Source: an uncultured virus (IMG/VR IMGVR_UViG_3300009605_000001)
Lineage: Duplodnaviria; Heunggongvirae; Uroviricota; Caudoviricetes
IMG/VR virus record: IMGVR_UViG_3300009605_000001
Reading direction: 5' to 3' (one strand)
DNA: 64,000 bases
Part shown: one piece after another, positions 1 through 64,000 of the stretch
Layout of the letters: each line of letters opens with the position of its first letter
How positions within the stretch are numbered: position 1 is the stretch's first letter
Notes under the pieces: model-generated
Database searches by the model: none
What the model was told of the DNA's origin: nothing
Seen by the model: only the letters and a program-made list of their open reading frames with translations
Translations under genes and position numbers: made by a program

Positions 1-145
1 AATTTCCGCTACCACCACGAACAGAATAATCATTCTTTGGGTTGGAGTACATTTTCTCCATGCGGTGTTTGTTAATCAACTCTATGTAAGTTCCGTATGG
101 GTCCGAGACCCCCGGTGCAAATGTTGTTACTGAACTGTTTGGCAT
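1..145 (-). CDS. Hypothetical protein, 5' part only (runs off the window)
   Basis: ATG at 145 preceded by an AGAAGGGAG RBS; open frame MPNSSVTTFAPGVSDPYG... to the window edge. Confidence 0.55.
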   Translation of the reverse strand, partial: MPNSSVTTFAPGVSDPYGTYIELINKHRMEKMYSNPKNDYSVRGGSGN

Positions 146-159
146 ATTAAGCTCCCTTC

Positions 160-522
160 TTATTTTTTTGCATATCCTTTACGATATGGTTTTCCACCCT
201 TAGGTGGTTTCTTTCTAGATACTACGGCACCGCCCCCAGCTTTTTTGGGTTTTGGTTTAGTCTTCTTAGGTTTATACTTACGCCAGCCCCCAAATTTCAA
301 AGCCTTTCTTCCTTGGTCTTCATTCCCGGAATGGAAGTGGAATAAACCAAATGCCGTTGCGAGCATTCCCCGGAATGCAGCACTACCTGTTGGTCTCTTT
401 TTTTGGGGAACCATACCCGTCATCTCCCCAATTCGTTGTCTAGTTTTTTTATTCTTATAGATATTTTTTCCGACTACCGCCTTTTGATACTTACCAAGCC
501 AGCCGGGCAATTTTTTAGCCAT
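160..522 (-). CDS. Small Lys/Gly-rich basic protein
   Basis: 120-aa ORF with AGGAG RBS, extremely K-rich, abuts the neighbouring genes. Confidence 0.65.
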   Translation of the reverse strand: MAKKLPGWLGKYQKAVVGKNIYKNKKTRQRIGEMTGMVPQKKRPTGSAAFRGMLATAFGLFHFHSGNEDQGRKALKFGGWRKYKPKKTKPKPKKAGGGAVVSRKKPPKGGKPYRKGYAKK

Positions 523-523
523 A

Positions 524-742
524 TTAAGCTCCTAACTTTCTAAATGGAATACTGTCGGATAACCTATCTTCTAGGAAGTCTAAGGCTTCCTTAGGAATAC
601 CCTCCAACAGTTCTCCGTTGTCATTAAGATACCCTCGGATAACTTGATATAGACCCGGAGTACATTTCTGAGGATCGTCTAGATCTGCTAATAGAGAACT
701 CAAGAGCAGATCGTTGAGTTTGTTTAGTTTGTTTTTATTCAT
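524..742 (-). CDS. Terminase small subunit (T7 gp18-like)
   Basis: 72 aa; LLADL...TPGLYQVIRGYLNDN resembles the T7 gp18 family; lies just after the tail fibre gene as in T7. Confidence 0.6.
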   Translation of the reverse strand: MNKNKLNKLNDLLLSSLLADLDDPQKCTPGLYQVIRGYLNDNGELLEGIPKEALDFLEDRLSDSIPFRKLGA

Positions 743-754
743 AGAGACCCTCCG

Positions 755-3700
755 TTAAAACGCAGCGATGTTGAAGGCGTAGTTATTATTGTGTCCGTGG
801 AATTTAGAGTAATTATAAACCCAAGCACCACCAGAGCCAAGAGAGTAGAATACATTATTCCATACCCTAGAGGATGACATTTGGCTTCTAGCAGAGTTAT
901 TAGCAGCCGCATAAAAGGAAATACCCCATTTAAAGTTTATAGTGTAATTATGTTGAAATGACATACGGTTAAGTTTGCCTGTGTTGTGTCCACTTGTCCC
1001 GAGTAAATATGCATACCCAATATCAACGCCGGCTTGCATGTGGTTGCCATGTATTTGCAACCCATATATTCTTCCAGCATAGGGGTAAATAAACATTCCC
1101 CTAGCATAAGATGCAGTAAGTAGATTAATACCTTGATAAGATAGGTTTGAAATCTTTTTCATAGGGGGAGTTACGTATGAAGTATTGTTATTAAGCCGAA
1201 TATTATATGCATTTATATTTGCAGCATCAGCCGATGACATACTCATGTTAAGCAGTCGCATAGTACTGATGTGATTATCTCTCATTGTAAAGTTGCTACT
1301 GTTGCCTGTACCCCACCTAGTATTACGGGTAAACTCAACAGTCACTCCAATCCAGTAAGATATCATGGTATTTCCTATTATTTGAATACCCTTAGACCAC
1401 CCCCATTGACCTACAGAAGTATCTGCATCATGGTTTATATCTTCTGAGTCTTGGCAAGTAACAGTACGTATAGAGCCCCAATTGGCAGGTGCCTCACCAT
1501 AAGTACCACCTCCACCAACCGTATAACCTCTACCCTGTCCCCAGAAAGCAGTGTGCTCAATAGTATCCGGGGGCTGGGTTCTTACATTACCTATCTTATT
1601 ATCTCGGATCTCAATATTGTTTCCATAGAATTCAACATCATACCTAAGACTATCATTACCCTGATATCCAAAATTAGATCTTTCTTCGTTCCAAGGTAGG
1701 GTTTTTATATCACAGCTAGTAATAGAATTGTTTCCTGTAATCCCCGATCTAAGATAAACAGCAGAAAGGCAATGAAATTTGGAGTTATCTATATGGATTT
1801 CCCTAGAAGTATAAGTAGAAGTGGGACATACAACTCCCCAAGAACAATCATTAAATGAGCAATCCTTTACATGAACACCATCACACTCTTCCACCCTAAT
1901 ACCAGCTCCATGATTTTTCCCACTACCCCAACGGCACTTATTAAAGGTGCAGTTCTCAAACCGAATATTCTTACATCGGTATAACTCAAAGACATTACCC
2001 CTGAACCCATTAAAGGTACAGTTTCTAAATGTAAAGTCTCTTGCATGCTCTAGCCTAAAGAGGTTATCATTAAAAGCTACAACACGACCATATGCCCCAC
2101 CAGAGTTACCATCAGACCCTAACCACTCGCTACCAGTATCCATCTCACAACTAAGTTCAGTACTAGTAGCGACTGTTACTGTGTGATCTACATCAAGAAA
2201 ATCGTCAGGGTCCTCTAAGTCTGCCGCAGGAATATCATGATCAATCAGTAGCATCGTAGCTCCCACGCCCACACCATGACCAGTCGGGACAGTCACCTTA
2301 ACAGTGTTGTCTGTAGACTCGGAACCATTTCCGGTCATATAGATTGCGTTTTCTTCACAAACCATCTCACTAGAAAGTTCGTGATTAAACGTCATGTTAT
2401 CCCACAGCCAGTTTACAGCTTGGCCTGTATCTGTTGTGTCCGTATGGGTATACTTCTTTACAGTAGTAGCAGCGGATGTACCAGATGCATATGTATGATT
2501 AAGTGGTTCTTCTAGATAAATCATATTATTGGCAGCATCGACCCGAGAAATAACAACTAGCTGAATCGCATATACTTCGTCATCTACCCCACTACGATCC
2601 CATACCTGATGATCTATTGCATTATCCCCAGTAACCGGAGCTTCAATCTCAATCATATCCCCAGCAACGAAATTAGTTTCGTCTGCTACATGTATACGTG
2701 TATCGCCTTTAATAGCAATTGTTGATAACGTGGTTGATTGGGTAGTTCCAGCAGCATCCATCCGTATTACTCTATAGTTTGATGACGTATTATCATTAAA
2801 CTCAAGAGTTCCGTTTCTAACCGTAATATCCCGCTTACCGGGAAGAGTTATCTGTGTGCCGTTATCAGTACCATCTCCAATTTGGTGGGTTCTTGATCTG
2901 AAGTCAAGTATGCTTAGTGTAGCGGTCGTAGCTTTAGTTACACCAGCAGCTGTTCTATAGTAGCCAAGTGCAGCTTGATTTAGTGCAGTCTGTATATCGG
3001 CGGAGTTGTCAGCATCACCATTAGGATCGTCCCCCCCACATAGAGCTACAAGAGGATCTAAAGCAGACGGAAGTGAGGCAGGAGTCCACTTACTTGTGCT
3101 AGCGGTAAAAGATAAATATTGACCCTCAGTAGGAGAGGTAGTAGCTACATCATCAAGATCTTGAACACTGTCTCCTGTAGATAGAATCTTATCAGTCGAC
3201 AAGGCATCTGTTATGTTCCGCTCTACCTTCTCCCATGAATCACCATCCCAGTAAATCATCTGTCCAGCGGGTGCTGAGGTATCGTCATCTACATTAACAT
3301 TAACATCACCGAGCTCTGAAAGTTTAGTACCAGATAACTCCTGTTGAACAAACTTAGTTGTTGCTAAGATGTATGAGTCATCACCAGCAGAGGGAGTTGC
3401 AGCACTTGCTGTAGTTATTTGATAAGCCCCGGCTCCCCAGTTGGACAATAGAGGAGTGCTGCCATCTTGTTCAAGAGGCGCAGAAGAGCTTACTACTTGC
3501 CACGCAGACCCACTATATCTAACCAGATTATACTGAGCAACAGTAATACCACCCCAAGTACTATGAGCCGCGGTTCCGCTTCCAGAATGGGTAACTGTGT
3601 CCCCAGCAGAAGGTGTAGCTCCGACATCGGTATAGATAGAATTATAGAACGTCTCTCCAGCACTGCCAACCATATCACCAGCTCCCTTAAATACAATACC

Positions 3701-4552
3701 TGTACCTAAAGAAGTAATTTGCTGTTGAAGACTTTTACCCTGAGTAGCCGACAAGGGTCTATATGAATCAGTTGTAGTGACATTATCTACAGTATCAGCT
3801 TTAATACCTGTGGCTTCTACGGCTAAACCTGAGTTTGCCTGAAGAAGAATACTAAACTTACTGTCGGCACTACCATCACCTTGAACACCATTCTCTGATC
3901 CCAGAGACAAATTATCTATATTAACGTAACCAGCCGCAATAACACCACTAGAATCAAGAGGACAGATACCATCGGGTTGACCAACAGCGGGGTTAAGTGA
4001 GTGAATGTTATGCCAAAGAGACATCAACTCTTGAGACAAGAACAAAAGTTGGTCATCAGAGAGGTTAAGATTAGTACTTGTAATCTTAGAACCAGCCGTC
4101 CAACTCACCAACTTTGTAAGGGCATATGTCTTACGTAGAACATAGATAGTATCAGCAGCCACAACAGAGGGTAGAATAATATCAGATGCTCGTCCACTCT
4201 GAACCGTAGTCCAAGTATAGTCTGCTGCTGTTGTAGATAGACTTAAGATAGTACCTGTTAAAGTATACATAGTACTTCCACTATCGTTAACACTAGGTAG
4301 AGTCCACGCCGACCACGCTTCGTCTGATGTAATAGGAGATGCCGAGTGATCGTATGTTCCGGGCGTTTCATCAATAGTGCTATGATCAAATTTTCGTACT
4401 ACTACTAACTCGTCTGGGTCTGTAAGAGTGCTGCTTAATTGTGTAGTACTATCAATCAAAGTAGAGACATCAATCTCATAACCCGCATTAATAACCTCTG
4501 TTCCTGTTTTCTTGATGTATACTACCTTGTCTGAATTATTATCATAGGCCAC
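755..4552 (-). CDS. Tail fibre/tailspike with gp17-like N-terminal adaptor and parallel beta-helix domain
   Basis: AGSKITSTNLNLSDDQLLFLSQE resembles the T7 gp17 adaptor end; ILATTKFV and LDDV-type fibre motifs; repeated FRNCTF/FENCTF/VKDCSF beta-helix rungs; follows tail tube B. Confidence 0.85.
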   Translation of the reverse strand: MAYDNNSDKVVYIKKTGTEVINAGYEIDVSTLIDSTTQLSSTLTDPDELVVVRKFDHSTIDETPGTYDHSASPITSDEAWSAWTLPSVNDSGSTMYTLTGTILSLSTTAADYTWTTVQSGRASDIILPSVVAADTIYVLRKTYALTKLVSWTAGSKITSTNLNLSDDQLLFLSQELMSLWHNIHSLNPAVGQPDGICPLDSSGVIAAGYVNIDNLSLGSENGVQGDGSADSKFSILLQANSGLAVEATGIKADTVDNVTTTDSYRPLSATQGKSLQQQITSLGTGIVFKGAGDMVGSAGETFYNSIYTDVGATPSAGDTVTHSGSGTAAHSTWGGITVAQYNLVRYSGSAWQVVSSSAPLEQDGSTPLLSNWGAGAYQITTASAATPSAGDDSYILATTKFVQQELSGTKLSELGDVNVNVDDDTSAPAGQMIYWDGDSWEKVERNITDALSTDKILSTGDSVQDLDDVATTSPTEGQYLSFTASTSKWTPASLPSALDPLVALCGGDDPNGDADNSADIQTALNQAALGYYRTAAGVTKATTATLSILDFRSRTHQIGDGTDNGTQITLPGKRDITVRNGTLEFNDNTSSNYRVIRMDAAGTTQSTTLSTIAIKGDTRIHVADETNFVAGDMIEIEAPVTGDNAIDHQVWDRSGVDDEVYAIQLVVISRVDAANNMIYLEEPLNHTYASGTSAATTVKKYTHTDTTDTGQAVNWLWDNMTFNHELSSEMVCEENAIYMTGNGSESTDNTVKVTVPTGHGVGVGATMLLIDHDIPAADLEDPDDFLDVDHTVTVATSTELSCEMDTGSEWLGSDGNSGGAYGRVVAFNDNLFRLEHARDFTFRNCTFNGFRGNVFELYRCKNIRFENCTFNKCRWGSGKNHGAGIRVEECDGVHVKDCSFNDCSWGVVCPTSTYTSREIHIDNSKFHCLSAVYLRSGITGNNSITSCDIKTLPWNEERSNFGYQGNDSLRYDVEFYGNNIEIRDNKIGNVRTQPPDTIEHTAFWGQGRGYTVGGGGTYGEAPANWGSIRTVTCQDSEDINHDADTSVGQWGWSKGIQIIGNTMISYWIGVTVEFTRNTRWGTGNSSNFTMRDNHISTMRLLNMSMSSADAANINAYNIRLNNNTSYVTPPMKKISNLSYQGINLLTASYARGMFIYPYAGRIYGLQIHGNHMQAGVDIGYAYLLGTSGHNTGKLNRMSFQHNYTINFKWGISFYAAANNSARSQMSSSRVWNNVFYSLGSGGAWVYNYSKFHGHNNNYAFNIAAF

Positions 4553-4563
4553 GGTTTATTCTC

Positions 4564-7209
4564 CTATGTTGTTAAGAAGTGTGGTATTTGCTTGAACTTA
4601 CCTGTTAGTTCAATATTAGTTAAGTTCATTGGATTTGGATAATCTGAGGAAATACTAATTACTAAATCATTAGCAAAACCCATTAAAGGGAACTTAAAAA
4701 CCCCGTCTTCCTCAAAGAAATCATCACCTAGTAATGATTCGGTTGAATCTACCACCTCATGAAAAAATCTGTATGTCTTCGCTGTTCTTTTCTTTCTCGC
4801 TATACTTACACTATATGGCCCAGTCTTATGATGCCTTACAACACCATATCTTAGGTTAAGAGCACCCGGAACAATATTATTTTCAGCGTCTCTAATAAAC
4901 TGATCCGAAAGGGTTACGGTAGAAGTATATTTAGTACCAATATAACCCGTTTCTAGTCCTATAAAATTACCAGAAGCAATTAAATGGGATTCTTCTTCAG
5001 AAGACTGGCCGGTATCAACCGATACATCAACTACAGATCCACTATAATCACCAGTAGTACACACAAACTGATTAAGGTCAACATAAGAAAGCGACACTTT
5101 AAAAGAAGTTTCATTAGTAGATCCATCATAAGATAGATCATATGGTGTTACTATACGTCTATTATCTAATCTAGGAACACTTCCTTCTTCGGGTAGTAAT
5201 GATAGCCGTTGAACAGAAACACTGATTCCCATTTGTGAATTCTGTTGTTTAACTACAGCATAAAGAAAATCACCAATAGCTGTCAAAGATAAAACCTCTA
5301 TACCTTCGGATAAAGTAAAAGTAAAGAATGCATTCTGGACAATCTGATCACCGACAGTTTGGTTTCTATAACAGAAAATCTTATTAGATGGGCTAGAACC
5401 CGCAACAACAAAAACCATATTATGAGAAGTTGATACAGCAGCAGACCAGTAGTTGTCTGGAAGATACTCTGGGACATGTCTAGAAAGCTCGAAAGCTTGC
5501 TGTCCAGTTGCCTCAAACGATGGGAAATAAATAAACAATCTATTCTTAGAGAAGAAGAATAGGTTATTATTCATTACAATTGGTTCAATATCTTCTGTCA
5601 TAGGGAAGAATGATGTGGGAGAAATCTCAGCAGTTAAGGGAGAGATCTGATTCTCGGATCCCATTAACTCATATTGAGTATCTCCAGAAGTTCCAAGGAA
5701 CAAGAAGTCTTTGAATGGCTGTAAGAAAGTAATCGGAGTATACACATTAGAAGATACCTTTAAATCAAGGGGATCTTTAAAAGTAATATTAGCTGGGTCA
5801 TCAATAAAGAAATTATCAAAGTTTCCTAATCTAGAAGAAGCTAACGCATCAGAAGAAGATATAAATAACCTATCTCTATAGAAAGATAAAGCCTTAATCT
5901 CTACCTGTTTAGCCTTTTTATCATTATCCTTAAAGAAAGACGGACCCGGATTACTGTTTGTAGTACCGGAGGTTCTGTGATCCCAATTTACCTTACGAAT
6001 CGACCATTGATTATTAGCCTCATCCAAATAGATTTGCATAGGCATACGATTCTGGTCAAGCACAGACATTTCATCTGGAGTTCTAACCTTTTCTATGTAA
6101 GGTGTATCGTCATTCTGGATAACACGATACCATCCGGGCGTACTCGACAGATAATTCTGAGATAGATAATATATCTTTCCATAACCACTAGAGTTTCCTG
6201 AATCAGGATACAAAGCAGCAATAGTTTCTCGTGTATCCGCATCTCCACTATGTGCATTAACATCACTAGTATCCGGAGGCCATTTAAGATCTGAGAATCT
6301 ACTAACAGATTGTCCGTTGTATAGCTTGGTTCCGTCAGGATATATATAATCTTCGACAGGAATATATTTGGATAGGGTTCCAGTATCAGTATAATGGCGG
6401 GCATCAGTGTCGTTTGACGGGCGACCGGTATAATCTTGATTAGTTGGACCGGGAAGCTCGGTATCATCTAAAGTAGACACAACTGTATAAATTGGATACT
6501 GTGGCGCATCATCGCTGACACCACCATCTATAACCCTCTGATTCCAAACATAATCTGTTCCTTTAACCCAATACTCACCCTCACCCTCTGGATCAACAGT
6601 AATAGAAGTTTGGTATTTTATCTTTCGTCCCTTAACATCTACTGAATTTTCAGACCCCTCCGCCATCTTAATACCATCTAAACCAAATAGCCGTTCATCA
6701 ACACCATCTGATGTAAAGCCTGCCTTAACTGTAGTATTGAGCACAAGAATAGAAGATCCAACTGAGGTAGCTCTAAGAGTATCTTTAGCAGTACCCGATC
6801 CAAAAGTTAAATACCCTAAGATATCAGGATCAATATCATCATCTACAACCTGCTCAATAATTTCTCCGTCATCCTCAACCTTGTAGACATAAAGCAGTTT
6901 ATCATCTCCACCAGCCTCAAAATCTAGAGCGATAAGGAATTGTTGATCTCGTCCAGCTAAGAACCAGTACCACCACAAACCCTCAACATCTAAAATTCCA
7001 AGATCCTCTCCTACCCCCTCTAAAGGATAGAATCCGTTTCGTTTATCAATAGATCTTTCGGTTGTACAAAAGATATTATCTAATTCTTCAGCCTCAGAGG
7101 GTAACCGTTTAGTAGGAGCCTGTCTCCCAACACCGCCAGAAAGAGTATTAATTGGTATCTTAACAGGAAAGTAAGACCTTACATTACTCTTAAGACCTCT
7201 CTTAGCCAT
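4564..7209 (-). CDS. Tail tubular protein B / nozzle (T7 gp12-like)
   Basis: 881 aa; N-terminal TLSGGVGRQAP, NPGPSF and FYRDRLF motifs; synteny. Confidence 0.9.
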   Translation of the reverse strand: MAKRGLKSNVRSYFPVKIPINTLSGGVGRQAPTKRLPSEAEELDNIFCTTERSIDKRNGFYPLEGVGEDLGILDVEGLWWYWFLAGRDQQFLIALDFEAGGDDKLLYVYKVEDDGEIIEQVVDDDIDPDILGYLTFGSGTAKDTLRATSVGSSILVLNTTVKAGFTSDGVDERLFGLDGIKMAEGSENSVDVKGRKIKYQTSITVDPEGEGEYWVKGTDYVWNQRVIDGGVSDDAPQYPIYTVVSTLDDTELPGPTNQDYTGRPSNDTDARHYTDTGTLSKYIPVEDYIYPDGTKLYNGQSVSRFSDLKWPPDTSDVNAHSGDADTRETIAALYPDSGNSSGYGKIYYLSQNYLSSTPGWYRVIQNDDTPYIEKVRTPDEMSVLDQNRMPMQIYLDEANNQWSIRKVNWDHRTSGTTNSNPGPSFFKDNDKKAKQVEIKALSFYRDRLFISSSDALASSRLGNFDNFFIDDPANITFKDPLDLKVSSNVYTPITFLQPFKDFLFLGTSGDTQYELMGSENQISPLTAEISPTSFFPMTEDIEPIVMNNNLFFFSKNRLFIYFPSFEATGQQAFELSRHVPEYLPDNYWSAAVSTSHNMVFVVAGSSPSNKIFCYRNQTVGDQIVQNAFFTFTLSEGIEVLSLTAIGDFLYAVVKQQNSQMGISVSVQRLSLLPEEGSVPRLDNRRIVTPYDLSYDGSTNETSFKVSLSYVDLNQFVCTTGDYSGSVVDVSVDTGQSSEEESHLIASGNFIGLETGYIGTKYTSTVTLSDQFIRDAENNIVPGALNLRYGVVRHHKTGPYSVSIARKKRTAKTYRFFHEVVDSTESLLGDDFFEEDGVFKFPLMGFANDLVISISSDYPNPMNLTNIELTGKFKQIPHFLTT

Positions 7210-7211
7210 GA

Positions 7212-7880
7212 TTAACCTCCGGGGTTAGTGGTTCTCCAGTATCTTAGTAAGGTTGCGTCATTATAAATACCGCTTCTATTCCTAGCTTCTCTAAGTTTTG
7301 ATGAAGAAGACGTAAATACTGTCCTCCTCCTATCATCTAAGTCAGCAGCCTTACCTCTTGACATATATACTCCCTCAATACCAGCAAGATAATTGTCAGC
7401 ATCAGCATCACCTTGAGTAACCATTTGATATTGCCTAGCAGCAGAGGAAAGGATTGCCCTTTGTACAGGTGTATCCATGTCTTCCCAATGAACCTTCTGA
7501 ATGATTTCAATATGGTAAGTAGCGGCTTTCCATTGATCAGATTGGTCTGTTACATTCCACAGATACTTATCTGTTGTTCCTTTTGCAATACCAATAATAT
7601 TATATCCATCATCAGTAGTGTGGTTTGAGATAAGTTCTGCCGATAAGGTATCATAGGGGGATGTAGGTAACTCAATTGTTCCCTTAGCAGCCTGAACAAC
7701 CTTCTTTATATACCTATTGTTTGCTATTCCCCTCATTTGGAAGTCTCTAATAAACTGATCTAAACAAAACAAGGCTGTCTCTGTATCAAGCCCACTGTTT
7801 TCATTAATATCAGAAACTAAGGATTCTCCCGCCATTAATAACATATGATTAACTGCATCTAGTTTAGCTATACTTCCCAT
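7212..7880 (-). CDS. Tail tubular protein A / gatekeeper (T7 gp11-like)
   Basis: KLDAVNHMLLMAGES N-terminus and AARQYQ motif; directly after the capsid gene. Confidence 0.9.
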   Translation of the reverse strand: MGSIAKLDAVNHMLLMAGESLVSDINENSGLDTETALFCLDQFIRDFQMRGIANNRYIKKVVQAAKGTIELPTSPYDTLSAELISNHTTDDGYNIIGIAKGTTDKYLWNVTDQSDQWKAATYHIEIIQKVHWEDMDTPVQRAILSSAARQYQMVTQGDADADNYLAGIEGVYMSRGKAADLDDRRRTVFTSSSSKLREARNRSGIYNDATLLRYWRTTNPGG

Positions 7881-7896
7881 GAGAATCCTCCTTTTT

Positions 7897-7935
7897 AAAA
7901 AAATCCCCTGCTACCCAACGAGGGGCAGCAGGGGA
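7897..7935 (-). terminator. Intrinsic terminator after the capsid gene (T-phi-like position)
   Basis: Minus strand TCCCCTGCTGCCC-loop-GGGTAGCAGGGGA followed by TTTTTTT. Confidence 0.85.
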
Positions 7936-7973
7936 CGCATATGAATAACGTAACTATAAAGTTACACTAATTA

Positions 7974-9260
7974 TTAGCTAGCTTGCGTGTAACCATCAGC
8001 ATCAACATCAAGGTAAGCTGCTTCACGCATCTGTACCCGGTTATCAATACCACTTGCGGATCCGTCCTGTGTGTAGATCATTGCTGCACACTCTGGACGA
8101 AGAACGCCAGTACCCTGCATCATTGATGCAACGGTAAAGGTCGTATTACGACGGATATCATCCACCGTATCTACTTTAAGACCCTGCAATCGGATTGCTC
8201 CGACAGCCTCAGGGGTAAACATGACGGCACGAACACCGTTGATGGCTGCGGTAGTATCATCACCAGCATCATCAATACCGAAGTCAAGATTATACTTAGC
8301 TTCGCCAAGAGTCGTACCACCGGAAGTATCTCTCAGCTGATCCGAACCGTGGTTCGTCTTAATGATAGTACAACCCATATATTCAAGTGAGTCAACAAGT
8401 TGACCATATGACTCAGCTAAACCAGCACCAAGACTGTAAGAATCATTACCACTGAACATTGGACGACTTGCAGTATTGGAAGAACCAATACCAAGGTCAG
8501 CCGACGCACGAGCAACACCAAGAGCACGAATATCCATGAAACACTGAGGGCTTACAGCCATATACAGTCTATCATATGGAATATTATTTTCCTGAAGGAA
8601 GACAATGTACTTCTCAACCTTCTCAAGTGCCGACAGAGCACCAGTTGCTCTGTCATCCGCATCAGCACCCGAAGCACCCCAATCCTTGAGCTTAAGAGTG
8701 TCAGTACTATCACTACCATACAGAGCATCGTCCAAGTTCAAGCTTGGACGAGGATCATTTGTAATCTGTGAAGATGCGGCGGCACGAACCAAATACGAAT
8801 ACAACTGCTTATCTCTCGTGTTAGCAAGAGTTAAAGCAGCCTGTCGTGCCAGTTCGTTACGGAATTCCCACTGAGTCAGCATCATATCAACATTGTCAAT
8901 TTCGAAGTGAGCGGCCATTGGTCGCTTGTCGAGAATGAGTTGGAATGTTGAAGTCTTGGATGCCGAACCACCGACTAACTCTACACCTGCGTCCCATGCG
9001 GGCAGCAAATCTACAGTACCAGTAATTGGGATTTCAACCGTAGTACCACTAGGAATTGTTCTAGAAGTACATAAACTTTCGAATTGATTATATTCATCAT
9101 AGGCGTGAATAACTTCGCCGGACCAGATAGGAAGCCAAAGCTTACCAGCCTGTCCTGTGTTTGTTGAGTCACCTGCTGAGAAAGGTAAGCCCGAAGTTGG
9201 GGCTGTTACACTTTCACGGTAAGCAAGATGTCCATGAGCTAAATTACCTACTGCTGTCAT
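7974..9260 (-). CDS. Major capsid protein (T7 gp10-like)
   Basis: LWLPIWSGEV, RTIPSGTTVEIPITG and GTGVLRPECA motifs; between scaffold and tail tube A. Confidence 0.93.
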   Translation of the reverse strand: MTAVGNLAHGHLAYRESVTAPTSGLPFSAGDSTNTGQAGKLWLPIWSGEVIHAYDEYNQFESLCTSRTIPSGTTVEIPITGTVDLLPAWDAGVELVGGSASKTSTFQLILDKRPMAAHFEIDNVDMMLTQWEFRNELARQAALTLANTRDKQLYSYLVRAAASSQITNDPRPSLNLDDALYGSDSTDTLKLKDWGASGADADDRATGALSALEKVEKYIVFLQENNIPYDRLYMAVSPQCFMDIRALGVARASADLGIGSSNTASRPMFSGNDSYSLGAGLAESYGQLVDSLEYMGCTIIKTNHGSDQLRDTSGGTTLGEAKYNLDFGIDDAGDDTTAAINGVRAVMFTPEAVGAIRLQGLKVDTVDDIRRNTTFTVASMMQGTGVLRPECAAMIYTQDGSASGIDNRVQMREAAYLDVDADGYTQAS

Positions 9261-9451
9261 GGTAATTTCTCCTTTTCAAATAAAGTAAAACTATTAACGC
9301 GGCTTTACATTATCTACATCTGGATTATTCCAAAGGAGTCCATACAGTAGCGGAACTTAATAGTTCAGTATCATCGTTTACTCCGGTTAAGGAGGGATTT
9401 ATACAACTTAATTAAACTTCCCTTTATGGGGTCCGCTTTCCCCTATATTAA

Positions 9452-10333
9452 TTAGACAGCTAGGGTGTTCCAATCAGTTATTGCCATTCTTCTCTGTACT
9501 ATATCTCTATACTTTTCTTCTAATTGGAATCTAGGATCGTTCCTCTCCTTCTTAAACTCTCGCTGATTAGCATAAGGTAAAATACCTGTTTGGCTAGCAG
9601 AAACTTGTGTCAGGTTAGGGTTAGCCTTAGGCTCCCCTGCCTTCTGACTAGTAACTGCACCATCATACATAGATGCGAGACCACGAAGCGTAACTTCGTA
9701 TGTCGAAGATGACAATCCTATATTAACACCCTGCATATCACTCTCTGATAAATTCTTAGAGGCCCACTTAAAGATTTTATCCATCCTGTCAGGACCGCCA
9801 ACTACGTTAGCAGCCTTAGAATAGCTTTCTCTAAGCCTAGCCTTTTGTGCCAATACATAATCATCAAGCATTCTGTCAGAAAAACCAGTACGTTGTTTTA
9901 TATCGTCTCTGGTTAAGTCGCTGAACTCACCCTTTGCGGCAAACTCCATGCCCCAAGATTCGTAGGTGGCTTCATCAACACCACTAACTTCCGGGGATTG
10001 CTCCGCTTCCGGTGTTTCTACGGGAAGTGGAATCCTTAACTCGTTTGTTAGTGTAGGCTCAACAGGAGCCTTCACTTCTTCAACAGCTGGGAGTTGAGTC
10101 TTAAGGTCTGAAATCTCTTGTCTTGCTTGTGTATACTGCTTCTGAGCCTCCTTAAGACTATCAAACCAAGCTCCAGCATCTTCAAAGTTTTCTGGAACCT
10201 TTTCATCACTAGTTTCAATGTGAGTAGAAAATGCTAACTTCTCTTGCTCGTGCTGTATCTCTTCTGGTGATTTTTCAACCTTTGTTTCTAATGTAGTTTC
10301 GCCTTCATTACCTAATGGATTATCGTTTGTCAT
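9452..10333 (-). CDS. Capsid assembly scaffolding protein (T7 gp9-like)
   Basis: Acidic; VPENF, VGG..MDKIFKWASKNLS and C-terminal DPRF...YR motifs. Confidence 0.85.
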   Translation of the reverse strand: MTNDNPLGNEGETTLETKVEKSPEEIQHEQEKLAFSTHIETSDEKVPENFEDAGAWFDSLKEAQKQYTQARQEISDLKTQLPAVEEVKAPVEPTLTNELRIPLPVETPEAEQSPEVSGVDEATYESWGMEFAAKGEFSDLTRDDIKQRTGFSDRMLDDYVLAQKARLRESYSKAANVVGGPDRMDKIFKWASKNLSESDMQGVNIGLSSSTYEVTLRGLASMYDGAVTSQKAGEPKANPNLTQVSASQTGILPYANQREFKKERNDPRFQLEEKYRDIVQRRMAITDWNTLAV

Positions 10334-10378
10334 TTAGTTCTCCTTTTCAGATTGTTCCCCCCCGATGAGAGAGTCTGA

Positions 10379-10579
10379 TTATCGGTATACCATATACTGA
10401 ATCATACCCGCAACAGCTGCACTAATAAACATTGCAGCTATATAAACTTTAGTATGAACAACAGTTAATCGTTGTTCAATTCTTTGTAATCTTTTATCTA
10501 ACCTATCGAGTCTCATATTACTACGTTCGAGTTCATGTACTACTAACTTCTTATATGAATCCCAACCGTTAGTGTCCAT
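10379..10579 (-). CDS. Small coiled-coil protein with C-terminal TM helix (holin/XhlA-like candidate)
   Basis: Heptads LDRLDKRLQRIEQRL followed by one hydrophobic helix. Confidence 0.5.
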   Translation of the reverse strand: MDTNGWDSYKKLVVHELERSNMRLDRLDKRLQRIEQRLTVVHTKVYIAAMFISAAVAGMIQYMVYR

Positions 10580-10580
10580 A

Positions 10581-10718
10581 TTAACGACCCGGCTTTGTTC
10601 TAAGAGCTTTACGAGCAGCTCTGGCAGCAGTTCTTTTTGTCAGTCTCTTACCGCTTCCACTAACTCTAGCCTTAGTCTTAGCCTTACTCTTCTTTTTGTT
10701 TTCTTTATATTTAGCCAT
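10581..10718 (-). CDS. 45-aa highly basic protein (not in the ORF track)
   Basis: Translated by hand: MAKYKENKKKSKAKTKARVSGSGKRLTKRTAARAARKALRTKPGR*; GGGGAGAG RBS; fills the gap between genes exactly. Confidence 0.65.
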   Translation of the reverse strand: MAKYKENKKKSKAKTKARVSGSGKRLTKRTAARAARKALRTKPGR

Positions 10719-10729
10719 AGCTCTCCCCT

Positions 10730-11689
10730 TTATACCACGCTCTTCCTTGGTGGGTTTGTTTTATAGGTGTGGGCTGCTGGGAGATTCCCCGTCAAGCCAT
10801 ATTTGTGGGCAAGATAGCCCTCGATTTCTTCTTGATATACAGCGATGTTGCCAGTACTTACGGCTCCTTCGTCTGATATAACAACCATTTCATATATAAC
10901 GCCTTCGAAGTTACCTGAGGCACCGCTGCCATCTCCTAAATGACCAGAGATACTTGAAACATTAAACAAATCTGCACTACCTTCAAAAGCTAGGGTACCA
11001 TTAACATATAGTATAGGCTTATTGGCCTTACGACCAAAAGTTAATATAAGATCATCATCAAAACTATAAGCAGAAGTTTTGGAGGTAGCGTTACTATCAA
11101 GATACATTGTAAGTGTCGTAGCAGAACTAGTACAATCTTTAGTTAAAGCCCATGTTGTTATATTTTTTGTAGTAACTATAATGGTTTCCGAGTTATCATC
11201 TGGACCAATATTTACTACCATATAATGTAGGAAGTCACCAGTCCCATGATTCAAAGTATCTGTTGTATCGTCCACCATCTTGTCGGTAAAACCATCAAAG
11301 ACCAGCCCATCAAACCCATTTAGTGGGGTTCCTAAGGTTGGCATATTGCCGAGAGCTGTCTGTGACCAATTGTTTTCTTCAGGAGAACGATCAGTAGCTT
11401 CAATAATCTTAGTGGGGTTGTTTGTCTCTGGTCTAAAGTATTCTGGAGATATCCAATTGATAAGCCTAGACTCAACATCTGGAGTCCAGATAGGACCAAG
11501 ACGTATGTTCCAGCTTGTATCAAAGTCTTCTGGAAGAACATATCCCCTATTCTCTAGAATTTCGTTTCTTAATGATAATATATAATCTCTTGTTCCCCGA
11601 CCTAAGTTCTCTGTCTGATTAGCAACACAAGTACTGCTGTTAGTAGTACCTACTATATCTAAAGTACGGAGAGGAGTATTAATATTCAT
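10730..11689 (-). CDS. Virion protein with concanavalin/LamG-like domain
   Basis: LYVNG, FEGVIYEMVV and EIEGYLAHKYGL motifs typical of phage LamG-like proteins. Confidence 0.65.
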   Translation of the reverse strand: MNINTPLRTLDIVGTTNSSTCVANQTENLGRGTRDYILSLRNEILENRGYVLPEDFDTSWNIRLGPIWTPDVESRLINWISPEYFRPETNNPTKIIEATDRSPEENNWSQTALGNMPTLGTPLNGFDGLVFDGFTDKMVDDTTDTLNHGTGDFLHYMVVNIGPDDNSETIIVTTKNITTWALTKDCTSSATTLTMYLDSNATSKTSAYSFDDDLILTFGRKANKPILYVNGTLAFEGSADLFNVSSISGHLGDGSGASGNFEGVIYEMVVISDEGAVSTGNIAVYQEEIEGYLAHKYGLTGNLPAAHTYKTNPPRKSVV

Positions 11690-11692
11690 AGA

Positions 11693-12106
11693 TTAAACCC
11701 AAGCAAAGAAGAATTTAGTTGTAAAATCAGTTCCGACAGAAGAAACAACAGTAGCATCATTATAAGCTAATCTAAAATTAGGAGCGTATACTCCCGATAG
11801 ATCTGCAAGATAGCTTGTGACCCCAGTACTAGCAGCAACTGAAGCGTCAAGAACAGAAACAGTAACCCAATCTGTACCGTTATGAGATGCTTGTATTTCA
11901 AGGGAAGCACTAGCAACATCAGGTACTACCTGAATATCCATACCCATGAGAAGCTTTTTGTTTTCAATGGAATCCGTAGAAGGTACAATAGTAGCACTGA
12001 CACATTTATCAGTTGCGTTTGCCATGGTAGCGGTTGTGGGTGATGTTTTTACAGTATAGCCATTGACTGTTGCAGAAACAAAAGCTCCTGCTGTTGTTGT
12101 AGCCAT
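11693..12106 (-). CDS. Putative virion decoration protein (paralog of 12117-12872)
   Basis: Thr/Ser/Ala-rich beta protein; alignable by eye to the adjacent gene. Confidence 0.6.
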   Translation of the reverse strand: MATTTAGAFVSATVNGYTVKTSPTTATMANATDKCVSATIVPSTDSIENKKLLMGMDIQVVPDVASASLEIQASHNGTDWVTVSVLDASVAASTGVTSYLADLSGVYAPNFRLAYNDATVVSSVGTDFTTKFFFAWV

Positions 12107-12116
12107 AGTTCACCTC

Positions 12117-12872
12117 CTATTTATGTGAGAAAAAGAATTGCGATGTTCCAGAAGTTCCAATATCAACGCCACCGCTATTCAGTAACATTCTAAAATATGG
12201 AGCAACTATCCTTGTTGTATCTGGGTAGTATTTAAATACTCCAACGGTACCATCTAACTCGCTGTCAAGTGTAACAGCGGTTACCCAACTAGCTTTATCA
12301 TGAGAGACCTGTAACACAAGGTCTGGACCACCGCCGCCAGTAAAGTTTGTCTTCGACATACCAGCAGTTCCGGTGTCTGTCAGAGTAACTGTGGTATTAC
12401 CAGCTACACCACCTGTAGCCTGAGTAACAGTTACCACAGCCCCATCTACCGTAGCAGTAAACCTAGTTCCTGCCGGACCCGATGAGGTGTTGATTACATT
12501 CATCAAATTAGTAGCTGTGGCATCGTTGGAAGTTGTGGATTCCCACGTTCCCGCCACTGAACTTTGGTCACCATTAACAAAATCGTAGTTGGTACCATCA
12601 GTAGCAATTAGGTTTATCTTATCAGTACTATTAAGTTCGGTAAAAGCTGTAATTGTTATAGTACAGGTTGCAGTAGTATTATACTCCGTAGCCACAATAA
12701 CACCCATAACAAGATCGGCGGCCTTGTTAGCAAGGTTATCAGTATTTGTATCTATAGCAATACTAGCAAGGGAATCGGTACCGCTAGCTAAGGTAGGACT
12801 AACTGCTGTTGTTCTAGAAGTATACCCACCAATAGTAGATGAAGAAAAAGCTTCTGCTGTTAGAGTAGCCAT
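12117..12872 (-). CDS. Putative virion decoration protein with inserted domain
   Basis: Thr/Gly-rich; N- and C-termini match the 137-aa neighbour. Confidence 0.6.
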   Translation of the reverse strand: MATLTAEAFSSSTIGGYTSRTTAVSPTLASGTDSLASIAIDTNTDNLANKAADLVMGVIVATEYNTTATCTITITAFTELNSTDKINLIATDGTNYDFVNGDQSSVAGTWESTTSNDATATNLMNVINTSSGPAGTRFTATVDGAVVTVTQATGGVAGNTTVTLTDTGTAGMSKTNFTGGGGPDLVLQVSHDKASWVTAVTLDSELDGTVGVFKYYPDTTRIVAPYFRMLLNSGGVDIGTSGTSQFFFSHK

Positions 12873-14458
12873 TAGATTACCCCCTGCTGCATAGCTTGCT
12901 GTATACCTTGACCGCCAGTAGCTTCCATATCCTGCATAGCAGCTTGTAATCCACCTTCAGTTACAGCTTGGTTAACCATTGTTGTCCTATCAGCAGATCC
13001 TTGAATCTGAGCCTGAGCTTGGGCTATTTCCATTTGCTCTTGTTTAACATCCTCTTCTGTTTTAATCCACTGTTGGGCATTAAAGCCGAGAGAACTGATA
13101 AGAGCTCTACCATATTCATCCCATCGGAACATTGCAGCAGCAGCTTCCGGTAGGTTTCTAACCATCTCACCCATTTGCATAAGCTTCTGTAGATCACTAT
13201 CTCTACTAAGTGCCTGAAGACCAGTGACAATAGAAACACCTAACATCCCCTCTTCAGTAAACATATCCTGAAGTCTTTCATCTATCTCACTGTTGGTAGT
13301 CATAAGAAATACAGTTCGTCTTACAATAGGCTCCATCAAATCTCTAGCAATAGCCGAAAATGCTCCGCCAAGAACGTGTTCAAGTTCTTGACCAATCATT
13401 CTAACAGCAGTAGCTGTAACCCTTTCACCTTGGGGTATGCTAGCGGAGTCTAATAAGAAAGCTCTTCCTATTTCCTTACGTAATATATCTACACCGGTTT
13501 GTGTTGCACCAATCTGGGGGTTCATGGTTTGTGCAGGTGAGATTGTAAAGACTTCGTTAGGTCTTGAAGCAACAAAAGACCCAGAAGGAGATCCAGCAAG
13601 ATCATCTATCTCAGTAATACCCGTTGGGTCAACACCCTGCCAAAACAGTGAAGCAGCAGAGATACCATTAATCAACCCCTCAGTAAATCCTTCAAGGGTT
13701 TTGATATCACCAATTAGATCCTCGCAATGTGATCGACCATAGTTCTCTCCGGGTACACCGACCCACCTAAGCATTATAAAGGGGGGTGTAGTATATTCAC
13801 CACCACCTTGGAGAGCATTACCATCAGCATCTTGTCTTGTTATTGTCCAGACACCATCCTTAACAACAATTCTCATGTATACTTCTTTGTATCCCTGTCT
13901 ATTATCCATTCCCTCTGAAGAAGACATTAAATAATCGTCACTATTCATAGCCTCAGGAAGCGACTCATATTCAACCATAATACATTCTTCTACTTCACCA
14001 TAAACATCTCTACGACATACATATCTATCTAATCTTACAACCCTAAAGTTCATATCATCATCCATAATAATACAAACATCACCAATAACAATAAGATGTT
14101 GTAGTGCTTGGTAAATAGTTTCTCTTAAGTTACCAGCCGATAACTTAGTATAAACTTGTTGTGAAAGATTAGATAGATAGACCTGTACCTCTACCTCAGG
14201 TTCAATACCAGAACCCATCTCGAATTTAAAGAAAGGCATATCATTTAACGGCAACAATGCACTAAGCATTCGACTAGCCATAGCTGTAACACCTCGTGCA
14301 GGAATAGAACTAAATGGTTGGGGTAGTTGGCTTTGCTCTGTCCACCCTTGTGGTGGTAATAGAGATGGAATAGTAAGCGATGCACAATAACGAGATCTTT
14401 CTAGTTTAGACCACCGTAAACTATCAAGAATTTTGAATCGTTTTGCGATATCGACCAT
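12872..14458 (-). CDS. Portal (head-to-tail connector, T7 gp8-like)
   Basis: LTIPSLLP, ARGVTAMASRMLSALLP, GENYGRS, ERVTATAVR and IVTGLQALSR motifs. Confidence 0.95.
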   Translation of the reverse strand: MVDIAKRFKILDSLRWSKLERSRYCASLTIPSLLPPQGWTEQSQLPQPFSSIPARGVTAMASRMLSALLPLNDMPFFKFEMGSGIEPEVEVQVYLSNLSQQVYTKLSAGNLRETIYQALQHLIVIGDVCIIMDDDMNFRVVRLDRYVCRRDVYGEVEECIMVEYESLPEAMNSDDYLMSSSEGMDNRQGYKEVYMRIVVKDGVWTITRQDADGNALQGGGEYTTPPFIMLRWVGVPGENYGRSHCEDLIGDIKTLEGFTEGLINGISAASLFWQGVDPTGITEIDDLAGSPSGSFVASRPNEVFTISPAQTMNPQIGATQTGVDILRKEIGRAFLLDSASIPQGERVTATAVRMIGQELEHVLGGAFSAIARDLMEPIVRRTVFLMTTNSEIDERLQDMFTEEGMLGVSIVTGLQALSRDSDLQKLMQMGEMVRNLPEAAAAMFRWDEYGRALISSLGFNAQQWIKTEEDVKQEQMEIAQAQAQIQGSADRTTMVNQAVTEGGLQAAMQDMEATGGQGIQQAMQQGVI

Positions 14459-14470
14459 TAGTTATTCCCC

Positions 14471-14866
14471 TTATTCAGGTCTTGTTTCCTCTGTTGTTTC
14501 CTCTTCCTCTTCACTTTCAGTAATGAAATCAGTACCAAAAGCAAGCGAGGCAAACATATCAGCAACAGATGTATCAACATCTTTAGGTTCTTCAATACTT
14601 TCCGAAACATCAGCACCCATTTTTTCAAGTCTTTCTAGTTCAGATATTCTAGCTTCTTCTTCTTGTTGCTGCATCATTCTTTGAGCATCTTCTCGTGCTG
14701 CTCTTTGTGCTTCTTGTTCGGCCAAGAACTCTCTTTGTGCTAAATCTCTTTCAGCAGATAACTCTGCCTCCTTCTCTAAGAGACTCCTTTGATCTGCTGC
14801 AGATAAACCTTGAGGTATCTCTCCACTCGGCCCGCCCCCAAAGAATAAAGGATGGTTTCTAATCAT
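14471..14866 (-). CDS. Hypothetical coiled-coil protein (T7 gp7.3-like position)
   Basis: 131-aa ORF directly upstream of the portal gene. Confidence 0.6.
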   Translation of the reverse strand: MIRNHPLFFGGGPSGEIPQGLSAADQRSLLEKEAELSAERDLAQREFLAEQEAQRAAREDAQRMMQQQEEEARISELERLEKMGADVSESIEEPKDVDTSVADMFASLAFGTDFITESEEEEETTEETRPE

Positions 14867-15561
14867 GAGGGTCTCCCTTCTAATCTCCTAGCACCCCTAC
14901 GTGATCTACGCCTCCAAGAACTTGCTTGCATACCGGGCGATCTACCTTCAGGAGAAATACCTACATCACCACCAGCTTCAACACCGGGTCGCACACCAAG
15001 ATTAGCTTCTTCCTTTGCAAACATACTCAGCTTCTCTTGATAACCTTTATCTGTAACCATAGTCCTTGCTTTCATTGTCCGCACCTTCTCCTTGTGTTCT
15101 TGCCTCATCTTTGCCGCTTCCTCAGCCATATGTTTCTTGAATCCGCGTATCTGCCTTCGGATATCAGCCTTGGCTTGCTTAGCTGCAGCTCTAGCCTTAG
15201 CAATAGCTTCCCACTTAGCCTTTCTTATTTTACTACTATGCCCAAACTGTGGGTTGCCTGTCTCTTTGTTGATATTATTATTCTTATGGCCTACAGTATA
15301 TTGAGTAAGGTCAAGACCAGCTCCTTCGAACATAACATCAATCTTCTTCTTAGACAAAGGCTCACTAATAATATCTAAAGGAATAACAATTTCACCGGGA
15401 GTTAAATGACCTAGAATAACATCGCCACCTGCACTAGCTGATTCTACTGAGGAGGGTTGACCCTTTGTTGGGGGCGGGGGTACTGGAGGTTGTTGTTCTC
15501 CTCCACCCATCATTCCCATCATTCCCTGCATCATAGCTTGTTCAGGATTGATACTAGGCAT
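14863..15561 (-). CDS. Hypothetical virion-associated protein
   Basis: 232 aa; GDVILGHLTPGEIVIP...INKETGNPQF motif recurrent in phage proteins; coupled to its neighbours. Confidence 0.6.
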   Translation of the reverse strand: MPSINPEQAMMQGMMGMMGGGEQQPPVPPPPTKGQPSSVESASAGGDVILGHLTPGEIVIPLDIISEPLSKKKIDVMFEGAGLDLTQYTVGHKNNNINKETGNPQFGHSSKIRKAKWEAIAKARAAAKQAKADIRRQIRGFKKHMAEEAAKMRQEHKEKVRTMKARTMVTDKGYQEKLSMFAKEEANLGVRPGVEAGGDVGISPEGRSPGMQASSWRRRSRRGARRLEGRPS

Positions 15562-15760
15562 TACTTACTCCTTTTTTCTGAAGTTCGATAATATGTTCTA
15601 TCGTGTAGATTACTTCTCGTTGACCGGCTCTAAAGATTGCTTCTCTAATAAACTCATCAGAGTCTTTCTCTAGATTATATTCAAGAGGCGGGTACTTTTT
15701 TCTTAGAAACTTTGCTAGGTCTACGTCCAGTAGACTTAGGTTCTTCCATTCCTGTTTCAT
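15554..15760 (-). CDS. Hypothetical protein (gp6.5-like position)
   Basis: 68 aa; LRKKYP...FRAGQREVI pattern seen in T7-like small genes before the portal gene. Confidence 0.6.
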   Translation of the reverse strand: MKQEWKNLSLLDVDLAKFLRKKYPPLEYNLEKDSDEFIREAIFRAGQREVIYTIEHIIELQKKGVSNA

Positions 15761-15893
15761 TTGTATTACCTTTCTCTAAAGCCAAGAGTCTTTGATCAAT
15801 GTCTTTAATAACTATAACCAATTCAGCTGGCAGTACTTGAGCGTTCATACGCATCTTACGATAAACTGTGGCTTTATTATGCAACATACTCAT
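15681..15893 (-). CDS. Hypothetical protein
   Basis: 70-aa ORF starting right after the RNR stop. Confidence 0.5.
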   Translation of the reverse strand: MSMLHNKATVYRKMRMNAQVLPAELVIVIKDIDQRLLALEKGNTNETGMEEPKSTGRRPSKVSKKKVPAS

Positions 15894-15894
15894 A

Positions 15895-17796
15895 TTAGTT
15901 CTCCACTAAATCCACAACCTCACACGTACCACCGCTACACGCAAGTGTATGTGTGTTGGTTGTTGTATCTTCAAGTTCATAGAACGATAGATTCTCCCAG
16001 TTAATATTAGCTGGGGTTTGTTCCACCATTTCTAAATAATGTTCTTTACTTATAGCCTCGAATGGGGCTTGTTCATATACATGATCTGTTTGGGGTAAGA
16101 AAGATATACCAGAAACCCATTCCCAATTAGCATATATCCATTGACCTACTGAAAGAAAACTATTGTCTGTATAGTTTACTGTAACCGATGGTTTATGATC
16201 ACACCAATATTTTTGATAAGTAAGCCACAACTCTAAATGATCAAGCGGATTATAGTGGGTATATGTTGTAGCTTCATTAGGTGACTTTACCGGGAAAGAG
16301 AAGATAGTAGTTGTGTCTCCTCTAGTAACACAAGATTCGTGGACAACACCTCGGTCCTTCATAAAGGCACACAAGGGGTTGTCTGTGTCTATCCTGACTC
16401 GCCTAATATAATACTCAGAGAATCTAGGATGGATTCCTGATGATGTATTAGCAACACACGAAGTAGTTCCGCTTGGTTTACAACAAGTGATAGACTTAGA
16501 CTTCTCAATCCCTATAATCTCTGCCCACTTTTCGTTTGTTAAATGTGCTTCTTCTTTAAGCTTTGTTAATAGATCTTTCAGTGTCTCGTTGTTTGATGAG
16601 GTTAGCAAACTATCATATATACCCGTAAAGGAGACACCTAATAATCTTTCTTCTTCACAGTTATTTTTCCACTCATGATCTAAGTAAGTAAACTTAGTGC
16701 ACGCCGATTGGGTTGTACCGAGAATAGTAGCCATCCTAACCTTACGTCTAAGAGTAGCTTCAGTATCATGAGATCTTATAACAACCTCTGACAAGTTACA
16801 GAATTGCTTAGGTCTCAATATAATTTCACTACACGGGTTAGTTCCCCACTTAGCTTTACTTCTGTAACTTCGCTCAGCAATGTTATTCATTGCTTCTCTA
16901 TTACATATACCACGTTCACCGCTTCGAGAATCATATAACAAAGCCCACTCTTCCATAAACCTACTAAGTGTAGGCTTGGCTTCATAAACAGCAGAGTTAT
17001 TAGATAGGGATCTGTGACTCGATCCTTCCCACCAAGGTCCAGACTTAGCCTTAGACATTTCTCTATCATCAAGATCAGACAAAGATATCAAAGCCGACCT
17101 GCGTACTCCTCCGGAGATTACAACCTCACCGATCATACAAACAAGATCGTGTACATTAAGAGAGGTTAACTTCTGTCCGCTTTGTTTATAAAACATATTA
17201 ACTGTATACTTAAATAACTTTTCTAAAGGCTCAGGTCCACTGGCTCTTCCACCAAATGTCTTAAGCCTAGATCCTCTTGGTCGTACAAGGTGGGTTTCCC
17301 ATGTTGGGTGTATGCCATTGTATAGAGAACTTAGTAAAGCACTGTAAGCTCTAGCCCACCCTTCACGCGAATCTCCAACTACAATATAGTTATCTTCAAC
17401 ACGGTTAATAGTAGGTATTGTAGGAAGGTTATCAATCTCTGATCGTTCACAAGAGAATCCTACCCCTGTCCCACAACATAAGATATATAATATATCTGAG
17501 AAAGACTGGATTGAGTTGATAGGTAAATAAGAACAGTTATATAAACAAGTATCGTCCCTATCAGCTGCCTTTCCAGCAGTCATGAGAGCCCTCATAGAGG
17601 GAAACAGCTCAAGATTAAATGTCATCTCTCTAATATCATTCCACTCCTCAAGGTGACCTTCCTTAATAGCAGGAAAACGATCCAAGAAGTAATCATAATA
17701 CCTATCGACACACTCACGCCATGTCTCTCTCCGCTTCTCATCATCTAGCCATCTGCAGTAGTTACTTGTCACTACAAACTTCTGGAATTCGTCCAT
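15895..17796 (-). CDS. nrdJ: Class II (adenosylcobalamin-dependent) ribonucleotide reductase
   Basis: NCSY, GTGVGF, GGVRRSALISL, TNPCSEI and KPSGT motifs; C-terminal CSGGTC; no beta subunit nearby. Confidence 0.92.
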   Translation of the reverse strand: MDEFQKFVVTSNYCRWLDDEKRRETWRECVDRYYDYFLDRFPAIKEGHLEEWNDIREMTFNLELFPSMRALMTAGKAADRDDTCLYNCSYLPINSIQSFSDILYILCCGTGVGFSCERSEIDNLPTIPTINRVEDNYIVVGDSREGWARAYSALLSSLYNGIHPTWETHLVRPRGSRLKTFGGRASGPEPLEKLFKYTVNMFYKQSGQKLTSLNVHDLVCMIGEVVISGGVRRSALISLSDLDDREMSKAKSGPWWEGSSHRSLSNNSAVYEAKPTLSRFMEEWALLYDSRSGERGICNREAMNNIAERSYRSKAKWGTNPCSEIILRPKQFCNLSEVVIRSHDTEATLRRKVRMATILGTTQSACTKFTYLDHEWKNNCEEERLLGVSFTGIYDSLLTSSNNETLKDLLTKLKEEAHLTNEKWAEIIGIEKSKSITCCKPSGTTSCVANTSSGIHPRFSEYYIRRVRIDTDNPLCAFMKDRGVVHESCVTRGDTTTIFSFPVKSPNEATTYTHYNPLDHLELWLTYQKYWCDHKPSVTVNYTDNSFLSVGQWIYANWEWVSGISFLPQTDHVYEQAPFEAISKEHYLEMVEQTPANINWENLSFYELEDTTTNTHTLACSGGTCEVVDLVEN

Positions 17797-17817
17797 GTTT
17801 TCTCCTTATTGTCTTTA

Positions 17818-18579
17818 TTACCCATCTTTAGGTACCCATAGACTAATTTTATTTGTTTTTAAGTTGTAAGTCTCTGTGGTTAATATGTTTACGCACTGAG
17901 CCATAGCCACAGCTACATCTTTAGAGGACATATCGTACTTCTTCTTCGGTTTGTACTTATCACTAGTATATAGTTCAATAATACACCCCTCCCAATCCCC
18001 TTCATCCCACTCTTCTAGCATCTTCTGTGCTGTTTTGGGACCGATTCTCCATAGTCCGGGCAAACCGTCAACAGAATCTCCAGTCATCCACTGTTCAAAG
18101 AAGAATCTTCTAGCTTCTTTCTTAGTTATAAACCGTAACTCCTCATCTTTTCTAGGGTTATAGTGCCAACCACATACCCCTTTAAGATCCTTATCTATTG
18201 TAACAGCAATAGCCTTGTTAGAGTATGTGTATATCCCAAGTATATCGTCTGCTTCTAAGGAAGGTAATTCTTTACACTTGTACTTATATCTCATGTGGTC
18301 CTTCACATCTAATAAATACTCTGGTATATAGAGATCTTCCCTGTTAGCCTTATAATCAGGCCATATATTTCTTCTGAAGTTGTCTACTCTTGAGCAAGAC
18401 AGTGCTATTGTAATACCATCTACCCCATCAGGAGTCCACTGCTTAACCAGCTTCTCCAACTTAATAGGAAAATCATCAGGATCGTTTACCTCTGCCCAGA
18501 ACGCCGTCTGGTATGCGAGGATATCGCCATCTAAAAAAGCTTTTCTAGGTTTCTTCCTCATCATCCTCCTCCTCATCAA
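17818..18579 (-). CDS. 5'-3' exonuclease (T7 gp6-like)
   Basis: LDGDIL, YKANR, LEADD, IDKDL and GDSVDGLPGL..IGPKTA motifs. Confidence 0.92.
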   Translation of the reverse strand: MMRRRMMRKKPRKAFLDGDILAYQTAFWAEVNDPDDFPIKLEKLVKQWTPDGVDGITIALSCSRVDNFRRNIWPDYKANREDLYIPEYLLDVKDHMRYKYKCKELPSLEADDILGIYTYSNKAIAVTIDKDLKGVCGWHYNPRKDEELRFITKKEARRFFFEQWMTGDSVDGLPGLWRIGPKTAQKMLEEWDEGDWEGCIIELYTSDKYKPKKKYDMSSKDVAVAMAQCVNILTTETYNLKTNKISLWVPKDG

Positions 18580-19264
18580 GCTTACCTAATAAGAGGAGAT
18601 CAATCAGTTCAGTTATACATCTTGTAAGATCATCAACGTGCTCATCCTTGTACTCCTGATTGTCAGTGGGTATTACACCACACCAAAGAGGAACAAAAGA
18701 ATGGACCTTTTCTCTAAGATTTTCTATAGTACCTTGGTTCTTAATCAAACAGTTAAATAATTTTCTAAACTCTTTGGCTCCGTTGTCAATAAGTTTAGCC
18801 ATATCTTCAGAGTGGTGGTTTCTCCACCGTTCCTTTGGATCAACAATCTTTCTGTTACCAGAAGAAAGGAAGATTAAAGTACCCTTGTTATTTAAACCGT
18901 ACTCTACTTCATTAGGATATCTACAATCATCTATGATAACACAACGTTCCCAATATTTGTTAGAGGAAGCCATTGCCTTTGCTTCTTCTTCGCTAGCTTT
19001 CTTAATATCTTTATTCAGCTCTTCTATCCAATAGTTATCGTTCACGGCACGCTTAGCAGCGCCATAAGATTGACAAAACTTTCTATATTCTTTTGGATTA
19101 TCATCTTTACTATAGCCTTTTTCGTCTGCCATAGCCTTTAGCGGGCCAGCAAAAGACAAAAGCTTAGGGACAAGACCTAAACCAAATACTTCAGCAGCAA
19201 TTATATGTGCTAGCGTAGTCTTTCCAACCCCAGCTTGTCCAGCTATTATAATTAGCTGCATCAT
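18545..19264 (-). CDS. Deoxynucleoside monophosphate kinase
   Basis: P-loop GQAGVGKT; SFAGPLK, IDDCRYPNE and HHSE motifs of the phage dNMP kinase family. Confidence 0.85.
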   Translation of the reverse strand: MMQLIIIAGQAGVGKTTLAHIIAAEVFGLGLVPKLLSFAGPLKAMADEKGYSKDDNPKEYRKFCQSYGAAKRAVNDNYWIEELNKDIKKASEEEAKAMASSNKYWERCVIIDDCRYPNEVEYGLNNKGTLIFLSSGNRKIVDPKERWRNHHSEDMAKLIDNGAKEFRKLFNCLIKNQGTIENLREKVHSFVPLWCGVIPTDNQEYKDEHVDDLTRCITELIDLLLLGKLDEEEDDEEET

Positions 19265-19793
19265 CTAACTCCTTGTAAAGTGTCTTTGGTTGTACGTGGT
19301 CTCCTACCTTGAAACCACAAATTCTTAATAAGTAACATGTCATTAACGCACACGATGGTGGTAATAGTTTAGGTAATATAAACCTACCTAGAAAATACCA
19401 AAATATAATACTCCTTGCGTCACCAATATAACGGTAACTAGGATACTTCTTTGGTTTATAATTAGCAGCTTCATCATCAGTCAATGGTTTCCACTTAAGT
19501 TTATCATGACTATATAAAAAATCAGTAAGCTGCTGAAGGGAAACGTGAGCCTCATCTAACTCTACCACCTTAATAGGGGCATAGACTAGGTTATGGAATT
19601 TATCAGCGTCAACAAACTTAGCTTTGTGAGACTTATCTGAAGCTAACACTACTCTACTTCCTTCTCTATCAAGCATTATACCACAGTGATGTATGTCGGT
19701 CAAGGCAGAATATTTAATAATCTTTGCTCTCCAGTCTTTTGATCTATCATAAAAACAGACCGAGACTTTAGTTGGAAGAACTTCATACCTCAT
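19191..19793 (-). CDS. Hypothetical protein, possible permuted papain-like (NlpC/P60) fold
   Basis: Early HHCGI, late SCALM and terminal P..LY pattern. Confidence 0.45.
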   Translation of the reverse strand: MRYEVLPTKVSVCFYDRSKDWRAKIIKYSALTDIHHCGIMLDREGSRVVLASDKSHKAKFVDADKFHNLVYAPIKVVELDEAHVSLQQLTDFLYSHDKLKWKPLTDDEAANYKPKKYPSYRYIGDARSIIFWYFLGRFILPKLLPPSCALMTCYLLRICGFKVGDHVQPKTLYKELDDAANYNSWTSWGWKDYASTYNCC

Positions 19794-20149
19794 GATTGAT
19801 ACAGTATTACCATACCCAAGGCAACAGCAAGAGCATGTTCCATACGTGCACCTTCACTCCGCTCCCAACCAGATAACATATAAACACAATGACAAGAAAA
19901 TACAAGATCAACATCTCGTTTCAAAGCTTCCCTTAATTCTTTCTTAGTCATATCATCCTCAGGATCAACACCTTCATACCTATCAATAGCAGCAGGATTA
20001 ACAGGATTCCATATATTTTTCTTACGTAGATTCTTCTCTGCTGCATCAAAGGCATCATGATTATTTCTCTCATAACCTCTCATAGGCCCAGCAATATATA
20101 TATTTAGTTTTGTTTCTACTTTTGTTTCCATCAGTGACACTCCGACCAA
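19790..20149 (-). CDS. DUF4406 / nucleoside 2-deoxyribosyltransferase-like protein
   Basis: IYIAGPMRG, NPA and MLSGWERSEGARME motifs. Confidence 0.85.
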   Translation of the reverse strand: MVGVSLMETKVETKLNIYIAGPMRGYERNNHDAFDAAEKNLRKKNIWNPVNPAAIDRYEGVDPEDDMTKKELREALKRDVDLVFSCHCVYMLSGWERSEGARMEHALAVALGMVILYQS

Positions 20150-21828
20150 TTTTTACCAATTCTAAAGTTGCCGTCCATAGGGACAACACAACCTAGTAAT
20201 TCTCCAGCTTCTATTATTGCTTCAACCCCTAGTTGTCCTACATGTTCTGCTATAGTGGGGTCACATTCAAGCTGCCACTCATCATGAACTGTAGCCATGA
20301 ATGCAACTCTATCATTATAGAGCATGGATAGCTTAGTGTCAAGAATATTCTGAGCAGTTTTCATAATAACAGCACCATCTCCTTGTATCTGTACATTCAA
20401 AGCCTTGTGCTTAGCTCTACAAGGAACCTCTCTATCATCTAGTAGGGTAATCGTTCCCTTCTTTGCTACTTGAAACTGACAATTCTCTATTAGATTCCTA
20501 AGAGCAGGCATTTCGGAAAGGAATTTGTTTCTGATTTCCTTACCTTCCTTAGCTCTCTTGCCTACAATCTTACCAATCTTACCATCACCAGCACCATAGA
20601 CTAGAGCATAGAAAAACGTCTTAGCTTTATCTCTTGTAGATAGACCAGCGGCAGACTGATTCAAGCTATGGATGTCGCCGTTAATAACAACTTCTCCGTA
20701 GTTACCATCATCCCAGTTAGCCATTCGATTAGCCAACAACCTAGCTTCTAGACCAGCAGCATCGATACCTACCATAACCCATCCTTCTCTAGGAGTAAAC
20801 AAGGCTCTGGTTCTAGAGTCTCCTGATACCTGTTGTAGGTTGGGTTGTGATGCAGTCATTCTTCCGGTTACAGTTCCTTGAGTATTAACACTACCATGAA
20901 TTCTATTATCTCTAGAGTTAACAGCTCTAAGTATCCAGTCAGATAACTGACTAAGCATCTTTATAGTATCAAAGTATCGTGCTAATGTTTTTGCTTCCGG
21001 GTAATTAAGATTCTTAAGTACCGCTGAATCAACCTTTGGATTACCCTTATCTGTTTTAGGGGCAACCCATCCATATTTCTTACCCAGTCTCTCAGCTATT
21101 TGTTTTCGTGAGGCAGGGTTAAAGTGTGTTGTCTTATCTTTAAGTCTCTTACCTGTCTTATCTGACCATCTCTCCTCCACAATAGGTGGAAAGATCTCAC
21201 TCATGTCATCTTCAATCAAAACCTTTTCCATAAGCAGGTCATGCTCAAGTAAACTAGCAGCCTCGATATCAAAACCAATACCATTATTAATCTGCCCAGC
21301 TATGATAGAAGCTACATCATGCTCAAGTTTAATAGACCTCTTATTATCTATAGCAAAGCTTACTTGGTTATCGTATATAAGTTTTGTTACGTTAACATCC
21401 TGAAGACAGTACTTCAGCATATCTTCGTTGTACTTATCAAAGCCAAGGATATACTCTATCTTTTCTTCTCCCAGATGAATACCCCAAGCCTTGAGAGAGT
21501 TACCTCCGAAGGGGTGGTTCTGTCTATCTGGGTACATAAGACGGGAGACTGTGAGTGTATCATATTTCTTAGTATGAATTGGTCCATACAATCTTTCCAG
21601 CAAAGGAACATCGTATAATATTATATTATGACCAATAATAAGATCAGCCGATCTTAACATCTCAACTCCCTCTTCCATTGTACTCTCATAAAAGAACCAT
21701 ACTTGGTCAGTATCTAGATCGCTTACAACCATACACCATACTCTATCTGCTTCCGGTATAGCTTCGTCACCTTTAACAGTAAGCTCAGTTAAACCATTAG
21801 CTTCAACATCAAACACTAATCTTTTCAT
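20131..21828 (-). CDS. Family A DNA polymerase (T7 gp5-like)
   Basis: Exonuclease motifs FDVE/GHN..YD/YC.QD; TGRMTASQPNLQQV, DAAGLEAR, RDKAKTFFYALVYG and VHDEWQ. Confidence 0.96.
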   Translation of the reverse strand: MKRLVFDVEANGLTELTVKGDEAIPEADRVWCMVVSDLDTDQVWFFYESTMEEGVEMLRSADLIIGHNIILYDVPLLERLYGPIHTKKYDTLTVSRLMYPDRQNHPFGGNSLKAWGIHLGEEKIEYILGFDKYNEDMLKYCLQDVNVTKLIYDNQVSFAIDNKRSIKLEHDVASIIAGQINNGIGFDIEAASLLEHDLLMEKVLIEDDMSEIFPPIVEERWSDKTGKRLKDKTTHFNPASRKQIAERLGKKYGWVAPKTDKGNPKVDSAVLKNLNYPEAKTLARYFDTIKMLSQLSDWILRAVNSRDNRIHGSVNTQGTVTGRMTASQPNLQQVSGDSRTRALFTPREGWVMVGIDAAGLEARLLANRMANWDDGNYGEVVINGDIHSLNQSAAGLSTRDKAKTFFYALVYGAGDGKIGKIVGKRAKEGKEIRNKFLSEMPALRNLIENCQFQVAKKGTITLLDDREVPCRAKHKALNVQIQGDGAVIMKTAQNILDTKLSMLYNDRVAFMATVHDEWQLECDPTIAEHVGQLGVEAIIEAGELLGCVVPMDGNFRIGKNWSECH

Positions 21829-22505
21829 CGTTTATCCACATTATTAATAGCCTCAGAAATATCCACATCTCCTAACTCAAGGAATTGGACTAGTTCCTTA
21901 ATCTCTTTCTCTGGGTTCTTCAACATATCCTCAAAGTAAACAGGGATTGAGGGTATATCATAGTTCATAGCTAAGCTATCAAGCATGATACCTTGTGTTG
22001 TTTGCATAGTCATTACATCTAAGTATGTTTTATCCTTATACCACTCGGTAAAGTTTGGACTCTTTAGGTTATTCTCTTCTGCTATTTGAATATCAATCTT
22101 AGCTAGGTCCATCATACTCTCTGCTTGTTTAACTGTATCTTCTCTCTTACATATAATCATCTTCTCGATATCATTTGTTTGGAGTTCAGTAACCAATGCT
22201 CCAGTAATCTTTATAACATGACCAATATTCTGCTCTCCGAAACCCTTCCTACAATGATCGATTATTGTTAGCATATCTAACTCCCAATAACCTTTAGGAT
22301 TAAAGCTCCTCGCCTTCTTATCTAGCTCAGGACTAGCCTTAACCTTAACATCTGTGTTCTCTCTATTAACAATATTATATGCACCCCAGAATAAGTGCTC
22401 ATCGTTATCTACCTTGGGATCCCCAACTAAGGGAACCCCAAGGTAATAAAGAGTCTGCATCATGAGACTAGAACCGCAACGACCTGTTCCGGTAACTAGA
22501 ATCAT
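21825..22505 (-). CDS. Sulfotransferase-family (PAPS-binding P-loop) protein
   Basis: ILVTGTGRCGSSLMMQTL 5'-PSB loop, NPKGYWE and YFEDMLKNP; 4-nt overlaps with both neighbours. Confidence 0.75.
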   Translation of the reverse strand: MILVTGTGRCGSSLMMQTLYYLGVPLVGDPKVDNDEHLFWGAYNIVNRENTDVKVKASPELDKKARSFNPKGYWELDMLTIIDHCRKGFGEQNIGHVIKITGALVTELQTNDIEKMIICKREDTVKQAESMMDLAKIDIQIAEENNLKSPNFTEWYKDKTYLDVMTMQTTQGIMLDSLAMNYDIPSIPVYFEDMLKNPEKEIKELVQFLELGDVDISEAINNVDKR

Positions 22506-24211
22506 ATGTTATCCCAATCGTTAACGACATTACCATCACCATCAAAGGCGAAGTCTAATTCACTTAGCCTTCCGCTTTCGTGGTCATAGTATAGACACGC
22601 AGCAACACCTGATCTACCTGTTAGTCTGTTCTTTAGAACCCTAACAATAGTAGTGTTGCTTACCCTGTCATCAGGATTCTGTCTGTCTCTTTCCAAAGCA
22701 ATAACAGTATTAGGTACGGAAGATAACGAACCCGAGCCACGTAGATCTTGTAGTGTGATTCGTACTCCCTCTTCATATGCTTTAGTAGTTTTCTTTAGTT
22801 GAGAGACAACATCAATATGAACACCCGTTCTTGAGACCAGTGCTCTTAGCTCTTTCATAATATTATCTATTAACAATCTTTCAGAGCCTCCTCCATCGAA
22901 GTCACTACTATCATTTAATAGTCCAGCAGCAGCAGCAGTGATATGATCAAGAACAATTACATCAACATCAAGAGACACGGCCATGAACTCAATACGAGCA
23001 CATAGATTCTTGAGTCCACTGTTGCCAAGATGATCATAGATATATAGGTTAGATCCTTCTAGTTTCTTTCTAGCATCTGCATACTCTTCATCAGTTAGAT
23101 CACTGATGATATCAATACTAATCGGATCCTTACCAAGCTTAGCTCGAAGTTCATTCATAACTTTCTTCGCTCGGATAGCTCGTACAGGTTTATTAATTAG
23201 TAATGATATCATGTCATCAACAGTTTCTTGAGGAGATTCCTCAAGCATAATAGCACCAACACTACGACCTTCTTCAAGGTGGTGGTGGATGATCTCTCTT
23301 AGGATAGTTGACTTACCGGAACCAGTTCCAGAAGCCCATAGTGTAACCTCTCCGCTTCTCTGTCCCAATAAGTAGTCGGATAAAGAATCAAACGGGAATG
23401 GGTAGACTTTAGTATCCTCAAGAGAGTTGATTGTATTAATTTGAGAAACATGTACAATCTCATCTGGTGAGTATTGTTGTGCTTCCCACATGGCCTGAAT
23501 AATTTTTCGGCCCTGATTTTGAAGTAGGCATTCATTCGGATCCTTATATGGAAGCGAAGCTACCTTACATTTACCGGGAGGTAATAACTCAGCTACTTCT
23601 TTAGTTGCGTCTTGACCAGCATCATCCATGTCGAACATGAGAATGACTTCTTCATAGCTGGTAACGAACTCAAGGTTATCCTTAATAGCTCTAGCAGCTC
23701 CTGCTGCACCATTAGGTAGACTAACTACTGGCCACTTAGTTTCCATTAGTTGTCCTACTGTCATGCAGTCAATTTCTCCTTCGGTAATTACAAGCCTCTT
23801 ACCTTTGGTGCTCTTCCAAAGGTGTTGTCCCCACAAGGGAACCTTAACTGTGTCGCCTCTCCACTGGAAGGCTTTGTTTGGGCCTCTTAATTTCTGAGCA
23901 ACAACCTTACCATCACGAAAGAAGGAGGCAATCTCTACCTTCTTACCTTCCTTGGTAATAGTTTGATACCCATAGAAACGAGCAGTCTTCTCTGTTATCT
24001 TTCTGTCCCCTACACCAATAACTTCTCCAGCGAGAAACTTAGTTGGGGACTTCTGTACTGTAGTAGACATATTTGAATATGCTCCTTCATGATGGCCACA
24101 GGCAAAACAATGTTTGCCGCCATCTTCATACACACATAAATTATCTCGGGAGGTGTCCCGCCCACTGTTAGCGCAGGCGGGACACTGAACCCGGTCTTTA
24201 ATCTTTGACAT
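22502..24211 (-). CDS. DNA primase-helicase (T7 gp4-like)
   Basis: Zn finger CPAC...CFAC; TOPRIM ITEGEID and FDMDDAG; Walker A SGTGSGKST; LDHI, DLRGSG and KNRLTG motifs. Confidence 0.96.
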   Translation of the reverse strand: MSKIKDRVQCPACANSGRDTSRDNLCVYEDGGKHCFACGHHEGAYSNMSTTVQKSPTKFLAGEVIGVGDRKITEKTARFYGYQTITKEGKKVEIASFFRDGKVVAQKLRGPNKAFQWRGDTVKVPLWGQHLWKSTKGKRLVITEGEIDCMTVGQLMETKWPVVSLPNGAAGAARAIKDNLEFVTSYEEVILMFDMDDAGQDATKEVAELLPPGKCKVASLPYKDPNECLLQNQGRKIIQAMWEAQQYSPDEIVHVSQINTINSLEDTKVYPFPFDSLSDYLLGQRSGEVTLWASGTGSGKSTILREIIHHHLEEGRSVGAIMLEESPQETVDDMISLLINKPVRAIRAKKVMNELRAKLGKDPISIDIISDLTDEEYADARKKLEGSNLYIYDHLGNSGLKNLCARIEFMAVSLDVDVIVLDHITAAAAGLLNDSSDFDGGGSERLLIDNIMKELRALVSRTGVHIDVVSQLKKTTKAYEEGVRITLQDLRGSGSLSSVPNTVIALERDRQNPDDRVSNTTIVRVLKNRLTGRSGVAACLYYDHESGRLSELDFAFDGDGNVVNDWDNI

Positions 24212-24219
24212 TTCAACTC

Positions 24220-24354
24220 CTATTTAGAACAAGTTGACCATGGCATCTTCTTACAAAGCCAGCACCACATCTGCTTACCGACAAGAGCACCGACACCAAA
24301 CAACGTAACTGAATAAAATACGGTTCCTAATGTAGAATCCATCCAACTCATCAT
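24220..24354 (-). CDS. 44-aa single-TM membrane protein (not in the ORF track)
   Basis: Translated by hand: MMSWMDSTLGTVFYSVTLFGVGALVGKQMWCWLCKKMPWSTCSK*; AAGGAG RBS; ATGA overlap with the upstream gene. Confidence 0.65.
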   Translation of the reverse strand: MMSWMDSTLGTVFYSVTLFGVGALVGKQMWCWLCKKMPWSTCSK

Positions 24355-24734
24355 AGTTTAATCTCCTTAATTTTATCGTTTGTAACTATCCTCCAAACGA
24401 TTCTTCCTGCCCACACAAGACTGATTGCTCCTGTTGCAATCGCAACTGGAATGAAGAACCAGTCTGCGTATAATGCTAATGCATAATTAATTAAGATAAA
24501 AATCACACCACCAATTAGCGGTCTCCAACCTAGTGTTCCTCTAGATATTACTAACAAAGCAATACCAGCTAAACAACACAGGCCACCTAGCCAGCCAAGC
24601 ATGGGGCTGCAAGCATTGTTAACCCCTTGTTGTACTGACGCAGTAATACCATCTAATGGTCCCGTTACTGTCCGTGATAAGCTACATCCAAATAACATAG
24701 CACACGTAACACATAACGTTAAAACTTTCCACAT
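24351..24734 (-). CDS. Multi-pass membrane protein with lipoprotein-like signal
   Basis: Likely start MWKVL after a GGAGG RBS; LFGC lipobox-like sequence; three further hydrophobic helices. Confidence 0.6.
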   Translation of the reverse strand: MWKVLTLCVTCAMLFGCSLSRTVTGPLDGITASVQQGVNNACSPMLGWLGGLCCLAGIALLVISRGTLGWRPLIGGVIFILINYALALYADWFFIPVAIATGAISLVWAGRIVWRIVTNDKIKEIKL

Positions 24735-24745
24735 ATAACCCCCTC

Positions 24746-25126
24746 CTATTGTAATTGGTCTACACCTAATATAAAGTATCCATCCTCCGTAGGCTTGGTC
24801 CATTGTTTAACAGCGTATACTTCAAGAATCTGTGTATCATCTTCCCATAGTTTACCATTTAAACAATCAAACACAGCTTTAATATAGTTATCTATATCAG
24901 CTTTCGGAGACATAAGTTTTGTTTTCTTCGGTCTCCTAACAAACAGTTCCAGATCAACTTTAAGCGGTCCAGTATATAAGTCAAAGTCGTTACCAAGAAT
25001 CATAGGTACCAACTCTATCATCTCCTTCCGGAAATATTTATAAGGTCCAGCAAAGTAGGCCCCACGTTTACATAAGCGAGGCCTACTCGCTGCGACCGGA
25101 CTAATCGGGAACAACCACTCAGGCAT
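24746..25126 (-). CDS. rusA: RusA-family Holliday junction resolvase
   Basis: DIDNYIKAVFDCLNGKLWEDDTQI matches the RusA D-x-D-N-x-x-K...DD-x-Q signature. Confidence 0.9.
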   Translation of the reverse strand: MPEWLFPISPVAASRPRLCKRGAYFAGPYKYFRKEMIELVPMILGNDFDLYTGPLKVDLELFVRRPKKTKLMSPKADIDNYIKAVFDCLNGKLWEDDTQILEVYAVKQWTKPTEDGYFILGVDQLQ

Positions 25127-25638
25127 TAGATTGGCAGGTCTTCATCTTCCTTGTCTTCGACAGGGGGGATGAAGTTTGAACCATCAAAACCATCAGTGGC
25201 ATCGAATCCACCAGTATCCATAATGTTCTTCTCGATAATCTGGCATCCGTTAAGATACAGACTAAGAGAATCATCTCTTGTTAAGATAGCCGGAGCAAGA
25301 CGAAGCCGAACCTTATCACCACCGAACGGAACAGCATCTGTTCTGTTAGCATGGGCATCCCTACAAGGGAACGTTCGAACATTCTTCTTAACAAAAGCCT
25401 TGGACTTAACCTTCAGAGTTGTACGACCTTCATCGTCAACCTTGAGGCCGTTAATCCTGCTTGCGTTATTTTCTGAAACCATTTCGTCTAGCTTCTTCTG
25501 AAGCTCATCATCAACAATAATTGTGATGTTATGGTTAGACGAGTCTTCACCAAACTTATCGTCTGGGGCGTGAAGGTGAGCCCAGATAACATCCAGCGTC
25601 TCAGTAGTAAAAGCATTAATCTTCATCATCATGTTCAT
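25126..25638 (-). CDS. Single-stranded DNA-binding protein (T7 gp2.5-like)
   Basis: WAHLHAPDDKF, GGDKVRL and LSLYLNGCQIIE motifs; acidic C-terminal tail. Confidence 0.85.
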   Translation of the reverse strand: MNMMMKINAFTTETLDVIWAHLHAPDDKFGEDSSNHNITIIVDDELQKKLDEMVSENNASRINGLKVDDEGRTTLKVKSKAFVKKNVRTFPCRDAHANRTDAVPFGGDKVRLRLAPAILTRDDSLSLYLNGCQIIEKNIMDTGGFDATDGFDGSNFIPPVEDKEDEDLPI

Positions 25639-25861
25639 CCTCTATTTCTCCTTTGGTAATATTTTCTTCCATAGATTTAATTGAATTTTCAATGTGATTT
25701 ACTAACCCCAACAACGAGGTAGCCACATGAGTTAAGTAATTCTTTACCTCTGCATAAGTAATCCATACTTGTTCCTTCTCTTCAGCTTCTGCAAGGCTTC
25801 CCTTTTCATCAGCAACCTCAGCCTTCCAACCTTCATCGGTTTTAATTTCTGCTTCCGACAT
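25616..25861 (-). CDS. Hypothetical protein
   Basis: 81-aa ORF coupled to its neighbours. Confidence 0.6.
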   Translation of the reverse strand: MSEAEIKTDEGWKAEVADEKGSLAEAEEKEQVWITYAEVKNYLTHVATSLLGLVNHIENSIKSMEENITKGEIEDEHDDED

Positions 25862-26523
25862 TAATCCATTACCTCCATATAGGGGTGTCCATCAATTATT
25901 ACTCCAGCCCCATTGACTGGCTTCTTTAGAAAGTTCTTACCATAATACATTAAGATGTGGTGTTTGTCAACCCCACAAGGTACATTAAAACCAAATATTT
26001 TATTATCATTAGAACCAAGTAGCCAACACAAGCTTCCTGTTGAGTGAACGTGTCCACTAACAGTACTCTGTGCTCTAGTCTTAGCTGCGTTGAAAGCAGG
26101 TGAAACACCAGAGTTAGCACCAGTCCCATGAAGATATCCTACACCATCAATTACCCACTCGTACTCCCATTCCCAGTTGGGTGTATTAAAGATTGTTTTA
26201 TAATCCTTTAGATACATAGCTGGGATGCCAGCATTAGCTGATAATCTATAAACTCTTTCATCGTGGTTTCCTATACATACTTTAGCACTAGGAAAGGCTT
26301 TCTTCCATTCCTTTAGTTTTTCCATACTTCTGTGATACTCAGCCACAGCTGCGTCAGCATCTGGGTGTTTCTGGTGAAAGGAAATAGCATGGTGATCTAA
26401 TACATCACCTATAAAAACAACCTCGTTGGTTCTATATTTTTTGCGAAGTCCCTTACAGAAATCCAAATAGTCTGATCGTTCAGCTGGAAGATGAAGATCA
26501 CCTATAACCAATACTTTAGTCAC
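25861..26523 (-). CDS. Calcineurin-like metallophosphoesterase
   Basis: GDLH, GDVLD, GNHD, HG and GHVH motifs; likely GTG start after GAGGAGG. Confidence 0.9.
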   Translation of the reverse strand: MTKVLVIGDLHLPAERSDYLDFCKGLRKKYRTNEVVFIGDVLDHHAISFHQKHPDADAAVAEYHRSMEKLKEWKKAFPSAKVCIGNHDERVYRLSANAGIPAMYLKDYKTIFNTPNWEWEYEWVIDGVGYLHGTGANSGVSPAFNAAKTRAQSTVSGHVHSTGSLCWLLGSNDNKIFGFNVPCGVDKHHILMYYGKNFLKKPVNGAGVIIDGHPYMEVMD

Positions 26524-26653
26524 AAATAATATCCTCCTCGTAATCGATATAGTCATCATCATCTTCCAAATCTAAATTAGTATCGATGATAAGACCGTCC
26601 CAATCCTCAACAAAATGAACGTAATACTCAAAGTCATTAGTATCTATCGGCAT
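26516..26653 (-). CDS. 45-aa very acidic protein (not in the ORF track)
   Basis: Translated by hand: MPIDTNDFEYYVHFVEDWDGLIIDTNLDLEDDDDYIDYEEDIICD*; fills the intergenic gap. Confidence 0.5.
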   Translation of the reverse strand: MPIDTNDFEYYVHFVEDWDGLIIDTNLDLEDDDDYIDYEEDIICD

Positions 26654-26656
26654 AAT

Positions 26657-26929
26657 CTACTCTGGTTCTGGAATTATTAAGGTTAAATTTAGGCCAGTAT
26701 CTGTTGGAACTCTTTGAACAACAAACTCTTTAAATAAATTAGCCATAAAAATAGACATTAGTGCCTCACTTGGGAACGAAAGATTCAAAACCTTTTCATC
26801 CTTACCCTGAAGGGCTAGTTTAACAGTGTACTTCAGGCCGTGTTCCATGTCAGCCTCACTTCCTATTAACAAATGAGTCATGCTTTCTCCTTTACGCAAA
26901 GAAATAATCTGATTGTAAAACTTCCTCAA
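26657..26929 (-). CDS. Hypothetical protein
   Basis: ORF after the RNAP gene; probable start MTHLL after AAAGGAG. Confidence 0.6.
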   Translation of the reverse strand: MRKFYNQIISLRKGESMTHLLIGSEADMEHGLKYTVKLALQGKDEKVLNLSFPSEALMSIFMANLFKEFVVQRVPTDTGLNLTLIIPEPE

Positions 26930-29333
26930 GCATAAGCTTGCCCCGTGTTGGAACGTCGGGAAGTTTAATTCCTAATTGGTTTTCAACCTCCTTCTTGAAG
27001 TTTTCTAGTTGGTTTGTCTTATGAATCTTAACAAACTCTTCTCTTAGTAGGTTTCTCATATCATCTATATAATTAGCATGGCACCCGAAGGAATCATGAA
27101 TCATACAGAGGTCTATTATACCACAGTCTATCAGTCTGTCAATAGTTAAAAACATATGAGCAGCATCTAAACTGTGTATAAAGTTAGGGGAGATAGCTTG
27201 TAAAGAATCACGCGGAGCCACATCATTTGTCTTAACATAGAATATAAGTTCCTTCTTGTTAAACAGATGAGCAAGAGATCTCCTCTTCTGTTGTTTATTA
27301 TAGAGGTGAACTACTTTAAACCCACTGGGGGTTGTCCACTCAACGTGTTTGTTAAGCTTGTTAGCTTCTTCAATAATAGATTTTAAATATTGTTTGCCTT
27401 TGTTTGGTCCACTTAATGAGCGGTCAAGGCTAGCTTTAATAGCTCGGGCCAGCTCAACAATAGCTGCACCCTTCTTCTCACGAGACACCCAGTCGAGGTG
27501 TCCCTCTTCTTTTAGGTATCTCTGTATTCCATAGAAAGTAAGACCATACGGTTCACACATTGTGCTGCGCTTTGTTACCTTCCTATCAATTTTATTATCC
27601 CAAAACTCTAGAAACTCACGATACCAATCGTTGTCGCTACTAAAGTTAGTGCAATAATCAGTAGTAACATCAGCTACATACTGGTATAGATCGTGCGGTT
27701 CGTCTGAAGGAGTTACCCCAGTCAGCTTAGCAATATCAGTGTCGCCCATGATAGAAGACCAGTGTTGGTTGCCGTTACATTTACCATCGATCTGTACAGG
27801 TACATAACTCATACCATCTTTCCTAGTAATGTCAAAGATCATTGCCAATCTTTGGAAAGACTTGTTCTTCTTCTTGGAATCATCAATCCATTCTTTATTT
27901 CCATATGGATCTTGAGATATACGTTCAATCATGTCCCAGTTATCGTCAACCCATTGTATTCTTTTATCAAAGGATACTTTATCTTGATCAAACAGGTTAG
28001 CTAGATATATTTTCTGCCAATACCTACCCCTCTCGGTTATCTTAACACCATTAGCAAACCTAATCATCCCCCTATCTAGGTCAGATGATTGGGGGGACAG
28101 CAACTCACAGGTTGTGTATGCCCTGCCCCTGAAATCTAGGGTGTAGACATGATAGAAAAACCCCCAAGGAATAAGATTCTCAGCCAGCTGAAGACGTATT
28201 AACATCCTTCCGCGAGCTTGTTCTTGCTTATACCAATCACTCCAAGCTTCCTCTTGGCGTTGACACCAGATAGCCTGTTGTTCTTTTGACCCATCTTTAG
28301 GGTACTCCTCATTATACATGAATTCTTCGAACGAAAAGTAGGGTAGATTAGCTAGCCCAGTATTGTTCTTAAACAGGGATTCCATCACCTCTACTACTGG
28401 TTCATTGATAGACCACTCTGTTTTCATCATGTGATTCAAACCCTTAACAACCTTTAAAGAAGGGCTCGAAAATTTTTGGTCCCTTTTTTGGTCTCCAAAG
28501 AAATTAGATCTAAACTTCTGGACCATAGGTTTCCTTAGGTTGGTATGTATATACCCACCTGTAGATATTGTAGTATGGTCTTCGGGGATAGACAACATAG
28601 GTCTATATATTAGTGTAGAGTTCTGAAGAACATCGTGTCTTTTGTGTAGCTCTCTAAGAACATCGGGATGAAACTCAACCGATAGAAATTTCTTATAAGA
28701 ATTACCTCGTTTTATCATATGAGAAGTTAAGATAATTATATTAGAAGAGGCAGCTATCCTAAGCATGTTATGTCCGAAGTCATGCCTTTGTTTAGTTGAT
28801 AGCTTAACATTTTTGTCCATCTTATCGGCAAATGCACGGCATCTCTTAGGTGTCCAGTTCTTTATAAACTTAGATTGTCTTAACCAATCATCTCTGTTAT
28901 CTTCCTTAGCTCTTTGGAACGCAATAATATCACAAGCGTCATGAGATATCTGTGTAGCTAAGGTTTGTGCTAGAGGGGGGATAACTTTATCCTTTTCCCA
29001 CCTGTATCCCCAGAAGGTACTAGAGAACCAGCTTCTAATCACAGCTCTTATAGTTATGTCAGCCATCTTCTGCGGACCCAGCTCAAGTAAGGGGTACAAC
29101 CATTGAGGTGACTTACTTGATTGACACACCCTATCAATCCACTCCTGAAACACTTCTCTTAGTTCTACAACAGAAGAATCAATAAGTTCTTGTTCAGGTA
29201 TGCCCTCATCGGGAGCGCGCTCATAGTCTGACCAATATCTAGACTTACCATACTCAAGCATCTCTTGTTCATACAAGATCTGCGAGTTCTTTCTCTCTAA
29301 CTTAGCGTCATCAGTTAAGGTATCCCATTTCAT
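26892..29333 (-). CDS. T7-type single-subunit RNA polymerase (canonical; RNAP-1)
   Basis: DFRGRAY; motif A DGKCNGNQH; motif B RKVTKRSTMCEPYG; PNFIHSLDA; motif C IHDSF; 813 aa. Confidence 0.97.
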   Translation of the reverse strand: MKWDTLTDDAKLERKNSQILYEQEMLEYGKSRYWSDYERAPDEGIPEQELIDSSVVELREVFQEWIDRVCQSSKSPQWLYPLLELGPQKMADITIRAVIRSWFSSTFWGYRWEKDKVIPPLAQTLATQISHDACDIIAFQRAKEDNRDDWLRQSKFIKNWTPKRCRAFADKMDKNVKLSTKQRHDFGHNMLRIAASSNIIILTSHMIKRGNSYKKFLSVEFHPDVLRELHKRHDVLQNSTLIYRPMLSIPEDHTTISTGGYIHTNLRKPMVQKFRSNFFGDQKRDQKFSSPSLKVVKGLNHMMKTEWSINEPVVEVMESLFKNNTGLANLPYFSFEEFMYNEEYPKDGSKEQQAIWCQRQEEAWSDWYKQEQARGRMLIRLQLAENLIPWGFFYHVYTLDFRGRAYTTCELLSPQSSDLDRGMIRFANGVKITERGRYWQKIYLANLFDQDKVSFDKRIQWVDDNWDMIERISQDPYGNKEWIDDSKKKNKSFQRLAMIFDITRKDGMSYVPVQIDGKCNGNQHWSSIMGDTDIAKLTGVTPSDEPHDLYQYVADVTTDYCTNFSSDNDWYREFLEFWDNKIDRKVTKRSTMCEPYGLTFYGIQRYLKEEGHLDWVSREKKGAAIVELARAIKASLDRSLSGPNKGKQYLKSIIEEANKLNKHVEWTTPSGFKVVHLYNKQQKRRSLAHLFNKKELIFYVKTNDVAPRDSLQAISPNFIHSLDAAHMFLTIDRLIDCGIIDLCMIHDSFGCHANYIDDMRNLLREEFVKIHKTNQLENFKKEVENQLGIKLPDVPTRGKLMLEEVLQSDYFFA

Positions 29334-29647
29334 ATAGAATTGTTCTCCCAGAATTCATCCACCTTCTTATTATATTCTTCCTTGGTAATCTTCTTAAAAG
29401 CAAGCTCCCAATTAAGATCATATATTTCCTTCGGAATGTTTGAGTCTCGCTGAGAATCTCCCTTACCTGCGCTAGAGTTTGGTGTATATAGTTCTGGTTT
29501 CCAGATTCTACTACCACCTCTAGCTTGATGTAGTTCATCTTTTCTATGCTTCTCCCGTAATTTCCTCCAGTTTTTATGCGCATTAAAAGAACCACCAAAG
29601 TTTTGATCGTTGGTTTCAATCGATAAACTTTTCTTTTTCCTTGCCAT
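29330..29647 (-). CDS. Hypothetical basic protein
   Basis: 105 aa; GAGGAGG RBS; AGKGD motif; 4-nt overlap with RNAP-1. Confidence 0.65.
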   Translation of the reverse strand: MARKKKSLSIETNDQNFGGSFNAHKNWRKLREKHRKDELHQARGGSRIWKPELYTPNSSAGKGDSQRDSNIPKEIYDLNWELAFKKITKEEYNKKVDEFWENNSI

Positions 29648-29759
29648 AATACCTCCTCTTTAAACTTACTAAGGAGAAGCGTGGGAGCAGAGCACTTCGG
29701 ATACAGTAATGTATCGCCCGCAGCAGCAGACCACGCTCCCCCCGTTCAGTTACGTGGGA

Positions 29760-30752
29760 TTAACCCACAAGTTGAAGAGCAGAGCGGAACACTTTAGTAG
29801 AATCTTTAGCATTCGTACCAATCAAGTTGCTATAGGCAGCAGAAGCGGGGGTCTTCTTACGTCCTCTAGTAGCAACGCGGTGCTGAATGTGATTCGTAAC
29901 AGAGTTCGCTGCAATCCAAAGATTTATACCAAAGTCTTTGGCTTCTTCCTCAAACGTATTAGTCCATGAAGAAATCTCAACAGCAGCCTTAACCTTTTCT
30001 GCTTCCTCTTCTTCATTGGTGGGGTTGTTAACAATAGTTACATCGTTAAGCATCTGATATACAGACACGAAGAACTTCTTAACATCCTCTACCGTGGGCT
30101 CAGTACGGCCAAGAACTTTGACAGTATTCTCAAAGAATGTACCTACCTCATTGTAACGCATGACAGCATCACGGGCAGCATCCATCTTTTCTTCCATATT
30201 ACCAGCATGTTTAATACTGATCTTGTTAGTAGCCTTGTCAGCCTGACCAATAACCATATCTAATGTGTTCTTACATACAACACGTACAGATGTGGGTAGT
30301 GCGGTCATAGACATACTACCATCATGACTCCAGAATAAAGCCATGTACTTATTAACTGCATCATTATAAACAGCATCAAACGTTTCTCCCTTAAGGAGTA
30401 AGTAAACCTTTGAACCGTTCTGGACTGAGCCTGCCGACTCAACCTTTACATCCTTACCGAAACACTCAGCAAGCCTGAACACTTCCTCATTCTGAAGTAC
30501 TTTGTAGTTTGATCCTACAATACCCAGAATATCAGAAGTATCTTGTCGTATAATAGCATGATGATCATCACTATAAGACATAAGTGGAGTGTTGGTAAGG
30601 ATACCATTACTCTTGCTTACTTTCCAACCAAGGTCGGCTTGTTCAAGTGCATCACTAATACTAAACGGATTCTCAATTACCTTACCAAGGCCGTGCCATG
30701 CAGGCTTAGCAAAGTATACTGCAGAATCATTCTCCGTCATCTCGTGTGACAT
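29760..30752 (-). CDS. DUF932/DUF945-family phage protein
   Basis: PAWHGLG, ADLGWKV, YKVLQN, SAGS, SHDGS and VRVVCKNTL motifs. Confidence 0.88.
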   Translation of the reverse strand: MSHEMTENDSAVYFAKPAWHGLGKVIENPFSISDALEQADLGWKVSKSNGILTNTPLMSYSDDHHAIIRQDTSDILGIVGSNYKVLQNEEVFRLAECFGKDVKVESAGSVQNGSKVYLLLKGETFDAVYNDAVNKYMALFWSHDGSMSMTALPTSVRVVCKNTLDMVIGQADKATNKISIKHAGNMEEKMDAARDAVMRYNEVGTFFENTVKVLGRTEPTVEDVKKFFVSVYQMLNDVTIVNNPTNEEEEAEKVKAAVEISSWTNTFEEEAKDFGINLWIAANSVTNHIQHRVATRGRKKTPASAAYSNLIGTNAKDSTKVFRSALQLVG

Positions 30753-30912
30753 TAGTATCTCCTTCTATATTGTCACTCAATAAACTTTCCCAATCTTTAT
30801 TTTCCCACTGTTGAAGAATACCTTTAGTTTCTCGGCGGGACTTATAACTCTTAGTCTTTCCTTTTGATTTATCGTCTTTCTTTGGCTTCCTTCTCTTCTC
30901 TTCTCGTCGCAC
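30727..30912 (-). CDS. Small basic early protein
   Basis: 61-aa ORF with GGAGGGAG RBS and GTG start. Confidence 0.5.
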   Translation of the reverse strand: MRREEKRRKPKKDDKSKGKTKSYKSRRETKGILQQWENKDWESLLSDNIEGDTNVTRDDGE

Positions 30913-31075
30913 GATCTCCCTCCTCGGTTGATAGAATATATTCTAATACATCACCCACTGGTATCCAACCAGCAGTTTCATGTAAGACGAAACCATCGTC
31001 TGTGTAATCACAAATATATCCAGTCCGAAGTAAGGAATCAAAAAGAGTAGAAGTTATAGTAACTTGTATTTCCAT
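30869..31075 (-). CDS. Hypothetical early protein
   Basis: 68-aa ORF, tightly packed. Confidence 0.55.
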   Translation of the reverse strand: MEIQVTITSTLFDSLLRTGYICDYTDDGFVLHETAGWIPVGDVLEYILSTEEGDRATRREEKEAKERR

Positions 31076-31390
31076 TTATACCTCATAAACCTTATACTTA
31101 GCTACGTAGTGTGGGTGATCATACTCAGCTGACTCTAGTTCAGCCACCCAATCGAGTTCTTGATCGGTTTCAATGTCTCGTAGATAGCCTGTAATATTTA
31201 CATATATCATCTCGTCCTTGTCAGTAGTGTATTCTACCATAGCCACATCATCTGTCAAGCGCATTCTCATACATACATCATTTTCTTTTGATCCATGCCA
31301 TTCGTAGGTACCAATCCCCTCATCTTCATAAGCATACTCTAGCTGTTCATTAATCTGATCTCTTACATCATCCTCAAGTAATATCGTCAT
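31076..31390 (-). CDS. Acidic hypothetical early protein
   Basis: 104-aa ORF with AGGAG RBS. Confidence 0.65.
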   Translation of the reverse strand: MTILLEDDVRDQINEQLEYAYEDEGIGTYEWHGSKENDVCMRMRLTDDVAMVEYTTDKDEMIYVNITGYLRDIETDQELDWVAELESAEYDHPHYVAKYKVYEV

Positions 31391-31580
31391 CGAATCTCCT
31401 AGCTTTATAAGTAGCCTTGCTATCTTTATTCAACCATTGAACATCTGCAGTAGTGGATTGTCTGGTAGGATATATAGCGGGTAAGTCTACCCAGTCTACA
31501 TTATCATCCCAGTAACCACCATCAGTTAGCCATCCTTCTGAAGCACCTGATACCCAGATACCCCATTCTTGCTTAGCCAT
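31374..31580 (-). CDS. Hypothetical early protein
   Basis: 68-aa ORF with GGAG RBS. Confidence 0.6.
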   Translation of the reverse strand: MAKQEWGIWVSGASEGWLTDGGYWDDNVDWVDLPAIYPTRQSTTADVQWLNKDSKATYKARRFDDDIT

Positions 31581-31668
31581 TATGGTTCTCCATTACAAAC
31601 ACAATACACTGCATATAGAATCGCACATGCAGGTAGTAGTAACATTATAATTAATACAGGTATAGGTA

Positions 31669-31911
31669 TCATAGCTGTGCCACCCATAGAATCCCAAAGA
31701 TACCACAAGCAACTACAATAGCAATAATAACACCACCAACAATCCAAAAGTTCCTTTCTTTCCTACGTTCACGGGCTCTTTCTTGCCACGATGTAGTAGT
31801 TGTACGAGGAACCATATCATAAGAAGGGTAGGGACTGTTGTCTTTCTTTATTACCTTCTTAAGCATTTCCTTTTGCTTTCTCTTAGTATACATCTCATTC
31901 CAATAAGCCAT
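31669..31911 (-). CDS. Small membrane protein
   Basis: Likely start MAYWN after AAGGAG; C-terminal TM helix. Confidence 0.6.
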   Translation of the reverse strand: MAYWNEMYTKRKQKEMLKKVIKKDNSPYPSYDMVPRTTTTSWQERARERRKERNFWIVGGVIIAIVVACGIFGILWVAQL

Positions 31912-31926
31912 TGTTGTTCTCCTTAA

Positions 31927-32000
31927 TAGCTCCGGTGGGACTCGAACCCACACTGTATGGATTTTAAGTCCACTGCCTCTGCCAATTGGGCTACGGAGCC
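31927..32000 (-). tRNA. tRNA-Leu(UAA), short variable loop
   Basis: GGCTCCG TAGCCCAATTGGCAGAGGC A GTGGA CTTAAAA TCCAT ACAGT GTGGG TTCGAGT CCCAC CGGAGCT A folds as a cloverleaf; no encoded CCA. Confidence 0.92.
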
Positions 32001-32003
32001 AAA

Positions 32004-32076
32004 CACTCCGGGCAGGATTCGAACCTGCGACCCACGGTTTAGAAGACCGTTGCTCTGTCCCCTGAGCTACCGGAGC
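32004..32076 (-). tRNA. tRNA-Arg(UCU)
   Basis: GCTCCGG TAGCTCAGGGGACAGAGC A ACGGT CTTCTAA ACCGT GGGTC GCAGG TTCGAAT CCTGC CCGGAGT G folds as a cloverleaf. Confidence 0.95.
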
Positions 32077-32080
32077 AGCA

Positions 32081-32374
32081 TCAGTAGGATCTCCAGTGTT
32101 CTTCGTCTTCGGTTTCTATAAATGTAATAGTTACCTTCGATGGCCTACCTTCATCGTTGAACTCAATCTCAACAGGGTAAGCTCCATCACCGTATCCACT
32201 AGAGACAGCGACACCAACGCCGTGTCCCAAGGGTGTCGATACACCCTCATGGGTATGCAGTTTATCACAGAAGTCCATCCAATCAGTGACTCTGTTAGTT
32301 GCATTATCACCCATGACATAGCACGGGTCGCCAATCCAGATAAGACCAGCATCAACATATACTTCTTTAGTCAT
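32081..32374 (-). CDS. DUF4241-like protein
   Basis: VDAGLIWIGDPCY and SSGYGDGAYPV motifs; start MTKEV after AGGAG. Confidence 0.7.
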   Translation of the reverse strand: MTKEVYVDAGLIWIGDPCYVMGDNATNRVTDWMDFCDKLHTHEGVSTPLGHGVGVAVSSGYGDGAYPVEIEFNDEGRPSKVTITFIETEDEEHWRSY

Positions 32375-32717
32375 CTGATTTCTCCTTCTCTTCTTCTGCA
32401 ATTCGTTCAACCATATCAAGTGCTTCGTCGAATGCAGATGCTTTCTGTTCTTTATCTTGTAGTTTCTTGGTTGCCCAAGGACATTCATCTATACTATCCA
32501 CTTCCCAGTCACGCATCTCACTATCATCGGCTTCCCAGCCTTCCCAGTCATACTCCCAAGGGTCATTCATAAACAAATCCTCTGCTTCATCCTTGGTTTC
32601 TGCCTCGACTATAGCGTAACACTTTCCCCATGATGTTTCCGAATAATGAATTGTGATTTCAAATGCTTTCTTCATCTTCATCCTCCTCAACTTCAAACCA
32701 TTGAGCATAGTATTCAA
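32367..32717 (-). CDS. Acidic hypothetical early protein
   Basis: ORF with VEAETKDEA motif; start uncertain. Confidence 0.6.
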   Translation of the reverse strand: MNTMLNGLKLRRMKMKKAFEITIHYSETSWGKCYAIVEAETKDEAEDLFMNDPWEYDWEGWEADDSEMRDWEVDSIDECPWATKKLQDKEQKASAFDEALDMVERIAEEEKEKSDD

Positions 32718-32952
32718 CTAAGTTATCAATACCATCAAGACTACCGCAGCCATCACGGCCACCGCATTGCCAATAGAAAGTTTCGGCTACTTCCATCCAA
32801 TGCTTAGCCTCACGTTCTGCCCAGTATACTTCCTCGTTGAAGTCAGACTGCTTACGCCTTTCGTAGTATTCATCACCATCAGGTGGTACACCCCACATAG
32901 CAGAGCTGGGGCATGTACCCCACATGTCAGGCTTATCATTCAGATTCATCAT
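32659..32952 (-). CDS. Acidic hypothetical early protein
   Basis: 97-aa ORF overlapping its neighbours. Confidence 0.6.
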   Translation of the reverse strand: MMNLNDKPDMWGTCPSSAMWGVPPDGDEYYERRKQSDFNEEVYWAEREAKHWMEVAETFYWQCGGRDGCGSLDGIDNLVEYYAQWFEVEEDEDEESI

Positions 32953-33211
32953 CTTCTAACCTTTCAGCTACAAGTTTCTCAACAGCACTACGGAAGTCAT
33001 CTTCATAGGCACAGCCATGTCGATCCATCCAGTCTTCCGCCATTACCTCGACATCAGACTCAAGATCTCCTGCTATGTTCTCACCGATCTCTTCAAATGC
33101 CTCTTCCATTTCATGGTCAGTTGCTTCCAGTTCATACTGGATCTCCCGCCAGATATGGGTGCTGGGCATGTAGTGGTTCACGATATATTGTAAATCATAA
33201 ATCATACTCAT
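32936..33211 (-). CDS. Highly acidic early protein
   Basis: 91 aa, very D/E-rich. Confidence 0.6.
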   Translation of the reverse strand: MSMIYDLQYIVNHYMPSTHIWREIQYELEATDHEMEEAFEEIGENIAGDLESDVEVMAEDWMDRHGCAYEDDFRSAVEKLVAERLEDDESE

Positions 33212-33319
33212 TAGTTTTTCCGTCCTTTTCTACGGAGTCCATACTTATTCTTCTTAGAACGACGGGGCTTACCCTTCTTTCTAATGTTAGCAATGTGTGA
33301 CATATCAGCAATTGTTTGC

Positions 33320-33634
33320 TTAGCCATTGTCAATATCCTCTAAATAAAGCATACTTCGAATCATACATAAAGGTATCTTAGTTAAGTGCCCACATTCTTT
33401 GTCACCAATAGAATCCGTGACAGATATATGAGTTGAGTACTCTCCTATAAGAAAGCCTACGGTTTGCATAATAGGGGGAGGAGATTCAATAGAAGACTTA
33501 AGATCCTCTAACTCCTGCCATCCATTATCACCTATAGTTTCAGCATCAATCCACAATATCTTTACTATAGGGTTTATTATTGCGTTCATATTGAAGCTCC
33601 TGAAACTTTCTAACACTTTCGTGTATAGGTTCAT
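33320..33634 (-). CDS. Conserved phage hypothetical protein
   Basis: W.DA...W, TVGFL and IP..MI pattern common in phage small proteins. Confidence 0.65.
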   Translation of the reverse strand: MNLYTKVLESFRSFNMNAIINPIVKILWIDAETIGDNGWQELEDLKSSIESPPPIMQTVGFLIGEYSTHISVTDSIGDKECGHLTKIPLCMIRSMLYLEDIDNG

Positions 33635-33863
33635 AACCTATATAGCCATATTCTTCCAACCAATTAAGAACATTACCGTCCTTGTTTGATTTAAACACTA
33701 AGGTTTCCCATCCTCCATGATCTCGGGCAAGTATACGCGAAACCACATAATATTTACCCTTGATCATATGAAGTTCCTGTCTCTCTTTATCGACAAGATC
33801 TTCCTTCATACTTAACTCTTTTACAAAAGTTTCCATATTACCATACTTCAAACCCATCTCCAC
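33546..33863 (-). CDS. Hypothetical early protein
   Basis: ORF with WETLVF motif. Confidence 0.55.
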   Translation of the reverse strand: MEMGLKYGNMETFVKELSMKEDLVDKERQELHMIKGKYYVVSRILARDHGGWETLVFKSNKDGNVLNWLEEYGYIGYEPIHESVRKFQELQYERNNKPYSKDIVD

Positions 33864-34287
33864 AGTTGCGGAGGAAAGTTATCCATTCCTTTATATGTTC
33901 CCATCGAGTACCGTATGCAGACATTACATCTACCTCAGGTTCATCAACAGGATTAACGAAGCGATGTCCGCCATGTTCATTAGGCTCTCGTTCAATCCAC
34001 ATATCGAGATCATCGAGTTCCTCTGGTGCGTATATCTCTTCTGTTGTTGCCATCTCATTCCAATCAAGCCATTCTTCCATAAGGTCTGCCATCTTCTGGC
34101 ATACCTCTTCAGAGCGAGGACCGCCGCCACTATTCTCTGCCATAAGATCCCATTCTTGATGGGTCAAATGATCAGCAGCACCACTGTTAGCCATAGCTAC
34201 ACATAAGGGTCGCCATGACCAGCAGTTAGCACGAAAGTACTCACCCTCTTTAGTCTTAGGATTAACTCCTACTACGTCCATGCCCAT
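33838..34287 (-). CDS. Conserved phage hypothetical protein
   Basis: Start MGMDV after AAGGAG; GEYFRANCWSWRPL and FLRNCGDGFEVW motifs. Confidence 0.7.
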   Translation of the reverse strand: MGMDVVGVNPKTKEGEYFRANCWSWRPLCVAMANSGAADHLTHQEWDLMAENSGGGPRSEEVCQKMADLMEEWLDWNEMATTEEIYAPEELDDLDMWIEREPNEHGGHRFVNPVDEPEVDVMSAYGTRWEHIKEWITFLRNCGDGFEVW

Positions 34288-34288
34288 T

Positions 34289-34603
34289 TCAGGCTCCTTT
34301 GTTAAACTCTTTTTTCCATTGCATATAAACAGGAGGTAAGTCGTTACGTCTACGAGTCCCCACCTTAGGGGTTGCAGAAACAAACTTACCTTCCTTATCG
34401 GTTACATGATCCCAATCCTCAGCATATGCCTCAATAGGAAGATACAAATCTATCTCACCATTAAGATGCATATATTGTAGGGAGTTGAGATCATTACAAT
34501 CTTTACAATTAAACCTATTACCGTTGATCTTGATAGCCTTACCCTTATAGGTAAACTCAGAACCAACAGGCTTAAGGTTATCCTGAAGCCATTTCTTCAG
34601 CAT
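34289..34603 (-). CDS. Hypothetical early protein
   Basis: 104 aa, AAGGAG RBS. Confidence 0.65.
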   Translation of the reverse strand: MLKKWLQDNLKPVGSEFTYKGKAIKINGNRFNCKDCNDLNSLQYMHLNGEIDLYLPIEAYAEDWDHVTDKEGKFVSATPKVGTRRRNDLPPVYMQWKKEFNKGA

Positions 34604-34613
34604 TACTTACTCC

Positions 34614-34970
34614 TTACAGGTTGATTGCAGTGAAGGATACAGTCGATCCTTCGGTGGCGTTCTCGTATACCTTCCTATTATAGAAAGGATTCTTCACGCT
34701 GTCAACCCCTCGAAAGAACTTCTTTACATTATTATCTGTACGAATCTGGAACACATAGCCCTTGATTGGGACATGTGTATCTTCAATATACAGAGCATAA
34801 TCTGGGTACTGATTCAACAGGTTGTTGATTGCAGCTACCCCTAGTTCTACCTCGGTTCCGTTGAACCAAGTCTCCCAGTCACCTTCATTGTCATGGCACG
34901 CTTCAACAGAGAAGCTAGGCACATCAAATCCAGAGACTCGGGAACGTACTGTAATGTTTGGATACATCAT
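34614..34970 (-). CDS. Hypothetical early protein
   Basis: 118 aa, GGAG RBS. Confidence 0.65.
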   Translation of the reverse strand: MMYPNITVRSRVSGFDVPSFSVEACHDNEGDWETWFNGTEVELGVAAINNLLNQYPDYALYIEDTHVPIKGYVFQIRTDNNVKKFFRGVDSVKNPFYNRKVYENATEGSTVSFTAINL

Positions 34971-34972
34971 TA

Positions 34973-35185
34973 TTATTCTCCAAAGTTTGAATTCATCTCC
35001 ACACCTACGTTAGCGTGAAGTTTCTCAAGTTCGTTCAATCGACTGAAAGCCAAGGATCGTACCTCAGTCTCAGTCTTATCAGTGTCAGTTACATTAGGGA
35101 AACTCTCTCGAATTTCCACAGGGTTACCAAAGCCGTCTACGGTATTATACACGAAGACACAATAGGTGTTATCATTCATCATCAT
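34973..35185 (-). CDS. Hypothetical early protein
   Basis: 70 aa, AGGAG RBS. Confidence 0.6.
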   Translation of the reverse strand: MMMNDNTYCVFVYNTVDGFGNPVEIRESFPNVTDTDKTETEVRSLAFSRLNELEKLHANVGVEMNSNFGE

Positions 35186-35493
35186 TTATCTCCTAGATAC
35201 CAGTCAAGAAACTCAAGCTCTATCCAATGCTTATGATCCTCTATTGAGTATACCATGGAATCTTCGTAAGTATGAAGCATAGCATGGAGATCCCATTGTT
35301 CGGAATCGAATCTTTCTTTGTATTCCTCATATGGAATCTCAGTCCACGTACCCTCAGTGAATTGGGTAGGTAGATTGCTGGCAAAGAAATACTCATCAGA
35401 AATTGCATCAGAGATCAATTCCTTGGCATTATCGGGGGCTTGCCATACCCAATTCCGATACCCGTATTCTTCGTCTACTAAAACTGTAAGCAT
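35182..35493 (-). CDS. Acidic hypothetical early protein
   Basis: Likely start MLTVL after AAAGGAG. Confidence 0.6.
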   Translation of the reverse strand: MLTVLVDEEYGYRNWVWQAPDNAKELISDAISDEYFFASNLPTQFTEGTWTEIPYEEYKERFDSEQWDLHAMLHTYEDSMVYSIEDHKHWIELEFLDWYLGDK

Positions 35494-35515
35494 AACTGCT
35501 CCTTTGAAATAAACT

Positions 35516-35601
35516 AGCCCCGTGGGAATCGAACCCACTAGTCTTTAGTTTTTAGGCTCTACGTCACCCTACTTACCCTAGACACGTAGAATGTAGTCAC
35601 C
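35516..35601 (-). ncRNA. tRNA-like structured RNA (non-canonical)
   Basis: Perfect T-arm GTGGG-TTCGATT-CCCAC; short closing stem GCCCT/GGGGC; internal stem TCTACGT/ACGTAGA; no canonical anticodon arm. Confidence 0.4.
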
Positions 35602-35716
35602 TCGACAGGGCATTAGATTGTTCCAGTGTATTACCAGTTATACTACATACGCGACGCGCGTAGTACATTACATACTATATTTCGCCATATGAACGGGAGT
35701 CGAACCCGTATCTCTG

Positions 35717-35788
35717 GAATGTTAGAGTAGTTTAGTGTCATGAGGCTTATATTGCCTTCCCATAGAGTTACCGCTCTTACTCAGGACA
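35717..35788 (-). repeat. Structured repeat, copy 1
   Basis: About 72-nt near-identical copy of 36481-36553. Confidence 0.85.
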
Positions 35789-36089
35789 AGTATATCGACC
35801 CATCCCGAAGGTTCCCGCCAAGGGTAGTGGCGCTATCATTCCTTATAAAGATGACACATTTGCTACTCTTGGCTGCATCTAAACCTCAACCTAGCCCCTT
35901 CAACCGTCCAACATTACTAGGCATGTCTATATAGTTCATAGTGCAGAGGATTAGGCTACACAACCGTCAGGGGTGGCTCAATTAGTCTCACTTGGCTAGC
36001 ACAATGCAAGCCCTAATGATACATCACATGAAGCGGTCTATGGCAGGGTCATGACTCCCTACATCCCTTTGTTCTCACACGTGTAAAAA

Positions 36090-36168
36090 TGGAGGCGGGC
36101 GGAGTCGAACCGCCGTCTTCGAGAGTCCGACATGCGGAGTTCTCTCGAATCTAAACCAAATCACCCCC
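36090..36168 (-). ncRNA. Mini tmRNA-like RNA (tRNA-like domain only)
   Basis: GGGGGTG ATTTGGTTTAGA TTCGAGAG-16 nt-CTCTCGAA GAC GGCGG TTCGACT CCGCC CGCCTCC A: G3:U70 pair, A73, stemless D-loop, P2-like stem, GAC linker, T-arm. Confidence 0.75.
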
Positions 36169-36480
36169 CATAACGCGGAAGCCAGCGTGCTACCAGTCAT
36201 AACACTACTAGGCCCAAGGTGCGACCTTGGCGTAACCTAGACAGGATTCGAACCTGTTCTACTGGACTCTCCTTGTTGATTGTTGACCGGCAGGATTCTC
36301 TATACCTGCAACCGAGAGATATCGTAAAGATATGGTCACCTCAGTACCAGCGTGATCCCAGTCAAGGGAATGCCCTAAACCACTTGGTCGTTGGGCAGAC
36401 TACCACAGTCTACGCTTGTGCCTTAGGCTCCGATGTCAGAAGCCTTATTCAGCCACGGTCTACCCCCGTCGGGGTGTGTT

Positions 36481-36553
36481 GAATGTTGGAGTAGTTTCAA
36501 GTCATGAGGCTTATATTGCCTTACCATAGAGTTACACACTCTTACTCAGGACA
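36481..36553 (-). repeat. Structured repeat, copy 2
   Basis: Near-identical to 35717-35788. Confidence 0.85.
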
Positions 36554-36686
36554 GTGGTGATGCATCCCTCCCAATATTTATACAGGTAGGGAGAATCCCC
36601 TGTGATAGTTGTCTCCCCGCATCCTATAGATGCTACGAGGAATTCACAAGGCTCTCCGAAGATAGCCTATACCTCTCTAAAGGGAG

Positions 36687-36719
36687 AAAAGGTGTACCCC
36701 CGTTATCGAGGGGTACACC
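36687..36719 (-). terminator. Intrinsic terminator
   Basis: GGTGTACCCCTCG-ATAA-CGGGGGTACACC followed by TTTTCT on the minus strand. Confidence 0.75.
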
Positions 36720-36751
36720 GAAGTTTGTCGAAAAAAGCAGATGCCCGTAGA

Positions 36752-37030
36752 TCAAGCCTTCTTGTCGGATTTCTCTTCCAACAGGGTAATCTTGATCCCA
36801 CACGCTTCTAATTCCTTCTGAAACGCGGGTCTCTTCTCGCATGCCTTCACAGCACGGGATATCCAACGGTTCATTGCCAGCTTACCCCACTCTTTATCCT
36901 TCACGCCCATGACATTCCTAGCAGAGCACAGGTTATCCTTGATCGCCTTCTCGCTATACTCACGAGTAGGAGACTTCTTGGACCGCTCCGCAGGTGTCAG
37001 GGGTGTGATTTCGTATTCGTATGTCATCAC
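36752..37030 (-). CDS. Hypothetical early protein
   Basis: 92 aa, GGAGG RBS. Confidence 0.65.
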   Translation of the reverse strand: MMTYEYEITPLTPAERSKKSPTREYSEKAIKDNLCSARNVMGVKDKEWGKLAMNRWISRAVKACEKRPAFQKELEACGIKITLLEEKSDKKA

Positions 37031-37237
37031 AGACCTCCGTTAACCTTAAGTCTAACCTCAGGGTACATACACATAGTATGTAAACCCAATAACAATAACA
37101 ATACAGACAAACTAAGCTTCAAACTTAGCTCATACTATACTATTATACCCATGTATACCGCCCACGCACACAAGTGCTGCTCACACAGCAACTTACCACG
37201 TGCCCCGGCGGGCATAACAGAGTAAGGGATACTGAGA

Positions 37238-37341
37238 CAGGCGGAGCCTGAGCTAGTGTCCCACGGATTACAAGGCGGAGCCTAATCTATACTCCACAGT
37301 TGCACATACACGTTCCATATTATATATGCAGGGCGGAGCCC
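37238..37341 (+). promoter_or_regulatory. Three GGC-GGA-GCC triloop hairpins (N4 vRNAP promoter-like; + strand is the template for minus-strand genes)
   Basis: CAGGC GGA GCCTG (37238-37250), AGGC GGA GCCT (37273-37283) and GGGC GGA GCCC (37331-37341) in a non-coding gap. Confidence 0.55.
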
Positions 37342-37385
37342 CTGTAAAGACAGGCCACACTTGACTAATAAATAGTCGGTTCAGA

Positions 37386-37420
37386 AAAGCCCCCCTGAGG
37401 AATCTCACCTCAGAGGGGTG
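37386..37420 (-). terminator. Intrinsic terminator ending the first early unit
   Basis: CCCCTCTGAGG-loop-CCTCAGGGGGG followed by CTTTTCT on the minus strand. Confidence 0.75.
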
Positions 37421-37451
37421 GAGTTTATTCAGTCTTTACTTAAGACTTAAC

Positions 37452-38015
37452 CTACCACTTTACGCTGGCAACTGCCTTCTTTACCTCTTTGTCGGTTTCA
37501 TACAAAACCGCACACTTAGCAAACTCATTATCAAACCGTGATTCACAGGCCTTGATTGACAATTCCTTTGTCAGGCAGGGAATGGATTCGATAGTTATCG
37601 GATAACTCTGTATCAGTGTTTTCCCTCCTAAGGAGAGTCCGCATTTCTCACAGAGCCAAGTCGTAACAAACTTGCCATCAGAAGTCTTCGTTGTCTTGGG
37701 AGTTTCCAGTCTTCGCAGCAATCGAATGTACCGAAGGTTATTCGTGTCAAAGGATTCAATCATAAGATTGTCACCCTCAACTGTGAAACCAAGTTCGTCA
37801 CACTCTTTCTTTACGGAGACTGAATCAAGGGGGCGATAGCCGATGTAGGTGTGAAGCTTATCCACATCCACATTACCATCCAAAGAGATGATCCTAAGGG
37901 CTATGGTGCCTTCCTTGTTATTCACAATAGCATCCACAAGAAACGGGTTTCCGTCGGCATCCACTGCTTCACGCATGACATGCCTAGACGAGTGGTAGGT
38001 TTGTGAACCAGCCAT
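37452..38015 (-). CDS. Hypothetical early protein
   Basis: 187 aa, AAAGGAG RBS. Confidence 0.75.
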   Translation of the reverse strand: MAGSQTYHSSRHVMREAVDADGNPFLVDAIVNNKEGTIALRIISLDGNVDVDKLHTYIGYRPLDSVSVKKECDELGFTVEGDNLMIESFDTNNLRYIRLLRRLETPKTTKTSDGKFVTTWLCEKCGLSLGGKTLIQSYPITIESIPCLTKELSIKACESRFDNEFAKCAVLYETDKEVKKAVASVKW

Positions 38016-38135
38016 GATTCACTCCTTTCAATGAAGTATAGCCTACTCCGGGCCATTGACGAAGGCCAATGATGACGGGCTCTCGTCAGAGGGTCGAGGA
38101 CTAACGAGAGCCCGTGGATCTTTGGTCTTCAGTAC

Positions 38136-39968
38136 TCAGTCAATCGTGTCGAGATGGTGCATACGAATCACTGGTGGGATCATCTCAGCAATCTCAGCGT
38201 ATGATGGTCCACTCGGTGGCTCGACATCATTCGCTTCCCACAGAGGAGCCAACGTAGCCTCCATTGTGGGAATAATTCGCACCATGACATTACGAGCATT
38301 CTCAAAGAACCGCCCAACTCGACTTGGTTGAAGTAAGAAACCATCATGGTTGTCAAGTTGATGCCAATCTTGACTTTTGTTTTCAAGATTGAGCTCACTG
38401 TTGAAGTACGAATCATATATCGCGGCGAGGTGACAGCTAATCGATCCGAACATCTCAACCTCAAACGGTGTGTACGTTGCCTTGCCTTTCCTACCATTAA
38501 CAGAACCCCTAACTGTACGCTCTGGTTCTGTTGTCAGGCGGCTATAAGGCATGAAGGGAATTACTTGCCCATCACCACGAATCAACTCAATCATCTTGCC
38601 AGTGGTCTCGACGCAGTGCTCATTGGCATTACGTGAACGTTGTCCGAGAGATCTGATCTCCGGAATAACCTCATGCATAGCCGGAGCACCAACATTACGA
38701 ACCCACTTCTTGGCCACATCATACAGCTCTTCATACGTAACTGCGGCACGGAGTGTGCCCTTCTTGGTGAAGAGATGTACGAAATCGGGGTGTGTGGGCA
38801 CCCAACTCGGGTACTCAACATGGTCTAACAGGTAAACCCTGTCCTCTTGGTACAGCCGTTCCATCTTGTCTGGATCGAGACCCAAGAGGTGGGTTGCCAT
38901 GACAGCAACACCAGCCTCATACTGTCCGCCTCGTGCCAACCGTTTGGCGGTAGTACGTAGCGAATCATCCAACTCAATATCATTATCCATGGAGTTGATC
39001 CACCGACACATCTCGATATATGCGTCTCGCCGTTTGCCTCCGAAGAGATTACCCAGCCGCATACCAGACATACTTTTCTCAATCAACGCCTGAAACAGCT
39101 GCCCCGAACAACCCTGATCAAACTCTGCCGCAAGGGTTGTCTTCCCAGTTTGGGCATACTCTTTGCACTTCAACGCCACGCGAACGAGGCCGTATCCGTA
39201 CTTATCGATACACTGACTCACTGAGCCACAACTGAGAATTGCTTCCCAGTTGTTAGCGTGAAGACCTGCCATGCCATTCGTAATTGACCAGAACACATCT
39301 GGTGTACATTCTTCGGCATTAGCGAAATCAATAAGTCCCTTTGTATGGCTCTCTGTTTGCCATCCACAGTTACTCATATGATTGTATCGCCTTCCACGCT
39401 TATCGATACGCCTTACTGTTGGGTAGAACACTGAGTCGCCTACTCGCTTCAGTTCTTCAGCTACAGTTTCGAAACGTTCTGCATAGGCTCCACCATCCTT
39501 CGAATGGAATGCATCTGATCCCATCCATCCTTCAAGAAGCTCCATGCTGTAACGAAGCTGAGTATCAGAGGTCCACTGCATTGACTCTGTCATACGATCG
39601 CAGATCGGCATTACATTACTCGAACACCGAGTAACCTCAGGAGCCCAAAGGCCCGTCAGCTCTCGCCGTTCCGTCTGGATAATATGCTCTCGGTGTGGGT
39701 ACTCTGTCTGTTGCTGCCCAATGTAGAACTTACAGCAACTCTTAGCAATCTCGTGTTGCTGATCGTCTTCATCAGGGAACTGACGCTGTAACTCTTTGAA
39801 CTCCTGCGTTCCTTGCAGTTCCAGTTCTTGATGTGCAGGAATTACTAAGCGATCCACAGCATCTGACCCATCCCAACTGGAGGGCTTAGCGTGATATAGC
39901 ACACGCTTTACTAATTCCGAATCCCCCTCGACCAAAGGATTCACTAGGGTTGTGTTATCATATTTCAT
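38136..39968 (-). CDS. Divergent, N-terminally short single-subunit RNA polymerase homolog (RNAP-2)
   Basis: DKRGRRY, KGLIDFA, motif A FDQGCSG, DAY, motif B RTTAKRLARGGQY (K+8=Y) and motif C NHDGF, in T7 order; likely start MKYDN after AGGAG (about 610 aa). Confidence 0.85.
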   Translation of the reverse strand: MKYDNTTLVNPLVEGDSELVKRVLYHAKPSSWDGSDAVDRLVIPAHQELELQGTQEFKELQRQFPDEDDQQHEIAKSCCKFYIGQQQTEYPHREHIIQTERRELTGLWAPEVTRCSSNVMPICDRMTESMQWTSDTQLRYSMELLEGWMGSDAFHSKDGGAYAERFETVAEELKRVGDSVFYPTVRRIDKRGRRYNHMSNCGWQTESHTKGLIDFANAEECTPDVFWSITNGMAGLHANNWEAILSCGSVSQCIDKYGYGLVRVALKCKEYAQTGKTTLAAEFDQGCSGQLFQALIEKSMSGMRLGNLFGGKRRDAYIEMCRWINSMDNDIELDDSLRTTAKRLARGGQYEAGVAVMATHLLGLDPDKMERLYQEDRVYLLDHVEYPSWVPTHPDFVHLFTKKGTLRAAVTYEELYDVAKKWVRNVGAPAMHEVIPEIRSLGQRSRNANEHCVETTGKMIELIRGDGQVIPFMPYSRLTTEPERTVRGSVNGRKGKATYTPFEVEMFGSISCHLAAIYDSYFNSELNLENKSQDWHQLDNHDGFLLQPSRVGRFFENARNVMVRIIPTMEATLAPLWEANDVEPPSGPSYAEIAEMIPPVIRMHHLDTID

Positions 39969-40091
39969 GATAAACACTCCTGTGTGAGGGATTCTAAGGA
40001 TGACAGTACAAACACTCATCCTATAAAAGTGTCAAAGGCCTCCTCCGACCCGAAAGCCAGAGGAGGTATACTTCTCTTCTTCCAGCATTAC

Positions 40092-40607
40092 TCACTTGGA
40101 ACGCATGTTGTACCACATTCCAAAGTGTGAGTTAGCATCTTCCAGATCCTTCCACATCCAGTAGTCACCCTTCGCCTTGAGTACCAGATCTTCGAGGATC
40201 TTGATATGGATCTCTTTGGGTGACCTCTTATCCTTGAGACGGCATACATCTAGCAAATTCTGGATGTGCCGGGGCGCATCGTTGGCCGGATCACCCTTAA
40301 GGTGCTCCATCAGTCGCCAAGCAAACTGGTCTGCAACATCTTCTGCCGTCTTGTACGTGAAGTGACCAAAGTGAAGTTGCTGCAAGTTGTCACGAGTACC
40401 TGTAGCTATCCACACCCATAGCCTGAAGAAGGCCTCCAGAACCTCTTCGAGGGTTGTATCTTCCTCGAAGATAGAATCATGAAGTAACCGAATCTTCATA
40501 AGATAAGCGTCAGAGTCTACAGTTCCATCGGTGCCAGCGATAGCTTCCTTGACCCTCGCAAGGTCATCGGGACTATGCCAACAATCGAGTAACATATCGC
40601 CACTCAT
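40092..40607 (-). CDS. Hypothetical early protein
   Basis: 171 aa, AAGGAG RBS. Confidence 0.75.
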   Translation of the reverse strand: MSGDMLLDCWHSPDDLARVKEAIAGTDGTVDSDAYLMKIRLLHDSIFEEDTTLEEVLEAFFRLWVWIATGTRDNLQQLHFGHFTYKTAEDVADQFAWRLMEHLKGDPANDAPRHIQNLLDVCRLKDKRSPKEIHIKILEDLVLKAKGDYWMWKDLEDANSHFGMWYNMRSK

Positions 40608-40714
40608 AACTAACTCTCCTTGTGTTAGAGGTATGATTTACATCATCTCTGAATAGGACACACGGGATTTCTCGCCGTGTGTCCGTTTGGTTGTTAAGTC
40701 CAGTTAAGGACTGA

Positions 40715-40924
40715 CTAGCTCACACGGATCACGGTGACATGATCCAGATGAGTAGCGAGTTCGCCTTCCCAGCTTGTGAGAAGCCGACGGTTACGAGGAT
40801 AAGGATTGCCGAGCACGGTGTCAATCGCACGTGCCGTGAGCTGCTTGTCATCCTCAGTGATACCTTCAGCGTTCTTATCTTCTGGGGAAGGTGGAACCCA
40901 GAACCTTCGGGGGGGGGCGGTCAT
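40715..40924 (-). CDS. Hypothetical early protein
   Basis: 69 aa, GAGGAGG RBS. Confidence 0.65.
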   Translation of the reverse strand: MTAPPRRFWVPPSPEDKNAEGITEDDKQLTARAIDTVLGNPYPRNRRLLTSWEGELATHLDHVTVIRVS

Positions 40925-41123
40925 AATGACCTCCTCGTGTTAGAGTTATGACCTACGCAGGTCATCTCAAAAGTCAGCACCACACCTTACGGCGAGGGCT
41001 GGTACACTGAGACAATACTAAAACCACTCTTCCCGACTTCCCCTCCATGAGAAGCATGGTAGTACTCTCTTAAGTCTCTCCGGATACCAGCGGTACCCGG
41101 AGAGGTAACTCGGCGTGATCACC

Positions 41124-41459
41124 TCATCGTTGATGGGTGATCAATCCCGACTGATCGGGAAGCACAATCGCATCCCTACGCTTCTTCATCTGGACTTGAT
41201 CCAGAGTGTCCGAAGTTTGAGGACCAACGATTAGCGTAACTGGACTGCGCTTTCTATAGAAACGCTCAGCCACTTCGTCACTGACCCACTGATCCTGATG
41301 CCACCTAAGTGGAACCAGAGTTACAGTCTGTTCAGAACCTTTCGGTTCGTCCCTGACTAAGGAAGCACAGATGTGTCCCCAGTGATGCCAGATCACAAGT
41401 GTCAGCCCAGCTAGTGCAAGCACTAACGCCGATATGTTGTACCATTGAGCATCGCTCAT
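41124..41459 (-). CDS. Early membrane-anchored protein
   Basis: N-terminal TM helix, AAAGGAG RBS. Confidence 0.65.
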   Translation of the reverse strand: MSDAQWYNISALVLALAGLTLVIWHHWGHICASLVRDEPKGSEQTVTLVPLRWHQDQWVSDEVAERFYRKRSPVTLIVGPQTSDTLDQVQMKKRRDAIVLPDQSGLITHQR

Positions 41460-41631
41460 TATAGTACTCCTTTGGGTTGTGACCCCGAAGGGTCAGACCA
41501 TTGGCCTGTCTCATCAGTGCTGGGCGGCCAGTCCCAACAAACACCATACTCCTCAACCATCGGCGGTTGAGGACGTAGGGGGTGTTTCGACTATTCATCC
41601 GCAGTCGAAGCGGTGTCGAGTGCGTCAGGGT

Positions 41632-41817
41632 TTACTTACCCTGTGCAATTGCAACGCACTTCGGACACAGTGGGATCTCGATGCGGTTTCCATCCGCATC
41701 ACAGACAGCCACTGTGATGCACGCGCAGAGGTGACTCTGCTCGTGCGATATGAAGCGCCCGCAATCGGAACACTGCTCTTGCGAGCTAGTATTACGCCGG
41801 ACATCGGATGATACCAT
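41632..41817 (-). CDS. Small Cys-rich (Zn-ribbon-like) early protein
   Basis: CSDC...CPKC; AGGAGGTG RBS. Confidence 0.6.
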   Translation of the reverse strand: MVSSDVRRNTSSQEQCSDCGRFISHEQSHLCACITVAVCDADGNRIEIPLCPKCVAIAQGK

Positions 41818-41926
41818 AGTATCACCTCCTGTGGGTTGTGACCCTACAAGGGTCAGGCCTTAAGGGGATAGGGGGGGAGGGCATACCCTCCACCTCATCC
41901 ATACCCACGGAGAAATTCTCGACCCC

Positions 41927-44900
41927 CTAGTCGATTATTCCCGCATCTCTATCGTACCTTCTTTGTTGTGCCTTACGTTCTCTATCCTCCCATTCGGGAC
42001 TCCCCACAGGAGCTCCTACAAGGCTCTCAGGAGCTCGCTCAGGCCGCGTCTCTCGGATAGCCCCCACTATATCTCGTCTCATAGGACGCGGTGTGGGGGC
42101 AGCAGGAGCCTGTGAGGGGACGCTAGGAGCGGTTGTCTTAGGAGCCGGTGCAGGGGTTGCTGCAGGATTGGGATATTGCATCTTAGGAGTACCTGTAGCA
42201 CCGGAGGGATTATACCCCTGAAGGAGTTGTTGTTGGATTGCTGGTGGGAGGTTTTCAAACTTAGGTTCCCACCCTAGTTCTCTAAGGATTTCTCGTAAGT
42301 CTGCGGCATATTGGGGTAAATTAGATGTCTCAGAAAAAGAACCATAGGTTGCCCATTTTTTGTTTGATGATTTAGCACCCCTGCTCATTGAGTTGTTTTG
42401 CCTTTGCCACTCTTCGCCCATAGCGGAGAAGAATATAATCCTAGTTAAGGCATCGCCTATAACCGGAAGTGTTCTCATTAGCATTACCATTGATGCCCAA
42501 TCTGTATCTTTTTCATCATCTGTCCAGCCATCTATCAGCTTCTTAACATTATACAAGAAGGAGTTCATTGCACCCACTGGTACAAATCCAAAAGCTTCTC
42601 GGTGTGTGTTTGCGTAGATACCTACTACGGTTTCCATAAGCAAGCCTATATATCTACCAAAGTGTGGTAATCTAGCCATCATAAACAATGATTGTTTAAC
42701 CGGGTCTTCTTCCCATCCCTCGATGATATCTTCTAAAGGATATCCTGCAGCTACAAGCAACAGTGACATATACAATGAATCAACCATAGCATATGAAACC
42801 CAATGAAGGGCGTTTCGTCTAAGGCTGAATCTTTGGTTTCTTCGTCCAACTTGCTGAGAAGCAAATAATACAGGATACCGCCTAAAGGTTTCAAAGATAA
42901 GATCCCAACTACTATTGCCCGTAGCTGTATCAAAGGGATTAGGGTCGACTAAGATTTCATGGATATATCTTTTTTCTGCTCTTCTTAATCCTGAAATTAT
43001 ATCAAGGTATTGTTTGTATTCTGGATCTGTAGTAGCCCACTGAGGACCGCCTTCCCATGCCTCACCTTTATTCAAATTAGTTAATAATCCTCCTAAGCTG
43101 TAATACTCATCTCCCTTAGGACTGTTAACCATCTTAGCAAGGATATCTACATTATCGTTTGTCAGAACACCCTCATTCATTAAATACATAATGTTTGCTG
43201 CGTCTGTTCCGGGCAGGCCTACTCTTGACATTAACTTAGAAATAATCTTACGCCCATCTACAGTATCCCATTCTTTAGGATCAACCTGCTTATGTAAACG
43301 CAAGAACTCTTTTAGCTTACTGCCATCTCCACCAACCGTAGCTTGCTGTAACCATCCTCTAAAGATCGTAGCTCGTGAGGTAGCAATCATTTGATGCAGT
43401 ATTCCTGCAAGGTGCATATTACGCTCACCTAACCACTGAGGTAACCTTTGATACCACTCCGACCTTACATCAATATCTGGCCGAGCATAGTCTGGTATCC
43501 GACCTTGGTTAAATATTCGGATAATCTCTGCCATATCTCTTGCAACATTCTTTCTAATGTTAGGATCAAGTCCCATAAGAGGGGCAACGGCAGCCTTAAT
43601 AAAACCACCCATACTACCTCGACCAAGTAGTTGATCAATCATATTCATAGTATTCTCTACTACAAGCGTAGCCATAGTAAGGTTTGTGCCAAAGACAATT
43701 CTAACAACATCTGGAGCATATCTTGTAATAAAGTTTAGAGTTTCATCGGCTGAGTCTCTATTACTTTCCTGTTTACCTAAAATAGTATTATACTTGATCT
43801 CTAATACACCCATTGCTTTAGTAAGTATATCACTGTCTTTAGCACTTATACGACTACCGTCACTATTAAAAAGATTACCCATACCCAGTACATTCCTAAA
43901 GATACCTAACACATCGCCAGTAGTAGCCTTAATCCCATACTTATCCATATACATAGATTGCTCTGCAATCCTCTGCCCAAGATGTTTCATGATACCATCT
44001 GAAATTGTTTCTGGCCCCCAGACAAGCATATCTGCAATCGCAGGATTATTCATAACTTCGTGGACCGGAGGAATAGCCCAATCATTAGAGAAGTATATCT
44101 TTCGTCCAGCACCATTCATAATGTTTGCCACATGAACACTTACAGGACTGCTGATAGTAGGAGACTGCTGTCTTGCGGATTTTCCTTCAACGACCCCAAG
44201 AGTCGCAAGTCTGGAATCTATAGACTGACCTCTAAGTATATCTAGACGAGCTTGATTAGGTTTCTTTGCCTCAGCCCTATACTTACTCCACCAACCAGCG
44301 GTAATTCGTGTGTTTTCACTATTAAACCCCAAGTAGTCAGCACTAAACTTATTCTTTTTGTATCGCATATACCTCATAATTTGAGCTATAGCTGGTATAA
44401 CATAGTTAACATAAGTATTGTGTTGTTCAATAGTAGAAGTTTTATTTGTAAGTAAGCTACGGTATTCTTCATTTGTTTTAATACTTGCAAGTCTAGTTAG
44501 TGTGCTATCATAAGATGTGCTTCTTTCGCTCTGGCGTTGCCTCATTAATTCGGCCATTGCCATAATTTCTTTCCAGAGTTGTGGGTTCTTAGTTTCTAAC
44601 TCAGCTAACTCTTTTAGCCCTACTTCGGGATCAGCCAAATGAGGAAGCTCGCCCATTGCGTATAAAGTATAAGGACACATTCTTCTTGTTTTAAGATCTA
44701 TATTCTGAGATTCCGTAACAATACGATCTCCAATAACCTTACCCATTTCTTCTCTAAAGTTATTATAAACCGGCTGATCTTGTACCTTAGCATTCGCAAA
44801 CATAAAAGGAATAGCTTCATCAAAAGCTCTATCCATAACACCTACTTCGACCCCCATATGGTTTACAATACCTAGTAATGCAGCATAGTTAGTTACAATA

Positions 44901-47900
44901 TTATCTGCTTCCTTTCTTAGCTCTGTGCTGTTTACAAGCAATGCATCCGTGTACTCATACGCTTCTCCTGCCATTTGTTTTACTAACTTAGTCCACACTT
45001 CTTTAGCAAAGGTATCTCTTGTTTTCTCGTTTCCGGCAGTATTCCCTAATACCTGAGTTCTAAATCGAACGGTTGATTCAATAGGCCCAATAATATCATC
45101 GTAGACTCTTTCCATAGAGTTTCTAATCTCAGTAGATATTTGGTCAATCTGCTGAACAGAACCTAAGACATGGGGTATGCCATCCATATTACCCCAATGT
45201 CCTGCCATAGTACTCATTGAGTTGTCAATCATTGTTGATAACATAACAAGTAAAGTAAAGGGAGAATTCCAAGTAGCACCGGATTCAGTACTACCAGTAG
45301 CAAGCATAGTCATAAACTGTTTTACTTTAGAACCAATACCACCCGGCCTGTTAAAGTAAGGAAGCTGCTGTATTGCCTTAGTAGCTTCAGCCATAAAGCG
45401 TCCGTCATTCCCCCGCATCATTTTAGTCATATCCATCAGTATCTGTGTAGCAAGAATCTGTTGATCATGAGGAGTACCTTCAACGAATATTCTCTTAACA
45501 TCAAGAAGATCTGGACCATATGTTTCAACTGAGAAGTCCCCGCTTCTAACACTATATTGATTCTTAAGGTTTTCCCGACCTATAAGGAATTCACCTGTAG
45601 TAATACCAAGCGGTGTTATTTTATTACCGCCAAGAGTATCACGCCTATTCTCTAGCTGACCACGCTCCTTACTCAACTCCTCCCACTCCTTTTCAAACTT
45701 TCCGGATTCACTTTCAGGTGCCTCGGGAGTATAGAAGTTATGGTGTATAGCGTCCTCTAATTCACCCATTCTTCTCTTAACTTCATCAAGAGATTGTAGG
45801 GTAGCTAGTAATTCGTTCTCTGTATTCTCCACCGTAGATTGTTGTTGTGTTCCTTCTGTAGACATATACAGCGGTCCCATATCAGGGTTACCTACATCAG
45901 CTATCGTATTTCTACTTGTCTTGGTTGCATCCTGTCCTAGAGTTCTTCTGATTAAGTTAATGGCTCTTTCGTATTCAGCTGGCTCGGTTGATTTAAAGTC
46001 TGAGAATACAGAAGATACTCTATCTAATATCTTACCAATAAAGGCAAAGATTTTATCAATTATGGTTTGTGTCTTTGCAAAGAATCCCGCTTCTTCGGAA
46101 GTTAGAGGAGTATTGGCTTCAACCTGCCTTAGTAATTCTAAGGAATCGTGTACTAAATGATACCCTGTCAGGGCCGCAATAAACTCTTCGCCCGTAGTAT
46201 CGTTCATAATTCTAGCATACTCATCTTGAGCAGCCTTATTCCACTGGCCGTTATGGAAAGCCATAACAAGTTTCTTCAGTGTTCCGCCACCCTGTTTACT
46301 CCGCTCGCGTAAGAATAACGTTCTCCACTCTCTATAGTGGTATGAATCATTCTCGATAAACATCATTCTACCAATATGGCCAATCTCCTCAGCCACTAAA
46401 TACGCCACACTTAATGCATCTCTTCGCCCAACTAATTGATTACCAATTCTAATTGTATACCTACCACCTGATTTTTCTGCGGATCCTCTTCGCTGTTTCC
46501 CAGAATTATCAACCCACTCACTATCTAAGAATTCAAAATTAACCTCAAGAACCATATCAGGAGCATACTTAAACCACTTACCAAGAATTGCTCTTATCAT
46601 TCTAGCTTGAGCCTCAGAAAGGCGACCACCGTCAACAGCCTCTTTTATCTTAAGGGATAGTTTACCCAACTCAGGAACAGCAGATGAGAAGTTATCGTGA
46701 TTTCGAAGATCTCTGCTTTTAAGATGCAGCTCATTAAATAAATCCGGATCTCTATCAAACACATGAGTATCTAATACAGAAGCTAATGCCGCCTCTGCTG
46801 AAGAATGCATCTCGGTAGACATATCTTCAATATCATATATCTCCTGCAGATAAGCAAGGAAGTCAATAGTAATATCGGAATCACCAGAAACAGTACGTTC
46901 TCCCTCGCTAATCTGATCTACGTATGATCTAGCATCCCAATAAAAATCATTAAACTGTTGACTATCGGTTGCATTTAGGATTGACATAAGCTGATTAAAC
47001 TCACCCTTAACTCTAAGGTAAGCACTAGAAACATCAGCATCAAACTTTTCTTTTTCTACCGCTGTTTCTCGTGACATCAGGGGGAAGAATACTCTAACCT
47101 CGCCCATCTCAATATCGGGTTGCCGTAACATAAGCCCAAGTATAATAGCTCGTATGGTTGCTGGGTTTTTAATATTCCCATCAGTTAGTTGTAGTGTAGT
47201 TACAAGGAGTTCTTGAATAGTTCTATGCTCAAGATCAACCCCATCTGTATACACATCCATATAAGATTCTCTAACCCCAGTTAGATCATGAATAAGACTC
47301 AACCCTCTTGAGTTAGCTTGTGAGTGAGGGCTACTATGTTCCATTTCTATATTCCAAGTTGGAACAATAGTTTTAAAGGTTGTCTTTGCTTTTCCTTTTA
47401 CCGTCCCTCGGAACGGTCCTTCAGAGGCAGCCTCAATATCAACCGGCGTTGTTCGTCTAACTAATTCCTTTAGAATTTTTTCGTTAAACTCTGCATCTTC
47501 TGAAATATATTTGGTATATAGATCCATAGATGCTTCCGGCGATCTTTCATTTATCTCCGCAATTTTTCTTCTAATTGCGTCAGCCTGTATAGGAGATCCA
47601 GCACGCTCAAAAGCTAAACTCAAATCTTTCTCGGTAACCACTACTGGTTCACCATTAACTCGCGTGCCTCTCTTTTTTAAGGCAGCAGCAAACATACCCT
47701 CTTCACTCTTCTCACCGAGTTTTAATCCTTTAAGCAAACTATTTAAAGTCCAGTTTAGACTTTGTGTAATGTCACCACCTAAAAACTTAGAATCAGCGAG
47801 CATGTTGTTTTGCATTAAGTCAATACTAAGTTCAGCAACTATCTGCGCAGTATTAAGATCATTAGCAAGGATACCTAACTTTCTAAGGTCAAAACTATTT

Positions 47901-50900
47901 CCATTATAAGTAACTACCTTGCCTCCCGCTAATAAATGCTGCTTCAACATCTTTAATAAAGCTCTAGCTTCACTTCCGCTTACTGAACGAGTAGGCGAGA
48001 AATGCTTACCCTTTTTAAACCCCACTCTTCCTGCTGCTTCAAGTGTTCTTTCAACACCACCAATACCTACAATACGTTGTTCCAAGTCCATCGTAGTTTC
48101 AATATCAATAGATATAACATTATCTGTATCGTATATCCAATTAGGGTTGCTTTGGATTTCAATAATATTAGCTGCTTCAGCTTCATCTAAACCTAGCGAT
48201 GTTAAGATTTCTACTGCTTTGGTAGGATTATGTTGAGACCACATAGTTCTTTCTGGTGCAGCCCTAGCCATAATATTCATCTCAAGCAAACCTAAACTAG
48301 ATAGTCTCTTCATAGCTGTAGTAATTGGAGAGATTAAAGACTCAATAAAGAAGGGTAATGCATTAGGTCTAAGTCCAGCATCTGGTCTATAATAATTAAT
48401 CCAGTCTACAACTCTAGGTTTAATATTACCAGATGAACGAGAACCATCAACAAGCATATGAGCAACGGTGTGTCCTGATTCAACACGATCTACTATAATC
48501 TCCATTGCTTCACTTAAGACTCTTTCTCTGTTCATCTTTTCAGTTTCACTGTAGCCGAAGTAATCAGCCATCTCTTCAGCATCAGATCGAACTAACTCAG
48601 GCTTACCTTCGGCATTAGATCGATAGCGACCTGTTGGCTTGTTGGTACGCATCGCGGTTTCTATTCTTTCGATAAAAGGATAGTTCTTATGTGACGAAAG
48701 CATCAGTAAAGCACCCATTGGTGTAATACCGAGTTTCATGTTTGTTCCGATTACCGTTCTTGGAACTCTCATAAGCATAGTAAAGGGGCCACCCATAGGA
48801 TTACGTAAAATCATTTTATCAGTACGTTCATCCTTCGTTGGCTGCTGCTGTATTAACTTAACAAGGTCATTTCTACCCTCAACACTCTCTACAATAAAAT
48901 CAAAGGAGAATACAGGATCATTTGCTAGTACAGCTTTCTCTCTAGCTACATTAATAATAGCTTCTCTGTGATCTGGAGGAATAGCGTTAAAGGATTGTAT
49001 ATCTCTTTGATTAGCAATAACTCTTAATTGTTTCTTTAGTGCGGGCTCCTTAACAATACCTATATATGTTTCTATAGCTTCAGATATATACCCATCCCAC
49101 AGTACTCCTACAAGAAACTCCAACTCATCCACAGACTGAACAAGTAAGGGATGTATGGCCGTCTCTTCTAGTTTAATTGTTTCGCCCGGATTAACCCCCT
49201 CTTCAATTATAAAGTGCTCTGTAGGAACTAAGCTTTTTTTCAAAGCTTTGTGAATAAGGGTTGGTCCGGATAAGACAGAGAATGGATTATTCTCCGAATA
49301 TGGACTTGTCAGGATATCATATAGCGTTCTATCTGCTAAGTCTGGATTTAAAATACCAATTTCATGTCCCTTAGTTTCCATAAGTAAGGAAGACATCTCT
49401 TTGTATCTAATATCCCGAGATAATTGGAACAGCGCGTGGAATCCTTCGAGGTATGTATTACGGGCTTGTAGTAGTTTCTCTTCGTTAGTTAGTCCTTTAT
49501 CTCCATAGCGTACAGCAGAAATGATCTGGTCCATTTCATGTTCAAGTTTTTGATCAAACCTATATACTAAATACAAGTACGGTACCATTTCTGGATCAAG
49601 CATCTCTGCCTCAAAGCCACGTTCTATTGCCCACTTACTCATCTTCATCTCAACAACATTAGCTACCATCTCAGGTGCATTAGCATCTAATCCCATAAGA
49701 TAGTCTAGATAATCAGACTTAACATCTGGACCCATTGGAAGAGTTTCTCTATTCCAAGGTTTCTCGAATCCTCTACTAGTTACTGGAATTAAGTGATCAG
49801 GGTTTTCTAAGGGTTGGTCTAACATAGCCGATACTTCTTCAATAGGACTCATCATCTCTCGTTCAGCGGCATGATAAGCTTTATTCTGAAGGTATAGGTT
49901 GCCCTTATTGTGATAAGGCATTCTCCTAGTTTCAGGAGCCCAAGACATGTATCCCCTTGGTTTGTCTGTAGACTCGAATACCATATCTTCTGTATCGTGT
50001 CGTAGTTCTGTCATTGTATGTTCTGCGGACCCTCTGAAGGTCATAGGATGTCCTGCGACTGGGACCAGTAAACCTATACCCTTAGAGAAATAATCTATGC
50101 TTGCTTGGTTTCGAGAACCATCAGCATTCCTAACACTATCTTGTTGTAGTCTTTGCGCATTAGTATGATCTATAGCAGCTTCTTGAGAATGCTCCCACCA
50201 CTGACTCAATACTTCGGCTTCGAGTTCATCCATATTATCTTCAGCTTTATATTTTGACAGAGGCGGCTTCTCGGGTTCTGTAACTCTAAGAAGCATTTCA
50301 TTTCTCATCATAAGAACAGCAATAGTATGATCCATTCTCTTGTGCCACTCCGCTACTTCAGCGTCATTATCAAAATCAACCATTCTCATTATGGGGTTGC
50401 CATATTTATCTAACCTTACCTTCCCATTTTTATCCCTAACCGGAATCTTTTGATGAGGATTATCTTCCATTCTCCACTGACCCAACGGAGATTCGCCTTC
50501 TACGTCTACAAATACTTGCTTACCGTTTACATATTCGTAGGGATTTTCAGACCACTCCATGATCTTTCTACCAATCTTAGCAGGGTTATCCCAATCTTCA
50601 TCTCTAATCTCTTCTGCTACGAAACTTTTAAACGCATCTTGATTAGTTTGGATTCTAGCAAACATCGTGTTGTGATGGTGTCTATTCATATTAGAACTTG
50701 CAGAATAGGTTCTATAACTCTCAAGACCGGGTAAGAAGATTTGATACAGAATAAAGTTCTGAATTCCAAGAAGATCTTCTTCATTAAATCTCTGGTGATT
50801 AGTTGCTGCTTGTGCCTTTAATACATCTACAGCAACTCTGAACCCCGTAGAGTTTACTGTATTTAATGCTCTGAATAATTGATTATGTTTCCAGTGCATA

Positions 50901-53900
50901 CCCTTTGGTTGCAGTAATTGGCCAACCTCTTCCCTTTCAGCTAAAGTTAGCTTTCCTCCTTCTCCCGACTTTGCCCTAGCATCTGCTTTCCTAATGATTG
51001 CGTCAGCTTTCATCAACCTACTATTCTTATACTTCTCCTTAAATGCTTCTACAGTCATCTGAACTCTTTCGCCATCCGGTCCTATCATCATCTCACGCTT
51101 AGCTAACATAGCAATATTTAGATCCAGTTGTCGGCGTAAATAATCTCTTTTCATAGCGGGGTTATTTTGATCTGTTTTCTTAATCTCCTTGTTCCGCATA
51201 CTCTTTACAGTTGAAATCCAATCTGTTATATGCCTATCTGTCATGTTTTCGTGCATCGACAGAATTTTTCTTGCTTCTTCCCGAAGACCCTCAATACCCA
51301 AAGCTACATCAATAACAGCAGCGTTCTCACCCGCTATATGGTCAAATATAGAATGTCCAAACAAAGCCATAACATGTGATATACCTTCAGATTGATCCTT
51401 AAAATTAAAACCAAACTCTTGCCTCAGCCTAGTCAGGATACCTACAAACATTGGATCGGTTTGTAGTTCTACCCAGCCTTTCCATCCCATAGTATATAGC
51501 CTACGCATAACTTCTGGTTTCCAGAATTCACGCATCAGCTTCATCTTCCTAACCATATCAGGATCAGAGCCTTCATTACTAACGTAATCAGTATACTTAG
51601 TATGATCATCGATTCCCAACGTAGCTAACTGATCATAAAACGTAACCATTGGAGAGAGAAGTTCGCCATATTCTGGGTGTGCTAAAGCCTTTCTTCTAAC
51701 GGTTTCAGCAAAACCTAAACCAGCTCTGATATAATAATCTTCAGCCTCAATAGACATATTCATTTTATTCCTTAACTCACCCATAGCGGTAATAGCTGCT
51801 TCGCTACCGAGACTTAGAATCTTAGTTACAAATAAACCATTAAACTTCTTATCCAAGTAAGTCTTTGGTGAAAGGATCCTTTTATAGAACTCTGGGTTTT
51901 CCCAATACTTTGGCCCAAACTCTTTATAATGTTCTTTTGCATAGGCTTGTTCTGCTTCGGTAGCCTGTTGAATAACATCATTGGCTAATCCTTCTAAGTG
52001 CATGTTCATGCTTTCTAAAGCAAGTATAGAAGAAATACCACTCATTGGAACAATAGTAGGTAAGCCTGTAGTAAGCTCAGGGTGTATCATTTTAAAAGCT
52101 GCATCACCCTCTGAAGTATAGACTAACCCCGGACCAGCCGCCCAACGAGCATCATGGAGGAAAGCATAAGCAATATTTGCTGTATCTAATAGAACCTCAG
52201 AAAGAATATTCTTAAGTTCTTCTCTAGTAGTAATTCTATCGTTTAGTCTTACATTAATAATAGGAGGCAATAACCTAGCATCTGGTTGAAGACTTCTAGA
52301 AACAGGTCTACCCGGCACAGCACCATCTTTATCTTCTAGATAAGCGTTGTATTCTATAATATCGTTCTCATCAATCTCTTCTGTAAAGATAAACTCTAAT
52401 CGTTTCCTTACAATAGCATCTTCAATCACAAGAGCAACAGCCTCAGGTCGTTCTGGAGCAAAGGAAGTCATGTGTCCCCGTAACATCGGGTGTGTCCGGA
52501 CTGTCTCTCCTTCTTGCGGCTCATCAAAACGATTCTCTTCTTTTCTTTCTGATCTATATTCTGGGGATTTTCGTCTCTTGGTAACTATTTCTTTAGTTTT
52601 TAGTCTGGTTACTAAAGCAAAGTCAACCAGTTCCCAACCAAGCCGTCTTGCTGGTTGCCAGCCCCGAGTACCGTCCCCCATACTAATGATCTCGTCTCTA
52701 GTAATTAGGGTGTGTTCATTATCACCCTCTGCAAGCCTATCAAGAATTATACTAGCTATTCTATCTAGGTCTTTTAAGTCTTCTGGAATCTTAAAGTAAG
52801 CATATATATCTTTCTTCTGTCTTTGAGATTGCATAAAGAGTACTTCTAATTGCTCAACTATACCCTTTCTAACCTCCTCAAGATATTTCATCTCTGCTTC
52901 TGCTCTTGATTCCGGATCATCTAGATCAAAGGTAATTGTTTGGTCAAGATCGGGAGAAAGATTATCTGTTAAATCAATTAGGAAACCATACTGATTAAAC
53001 AAATCATCATCGACTGCTCTCGACGCTTTCATAAGTCTATCGGTAAACGCAATGGCAGTATATAACCCAATCTTAGATTTAGGATCTCTATCATAAACCA
53101 TAACATCTTCTTCTGTAGCCCTAGTTTCAGCATTCTTTGCTATTACTGCCTGATGTGCCGTGTCTCGTTTTTTGATAAAGGTTACTAATCCTTCATCCCC
53201 CTTGAAGTCATGCAACAGACTTTTTAAAAGGTTCTTAGGAAATCCACCTTCCCCTGCTAAAGTAAGGGCTCGAACATCCTGTACAAACCCCCAATCTGTT
53301 AGATCTGGGCTAACGAGAGTCTTCCCTTCAGCTTCAAGGCGGTTATTGATGCCCGAGATATATCTAAATAATCCTAACTGACCTTCTTCTGACTCGAAAG
53401 CCTTAAAGAGTTTGTGTATAATTTGCCTTGCTTCTAGTTCGTTAATACGGCCATCCTGAAGTGCCGTCCTAATTTCTGCAACCCATGAATTAGCTTCGTG
53501 GATTCTCCACTTCTCCCCCTTTTCCTCAATCCTCTGAAGAACCTTTTGAACCTTTGCATCACCTTCTTTCGCTACAAGTCTCCGTCCTCTAATGCGGCGA
53601 ACTAAGTCTGTGAGAGACTCTTTTGAGATTGCTTTAAGATCACCATTAGCTCTCATTATTCTACGAGTAACTAAGGCAATAAGTTTATCTAATCTAACAA
53701 ACAAAGTATCATACTCAAGACTCAAATCTTCCATCGTTCTGTTACTAGGAAACTCCTCGCCTTCTGCATTAACAATAACTTCTCTAAAGACTGCATCATA
53801 GATACCATCTGGGAGACAACTATCAACAACGAAGATTGGAACCAATCCTACTTCAGGATCTAAGGCTCTACCCCACGGTCCTTCAAGTACAGATATTAAT

Positions 53901-56900
53901 TGCGAATGAAACTCTTGAAGTGCCATCAACTCTTCTGCTAATGTAAATGCATACTCTTCAGGAACTATTCCTCTATCTATACTTTCTTTGTTTATCGCGG
54001 TTTTGTTTGCAGCTTCAGTATTAGTTCGATCAATAGCTGGAGCTTCTGTAGCTTGGTTAATCCCCCACTGAGAAGCAGTAATTGGCCTGTTACTTACACG
54101 ACTCCAATTAACATCTTTGAAGTAGTTCCTCTTAATAGACTTTATATATGTCTCTCGTTCTTTAGCAGCCTCTTCAAATATAGCTAATGCTTCTTCCTTA
54201 CTATAAACAATTGGATCCTCATCGCTATCTGCTCTCTCATCTATTTCTTTCTTAACCCTGTCTTTGGTAGCACTTTCAGGTAAGAACGCTCCTAATAAGT
54301 CTTCAGCAGAAATAGTCTCTGTGGTTTCGAGTTTCTTTGTTAATACATGTCTTCGTATTGTTAAAGTCTTTAGTTCTTTATTACGATAATCTAATACTGC
54401 CCTGATTGTTTTCAGCTGATAAGACGCAAAACCATATTTCCTAGCCATATCTAGTTTGTATCTTAAGGATATCTTTTCACGCTTTCTATCTAACCTCTTC
54501 ATATCCTCTTCTAATTTCTCCAATTGTCTATATTCATCTGAAGGTTGAATTACCTTAGTAAATATTTCATTCTGCATTCCAATAAGACCCAAAGCTAATG
54601 CTCTTAAGTCATCAAGCTTAACCCGCCCACTCTTTATACCTTCTAGGAGACTAGCTTTATTTTTTTCATTACTCTTTATAGTTTCCCATGTCTGTACAGC
54701 CTCTTCAAGATCGGCCCATTCTTCAGGAGAAACATCATTCTTATCCATTTCCCCCTTTTGTCTCCACTTTGGGTGTTTCCCTGCTTCTGCTTCTGCCGCA
54801 ATCGTATCAACAAAGGTTTTACTTAAGGTGCCAACTACTAGAGAAAGTTTAGATATCCTTTTACCCTTTTCACCTACATACTTTGTATCAATAGCATCTC
54901 GTATCTCTTTAACCTTTTCAGTTAACTCACCGATCTCCTTCTTTACGTCTCTTAAAGCTTCACTATCGGATTCAACATCCTGCCACGCAGCAATACTTTC
55001 ATCAAACTCGGAGATTAACTCGTCCATTTCAGCAATAAGTTCGTCAAGTTTATTCCTTATTTTTGGATCGGTAGTTCCTTCTCGTTCTTCTTCAAGAGCT
55101 GCCTTAAGGCTTTCAGCTTCCTCTTTCTCTTTTGTTGTTTGGACAACTGCGGATTGTTGCTCTCCTTCTTGTGCTCTAAGACTATCTATCCTAGCGTTTA
55201 CAAGACCCTCCCCCTCAAGATCTTTCTTTCGCCATGCTTCCTCTTCTTCAGTTAGTTTTTTGTCGGCAATAATCTTCTTAGCAATACGATCAGAAATCTC
55301 CCAGTCAGTCTCTGGAACCTTATCAGTTACCTCCTTGATCTCAGCATCAATCTTTTTAATAGCTACAGTAAGTTGCCTAACTGTTTCCTTCTTACTTGCA
55401 AAATCTTCAAGTTCAAACAACTCTTCTACCGTAGTAACTTTTTCTCTGTCTATCTCAACTTTTTCCATACCCTTTTTTCTCTTGTGAGATATTTTACCAG
55501 TCTTAGAGTGCTTCCAATAAAAACCCATACGAAATATTTCACCAGCAAAGGATTCTACTATACCGGTAATTTGTGCTTGTATCTTACCCTTCCTCTCAAC
55601 TTTATCTTGTATCCCCGCCATTGCCTTTTCTCGTTCAGCTTGAGCTACTCCAGCCTCCTTTAGTCTCTTGGCTCTTTTTCTCGCCGCCCTCATTAGGCTA
55701 ACCTTACGTCTAAGTGTAGACGGTTTTTTTGGAGCTAGCTGTGGTGACTCCTTTATCTGTTTTTTAATAATACGGTCTACTGCTTCTTTATGCTCATTAT
55801 ATATCTTCTCTTCTTCCTTAGTTAATGTCACATCACCTCTTTTTTTAATAGCAATATCAACTAAGACAGAATCTTCCTCCTCCTCCTTCGCTTGAATTAA
55901 AGAGTCAACATCTTCAGCCTTTTGTTTAAGTCTTTCTAACTCTGTTGTATTAGCCTCTAAAGAAAGTTTAAGTTTCTCTTCCTTTTCTCTAAATTTTTCC
56001 TCAACCTCAACCTCAATATCATGAACTACTTTAAGCTTTTCTGCAGCTGTGGCTGTATCAAAATTAAGTCCTTCTTTATCCATCCTCACACGAACCATAC
56101 TCTCTACATTATCATCAACATATATTTCCCAAAGATCTTCATCAGAAATTTCATCTGTTTGATTAAGCCACTCCTCTGGGGTAAAGTTAGTTCCGTTTTC
56201 CTCATTCAACTTACGTACATATCTTGCCACCCGAAGCCTAGTTTTTGCTATAGCTGTACGTTCTCCTAGTTGTTTAGCTAAAGTCTGGGCTTCTGGTCCT
56301 CCTAATCTTTGAATTAGTCTATTAGCAATCTCATCTAGAAGTACATCATCAGATATCTTCTCCCCATCCAAATCATTTTTAATTTCTTCTAACAGACTAA
56401 GAATACTGGTTACATCATCATATGTATTAACCCCGTCTCTGATCTGCCAAGGATCAAGAACAAAACCAAGAGGTCCATCCATTAAATCATTTAAGTCAAT
56501 ATCTCCACCTTCTTGTCGAATAGAGTTTAAGGAATCAACGACTGAATCACCTAACTCATAATGCTCTATAGCTGCTAAGATAGGATTATCACTACCCCTT
56601 GCGGCTGCCTTCCAAGCTTCTGTAATACTAGACCTAAGTCTAGCACCAAGTGGAAGACTCATAATACCTTGACCAATTATACCACCAGCTGCTGAAAGAG
56701 GAGCGTTTACTGTATACTTCATAGCTGTTCCAAGGATTGGGTTTGCTACGACAGAGAACACAGCCTCCATCTTTGCTTCAGCCCAGATACCACCTAAATC
56801 ATACTCATCAATAAACCCTCTTTTAATTTTCAAAGTTTGGTTTATACCTTCAGCTAAAGCACCCTCAACGAAACCCTCTCCTGCATTAAGAGGAGAACTA

Positions 56901-58006
56901 TATAACATTCCCCTTAAGCCTTTTGTTTTAGCTAGCCTTTTACCAAGATCTGGGGCAATCTTACTAAAGATAGTTGTGCCTATGTTTTCTGGAAGCCAGT
57001 CAACAATCTTAGCTATCTTTGTTGCATGTGTAGAAAGCTTAGTAATATTAGTAATCCCTTTAGCAATAGTAGCAGCTCCGTGTACTTTTTTAAGTACCCG
57101 ACCCGCAAAGAAGCCAGCCGCTATTGGCGCACCAACTCCAAGTGTTGCTGCTGTAATACCTAAACTAATAACAATAGAGGCAGGCATGTCTGGATCATTT
57201 ATTAGACCGTCTCTAATAAAAGGCCACGCCGTAAGATTCCAAAACTCTTCCATCCCTTCCATCTCTTTTTGGTGGAAGGAGATAGATTGCGCCACTGCCT
57301 TATGATCAATAGCCTCATTAATAAAATACATAAAGGCATCTGAGTTAGTAGCATCTTCTGTTATTTTCTTTAGTCCTTCTCTACCACCAAAATTAAGTTC
57401 AAGATAAGCAAGATGACCGGGGCTAGTATCAGCCATAATATCCAACATCTTATCAGCACTATAGTTTTCTTGTACATACTCAAATAAATCTTCCGGCTGC
57501 TGAAACATTTGGGCAGCAAAACCAGAACCAACATCAACATATCTACCAATATCTTTCCAATCACCACCAAACTTAAGCCAGTTACTTTTGGTTGATAAGA
57601 ATGGCTCAAGAAAGCCTTTAGATGTATCAGATAATCCGGCTTCGCCCTTTGGATCTTCTATTAGTTCTTGACCCCGTAAAATTCTTTTTGCTGTTAGGTT
57701 CGATCTCGCTTGATTATATGTAAAGATACCTCTATGATAATCATCTGCAAACGCCATTGATGTTGCAATATTAGCTGGTAGTGTTCCAAACGCATAACCA
57801 TCCTCATAAGGTATTAGACCCGCACCATACTGTGATTCCCTACCTTGTTCATAAGGATCAAAAGGAAGTTCTTTTGCTAATCCCCATGCCTCATTTAGTC
57901 TCTTACTAAAAGGCGATACCCCTTCTTCATCCACCGCGTACTGTGACATATAAAACTCAGATAGCCGTGGCAGTTTTGTTGGAATATCAAACTCTGATCG
58001 TGGCAT
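41927..58006 (-). CDS. Giant (5359 aa) putative internal virion/ejection protein with RNAP-like, DEDDy exonuclease and zincin-like regions
   Basis: Uninterrupted 16-kb ORF with AAGGAG RBS; long coiled coils; YLDKKFNG, DYY and REFWKPEVMRRLY motifs; DIE / YNGNSFD / YISED motifs; AEEIGH. Confidence 0.8.
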   Translation of the reverse strand: MPRSEFDIPTKLPRLSEFYMSQYAVDEEGVSPFSKRLNEAWGLAKELPFDPYEQGRESQYGAGLIPYEDGYAFGTLPANIATSMAFADDYHRGIFTYNQARSNLTAKRILRGQELIEDPKGEAGLSDTSKGFLEPFLSTKSNWLKFGGDWKDIGRYVDVGSGFAAQMFQQPEDLFEYVQENYSADKMLDIMADTSPGHLAYLELNFGGREGLKKITEDATNSDAFMYFINEAIDHKAVAQSISFHQKEMEGMEEFWNLTAWPFIRDGLINDPDMPASIVISLGITAATLGVGAPIAAGFFAGRVLKKVHGAATIAKGITNITKLSTHATKIAKIVDWLPENIGTTIFSKIAPDLGKRLAKTKGLRGMLYSSPLNAGEGFVEGALAEGINQTLKIKRGFIDEYDLGGIWAEAKMEAVFSVVANPILGTAMKYTVNAPLSAAGGIIGQGIMSLPLGARLRSSITEAWKAAARGSDNPILAAIEHYELGDSVVDSLNSIRQEGGDIDLNDLMDGPLGFVLDPWQIRDGVNTYDDVTSILSLLEEIKNDLDGEKISDDVLLDEIANRLIQRLGGPEAQTLAKQLGERTAIAKTRLRVARYVRKLNEENGTNFTPEEWLNQTDEISDEDLWEIYVDDNVESMVRVRMDKEGLNFDTATAAEKLKVVHDIEVEVEEKFREKEEKLKLSLEANTTELERLKQKAEDVDSLIQAKEEEEDSVLVDIAIKKRGDVTLTKEEEKIYNEHKEAVDRIIKKQIKESPQLAPKKPSTLRRKVSLMRAARKRAKRLKEAGVAQAEREKAMAGIQDKVERKGKIQAQITGIVESFAGEIFRMGFYWKHSKTGKISHKRKKGMEKVEIDREKVTTVEELFELEDFASKKETVRQLTVAIKKIDAEIKEVTDKVPETDWEISDRIAKKIIADKKLTEEEEAWRKKDLEGEGLVNARIDSLRAQEGEQQSAVVQTTKEKEEAESLKAALEEEREGTTDPKIRNKLDELIAEMDELISEFDESIAAWQDVESDSEALRDVKKEIGELTEKVKEIRDAIDTKYVGEKGKRISKLSLVVGTLSKTFVDTIAAEAEAGKHPKWRQKGEMDKNDVSPEEWADLEEAVQTWETIKSNEKNKASLLEGIKSGRVKLDDLRALALGLIGMQNEIFTKVIQPSDEYRQLEKLEEDMKRLDRKREKISLRYKLDMARKYGFASYQLKTIRAVLDYRNKELKTLTIRRHVLTKKLETTETISAEDLLGAFLPESATKDRVKKEIDERADSDEDPIVYSKEEALAIFEEAAKERETYIKSIKRNYFKDVNWSRVSNRPITASQWGINQATEAPAIDRTNTEAANKTAINKESIDRGIVPEEYAFTLAEELMALQEFHSQLISVLEGPWGRALDPEVGLVPIFVVDSCLPDGIYDAVFREVIVNAEGEEFPSNRTMEDLSLEYDTLFVRLDKLIALVTRRIMRANGDLKAISKESLTDLVRRIRGRRLVAKEGDAKVQKVLQRIEEKGEKWRIHEANSWVAEIRTALQDGRINELEARQIIHKLFKAFESEEGQLGLFRYISGINNRLEAEGKTLVSPDLTDWGFVQDVRALTLAGEGGFPKNLLKSLLHDFKGDEGLVTFIKKRDTAHQAVIAKNAETRATEEDVMVYDRDPKSKIGLYTAIAFTDRLMKASRAVDDDLFNQYGFLIDLTDNLSPDLDQTITFDLDDPESRAEAEMKYLEEVRKGIVEQLEVLFMQSQRQKKDIYAYFKIPEDLKDLDRIASIILDRLAEGDNEHTLITRDEIISMGDGTRGWQPARRLGWELVDFALVTRLKTKEIVTKRRKSPEYRSERKEENRFDEPQEGETVRTHPMLRGHMTSFAPERPEAVALVIEDAIVRKRLEFIFTEEIDENDIIEYNAYLEDKDGAVPGRPVSRSLQPDARLLPPIINVRLNDRITTREELKNILSEVLLDTANIAYAFLHDARWAAGPGLVYTSEGDAAFKMIHPELTTGLPTIVPMSGISSILALESMNMHLEGLANDVIQQATEAEQAYAKEHYKEFGPKYWENPEFYKRILSPKTYLDKKFNGLFVTKILSLGSEAAITAMGELRNKMNMSIEAEDYYIRAGLGFAETVRRKALAHPEYGELLSPMVTFYDQLATLGIDDHTKYTDYVSNEGSDPDMVRKMKLMREFWKPEVMRRLYTMGWKGWVELQTDPMFVGILTRLRQEFGFNFKDQSEGISHVMALFGHSIFDHIAGENAAVIDVALGIEGLREEARKILSMHENMTDRHITDWISTVKSMRNKEIKKTDQNNPAMKRDYLRRQLDLNIAMLAKREMMIGPDGERVQMTVEAFKEKYKNSRLMKADAIIRKADARAKSGEGGKLTLAEREEVGQLLQPKGMHWKHNQLFRALNTVNSTGFRVAVDVLKAQAATNHQRFNEEDLLGIQNFILYQIFLPGLESYRTYSASSNMNRHHHNTMFARIQTNQDAFKSFVAEEIRDEDWDNPAKIGRKIMEWSENPYEYVNGKQVFVDVEGESPLGQWRMEDNPHQKIPVRDKNGKVRLDKYGNPIMRMVDFDNDAEVAEWHKRMDHTIAVLMMRNEMLLRVTEPEKPPLSKYKAEDNMDELEAEVLSQWWEHSQEAAIDHTNAQRLQQDSVRNADGSRNQASIDYFSKGIGLLVPVAGHPMTFRGSAEHTMTELRHDTEDMVFESTDKPRGYMSWAPETRRMPYHNKGNLYLQNKAYHAAEREMMSPIEEVSAMLDQPLENPDHLIPVTSRGFEKPWNRETLPMGPDVKSDYLDYLMGLDANAPEMVANVVEMKMSKWAIERGFEAEMLDPEMVPYLYLVYRFDQKLEHEMDQIISAVRYGDKGLTNEEKLLQARNTYLEGFHALFQLSRDIRYKEMSSLLMETKGHEIGILNPDLADRTLYDILTSPYSENNPFSVLSGPTLIHKALKKSLVPTEHFIIEEGVNPGETIKLEETAIHPLLVQSVDELEFLVGVLWDGYISEAIETYIGIVKEPALKKQLRVIANQRDIQSFNAIPPDHREAIINVAREKAVLANDPVFSFDFIVESVEGRNDLVKLIQQQPTKDERTDKMILRNPMGGPFTMLMRVPRTVIGTNMKLGITPMGALLMLSSHKNYPFIERIETAMRTNKPTGRYRSNAEGKPELVRSDAEEMADYFGYSETEKMNRERVLSEAMEIIVDRVESGHTVAHMLVDGSRSSGNIKPRVVDWINYYRPDAGLRPNALPFFIESLISPITTAMKRLSSLGLLEMNIMARAAPERTMWSQHNPTKAVEILTSLGLDEAEAANIIEIQSNPNWIYDTDNVISIDIETTMDLEQRIVGIGGVERTLEAAGRVGFKKGKHFSPTRSVSGSEARALLKMLKQHLLAGGKVVTYNGNSFDLRKLGILANDLNTAQIVAELSIDLMQNNMLADSKFLGGDITQSLNWTLNSLLKGLKLGEKSEEGMFAAALKKRGTRVNGEPVVVTEKDLSLAFERAGSPIQADAIRRKIAEINERSPEASMDLYTKYISEDAEFNEKILKELVRRTTPVDIEAASEGPFRGTVKGKAKTTFKTIVPTWNIEMEHSSPHSQANSRGLSLIHDLTGVRESYMDVYTDGVDLEHRTIQELLVTTLQLTDGNIKNPATIRAIILGLMLRQPDIEMGEVRVFFPLMSRETAVEKEKFDADVSSAYLRVKGEFNQLMSILNATDSQQFNDFYWDARSYVDQISEGERTVSGDSDITIDFLAYLQEIYDIEDMSTEMHSSAEAALASVLDTHVFDRDPDLFNELHLKSRDLRNHDNFSSAVPELGKLSLKIKEAVDGGRLSEAQARMIRAILGKWFKYAPDMVLEVNFEFLDSEWVDNSGKQRRGSAEKSGGRYTIRIGNQLVGRRDALSVAYLVAEEIGHIGRMMFIENDSYHYREWRTLFLRERSKQGGGTLKKLVMAFHNGQWNKAAQDEYARIMNDTTGEEFIAALTGYHLVHDSLELLRQVEANTPLTSEEAGFFAKTQTIIDKIFAFIGKILDRVSSVFSDFKSTEPAEYERAINLIRRTLGQDATKTSRNTIADVGNPDMGPLYMSTEGTQQQSTVENTENELLATLQSLDEVKRRMGELEDAIHHNFYTPEAPESESGKFEKEWEELSKERGQLENRRDTLGGNKITPLGITTGEFLIGRENLKNQYSVRSGDFSVETYGPDLLDVKRIFVEGTPHDQQILATQILMDMTKMMRGNDGRFMAEATKAIQQLPYFNRPGGIGSKVKQFMTMLATGSTESGATWNSPFTLLVMLSTMIDNSMSTMAGHWGNMDGIPHVLGSVQQIDQISTEIRNSMERVYDDIIGPIESTVRFRTQVLGNTAGNEKTRDTFAKEVWTKLVKQMAGEAYEYTDALLVNSTELRKEADNIVTNYAALLGIVNHMGVEVGVMDRAFDEAIPFMFANAKVQDQPVYNNFREEMGKVIGDRIVTESQNIDLKTRRMCPYTLYAMGELPHLADPEVGLKELAELETKNPQLWKEIMAMAELMRQRQSERSTSYDSTLTRLASIKTNEEYRSLLTNKTSTIEQHNTYVNYVIPAIAQIMRYMRYKKNKFSADYLGFNSENTRITAGWWSKYRAEAKKPNQARLDILRGQSIDSRLATLGVVEGKSARQQSPTISSPVSVHVANIMNGAGRKIYFSNDWAIPPVHEVMNNPAIADMLVWGPETISDGIMKHLGQRIAEQSMYMDKYGIKATTGDVLGIFRNVLGMGNLFNSDGSRISAKDSDILTKAMGVLEIKYNTILGKQESNRDSADETLNFITRYAPDVVRIVFGTNLTMATLVVENTMNMIDQLLGRGSMGGFIKAAVAPLMGLDPNIRKNVARDMAEIIRIFNQGRIPDYARPDIDVRSEWYQRLPQWLGERNMHLAGILHQMIATSRATIFRGWLQQATVGGDGSKLKEFLRLHKQVDPKEWDTVDGRKIISKLMSRVGLPGTDAANIMYLMNEGVLTNDNVDILAKMVNSPKGDEYYSLGGLLTNLNKGEAWEGGPQWATTDPEYKQYLDIISGLRRAEKRYIHEILVDPNPFDTATGNSSWDLIFETFRRYPVLFASQQVGRRNQRFSLRRNALHWVSYAMVDSLYMSLLLVAAGYPLEDIIEGWEEDPVKQSLFMMARLPHFGRYIGLLMETVVGIYANTHREAFGFVPVGAMNSFLYNVKKLIDGWTDDEKDTDWASMVMLMRTLPVIGDALTRIIFFSAMGEEWQRQNNSMSRGAKSSNKKWATYGSFSETSNLPQYAADLREILRELGWEPKFENLPPAIQQQLLQGYNPSGATGTPKMQYPNPAATPAPAPKTTAPSVPSQAPAAPTPRPMRRDIVGAIRETRPERAPESLVGAPVGSPEWEDRERKAQQRRYDRDAGIID

Positions 58007-58044
58007 TTAGTTCTCCTTAAAGAATAAGTAGGTTAGTAGAAGGA

Positions 58045-61000
58045 TCATTGGTGTCTATTGCGTATTGTCTCCTGAATATCAGGCAATACCTCCCCGAGTT
58101 TTTCGCCAATTTTTTCGCCAATTTTTCCAGCAGCTGTTTCGGGTATGGCCTCTTTTAGAATGTCGACAAAGACTTTCATATGTGGGGGTAAGACTGCATA
58201 AGCAGCCTCCCAAGTAGCTGGATCATTCCTAATTGGTTGCAGGGTTTCAATCAGATTATTCCACCAATGAGGATACTCCCCATTATTATAGTATCTGTAT
58301 TGTTCAACGCTATCCTTTATGTTTGTTTTCATCTCTTCTATTAATGCGTCTCTCTCCGTCTTATCTCCTGTTGCACCAGCAATAGTACTCAATGCTTGAT
58401 TAATAATCATGTTTGTACGGCCTACCGGTCCATGTTTGGGTGCTCCTGCAGCGACATCTATAGCAAACCCAACAAGCATAAGAATTTTTCTTACTTTTCC
58501 ACCTGTAACTTTATCAAGATTTTCCTCCAAACCCTCCAGATCAAGACCACCTTCGTCGATGATCCCCCAATCCTCTAAGAGCTGTACTGTGTTTGCTAGA
58601 GCCAGAGTATTCATAAATACACCCTCAGCAATAGCCCCACCTAACGTGCTGTTTAGTTGATCATCTGCAAGAAGTTGATCTACCCTTTCTTGCTGTGCTA
58701 CTCTTCGATCTATCATATCATTACTCAACTCCCAACCAAGACCCCGTATAATTCTTTCTCTGCCCCCAATACCTTGTACAACAATATCAAATTTTGGATT
58801 AGCTCCCCGTTTTCCTCTTCTTCCAGCAGGATCTGGGGCTCTTACTTCTGTAATAAGCCTAGAGCTAGTTCTTATCATTAATCTACCATAATCGTCTGTT
58901 CCATACCCGGATTGAAACAGCCCCATCTCTTCAGCGTAAGCTTCTATCTTTTCCCCGCCCACTCTATCATCTAGTATAAACTTACGCATAGCACCTATGG
59001 ACCAGTCTAGCATAGTTCTAGCTGTCCACTTATTGTCTTGACTTCCCCACGATGCTCTTTCTTGTTCCCACATAGGTTCCAGTATTTCTTCTTTAAATAC
59101 TTCAAAACCTTTAGGATCATCGGGATCCATCCCAATAGCGGGCAAATACACGCCAAAAGTATTTACCATGTTTTGCCACGTTATCAGGTTTATATGCTCT
59201 TCTGCTCCCTCTACTAAAGATAGGTTCTCTCTAGTTCGTTCTCTTGCAGGAATCCATACAACATGAGATGAATTATCTCCTGTTACATAGTGAGATACGG
59301 TTCTAGCATCTTTTTCATCCTTATCTAAAGAAGGCAGAATTTTATGAATACCGATTCCCTTACCCGGCATAAAACCCATTTCAATAGTCTGACCGTTATC
59401 GTCTCTTCTTACAGGCACCATGGTAACTTCCAGTAGTCCTAACGAACCCTCAATTTGGTTAATTATTTGGGACATACGTAATTTAGTACCAGAGGTACTA
59501 CGAATACTGTGTGAAAGTATCATAGATTCCATCATATCTCTGGTTGTCGGATTATTCGTGTACATGTTAAAAATAGAAAGAACTTTGCCTCGGGATGTTG
59601 GGTGCTCTACGCCAAGAAGAATTTCTTTTGAGTTTTCACTTAACGCGTCATACTCAGTCTTCCACTGTTTCCCGTCATCGTCTCCATGATATATTATACG
59701 CAGATCCTCTAAATCATTCTGCGCTCTTGGTTTTAAGTTCCACGACTGATCTCCGGGCATCCATGACCAGTCCCTTGTTGCTAGTGGTCCAGTTAGTCTA
59801 TTTAAAGAATGTTTCATAGCCTGATACGAGGTTTCTGTTGTTCCTTGAATCACCTCTGGGCTTACTAAATACATTAGTGTATTTATCTGATGAAGATTGT
59901 GATCACTCATACTATCGAATAAAAGTTTCATAGCATACTCAGGACTAACGGAAACAGTTTTACCATCCTGAGAGATTTCCATTGTCTCCAGTTCTGGTGT
60001 CATAGTATATCGTACAGCTTCATCTAAAAACTCCCACATAGACTTTCCCATCGCAGCAGAAGAGTCGTTCAAAGCAACACCAAGGTTTGCAGATACACCC
60101 CTAAGATATTCTGCAAAGAATGAGTCATCGCCCAAACCCTCAAATATTCTATTAATTAGATTCAGACCATCGCCTCTAGTAGCTCCCGCTATTCTTCTTA
60201 GGTCTCCTAATACAGCTAAAGACACCAGCATTTTAGAAGCAGCTTCTGGGTTCGTTAGAAGCTCTTCTGTATCCATTAATGCTCCTGTTCCATATTCAGA
60301 TTTTAAAAGCTGCATAGACTCTATCATAGCGTCTCCATATGCTCTATAAAATGAAGGAGTCTCTTTATATTTGTGTATGGAGTTGTCATGCATAATCCAA
60401 GCTCCAATACCGTACATCCTTAGGGGATCCATATCCACACGTTGTCCGTCCTCTCCTACATCAAAGAACTTAATACCTAAGTCTCCATTTTCCATAATAT
60501 CTTCTATATGAAGGATATTAATATCTACATCCTCAGGTAGTCCCATGCCTGCACGCAGCATAGCATTAGCATCAGCATTTATTTGCTTAACTGCAGCTAT
60601 AATACTTTCCTGAACCTGTGGAGCTAAAGCATTCCAGCCGTTATCTTTAATAAATCTACTAAGATGAGCACCATCATCACTACTGGCAGGGTCTATAAGG
60701 TACGACTCCATAGTACTGCCCCATGAAACTTTAGTACTCCGCGCTGCTTCTGACATAGATTGCTTATCTCTTACATTATCCCATATCCTATCGGTTTCTT
60801 CACTAACCTTAAACGCCTTAAAACTATCACTGTAGGTTCGCAGGATAAGCATATTTGTATCATGAGAGAACTCACCCTGACTTGCTCGTAGTACATAGTT
60901 TTCAATAGCCGTATTCCACTCACTTATAGGAGTATCAAGATCTCTTACATTTGGTATATCCTTTAGGTTTATAATTTCGCTAAATATTCTAGCAGTATTC

Positions 61001-62337
61001 CAAATCCTCCTTTCATCTAAGGTTCTAGGCCTATTGATCCTTTGTTTCTCTGCTAACAATTCTAGCATCTCTTCGTTGTTTAAACTATACTCTACTAATG
61101 ATGCATCCATATCCATGAGAATACTATCATAATACGCAGTCATTGGATCATCTGGATCCATCTTATCAATAGCCAACGCTAACGCTTGTCGTTTTATTTT
61201 CCAAGTGTTTGCTTCCATATCCTGTATACCTAAGTCTAAGAACATATCTATAATATGTTTAGCTTCTGTTGTTTTAGCTGGTGTCTCTTCCCTTCGTCTT
61301 ACTTGATTATCTAGCATAGCTTGCGCATTATCACCAATATCTTTAGTTAAGAATATTGGCTCAGTTAGATCTGGCTTTTGGAACGTTATATATGATGCAA
61401 TAGCATCTTTAAGTTTCCCTATATTGCCAAGTAACTCTTCAGACTCTATGAGGCTAGTACGCTCTTCTTCACTCATAGCCTGAATCCGCTCACCTAAAAA
61501 TCCATCTTCTCCAAAGAAGTCTCCAACCTCCGTTAGATTATTTACTTGAAACTGGACAAACTCATCCCACTCTTCTTCCCCCCATATTTGTGCAAAGTAA
61601 TCTGTAAGCGGGGAATATTCACCCTCTACAAATAATTCTTCTACCAACAACCAAGTGTCACACTCTTCTACAATCTGAAGATCAAAATCATGATCTTGCT
61701 CAACCATACGGACTTCATTATTAGCTTTTTGGTGTTCTTGTCTTCTGATTTGACTAGACATATTATCTACCCACTTAACAACAGTCTCTTCATCAATCGG
61801 TCCAGTTCCTCTCATTAAAGCTTCTGCGGGGCCGAGAGGTATGGTTTTACCTGTTTCATCAAACTGGTGAGGCCCTGCGATCCCCAGCTTGTGCAGTCCA
61901 TAAGGATCTCTAACATTAGGAGCAACGCCACCAGTGTCCTGATAAAAAATATCTAGACCGGTTTCAACAAAAACTTCTCTTCTTAACCTTTCCTCTTCGG
62001 GCTTCAGATGACCCGTCCATCCATACGCACTGGGCCGCTGATGTTCCCACTCCCCACTCTCCAAAAGCCTTGCTCCAGTGTCCGTACTTCCTCTTGTATA
62101 ACGCCAATTTTGTCTCGTAGAAGAAAGAGTTTCAGTAGGTACTGTTAACATCTCATCTAATTTTTGCTGTCCTTTAGCTTCTCTAAGTCTTGTATTCCAC
62201 GGAGGCTCGGGAGACCTCATCATCAGACTCCTTCGCGACATAGGTGTTGATTGCTCTAGATTATTTTTTCTGTTATTCCCTAGCATATTATCTATGAGTG
62301 TGTCATATTTCTTATCATTAATTGGTAAACTAGGCAT
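58045..62337 (-). CDS. Large putative internal virion protein (gp15-like position)
   Basis: 1430-aa helical acidic ORF immediately upstream of the giant gene; function inferred from position only. Confidence 0.6.
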   Translation of the reverse strand: MPSLPINDKKYDTLIDNMLGNNRKNNLEQSTPMSRRSLMMRSPEPPWNTRLREAKGQQKLDEMLTVPTETLSSTRQNWRYTRGSTDTGARLLESGEWEHQRPSAYGWTGHLKPEEERLRREVFVETGLDIFYQDTGGVAPNVRDPYGLHKLGIAGPHQFDETGKTIPLGPAEALMRGTGPIDEETVVKWVDNMSSQIRRQEHQKANNEVRMVEQDHDFDLQIVEECDTWLLVEELFVEGEYSPLTDYFAQIWGEEEWDEFVQFQVNNLTEVGDFFGEDGFLGERIQAMSEEERTSLIESEELLGNIGKLKDAIASYITFQKPDLTEPIFLTKDIGDNAQAMLDNQVRRREETPAKTTEAKHIIDMFLDLGIQDMEANTWKIKRQALALAIDKMDPDDPMTAYYDSILMDMDASLVEYSLNNEEMLELLAEKQRINRPRTLDERRIWNTARIFSEIINLKDIPNVRDLDTPISEWNTAIENYVLRASQGEFSHDTNMLILRTYSDSFKAFKVSEETDRIWDNVRDKQSMSEAARSTKVSWGSTMESYLIDPASSDDGAHLSRFIKDNGWNALAPQVQESIIAAVKQINADANAMLRAGMGLPEDVDINILHIEDIMENGDLGIKFFDVGEDGQRVDMDPLRMYGIGAWIMHDNSIHKYKETPSFYRAYGDAMIESMQLLKSEYGTGALMDTEELLTNPEAASKMLVSLAVLGDLRRIAGATRGDGLNLINRIFEGLGDDSFFAEYLRGVSANLGVALNDSSAAMGKSMWEFLDEAVRYTMTPELETMEISQDGKTVSVSPEYAMKLLFDSMSDHNLHQINTLMYLVSPEVIQGTTETSYQAMKHSLNRLTGPLATRDWSWMPGDQSWNLKPRAQNDLEDLRIIYHGDDDGKQWKTEYDALSENSKEILLGVEHPTSRGKVLSIFNMYTNNPTTRDMMESMILSHSIRSTSGTKLRMSQIINQIEGSLGLLEVTMVPVRRDDNGQTIEMGFMPGKGIGIHKILPSLDKDEKDARTVSHYVTGDNSSHVVWIPARERTRENLSLVEGAEEHINLITWQNMVNTFGVYLPAIGMDPDDPKGFEVFKEEILEPMWEQERASWGSQDNKWTARTMLDWSIGAMRKFILDDRVGGEKIEAYAEEMGLFQSGYGTDDYGRLMIRTSSRLITEVRAPDPAGRRGKRGANPKFDIVVQGIGGRERIIRGLGWELSNDMIDRRVAQQERVDQLLADDQLNSTLGGAIAEGVFMNTLALANTVQLLEDWGIIDEGGLDLEGLEENLDKVTGGKVRKILMLVGFAIDVAAGAPKHGPVGRTNMIINQALSTIAGATGDKTERDALIEEMKTNIKDSVEQYRYYNNGEYPHWWNNLIETLQPIRNDPATWEAAYAVLPPHMKVFVDILKEAIPETAAGKIGEKIGEKLGEVLPDIQETIRNRHQ

Positions 62338-63326
62338 CAGCTACCTCCCTTCAGCTTACGTAGGCGTGCAAAAAGTAATTCCTTTTGTTCCTTGAGTCGT
62401 TTCTCTGCCAAGCTACCCTCAAGAACAACCTTCTGATATTGAGAAAGATCTTCAAGTCTAGCTATAGCTTGATCTCTATCCAGCTTACTAATTTCTTCAT
62501 TTGTTATCCATTTATATTTTCGCTTAGGATCTTCATAAATGTTTTCTATACCAACTACCCCAAAACCAGTACGTTTTTCTACGGGAAGGATACGTTCTGT
62601 ATTAAGAATCTCAGTTAATTCTTCTTCATATGCATCTCGTTCCGCTTTTTGTGCAGCTATATCAGGGGCCGAAAGATCTACTTGTTTTATAATCTCATCA
62701 ACGCTTCTCATCAAACCGATTCTCTCCTGCTCTTTCTGAGCTAAAGACTCTTGTAGAGCTATACTTTGTCTCTTATTAAAAGCATCTCTACGAGCCTGTA
62801 TCTTAGCATCCTCATCAGCTTCCTTAGCGTCTTCCTCATACAGTTGCCGTTTTGCTTCTCTGTCCTCATCTTCCCCTCTAGCTACCCCTATTGCGGCTAT
62901 TAAATCTAATTGCTCTTGAGCTAAGTCCTTTGCTTCTTGCATATTATTTGTATGCCCAACGAAATCTCCTGCTATAGCTTCCTTTCCCTCCGCAACAGTC
63001 ATGATTCTGCCATTGATTCTAGCATCATTCTCCCCAAGAGTATGGCTATACTCCTGTGCTTCTACCCCTGCGTCATTGCCCGCCGCCACTCTATCCTTTT
63101 TGTTTTGTTCATCGTTTTTTCTCCAGTAATCAAAAAGCTTAGTAGCCTGACTTAGGAAAGCAGCTCCGTTTTGCCATGCTTCCATCATTTTCGTATGATA
63201 GAATATAGCAGCTCCGTTAGCGTTTTGTGTACGCTGTACCTGACTAACTGGAGTCAGTCCCATTACCTTTAAGGATCTATCTACTTCCGGAGTACCCGGA
63301 GGATTAATCTGCATAACACTAGACAT
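62337..63326 (-). CDS. Coiled-coil putative internal virion protein
   Basis: 329 aa, helical, translationally coupled to its neighbours. Confidence 0.55.
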   Translation of the reverse strand: MSSVMQINPPGTPEVDRSLKVMGLTPVSQVQRTQNANGAAIFYHTKMMEAWQNGAAFLSQATKLFDYWRKNDEQNKKDRVAAGNDAGVEAQEYSHTLGENDARINGRIMTVAEGKEAIAGDFVGHTNNMQEAKDLAQEQLDLIAAIGVARGEDEDREAKRQLYEEDAKEADEDAKIQARRDAFNKRQSIALQESLAQKEQERIGLMRSVDEIIKQVDLSAPDIAAQKAERDAYEEELTEILNTERILPVEKRTGFGVVGIENIYEDPKRKYKWITNEEISKLDRDQAIARLEDLSQYQKVVLEGSLAEKRLKEQKELLFARLRKLKGGS

Positions 63327-63975
63327 TTTTTACCCCCCTTTTTTCTGAGGTTTGAAGTAGACCTTCCCATTTTTTAATAAAGTCAAATATAAGATCGTGT
63401 TCATTAGTATATATGTTTTGATCAATAGCTTTAGTTACAACCTTTTCAAGTCCTTGATTAACGGCTGCTACTGGATCAAACTGTAACTGGGCATAGTCTA
63501 AGATAATATTATTATGGTGCTCAGTAAAGTTATTACCTAGTGTATCTAGCTTATCAAACAACACTCTTTTGTTTTCCCTATCTAATAATTGATACTCTTG
63601 TTCAGCTTCTTTGTATTTAGGAGCTAGCATCTTATCAATCATATTATAGTTATCAGAGTATAGTATGTATTCTTCTTGGGGATCTATAGGATTATAGTCT
63701 TCTTGTACAAGAGAATATATAGGAACCAGAGCACCTTGAACAGATACAGCAATCCTACCTGCCTCATCCGTATGTATCTCATCTGGAGTATATCCATACT
63801 GTATCGCAGAGTATAAGTCTTCAGAGTGTATCCTTCGGCCTACAGCATGAGATAGTTTAAAATCATCTCTTGTAGTAATGTGATTAACTGCGTCTTCTGT
63901 ATTTAGTTTATTATTAATTCTACTAAGCTCTAAAGCCCTACCTTCTCCCATTATACGACTACGCTCAATATCCAT
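63319..63975 (-). CDS. Hypothetical protein
   Basis: 218-aa ORF overlapping the downstream gene by 8 nt. Confidence 0.6.
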   Translation of the reverse strand: MDIERSRIMGEGRALELSRINNKLNTEDAVNHITTRDDFKLSHAVGRRIHSEDLYSAIQYGYTPDEIHTDEAGRIAVSVQGALVPIYSLVQEDYNPIDPQEEYILYSDNYNMIDKMLAPKYKEAEQEYQLLDRENKRVLFDKLDTLGNNFTEHHNNIILDYAQLQFDPVAAVNQGLEKVVTKAIDQNIYTNEHDLIFDFIKKWEGLLQTSEKRGVKNV

Positions 63976-64000
63976 TTCATATTCTTTTTGTAGCCACGAA

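Follow-up and report, generated by a model that had tools for sequence, protein, structure and literature searches.

A tmRNA tRNA-like-domain-only RNA with an alanine identity set in a marine T7-like phage

Analysis of a 64,000-nt stretch of uncultured viral DNA (the window, by which we mean the whole stretch at its full length) revealed a mini-tmRNA gene of 79 nt on the minus strand, read from the sequence at positions 36090-36168. The element is a tmRNA tRNA-like-domain (TLD)-only RNA that carries the alanine identity set and possesses neither a tag ORF nor pseudoknots. It belongs to a mini-tmRNA family that is essentially restricted to viruses, and the stems and the alanine identity set of this family are shown to be under purifying selection. 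Trans-translation is nearly universal in bacteria and the way in which phages handle it is poorly known, which makes a phage-encoded mini-tmRNA relevant.

Structure and identification of the element

All parts of the element lie on the minus strand. The acceptor stem consists of 7 bp and contains the wobble pair G3:U70 plus a second wobble, U6:G67. Its 5' strand (positions 1-7, including G3; 36162-36168) was placed by Rfam alignment, sequence and fold, and its pairs 5 and 6 show covariation across the family; its 3' strand, including U70 (36091-36097), was placed by Rfam alignment and sequence, and U70 is kept in the family. The initial annotation had given the acceptor stem as GGGGGTG/CGCCTCC with G3:U70 and A73; the minus-strand sequence confirms this and contains in addition the U6:G67 wobble, which was not mentioned there. 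The discriminator A73 is found at 36090 (Rfam alignment, sequence and family) and is followed by a 3' trailer of five U (36085-36089). Since CCA is not encoded, the end of the mini-tmRNA would require trimming and CCA addition.

Next to the 5' acceptor strand, a D-loop analogue of 12 nt without a D stem (36150-36161) aligns to the tmRNA D-loop consensus with Rfam posterior symbols from 8 to the asterisk; the D-loop letters conserved in the family are partly fixed by the search pattern described below. The central helix of 8 bp, the equivalent of tmRNA P2a, is formed by a 5' strand at 36142-36149 and a 3' strand at 36118-36125, both supported by Rfam alignment, fold and family pairing. A cap hairpin of 4 bp with a 5-nt loop (36126-36138, from the fold) occupies the site of the mRNA-like domain and pseudoknots of full tmRNA, and an A-rich 5' bulge of 3 nt (36139-36141), matching the interior AA of the family, lies between the central helix and this hairpin. 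The GAC linker (36115-36117; Rfam alignment) stands ahead of the T-arm (36098-36114; Rfam alignment and fold), which has a 5-bp stem and a canonical 7-nt T-loop. The minimum free energy (MFE) fold is exactly the structure described, at -34.2 kcal/mol (z = -2.79), and 2 of 200 shuffled sequences were equally stable. The stemless D-loop, the hairpin-capped 8-bp stem, the GAC linker and the perfect T-arm noticed earlier are all present in the sequence, the MFE fold and the RF00023 alignment.

Comparison with Rfam revealed that the tmRNA model RF00023 matches positions 36087-36168 (minus strand) over model positions 1-374 with 51 bits (E 3.5e-17), the gathering score of this model being 47 bits. 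In the alignment 14 nt stand for the whole interior of the model, 306 positions which hold the resume codon, the tag ORF, the stop codon and the pseudoknots, in agreement with the earlier statement that tag ORF and pseudoknots are missing. The interior beyond the 8-bp helix amounts to 16 nt; the mRNA-like domain is absent and so are PK1-PK4, the remaining sequence being too little to form pseudoknots. RF00023, and not the mitochondrial tmRNA family RF02544, is the match retained for the Rfam clan at the element, weaker matches to families of the same clan being suppressed beneath it. The tRNA family RF00005 shares this clan and matches two other sites in the window, the clan-best match at the element being tmRNA. 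ARAGORN made no tRNA or tmRNA call at the element and found in the window only two ordinary tRNAs elsewhere. The comparison proposed in the initial annotation, with ARAGORN and the Rfam tmRNA model, thus gave silence at the element from the former and a match above the cut-off from the latter, preferred over the tRNA model of the clan.

The family model R1 scores the window element at 80.1 bits; in contrast, a true phage tRNA-Ala (L062), which ARAGORN does call, reaches merely 28.5 bits on R1. A score of 80.1 bits together with stems covarying over 117 listed distinct relatives is far more than chance would give. The TLD-only identity suggested at the outset is therefore upheld by the RF00023 score (51 versus 47 bits), by covariation in the family and by the match of R1 to Mycobacterium phage DS6A described below. 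The idea of a two-piece tmRNA with a separate coding piece nearby was not borne out: the element has the standard order, a hairpin caps its central helix, the permuted-tmRNA model RF04321 gives 13.2 bits versus a cut-off of 47, and no other tmRNA piece was found in the window at E <= 0.1.

With regard to gene-finding programs, ARAGORN overlooks such mini-tmRNA genes or builds false tmRNAs round them, and Rfam labels them plain 'tmRNA'.

Distribution, covariation and alanine identity of the family

In the search pattern used for the family census, the four leading G, some parts of the D-loop, the T-loop and the five final bases were set, with 20-50 free bases between; the invariance of G1-G4, of the D-loop letters so set and of the T-loop is therefore built in. 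A pattern scan of 2.9 million viral contigs identified 57 loci, and the same pattern identified at least 118 loci on metagenome contigs. Among 185,579 bacterial and archaeal species, each represented by one genome, just two loci were found, and both lie on short contigs that belong to metagenome-assembled genomes (MAGs). Including the window, the family comprises at least 178 copies and at least 117 distinct sequences, with lengths of 63-90 nt among the matches listed. A length of 78-80 nt predominates (81 of the 117 listed distinct sequences); seven listed distinct sequences are minimal forms of 63-67 nt, in which the central helix is capped directly, and eight are long forms of 88-90 nt.

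Analysis of 41 distinct viral sequences with RNAalifold revealed 19 consensus pairs, 12 of them with changes on both sides. A second alignment was made to R1 from the window, DS6A, the two genome loci and 80 metagenome loci (84 rows, 67 distinct). In this alignment, which was fitted to R1 and thus favours pairing, 95.6% of cells were paired versus 68.1% in shuffles, and the covariation score was 0.678, compared with 0.150 for shuffled sequences and at most 0.086 when partners were slid by 1-3 columns. All seven modelled pairs of the central helix change on both sides. An ungapped outside-in count over the 117 listed distinct sequences gave the same picture as the R1-fitted alignment: pairs 1-3 of the T-arm are paired in 117/117, each with four pair types, pairs 1-4 of the central helix form in 111-117/117, and pairs 1-8 in 79-117/117. 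The GAC linker, which the pattern left free, occurs in 78 of the 117.

The interior measures 11-18 nt in 102 of the 117 listed distinct sequences, and its first two bases are AA in 83 of these 102. For 81 of the 102 listed mid-sized members the interior is predicted to form a hairpin with 3 bp or more, 17 different stem types being represented. No conserved reading frame was found, the best frame being open in at most 79 of the 117 listed distinct sequences. A small protein was also considered for the element, since a 41-aa ORF overlaps it; this candidate was rejected on the same count, no frame being open in more than 79/117 listed family sequences.

G3:U70 is the major alanine identity element. 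A rescan of the viral contigs, in which GGGG was required at the 5' end and nothing was required of the 3' strand, gave 58 loci, namely the earlier 57 and one whose stored sequence ends before the 3' strand. With the 3' strand free, C69, U70, C71, C72 and A73 are present in all 57 assessable viral loci. U rather than C is kept opposite G3 in 41 otherwise diverged sequences, as expected of selection for recognition by alanyl-tRNA synthetase (AlaRS). CCA is encoded in 43 of the 117 listed distinct sequences, and C directly follows A73 in 87 of them (summed triplet counts). Selection on the alanine identity set argues that charging matters.

Genomic setting, relatives and neighbours

All long ORFs of the window are on the minus strand, and the mini-tmRNA is on the same strand. 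Comparison of window ORFs with PHROGs and Pfam revealed matches to a T7-type RNA polymerase, a family-A DNA polymerase, a primase-helicase and a ribonucleotide reductase, along with structural and packaging matches to portal, scaffold, major capsid, tail tube, nozzle, tail fibre and a small-terminase-like protein. No RNA polymerase of a GenBank isolate is more than 27.5% identical to that of the window. All 24 of the listed sequencing runs containing the stretch are marine, seawater or marine-plankton metagenomes, with no RNA run among them. The phage that carries the element is a marine, T7-like phage. The nearest record is an IMG/VR contig with an identical element. Among GenBank phages there was no DNA match to 3 kb or 2 kb round the element, and a search with the element and three other family members gave no match covering at least 80% of the query.

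In the sense of transcription, the element precedes the RNA polymerase gene by about 6.8 kb, and the stretch that holds it is poor in ORFs and relatively GC-rich. A manA RNA at 36280-36475 (79 bits, Rfam) is found 110 nt upstream of the element. Three orphan T-arm-like hairpins share the same ORF-poor stretch. No sigma-70-like promoter was found directly upstream of the element. A phage-promoter motif was considered for the upstream sequence and rejected: a 55-nt repeat there has just two copies in the window, and multi-copy promoter-like repeats were not seen.

An RNA polymerase 54-100% identical to that of the window was found at 28 loci. Among these relatives the element was found solely on three contigs, 100% identical, that extend far enough upstream. 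Five longer relatives, two of them near-complete (100% and 96%), were searched whole and contained neither a mini-tmRNA nor a full tmRNA; the best R1 scores in these five were about 22 bits, at least one of them on a called tRNA gene. The relatives free of the mini-tmRNA, including the two near-complete genomes, have an RNA polymerase identity of 54-74%. The existence of relatives without the gene indicates that the mini-tmRNA is dispensable for this phage type, and it is an accessory gene of this phage species. Nothing in these relatives suggested that the mini-tmRNA had taken the place of a full tmRNA.

Analysis of partner genes revealed no match to SmpB, peptidyl-tRNA hydrolase, an RF-1-domain protein, AlaRS or an integrase among 20 window ORFs searched against PHROGs and 60 window sequences searched against Pfam. 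Whole-record searches covered 50 of the 57 TLD-bearing viral records, six of the seven left out having duplicate TLD sequences. SmpB was found in none of the 50 records, and an RF-1-domain protein was found in one, about 43 kb from its element. RF00023 scored above its cut-off exactly once per record in 50/50, at 51-79.5 bits, with other matches at 22.3 bits or less; this single pass per record means that no full tmRNA coexists with the element in these 50 TLD-bearing records. Among proteins encoded within 1 kb of 59 loci, no family was common beyond related contigs, the largest occurring at 9 loci with 4 distinct TLDs. Other Rfam matches within 1 kb of 20 diverse loci were tRNAs only, with manA at 0/20, undescribed RNAs being invisible to Rfam. 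Ordinary tRNA genes occur within 1 kb of 16 of the 57 viral loci. Overall, these context results point to a small RNA gene that stands alone and relies on host factors, and count against both a processing signal for a particular neighbour and a decayed remnant.

Proposed function and comparison with known systems

We put at about even the prospect that the element is a functional phage gene whose mini-tmRNA, once charged, vies with host tmRNA for SmpB and stalled ribosomes and so blocks or by-passes ssrA tagging. The mini-tmRNA gene would be transcribed on the strand common to all other genes of the phage, and the precursor would be cut at its 5' end like a tRNA precursor, trimmed, and furnished with CCA by host enzymes. 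Host AlaRS would charge the mini-tmRNA via G3:U70 and A73, and host SmpB would bind it via the D-loop, the T-loop and the base of the central helix, all of which are common with tmRNA. The mini-tmRNA would next compete against host tmRNA for SmpB; after charging, this competition would extend to EF-Tu and to the vacant A site of stalled ribosomes. As the mini-tmRNA contains no reading frame, the products of stalled ribosomes would, according to this proposal, not be ssrA-tagged for proteolysis. That the gene is expressed, that its transcript is processed, charged and bound by SmpB, and that the host is affected, we infer from sequence and structure. Against this proposal stand the relatives that do without the gene and the sequence directly upstream of it, where no sigma-70-like promoter was found. 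If it is true that the RNA acts on SmpB or stalled ribosomes, nature would have provided a small inhibitor of ssrA tagging or a by-pass round it, and a natural experiment on what a message-free tmRNA is capable of.

A further reading, which we offer tentatively and regard as doubtful, is that mini-tmRNAs are charged and ribosome-active and constitute a widespread virus-specific device for 'tag-free rescue' instead of mere sponges, the A-rich bulge and mini-hairpin standing in for the mRNA-like domain. Alanyl-TLD with host SmpB would enter ribosomes that have stalled on broken messages of the phage or the host, such as those left by abortive-infection RNases. It would take over the nascent chain, the ribosome would be recycled and the product would escape the ssrA degron. 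The A-rich bulge and mini-hairpin would replace the mRNA-like domain in accommodation or translocation.

The tmRNA-SmpB complex recruits RNase R. It is rather unlikely that the RNA is a pure SmpB sponge, which would titrate host SmpB, and perhaps RNase R too, with no need for charging or ribosome entry and with the loss of all trans-translation. For such a role speaks the passage in PMC4131195, citing Mao et al. 2009 (RNA Biol 6:355), according to which a similar TLD-like molecule strongly inhibits tmRNA in E. coli whether it can be charged or not, perhaps by SmpB titration. Inhibition with or without chargeability implies that ribosome entry is not needed for inhibition in E. coli, which counts against the charged competitor. 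SmpB is present neither in the window nor in any of the 50 TLD-bearing records, and host SmpB is the only available partner. A sponge has no need of alanine identity, yet U70 and A73 are kept in 57/57 assessable loci where neighbouring stem positions are freely variable, and encoded CCA (43 of the 117 listed distinct sequences) likewise speaks against it. Because the alanine set is kept, the charged A-site competitor is favoured over the pure sponge.

It is improbable that the element acts as a decoy, that is, as a tRNA-shaped RNA absorbing anticodon nucleases, RNase R or CRISPR accessory nucleases, with trans-translation not being the target. The staphylococcal phage protein AcrIIIA1 uses tRNA and tmRNA fragments that bind RNase R, according to the part of PMC11662646 dealing with it, and the mini-tmRNA is an accessory gene absent from close relatives, as is often true of counter-defence genes. 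Nevertheless, the element offers no anticodon loop as bait for an anticodon nuclease, a decoy requires neither the conserved tmRNA-specific D-loop letters nor the alanine identity set, and no conserved protein partner was found within 1 kb.

The location of the element, which follows a manA RNA after 110 nt in a stretch poor in ORFs and shares this stretch with three more orphan T-arm-like hairpins, agrees with a t-element, in which the tRNA-like shape would mark cut sites for RNase P and 3' trimming in a long transcript of a manA-bearing, RNA-rich island. This explanation is very improbable. An acceptor/T minihelix suffices for cutting, and G3:U70, A73, encoded CCA and the tmRNA D-loop would be superfluous. 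In addition, the Rfam matches flanking the 20 diverse loci did not include manA and were tRNAs only, and the tRNA genes within 1 kb of 16/57 viral loci are what would be seen for a stand-alone small RNA gene.

It is hardly credible that the element is a remnant with no function, whether derived by deletion and decay from a full phage tmRNA or copied at an attachment site from the 3' end of host ssrA; full tmRNAs and ssrA fragments do occur in phages (passages in PMC9004378), but both acceptor strands are there and covary, lengths are tight (78-80 nt in 81/117 listed distinct sequences), the interior hairpin covaries, the slid-partner control argues against covariation as an alignment artefact, no integrase was matched among the 20 window ORFs (PHROGs) and 60 sequences (Pfam), and relatives of the phage are without either the full or the mini form.

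The competition proposed above, as well as the identification itself, can be compared with known systems. R1, built without DS6A, matches Mycobacterium phage DS6A (JN698994, 28478-28557, plus strand) once, with 53.1 bits (E 4.7e-9) over model positions 1-78. The DS6A element lies between gp33 and gp34 and is unannotated in the record; 'Mycobacterium phage DS6A (TLD only)' is listed in Table 2 of Hudson, Lau and Williams 2014 (PMC4131195). Like the window element, it is phage-encoded, has the standard gene order, about 80 nt, a G3:U70 acceptor stem and a stemless D-loop, and, as read by eye, a short central helix, an A-rich bulge with a small cap hairpin, a T-arm and no tag frame. It differs in being the lowest scorer of the 84 R1 matches, in having a D-loop analogue of 13 nt versus 12 nt in the window element, in its GC-rich sequence, and in belonging to a siphovirus-type phage of an actinobacterial host, whereas the window element is in a marine T7-like phage. 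On this sequence comparison the window element appears to be of the same kind as the DS6A 'TLD only' tmRNA. The statement that ORF-less tmRNAs are known from mitochondria held; the novelty attached to the element was overrated, DS6A being a phage precedent that R1 matches over its full length.

In the 2025 tmRNA database, as far as its description in PMC11915505 covers them, the class 'Standard, no CDS' has nine of the 97,179 sequences, and one phage form, DS6A, is named. SmpB sequestration or tag-less rescue is essentially a hypothesis already printed for the DS6A phage form in passages of PMC4131195 and PMC11915505, both of which come from the tmRNA database group. We found no description of a mini-tmRNA family beyond DS6A in a literature search of limited extent, and one may be in print.

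Further phage matches were considered as candidates and rejected. Partial matches in Stenotrophomonas phages Marzo and DLP_6 and in Tunturiibacter phage Tunturi_4 are the 3' ends of full permuted tmRNAs, and those in Streptomyces phages coincide with annotations of a tmRNA, a tag peptide or a hypothetical protein. In Pseudomonas phage PA_L9 the R1 alignment shows a 3'-end-like match without a matching 5' acceptor strand, and the R1 match in Vibrio phage 1.081.O is an ordinary tRNA-Ala.

Mitochondrial tmRNA of jakobids and oomycetes (RF02544), as summarised in the relevant part of PMC11915505, likewise consists of the tRNA-like domain only, has no tag frame and receives SmpB from elsewhere; it is usually circularly permuted and organellar, whereas the window element has the standard order and is viral. 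Full bacterial tmRNA (RF00023) has TLD letters and structure in common with the window element and possesses a resume codon, tag ORF, stop codon and pseudoknots, all of which the window element is without. Two-piece (permuted) tmRNAs, for example those of the marine phage Melnitz (PMC9004378) and of Stenotrophomonas and Tunturiibacter phages, are also phage-borne ssrA-derived genes, and such genes are common in marine phages according to the passages concerned in PMC9004378. The two-piece phage tmRNAs are complete, permuted and tag-encoding and score 79-137 bits on RF04321, whereas the window element scores 13.2 bits and has no tag.

The DS6A-type precedent is thus already known, and the additions of this study are evidence at the level of the family and the marine T7-like setting. 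The TLD-only kind is placed here for the first time in such a phage and in a large virus-restricted family of at least 117 distinct sequences, obtained with one simple pattern, and its alanine identity set is under purifying selection.

RNA elements and repeats around the mini-tmRNA

Analysis of the region around the mini-tmRNA (79-nt gene consisting of the tRNA-like domain (TLD) only; window 36090-36168, minus strand) revealed a manA RNA (RF01745) at window 36280-36475 on the same strand, located 110 nt upstream, with an Rfam score of 79 bits (cut-off 55.2). This RNA was found at none of the eight loci scanned in relatives of the window phage and at none of the 20 other TLD loci checked.

The exact T-loop motif occurs six times in the window (0.03 expected), always on the minus strand. 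Three of these occurrences are parts of two tRNAs and the mini-tmRNA; the other three are orphan T-arm-like hairpins (35525-35535, 35696-35706 and 36244-36254, minus strand), which share the ORF-poor stretch with the mini-tmRNA and received neither an Rfam nor an ARAGORN call. By eye, the hairpin at 36244-36254 is part of a larger stem with a U-rich run immediately after it, an arrangement that resembles a terminator. A 55-nt direct repeat is present in the window as two copies only (35717-35771 and 36481-36535; 91% identical), and on the minus strand the manA RNA comes immediately after one copy and an orphan T-arm-like hairpin immediately after the second.

GC-rich island and large ORFs

Window positions 36001-42000 form a GC-rich island (GC 0.48-0.51 against 0.37-0.44 elsewhere), which takes in the RNA-rich stretch and several ORFs without a family match; this would fit an accessory region that was acquired separately. 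A small ORF of 92 amino acids was identified at 36752-37030 on the minus strand, with a near-consensus sigma-70-like promoter (11/12; 37319-37348) about 290 nt ahead of it, a Shine-Dalgarno-like GGAGG upstream (by eye) and a strong terminator-like hairpin (36691-36719) downstream. This ORF and its promoter-like and terminator-like signals limit the truly ORF-free stretch to the region from about 36690 down to 35540. A match to the type II hammerhead ribozyme at 41500-41592 on the minus strand is barely above the cut-off (39 bits against 37; E 2e-4).

The T7-like genome measures about 64 kb and has two large ORFs on its minus strand, a giant ORF of 5359 amino acids (41927-58006) and a 1430-aa ORF (58045-62337) that precedes it in the direction of transcription, and both are located upstream of the early region and the RNA polymerase. 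Neither ORF has a Pfam match above threshold; the sole Pfam trace in the giant ORF is a sub-threshold RNase_H_2 match, and the PHROG scan, which covered the 1430-aa ORF, gave no match for it. One relative's complete genome, which carries terminal repeats, has a length of 63,982 bp.

Acceptor-stem variation and annotation of TLD-only genes

Among the 117 distinct sequences of the TLD-only family, 14 (for example those of loci L003 and L048) form a subfamily in which non-standard combinations, U:C and G:A, face each other at pairs 5 and 6 of the acceptor stem. Pairing there may be restored by a bulge or by shifting the register by one base. ARAGORN called TLD-only genes correctly at none of 60 loci. 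At three viral loci (L002, L004 and L029) it assembled spurious long tmRNA genes, whose tag peptides are implausible, by joining the true 3' end of the TLD to an unrelated upstream piece, and at L004 it additionally made a false tRNA-Val call. ARAGORN output at TLD-only loci is an annotation trap.

Comparison with GenBank phage records

In Vibrio phage 1.081.O (MG592456), ARAGORN called a tRNA-Ala(tgc) at positions 551-626 of the compared locus, a site without annotation in the record, and assigned the adjacent tRNAs to the other strand than the annotated one. The score of this tRNA-Ala on R1, the family model built from mini-tmRNA relatives, was 28.5 bits, which indicates the extent of cross-reaction of the model with true tRNA-Ala. 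The cultured soil phage Tunturi_4 of Tunturiibacter (PP885687) carries a full tmRNA in permuted form (79 bits with RF04321, the permuted two-piece tmRNA model). A few bases before the start of this tmRNA, a gene ends whose annotation reads 'RF-1 domain peptide chain release factor'; together, the two may represent a phage-borne rescue module.

Follow-up and report, generated by a model that had tools for sequence, protein, structure and literature searches.

In the literature returned by our search, N4-like phages are the only ones for which hairpin promoters have been described. The virion RNA polymerase (vRNAP) of N4 recognizes a hairpin on the template strand with a C:G closing pair, G at -10, a purine at -11, A at -12, G at -8 and C at +1, situated in the 10% of the genome that enters first (PMC4496689). 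The N4 promoters lie at 96, 565 and 4554 in record EF056009, P1 falling within 100 nt of the genome end. For the N4-like phage LUZ7, the published study places two early starts in tandem at a distance of 33 nt, with starts lying 13-14 nt from the loop, and describes the RNAPII promoters as GC-rich hairpins with loops of 3-4 nt (PMC9163698). A rule has also been formulated for DNA mini-hairpins, GCGNAGC / GCGNNAGC, with a GNA or GNNA loop and GC-GC or CC-GG closing; among triloops only GNA forms them, and they are found at the G4 origin and at RSF1010 ssiA and bind SSB poorly (PMC13037366).

Three mini-hairpins on the template strand

The first-pass annotation of the window (the whole 64,000-nt stretch of uncultured virus DNA analysed here) drew attention to three C-GGA-G hairpins in about 100 nt of non-coding DNA, likened them to N4 vRNAP promoters and placed them on the template strand beside a terminator. 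The physical part of this description was borne out. The core GGCGGAGCC occurs three times on the + strand, at 37240, 37274 and 37332, and nowhere else in the window, as compared to a mean of 0.13 and a maximum of 2 in 100 dinucleotide shuffles. The complementary flanks proposed for it (CAGGC/GCCTG, AGGC/GCCT and GGGC/GCCC) form perfect stems of 5, 4 and 4 bp in copies 1, 2 and 3, and the stretch is non-coding, lying between one ORF that ends at 37452 and another that starts at 37030. All identified genes are carried by the - strand, so that the + strand with its GGA loops is indeed the template, and a terminator-like stem is found next to the cluster (Table 1).

Hairpin 2 is spaced 34 nt from hairpin 1, and all three copies satisfy the mini-hairpin rule. 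Copy 1 folds better on the template strand than on the coding strand both in the window phage and in its relative L140, with G-T wobbles that fit the template, whereas for hairpin 3 the folding program favours a 6-bp stem with a 6-nt loop instead of the mini-hairpin. The four sequencing runs compared list no difference within the hairpins, these data being unable to show starts or ends, and no RNA dataset is listed among 24 runs, all of them contigs.

Table 1. Position, strand and nature of the features considered in this study.
Feature	Coordinates	Strand	Description
Hairpin 1	37226..37262	+	5-bp C-GGA-G mini-hairpin (37238-37250) atop a longer imperfect stem
Hairpin 2	37266..37287	+	4-bp C-GGA-G mini-hairpin (37273-37283) with a bulged 4-bp extension
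Hairpin 3	37331..37341	+	4-bp C-GGA-G mini-hairpin
Intrinsic-terminator-like stem	37390..37418	-	closes the RNAP-2 operon
Sigma-70-like promoter match	37319..37348	-	11/12 match; hairpin 3 in spacer
Linear T7-type promoter candidate	37140..37157	-	family motif; 80 nt downstream of the hairpins
Linear promoter motif, second copy	17813-17830		before the ribonucleotide reductase gene
RNAP-1	26892..29333	-	full-length 813-aa T7-type RNA polymerase
RNAP-2	38136..40019	-	627-aa T7-family RNA polymerase, short N-terminus, DxRGR and A, B, C motifs
187-aa ORF	37452..38015	-	after RNAP-2; 28% identical homologue in L140 only
Giant protein	41927..58006	-	5,359 aa, 2 cysteines
C-run-TA-C-run and family motif	41864..41936	-	resembles the left ends of T7, T3, SP6, Syn5 and phiKMV
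Pause/concatemer-junction-like motif	36731..36742	-	single-copy family motif; resembles the T7 class II pause signal

When compared to the N4 rules, all three copies agree in template strand, C:G closing pair, -10G, -11G and -12A. The -8G is likewise present in 3/3 window copies, is C in the L140 orthologues and is G in 7/13 hairpins of the family described below. The starts predicted by the annotation at 37233, 37267 and 37325 are arithmetically right for the N4 spacing of 11 nt from the loop centre, but the template bases found there are T, A and T, and no copy follows the +1C rule (0/3); RNA would begin with AG at hairpin 1 (start 37233) and with U at hairpin 2. The bases at -4 to -1 read AGAG, CATT and CGTA as opposed to the C after AAAA or ATAA of N4, and a pyrimidine occupies +1 in 9/13 family hairpins. 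The likeness to N4 promoters holds for the loop, the closing pairs and the strand, fails for +1C and the A-run, and is equivocal for the -8G. In both the window phage and L140, copy 1 combines a stem interruption at -4 with a purine at -1 and template T and C at +1 and +2, an arrangement compatible with the geometry of N4. The LUZ7 spacing and RNAPII hairpins imply that exact N4 spacing is not required and that a compact polymerase can be the reader. By analogy, the window hairpins, which fall outside the strict N4 promoter family, may yet work in a similar manner.

Conservation in L140 and the wider family

L140 is syntenic with the window, its RNAP-1 being 74% and its RNAP-2 39% identical, and keeps hairpins 1 and 2 at the identical 34-nt spacing. 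All 11 of the 11 base pairs compared are kept through five double changes and one single change, a score reached in 13 of 500 shuffles of this two-sequence comparison. The hairpin 2 orthologue shows three double compensations, but its loop is AGA. Hairpin 3 is absent in L140; at the corresponding position G008 has a hairpin with a GAA loop and G009 one with a GGCA loop. Stems are similar within one phage and different between phages.

Further relatives were found via a conserved motif after the giant gene, which yielded 14 viral loci, 12 of them with a downstream RNAP-2 match and two of these 12 corresponding to this phage. For the family count, the intergenic region behind the RNAP-2 operon was cut from 14 sequences, of which L189 was dropped as mis-cut, leaving 13 syntenic regions; L178, which nearly duplicates L186, was left out, as were L179 and L183, lacking a comparable region, and L190 and G005, whose contigs end before it. 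C-GN(N)A-G hairpins with stems of at least 4 bp number 13 on the template strand versus 1 on the coding strand in the 13 regions, as they do over all 14, for which 500 shuffled sets gave a mean of 0.59 and a maximum of 4. When the window is removed, 10 hairpins persist in 5/12 regions, or 6 in 3/12 if triloops alone are counted, the four-base-loop class having been admitted post hoc after inspection of G009 and its three GGGC-GGYA-GCCC hairpins. Hairpin-positive relatives fall into about three related groups, so that p-values for the excess overstate independence, and 7/12 relatives carry no C-GN(N)A-G hairpin of at least 4 bp despite their common gene order. Conservation in related phages, which the annotation had made a test of its proposal, is borne out by compensation in L140 and by the template excess, and not by these seven relatives.

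All 13 family matches satisfy the mini-hairpin rule. Closing pairs are GC or CC in 13/13 of them versus 25/35 other C:G-closed hairpins, and of 108 perfect hairpins, the two loops seen most often are C-GGA-G (5) and C-GAA-G (4), the loops of N4 P2/P3 and P1, respectively. Half of the hairpins outside the window (5/10) admit a second reading, as cUNCGg loops of the coding strand on shorter stems, which the window's three do not. A genome-wide scan for stem-GNA-stem hairpins had been suggested as a check: over whole genomes, C-GN(N)A-G hairpins are not in excess on the template. Nor are they in the stretch before RNAP-2, where 15 sequences totalling 20.3 kb have 5 on the template versus 10 on the coding strand, with none on the template in the window, and a genome-wide count of SSCGNAGSS in five relatives was uninformative. 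Nucleotide matches of the hairpin region to cultured phages were none or at chance level. A scan of viral sequences for two GGCGGAGCC cores gave 119 stretches, mostly coding or unrelated repeats, and among those with paired stems only this phage was recognised as a relative. Separately, four unrelated viral contigs (L007, L009, L058 and L085) carry tandem repeats of C-GGA-G hairpins with 8-bp stems about 27 nt apart. We conclude that the three hairpins are genuine and that selection maintains them as DNA structures of the template strand.

Candidate polymerases and their possible promoters

The phage is T7-like and not N4-like, encoding portal, capsid, scaffold, tail tubes, primase-helicase, DNA polymerase and an 813-aa RNAP, and the runs that cover it best are marine metagenomes. 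Between the primase-helicase and DNA polymerase genes, a 226-aa ORF (21825-22505) gives a weak sulfotransferase-family match (E 3e-4). The genome seems to encode three RNA polymerases; our literature search, covering titles and abstracts with subscription papers thinly represented, gave no match for a second RNAP, or for three of them, in a T7-like phage. RNAP-1 is about 27% identical to its closest cultured matches. RNAP-2, a single chain with 14 cysteines, contains all catalytic motifs, and a two-sequence profile matches T7 RNAP (E 0.002); its match to N4 gp16 is weak (probability 19), and searches of PHROG and Pfam with the 627-aa ORF gave nothing. By its motifs and its homology to T7 RNAP, this ORF is a T7-family single-subunit RNAP. 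The 187-aa ORF that follows it is a possible cofactor; no Drc/gp2 homologue was identified in this phage.

The third candidate is the giant protein, whose homologues carry 0-2 cysteines, as compared to none in N4 gp50. Conserved residues D2052, D2090/Y2092 and R2159/K2163/Y2171 span motif A to motif B, and D2052, Y2092, R2159, K2163 and Y2171 are invariant in 16/16 aligned rows (15 distinct phage sequences, one row being this phage again). The same 16 rows show no conserved aspartate after motif B and so no canonical motif C. D1952, located before motif A, is invariant; it is also the sole conserved HD-type aspartate, 100 residues ahead of that motif. The D1952/D2052 arrangement would, if catalytic, represent a permuted C-A-B palm. 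When a low-confidence model of this domain (pLDDT 55) was compared to 48,161 chains, the top two were T7 RNAP (residues 537-689; Z 6.1, rmsd 3.1, 100 aligned) and mitochondrial RNAP (Z 5.6, rmsd 3.0, 90 aligned), both below Z 8, and N4 vRNAP was not listed. Neither of two models gave a Foldseek match, nor was there an Atlas match or a Pfam, PHROG or PDB sequence match for this domain. No profile match to RNAP-2 was found; comparison with N4 mini-vRNAP gave an hhalign probability of 0.1 and no HMM match, and tblastn against 50,697 phage records gave no match. On these sequence and model comparisons, the giant protein is RNAP-like with a putative activity. Elsewhere in this protein, residues ~3320-3420 weakly match RNase_H_2 (exonuclease-like; Pfam, E 0.001), and an EEIGH string at 3873-3877 resembles a zinc-protease motif.

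Several signals surround the hairpins. The RNAP-2 operon ends 50 nt before the first of them. Sigma-70-like matches of this quality are frequent by chance (16 found versus 11.4 expected), and the -10-like box of the one overlapping hairpin 3 is conserved in L140. A 13-nt string at 37363-37375, able to form a 5-bp hairpin, is identical in L140 despite diverging flanks. The linear motif downstream of the hairpins originates from a Gibbs search forced to one site per region in 13 regions, is weak in G002 and G006, and has an information content of 15.4 versus 12.4-12.6 in shuffles. It varies per phage and is also found before the ribonucleotide reductase gene in G002, G003 and G004, whereas matches with 3 mismatches are at chance level in the window (4 versus 1.97). 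A general search of repeated non-coding 15-mers revealed no promoter family. The linear motif, which the annotation did not mention, is a candidate T7-type duplex promoter, most simply for RNAP-1.

Structured RNAs are also present: a manA RNA, a tmRNA piece, a type II hammerhead ribozyme and two tRNAs at 36280-36475, 36087-36168, 41500-41592 and 31926-32077, with additional strings resembling a tRNA T-arm at 36256, 35708 and 35537. A 73-nt element without Rfam match occurs in two copies of about 90% identity on the - strand (35717-35788 and 36481-36553), and similar CCUGAG...AAAC-URCUC elements with apparent paired changes exist in G003, G006, L186 and L187, making it a possible undescribed structured RNA.

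The annotation had proposed that the hairpins are promoters for the giant-protein RNAP or for RNAP-2. What stands of this proposal is that RNAP-2 is real, that the giant protein has an RNAP-like segment, and that the hairpins are conserved by compensation in L140 and in excess on the template strand of the family. Promoters for a phage single-subunit RNAP are accordingly our leading reading of the three mini-hairpins, held tentatively and at a little less than even confidence. Its weaknesses are the missing +1C and A-run, the U start of copy 2, the C at -8 and the one AGA loop of L140 (outside the GNA mini-hairpin rule), the hairpin-free majority of relatives with positives in a few related groups, and the coding-strand alternative available to half of the outside hairpins. 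T7, T3 and phiKMV moreover carry a template C-GAA-G hairpin and are not known to have a virion RNAP.

RNAP-2 is slightly favoured as the reader, a role that we consider possible rather than probable, since its operon ends so close to the first hairpin and no hairpin precedes RNAP-2 itself; the idea that hairpins of this kind promote RNAP-2 transcription finds none upstream of its gene in the window. The fast divergence of RNAP-2 beside phage-specific stems speaks for the promoter reading, and T7 promoters right behind the T7 RNAP gene offer a precedent. The giant protein, cysteine-poor like gp50, is a somewhat more doubtful reader: the RNAP-like segment agrees with the annotation, and the lack of profile similarity to gp50 and of a motif C after B does not agree with an N4-type enzyme. 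The GC-GGA-GC mini-hairpins can form only on the template strand, and their pairing is preserved in relatives. In N4, hairpins of this type are extruded by supercoiling and resist SSB, the opposite strand being melted, and the window copies would behave likewise. An N-terminally short polymerase might then dock on them and start leftward 11-15 nt from the loop, and the transcripts could drive the small ORF, the RNA cluster, early genes and RNAP-1, which would in turn use the linear promoter at 37157-37140.

Genome ends, other readings and known systems

T7 packages its right end by a promoter-and-pause mechanism. The hairpins could be genome-end signals at which no polymerase starts, a reading not raised by the annotation, which we hold to be less likely than promoters but a serious alternative and the strongest of the rivals. 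It would make the block from ~41905 to 36743 a long terminal repeat and its last 700 nt a counterpart of the T7 right-end module, with phage promoter, small gene and concatemer-junction pause; the hairpins, resistant to SSB, would flag single-stranded intermediates on which the terminase acts or from which the repeat is duplicated. The C-run motif itself lies at 41877-41864. In 5/5 reference T7-like phages a C-run-TA(G/C) motif is found 25-29 nt from the left end, and in 12/13 family loci the C-run follows the conserved motif by 34-36 nt, which suggests that the left genome end may lie near 41905. In T7, a class II pause signal sits at the concatemer junction (PMC11617373). ATCTGTT occurs near the left ends of T7 (161), T3 (232, directly after the annotated 231-bp repeat), SP6 (174) and Syn5 (238), and a similar motif in 13/15 family sequence sets, usually once; the window copy is a candidate right boundary. 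The block between the end motifs measures 5.2 kb here and 3.4-4.1 kb in seven relatives (3.4-5.2 kb in 8/8 measured), and is more GC-rich than the preceding DNA in 8/8 (49% versus 41% in the window). We regard it as a candidate long terminal repeat with inferred termini, carrying RNAP-2 and, near its far end, the hairpins. Near-complete contigs ending inside the block were not counted as support, strain variation explaining them equally well.

Template C-GAA-G hairpins of 5-7 bp are also found near the left ends of T7 (L206, 75), T3 (L207, 87) and phiKMV (L210, 83), inside the annotated repeat in T3 and phiKMV. The reference phages nevertheless have one hairpin, further in for SP6 (360) and missing in Syn5, as opposed to three with a common core here; a search of titles and abstracts found no paper assigning a function to the T7 repeat hairpin. 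The linear promoter, located downstream of the hairpins in the window and in L140, would therefore not transcribe them there, and in G006 the pause-like motif precedes RNAP-2, breaking the repeat order. The promoter and genome-end readings are not mutually exclusive, N4 P1 also being within 100 nt of a genome end. A cascade of three polymerases might combine them, in which the compact one-chain RNAP-2 in a 3-5 kb terminal repeat (or a giant ejected protein whose polymerase core would have its second aspartate ahead of motif A) starts at GNA/GNNA mini-hairpins derived from the left-end mini-hairpin of T7, T3 and phiKMV; we advance this scheme with low confidence.

A replication-origin role, the annotation's alternative, is improbable. 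Hairpins on unwound DNA by an AT-rich tract would not be covered by SSB and could direct a primase, or a primer-making RNAP, to its place, consistent with the SSB-poor mini-hairpins of the G4 origin and RSF1010 ssiA (PMC13037366), with the long imperfect stem of copy 1 and with a region that is AT-rich in relatives and holds a phage-promoter candidate. GC skew is monotonic through the region, weak evidence against an origin, and a fork moving with transcription would probably leave the hairpins on the leading-strand template, wrong for a T7-type primase; a primer made by an RNAP would merge this role with the promoter reading. It is more improbable still that the signal is RNA hairpins, with the DNA loop as a by-product, in a leader or small RNA whose transcription begins at the sigma-70-like promoter match (37348-37319). 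The conserved -10-like box, the abundant structured RNA downstream and the cUNCGg option of 5/10 outside hairpins agree with this, but a UNCG loop is impossible in all three window copies, the coding strand of copy 1 folds worse in both phages with wobbles that fit the template, and hairpin 3 would be upstream of the start. Palindromic duplex operators for a dimeric phage protein, for example one shutting the promoter around copy 3, are the least probable: the position of copy 3 in that spacer and the core common to the three copies would suit them, while a dyad leaves unexplained the one-strand bias of GNA/GNNA loops and the switch between 3- and 4-nt spacers, and no regulator family appeared among the 51 proteins scanned. 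GGA hairpins may also call to mind CsrA-type GGA-loop RNAs, an identity that we rejected, the strand being wrong and one L140 loop being AGA.

If the hairpins are promoters, a T7-like phage would show a single-subunit polymerase switching between duplex and hairpin recognition, and the differing stems of the window and L140 would provide short orthogonal polymerase-promoter pairs testable with oligonucleotides. The cascade, if true, would link T7 genome ends to N4-type promoters. Were the genome-end reading true instead, it would highlight a conserved template mini-hairpin at T7-type ends and unusually long terminal repeats carrying a polymerase.

When compared to described systems, the hairpins share with T7, T3 and phiKMV a template GNA triloop with GC or CC closing near a concatemer-junction-type motif, and differ in having three copies and a candidate 5.2-kb polymerase-encoding repeat instead of one copy, a GAA loop and short repeats. 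With the G4 origin and RSF1010 ssiA they share the GCGNAGC / GCGNNAGC stability rule and imperfect longer stems (PMC13037366); those systems involve single-stranded genomes or strands and a DnaG or RepB' primase, in contrast to a dsDNA podovirus with a T7-type primase-helicase. LUZ7 (PMC9163698) resembles this locus in its tandem hairpins (33 nt apart there, 34 nt here), GC-rich stems, 3-4 nt loops and nearby compact T7-family polymerase, and differs in a heterodimeric RNAPII (RNAP-2 is one chain), middle stems of at least 6 bp and G starts. The GC-GGA-GC core is identical to that of N4 P2 and P3, with the same C:G closing pair, 4-5 bp stem and template strand; both genomes encode a cysteine-poor giant protein, and the cluster lies 4.6-4.7 kb from the inferred left end, as P3 lies at 4554. 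Unlike the N4 promoters, the window copies are without +1C or A-run, stand within 100 nt of each other instead of being spread over the genome, and follow a compact RNAP gene where P3 precedes the RNAPII genes, in a T7-like genome with a third RNAP and a giant protein not detectably homologous to gp50.

Follow-up and report, generated by a model that had tools for sequence, protein, structure and literature searches.

A minimal, highly divergent second T7-type RNA polymerase homolog and its conserved 187-aa neighbour in an uncultured marine T7-like phage

The window, that is, the whole 64,000-nt stretch of an uncultured virus (IMG/VR IMGVR_UViG_3300009605_000001), contained two genes for T7-type RNA polymerases. 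One encoded the canonical RNAP-1, and the other encoded a shorter, divergent homolog, RNAP-2, which was located between the giant gene and RNAP-1 in a block of small genes with a higher GC content (Table 1). In all loci extending that far, approximately 2 kb separated RNAP-2 from the 5359-aa gene upstream of it, and the C-terminus of the giant gene was conserved upstream of the RNAP-2 homologs. The structured RNA cluster came after the RNAP-2/187-aa gene pair and one 92-aa ORF. The same layout, that of a T7-like phage of ~67 kb with a giant gene (5359 aa here), is found in the AG-10.1 group of a 2025 survey of marine Autographiviridae (Commun Biol 2025, PMC12361551). The available text of the survey reports an "additional RNAP of ~650 aa" downstream of a 3274–5566-aa gene and upstream of the typical ~800-aa RNAP, which is itself upstream of the replication genes; small genes of unknown function surround the extra RNAP there, as in the window (PMC12361551). 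A weak RNase_H signal (PF13482) is given there for eight giant genes, as in the window, where the giant protein had a weak RNase_H_2 match only (E 1.2e-3). Nothing defining sets window RNAP-2 apart from the extra RNAP in that text; the gene class has been in print since 2025 and is not new as an object (PMC12361551). For the extra RNAP, the parts of the survey at hand offer annotation and a tree only, together with the authors' suggestion that different RNAPs transcribe different genes, and they are silent on the lost N-terminal domain, the catalytic conservation, the 187-aa neighbour and the His-to-Ala exchange of the window copy (PMC12361551). A literature search for a characterised minimal or second T7-type RNAP returned the 2025 survey only, and no biochemical study was found. 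The architecture of RNAP-2, its candidate cofactor and sharper biochemical questions are added here to the published gene class.

Table 1. Features of the RNAP-2 locus and related features elsewhere in the window.
Feature	Position	Strand	Description or basis
Primase/helicase, T7 gp4-type, Toprim domain	22502-24211		Pfam, PHROG matches
RNAP-1, canonical T7-type RNA polymerase, 813 aa	26892..29333	(-)	Pfam RNA_pol E 7.4e-82; phrog_414 E 7.8e-159
Structured RNA cluster	35.5-36.6 kb		manA RNA, 82-nt tmRNA-like tRNA-like domain, further T-arm-like elements
Sigma-70-like promoter TTTACA-18-TATAAT	37348-37319		11/12; upstream of RNA cluster
Intrinsic-terminator-like hairpin	37390..37418	(-)	11-bp stem then CTTTTCT; consensus scan; closes RNAP-2/187-aa pair
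187-aa protein, downstream neighbour, candidate cofactor	37452..38015	(-)	no Pfam or PHROG match
RNAP-2 CDS	38136..39968	(-)	610 aa + stop; minimal T7-type single-subunit RNA polymerase homolog
NHDGF = motif C, second catalytic Asp	38337..38351	(-)	aligned to T7 IHDSF (D812)
SCHLAAIYDS = site of SADxxHSxDG block	38409..38438	(-)	aligned to T7 NFVHSQDG
Predicted beta-hairpin, residues 484-499	38472..38519	(-)	strands E484-490 and E493-499 (AF2 model)
RTTAKRLARGGQYEAG = motif B (O-helix)	38910..38957	(-)	Arg/Lys/Tyr spaced as T7 R627/K631/Y639
FDQGCSG = motif A, catalytic Asp	39102..39122	(-)	aligned to T7 FDGSCSG (D537)
DKRGRRY = DxRGRxY block	39384..39404	(-)	counterpart of T7 DWRGRVY (D421-Y427); aligned to T7 and RNAP-1
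Short N-terminal region, residues 1-108	39645..39968	(-)	AF2 model, VIA, hhalign ranges
Shine-Dalgarno AGGAG	39977..39981	(-)	8 nt 5' of ATG 39968-39966; sequence reading
171-aa upstream ORF	40092..40607	(-)	no Pfam or PHROG match
Giant ORF, 5359 aa, hallmark of AG-10.1 group	41927..58006	(-)	open reading frame; upstream of RNAP-2

The open frame of RNAP-2 was intact and extended over 38136–40019 (-), corresponding to 627 aa. The true start is likely Met18 (39968–39966), which gives 610 aa, because a ribosome-binding site is positioned 8 nt upstream and all full-length relatives begin with MKYDNT. An upstream in-frame ATG at 40019 was without a comparable Shine-Dalgarno sequence, and the N-termini of the relatives stopped short of it. 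The coordinates in the first-pass annotation (38136–39968) matched the 610-aa frame from Met18, and its estimate of a protein about 200 aa shorter than RNAP-1 was close to the counted difference of 203 aa (610 vs 813 aa). RNAP-2 was a single uninterrupted ORF, not split in two, in the window and in all full-length relatives.

RNAP-2 was found to be a real, highly divergent homolog of the T7-type single-subunit RNAPs, as had been proposed from the letters of the window. The window protein by itself matched no Pfam family at E <= 1, RNA_pol and RPOL_N included, and gave no phmmer match in the PDB at E <= 10; among PHROG families it matched phrog_2166 only, over 36 residues (E 1.2e-3). The DxRGRxY block was aligned by BLASTP between RNAP-2 and RNAP-1 (E 0.007). 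A significant match to the T7-type family was obtained once relatives entered the profile, and the lack of a profile match, named in the first-pass annotation as a refuting outcome, was thus not observed. The family profile, composed of RNAP-2 and seven relatives, matched T7 RNAP in the PDB at E 3.4e-7, mitochondrial RNAPs at E 6e-5 to 7e-4 and gp16 of N4 RNAPII at E 7.9e-4, with gp15 absent among the matches listed; single-subunit RNAPs accounted for 17 of the 21 matches listed at E <= 10. The hhalign comparison of the RNAP-2 family gave 95.8% for T7 RNAP (E 7.4e-9, 442 columns) and 91.4% for RNAP-1 (E 9.2e-7, 355 columns). Pfam RNA_pol (PF00940) was matched by 6/8 family members, the best at E 1.5e-6. 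The search of window RNAP-2 against 50,697 GenBank phage records by tblastn gave no match, and the divergent family members P0007 and P0008 had none in GenBank phages. The word-indexed protein search with window RNAP-2 returned the query itself only, and the family profile gave nothing further there; none of the 44 pattern matches in bacterial and archaeal genomes was confirmed as an RNAP-2 relative. Within its family, window RNAP-2 deviates the most.

The AlphaFold model of RNAP-2 was moderate (pLDDT 67.4, pTM 0.64), and the fingers, including the O-helix, were the worst-modelled part (pLDDT 33–45 for residues 311–385). Every Foldseek match listed for this model was a T7 or mitochondrial RNAP, the best at E 7.9e-8. 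Superposition on T7 RNAP, by which the first-pass reading could be checked, gave a Z of 22.2 and an rmsd of 6.7 over 419 residues, with model residues 91–603 placed on T7 263–880 (VIA). A further VIA superposition on a single-subunit RNAP gave a Z of 20.8 and an rmsd of 4.2 over 369 residues; the Z values were 18–20.7 for mitochondrial RNAPs and 12.6 for N4 gp16 (model residues 224–603). RNAP-2 and T7 RNAP (883 aa; PDB 1cez, 1h38, 8dh5 and others) have the right-hand polymerase core in common, and the DxRGRxY block, motif A (FDxxCSG), motif C (HDxF) and NLL...QDxY were aligned between them. RNAP-2 differed from T7 RNAP in being ~270 residues shorter and was ~12% identical to it in the structural alignment; the segment from motif A to motif B comprised 58 residues in RNAP-2 vs 94 in T7 RNAP.

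Most of the N-terminal promoter-binding domain was missing from RNAP-2, in agreement with the first-pass annotation, and ~90–108 residues replaced ~265–340 residues of T7 (VIA, hhalign). The VIA alignments started at model residues 91–97 vs T7 263–270, and the hhalign match, which spanned T7 338–849, began at RNAP-2 residue 109 vs T7 338. In the AF2 model, the N-terminal region was helical to approximately residue 86 and then unstructured, with no hairpin. The N-terminal domain of T7 RNAP carries the AT-rich recognition loop and the intercalating hairpin; the full promoter-binding and melting domain is typical of T7-like phage enzymes and is not universal in the family. RNAP-2 would represent the polymerase core only, formed by a shortened thumb, the palm, shortened fingers and a short helical N-terminus. 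Because it lacks the N-terminal elements of T7 RNAP, RNAP-2 alone is probably unable to find and open duplex promoters. The predicted hairpin at residues 484–499 was opposite T7 ~740–770 (hhalign); it was shorter, and its residues varied among the relatives. This hairpin might therefore correspond to the specificity loop of T7 RNAP.

All RNAP-2 motifs named in the first-pass annotation were found in the named order and at about the positions given there, including the RTTAKRLARGGQY motif, which begins at 38957 (-). Conservation was counted in an alignment of window RNAP-2 and seven metagenomic relatives (n=8; 19–40% identity). The motif A Asp (D284 of 610, 301 of 627) and the motif C Asp (D542 of 610, 559 of 627) were each invariant (8/8); in the AF2 model, the former was at the end of a predicted strand (281–284) and the latter within a predicted strand-turn-strand (538–546). 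Their convergence in one active site would follow from the alignment of the two residues to T7 D537 and D812. R338, K342 and Y350 of motif B were likewise each invariant (8/8). The R-x3-K-x7-Y spacing was identical to that of T7 when compared by eye, this block having been left unaligned by hhalign. The motif B Tyr corresponds to T7 Y639, the rNTP-selecting residue, and RNAP-2 would use rNTPs. Other invariant positions, namely, N307, D315 and Y317, were kept in RNAP-2. In the seven members covering the DxRGRxY block, the Asp was present in 6/7, both Arg in 7/7 and the Tyr in 5/7. The departures from T7 RNAP that had been read as YE for YG and AIYD for HSLD were correct (AAIYD within 38438–38409), and the latter places an Ala at the position of T7 H784. 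Judged from these residues, RNAP-2 looks catalytically intact.

The possibility that RNAP-2 in the window phage is decaying or has been repurposed, and is a paralog without catalysis, for example, a DNA/RNA-binding regulator or a decoy, was weighed against this conservation. The window copy is the sole family member without a Pfam RNA_pol match, it alone has Ala where 7/8 members have the conserved His and lacks the adjoining SAD block, and its C-terminal tail is unlike that of most relatives. Moreover, RNAP-2 evolves much faster than RNAP-1, with identities to the L007 relative of 39% and 72%, respectively. The intact frame argues against decay, as do the retention of both Asp residues, the motif B Arg, Lys and Tyr, N307, D315 and Y317, and the occurrence of copies 100% identical to window RNAP-2 on many contigs (24). 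The H784A mutant of T7 RNAP is active and is used in Y639F/H784A enzymes; hence, the loss of the His alone is no argument for inactivity. Both polymerases are retained in L007 at these identities, and RNAP-2 is therefore regarded as retained but fast-evolving. Fast evolution with retention is typical of early genes. A non-catalytic role is considered fairly improbable.

The small proteins neighbouring RNAP-2 belonged to no Pfam or PHROG family. Two of them, the 171-aa and 187-aa proteins, had been named as partner candidates, and the comparison of loci upheld one of the two. Homologs of the 187-aa protein (25–34% identity) were located directly 3' of the RNAP-2 homolog in 10/10 related loci, whereas the 171-aa protein was not conserved, BLASTP at E <= 1e-4 having matched it in none of these loci. 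The 10 loci with the gene pair represent at least four lineages, and the small genes upstream differ among them. Common descent alone partly accounts for synteny among related phages. The complex prediction for RNAP-2 and the 187-aa protein gave a score of 0.00 (mark, 0.32), which speaks neither for nor against binding. The 187-aa model was compared with dsRBDs over residues 96–171 (best Z 7.1 in VIA, wide, and 7.5 in VIA, PDB), its best Foldseek match was Pur-alpha (E 0.02, probability 0.3), and its scores against the ESM Atlas were < 0.9, with a TM of ~0.3. All of these fold scores were within the range expected without a true relationship, and the 187-aa protein was assigned to no family.

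Taken with the catalytic residues and the truncated architecture, the gene pair points to RNAP-2 as an active transcriptase, early or middle in timing and dependent on a cofactor, with a catalytically competent T7-family core, an explanation that we regard as somewhat more probable than not. RNAP-2 would be made before or independently of RNAP-1 in a two-stage transcription programme and would transcribe a subset of the phage genes. It would need the help of at least one other protein, or else a template of pre-melted or structured DNA, and the conserved 187-aa neighbour would be the first candidate helper. The early placement of RNAP-2 is deduced from gene order alone; the sequencing runs listed were marine DNA metagenomes, with no RNA run among them. 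A more specific reading, which is possible but rather doubtful, is that RNAP-2 and the 187-aa protein constitute a two-component minimal transcription system, in which the small partner would supply promoter recognition or melting and the two together would serve a class of early or middle genes apart from RNAP-1. By analogy, this pair would parallel N4 RNAPII-gp2, with a polymerase of one chain and in a T7-like phage, and the partner has weak PUR/dsRBD-like hints of nucleic-acid binding in its model.

The proposed dependence on a helper would be analogous to that of N4 RNAPII on gp1/gp2 and of mitochondrial RNAPs on their factors. N4 RNAPII (gp15, 269 aa, and gp16, 404 aa; PDB 6dt7) has a total of 673 aa vs 610 aa for RNAP-2, and it is likewise a minimal T7-type enzyme whose N-terminal domain and thumb are truncated. 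Like RNAP-2, it is an extra polymerase, not the principal one, of a phage that has several. In the available text on N4 RNAPII, the truncation of the N-terminal domain and thumb, the binding of ssDNA only, the recruitment by gp2 and the requirement for the cofactors gp1 and gp2 are described (PMC4496689). However, N4 RNAPII is a heterodimer in N4 phage, whereas RNAP-2 is one polypeptide in a T7-like phage, and RNAP-2 resembles T7 RNAP more than N4 RNAPII in both profile (E 3.4e-7 vs 7.9e-4) and structure (Z 22.2 vs 12.6). No gp1, gp2 or vRNAP homolog of N4 was found among the Pfam/PHROG families of the neighbours and the giant protein. The mitochondrial RNAPs (POLRMT, Rpo41) have the core fold in common with RNAP-2 and are T7-type enzymes needing separate initiation factors; they are about twice as long as RNAP-2 with large N-terminal extensions, and homologs of their factors were not found here.

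RNA manufacture and synthetic biology rely heavily on T7-type polymerases, which also serve as the model for one protein finding, opening and reading a promoter. A natural 610-aa single-chain enzyme without the promoter-binding domain would help to define the minimal catalytic core, and RNAP-2 would show how a partner can take over promoter specificity, as happens in mitochondria and in phage N4. If the active-transcriptase explanation is true, a two-polymerase programme would operate in an abundant uncultured group of T7-like ocean phages; if the two-component reading is also true, RNAP-2 would rank as the smallest active T7-family enzyme made of a single chain.

The position of RNAP-2 downstream of the giant gene also bears on whether it is packaged or works with the giant protein as an injected early machine, resembling N4 vRNAP, that reads hairpin promoters. 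Four stem-loops precede the first four small ORFs, and the available survey text gives an RNA_pol domain for four of the AG-10.1 giant proteins (PMC12361551). In the window giant protein, however, searches with Pfam, PHROG and PDB phmmer, and with local HMMER using T7, RNAP-1, RNAP-2 or the family profile, revealed no RNAP domain. Fused, longer forms of RNAP-2 were not found among 1125–3210-aa proteins, which is weak evidence. The stem-loops lie 12–18 nt before the ribosome-binding sites and are explained no less well as elements for RNA processing or stability, and nothing points to packaging of RNAP-2. Such an injected machine is highly improbable.

T7 RNAP opens the primary origin by transcription, and mitochondrial RNAP primes mtDNA. 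RNAP-2 might by comparison be a replication or priming polymerase that makes primers or opens an origin by transcription instead of making mRNA. The minimal architecture without a promoter domain would suit unspecific initiation on single-stranded or structured DNA, and the restriction of N4 RNAPII to ssDNA, as given in the text available (PMC4496689), is in line with such a template. The AG-10.1 phages are described in the accessible part of the survey as having no SSB gene, which suggests unusual replication (PMC12361551). Furthermore, a single-copy conserved non-coding element, TATTTATTAG, was present ~90 nt 3' of the gene pair in 14/18 loci and could be an origin-like site. Nevertheless, a T7 gp4-type primase/helicase with Toprim is already encoded by the phage, so that a second primase would be unneeded, and the RNAP-2 gene is far from the replication module. 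The predicted variable hairpin at the specificity-loop position better fits sequence-specific promoter reading. A priming role is accordingly rated as improbable; like the reading of ssDNA or hairpin templates, it was raised in the first-pass annotation and is speculative.

Promoter-like signals were searched for in the window, and none formed a class that could be attributed to RNAP-2. No T7-style multi-copy promoter was detected by exact 12-mers or seeded 22-mer clustering, no repeated motif separated an RNAP-2 regulon from an RNAP-1 regulon, and the repeated hairpin element of the early regions of relatives was absent from the window. The sequence TTTATTAGAGA was enriched on the coding strand, with 9 matches (<= 1 mismatch) vs 2.9 expected and 0/100 shuffles reaching 9; three of its four exact copies (frames checked) were in-frame within CDS, and it could be attributed to neither polymerase. 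A 55-nt direct repeat, 91% identical, was present in two copies, each before an RNA element, and contained AACTCTATGGGAAGG, which is reminiscent of T7-type promoters. Five matches to AACTCTATGGGAAGG were found vs 2.4 expected, and 5 were reached in 9/100 shuffles, so that the sequence does not count as enriched.

The repeat and the placement of the RNA cluster after the gene pair and the 92-aa ORF would be consistent with an RNAP-2 dedicated to the downstream structured RNAs, as the phage equivalent of a polymerase specialised in small RNAs. This role is quite improbable: the repeat has only two copies, the AACTCTATGGGAAGG pattern is not enriched in the window, and the good sigma-70-like promoter upstream of the cluster means that the host polymerase suffices. 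Counterparts of this sigma-70-like promoter were observed by eye in the relatives.

The relationship of RNAP-2, the second and shorter single-subunit RNA polymerase homolog of this phage, was evaluated both with the protein alone and with a profile of its family. The protein alone had no match in Pfam at E <= 1, none among PDB sequences at E <= 10 and none among GenBank phages. One 36-residue match in PHROG was to 'N4-like RNA polymerase' (E 1.2e-3), and BLASTP against RNAP-1, the canonical polymerase of the same phage, covered 42 residues over the DxRGRxY block (E 0.007). Seven relatives (E 7e-125 to 9.5e-5) were gathered when 1.84 billion representative proteins were scanned exhaustively with HMMER; six had about 600-640 aa and one was a 334-aa fragment, and their identity to the window protein in the alignment was 19-40%. 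Via this family alignment, a significant profile match to T7-type RNA polymerases was obtained, in agreement with the first-pass annotation. The family profile found T7 RNAP in the PDB at E 3.4e-7, as two co-linear stretches, together with mitochondrial RNAPs (6e-5 to 7e-4) and N4 RNAPII gp16 (7.9e-4). Single-subunit RNAPs accounted for 17 of the 21 PDB sequences listed at E <= 10, and the other four were Mx1 (E ~1). With hhalign, the family was aligned to T7 RNAP at 95.8% probability (E 7.4e-9) over 442 columns (family 109-579, T7 338-849) and to RNAP-1 at 91.4% (E 9.2e-7). Individual Pfam RNA_pol matches were present for 6/8 family members (best E 1.5e-6), the window protein being one of the two without.

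The frame at 38136-40019 on the minus strand was uninterrupted and encoded 627 aa. The relatives begin at its second Met (MKYDNT), which is preceded by AGGAG at a spacing of 8 nt; hence, the product was assigned as 610 aa at 38136-39968, and the annotated coordinates were retained. Every catalytic motif that had been listed was found at the place given. In the family alignment, the motif A Asp, the motif C Asp and the Arg, Lys and Tyr of motif B were each conserved in 8/8 members, and the DxRxRxY block, in which the fragment was not counted, had D in 6/7, each R in 7/7 and Y in 5/7. The Asp pair was aligned to T7 D537 and D812 and occupied the expected positions in the predicted structure, one at a strand end and one at a strand-turn-strand, which bears only indirectly on whether the two Asp converge, the geometric check proposed in the first-pass annotation. 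The R-x3-K-x7-Y spacing of motif B was identical in the RNAP-2 and T7 sequences; this block was left unaligned by hhalign, and the model was poorest around it (pLDDT 33-45, residues 311-385). The motif B Tyr is the counterpart of T7 Y639, the ribonucleotide-selecting residue. Its invariance favours an RNA polymerase over a DNA polymerase. A role of RNAP-2 in priming or replication was considered improbable. The SADxxHSxDG block of the family, which corresponds to T7 NFVHSQDG, reads SCHLAAIYDS in the window protein, so that AIYD does replace the usual HSLD. The His of this block was present in 7/8 members and was Ala in the window protein only, which is probably why this protein drops below Pfam detection. 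The T7 H784A mutant is active; thus, Ala at this position is by itself no sign of inactivity. That the copy in this phage is decaying or has been repurposed, the reading on which such a change might bear, was judged unlikely. An active RNA polymerase is indicated by the conservation of the catalytic residues, by the uninterrupted frame and by retention beside RNAP-1 across deep divergence.

An AlphaFold2 model of RNAP-2 was built from the 8-row alignment and was of moderate quality (pLDDT 67.4, pTM 0.64). All Foldseek matches listed for this model were RNAPs of T7 or of mitochondria (best E 7.9e-8). Its superposition on T7 RNAP with the structural alignment tool VIA had a Z of 22.2 and an rmsd of 6.7 over 419 residues (model 91-603, T7 263-880), and a second superposition had a Z of 20.8 and an rmsd of 4.2 over 369 residues. 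The Z values for the N4 enzymes were 13.3 (mini-vRNAP) and 12.6 (RNAPII gp16, over model 224-603). RNAP-2 is a single-chain minimal core nearer to T7 RNAP than to N4 RNAPII. In T7 RNAP, the N-terminal domain houses the intercalating hairpin along with the AT-rich recognition loop. Most of this promoter-binding domain is missing from RNAP-2, as had been proposed: the structural alignments started at model residues 91-97 opposite T7 263-270, and the profile alignment at residue 109 opposite T7 338. The N-terminal region comprised only about 90-108 residues, and no hairpin was predicted in it; the first ~86 residues were modelled as helices, and the stretch after them was unstructured and of low confidence. 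Without this domain, RNAP-2 is unlikely to find and melt duplex promoters alone. The thumb was shorter than that of T7, and the motif A Asp and the motif B Lys were separated by 58 residues, compared with 94 in T7. A beta-hairpin was predicted at residues 484-499, the position of the T7 specificity loop; this element, variable among the relatives, is a model-based candidate for reading the promoter.

A survey of marine Autographiviridae from 2025 (PMC12361551) describes an extra RNAP of ~650 aa beside the typical ~800-aa enzyme in 23 members of the group AG-10.1 and 17 members of AG-14. In AG-10.1, according to the survey, the extra gene is upstream of the typical RNAP, amid small genes of unknown function and 3' of a large 3274-5566-aa gene, and the genomes are unusually large, without SSB and with no cultured member. 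Other AG-10.1 genomes lack the extra gene, and four giant proteins of the group carry an RNA_pol domain. The window agrees with this description in every respect, and the RNAP-2 gene class is therefore already known at the annotation level. The survey authors suggest that the extra RNAP was acquired by horizontal transfer and that different RNAPs serve different genes. No biochemical or structural study of such an extra RNAP was found in the literature searched. The architecture of RNAP-2, the conserved 187-aa partner gene and the His-to-Ala change of this copy are additions to the published class. In N4 RNAPII (PMC4496689), the N-terminal domain and the thumb are both truncated; the enzyme binds ssDNA alone, shows no specificity in doing so, and is brought to its template by gp2, an ssDNA-binding protein, with assistance from gp1. 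With its truncations and cofactors, it is the best-documented parallel to RNAP-2. Because of this parallel and the missing N-terminal domain, we lean by analogy towards a cofactor-dependent polymerase, which would transcribe early or middle genes with the help of a cofactor; the 187-aa neighbour would be the first candidate. What is shown for RNAP-2 is its homology, its fold, the conserved residues, the architecture and the synteny; all further statements about it are inferred.

Viral and metagenome contigs contained 10 loci with non-identical RNAP-2 relatives (L007 and L009-L017; 31-39% identity), in addition to identical copies. In all ten, the gene directly 3' of the RNAP-2 homolog encoded a relative of the 187-aa protein (25-34% identity), and the 171-aa upstream protein had no counterpart across them. 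The first-pass annotation is supported in part: its divergent T7-type homology, catalytic residues and shortened N-terminus stand, and of the two flanking proteins that it named as possible partners only the 187-aa protein is conserved. The 187-aa family had no match in Pfam, PHROG or PDB sequences, and its model was moderate (pLDDT 68.6). In L007, a related locus with an RNAP-1 homolog ~8 kb downstream, identity to the window was 72% for RNAP-1 and only 39% for RNAP-2, indicating that RNAP-2 was retained yet evolving much faster. The small ORFs between the giant 5359-aa gene and RNAP-2 varied by lineage. The C-terminus of the giant protein was upstream of the RNAP-2 homolog in every related locus whose contig extended that far. 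No RNAP domain was detectable in this protein. An injected machine of the N4 type, in which RNAP-2 would act together with the giant protein, is highly improbable. The giant protein had 47-53% identity to its counterparts in relatives.

The phage is a divergent T7-like podophage, and the minus strand carries every gene of the window. RNAP-1 had only ~27% identity to any GenBank phage polymerase. Transcriptionally upstream of it were ORFs of 218, 329, 1430 and 5359 aa, and then the small-ORF block containing RNAP-2. The T7 internal-core/ejection proteins were absent from the usual nozzle-fibre interval, and these four ORFs may be their stand-ins. The G+C content of the small-ORF block (36-42 kb) was 0.48-0.51 compared with ~0.40 elsewhere in the window, and its third-position GC was 0.49-0.62 compared with 0.27-0.39 in RNAP-1 and the late genes. 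This trend was also present, more weakly, in L007 and L013.

Features of the window and of related loci (positions in the window unless a locus is named)
Feature	Position	Strand	Remarks
Family A DNA polymerase	20131-21828	-	
gp4-type primase/helicase	22502-24211	-	
RNAP-1, canonical RNA polymerase, 813 aa	26892-29333	-	Pfam RNA_pol E 7.4e-82
Ribonucleotide reductase; portal, scaffold, capsid, nozzle, fibre			other genes named
tRNA-Leu(UAA) and tRNA-Arg(UCU)	31926-32077	-	adjacent phage tRNA genes
55-nt direct repeat	35717-35771, 36481-36535		91% identical
tmRNA-model match, 82 nt	36087-36168	-	51 bits, gathering 47
manA RNA motif (Rfam RF01745)	36280-36475	-	full-length; 79 bits, gathering 55.2; E 1.9e-18
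Sigma-70-like promoter TTTACA-18-TATAAT	37348-37319		downstream of terminator and TATTTATTAG
TATTTATTAG	37365-37374	-	
TATTTATTAG in related loci	L007 6703-6712; L013 9590-9599; L014 2748-2757		
Four stem-loops	41826-41926, 41460-41624, 40925-41123, 40608-40714	-	
Hammerhead ribozyme, type II	41500-41592	-	just above threshold: 39 bits, gathering 37
Giant 5359-aa ORF	41927-58006	-	weak RNase_H_2 (PF13482) match only, E 1.2e-3
TTTATTAGAGA, four exact coding-strand copies	4889-4899, 7744-7754, 15642-15652, 57210-57220	-	

RNAP-2 could also be dedicated to the adjacent cluster of non-coding RNAs, although we regard this as quite improbable. A terminator with an 11-bp stem was directly 3' of the 187-aa gene. 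TATTTATTAG occurred as a single copy in 14/18 loci examined; in every lineage inspected (the window, L007, L013 and L014), it was ~90-100 nt beyond the stop codon for the 187-aa homolog. Small hairpin repeats of the GGCTCCGCC type came after it, with three copies at 37340-37240, as did the sigma-70-like promoter, which like TATTTATTAG is a conserved feature. The manA match was within the non-coding stretch downstream of the RNAP-2/187-aa gene pair. The tmRNA match comprised the tRNA-like domain only (GGGGGUG...GGUUCGACUCC...CGCCUCCA), which has a pair of the G3:U70 type; a reading frame for a tag was not evident. More T-arm-like GGTTCGAnTCC motifs were present near 36250, 35700 and 35535; ARAGORN called no tRNA at the tmRNA-like match or at these motifs. 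The hammerhead match was in the gap ahead of a 111-aa ORF, shortly past the end of the giant gene. On the minus strand, each copy of the 55-nt repeat closely preceded a structured RNA element, and the repeat contains AACTCTATGG(G/T)AAGG, which resembles T7-type promoters; this short pattern was not enriched within the window. Each of the first four small ORFs had one of the four stem-loops (for example, TGACCCTTGTAGGGTCA then CAACCCACAGGAGG) 12-18 nt 5' of its ribosome-binding site. These stem-loops may act in RNA processing or stability, or may be unusual promoters. The corresponding region of the relatives contained repeated hairpin elements particular to them. At <= 1 mismatch, TTTATTAGAGA had 9 matches compared with 2.9 expected, and 9 were reached in 0/100 shuffles. 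TTTATTAGAGA is a candidate promoter core for a phage polymerase, although the three copies whose frame was checked by hand were in frame within coding sequence. Two copies had 18 identical bases in common (GATCAGTTTATTAGAGAC).
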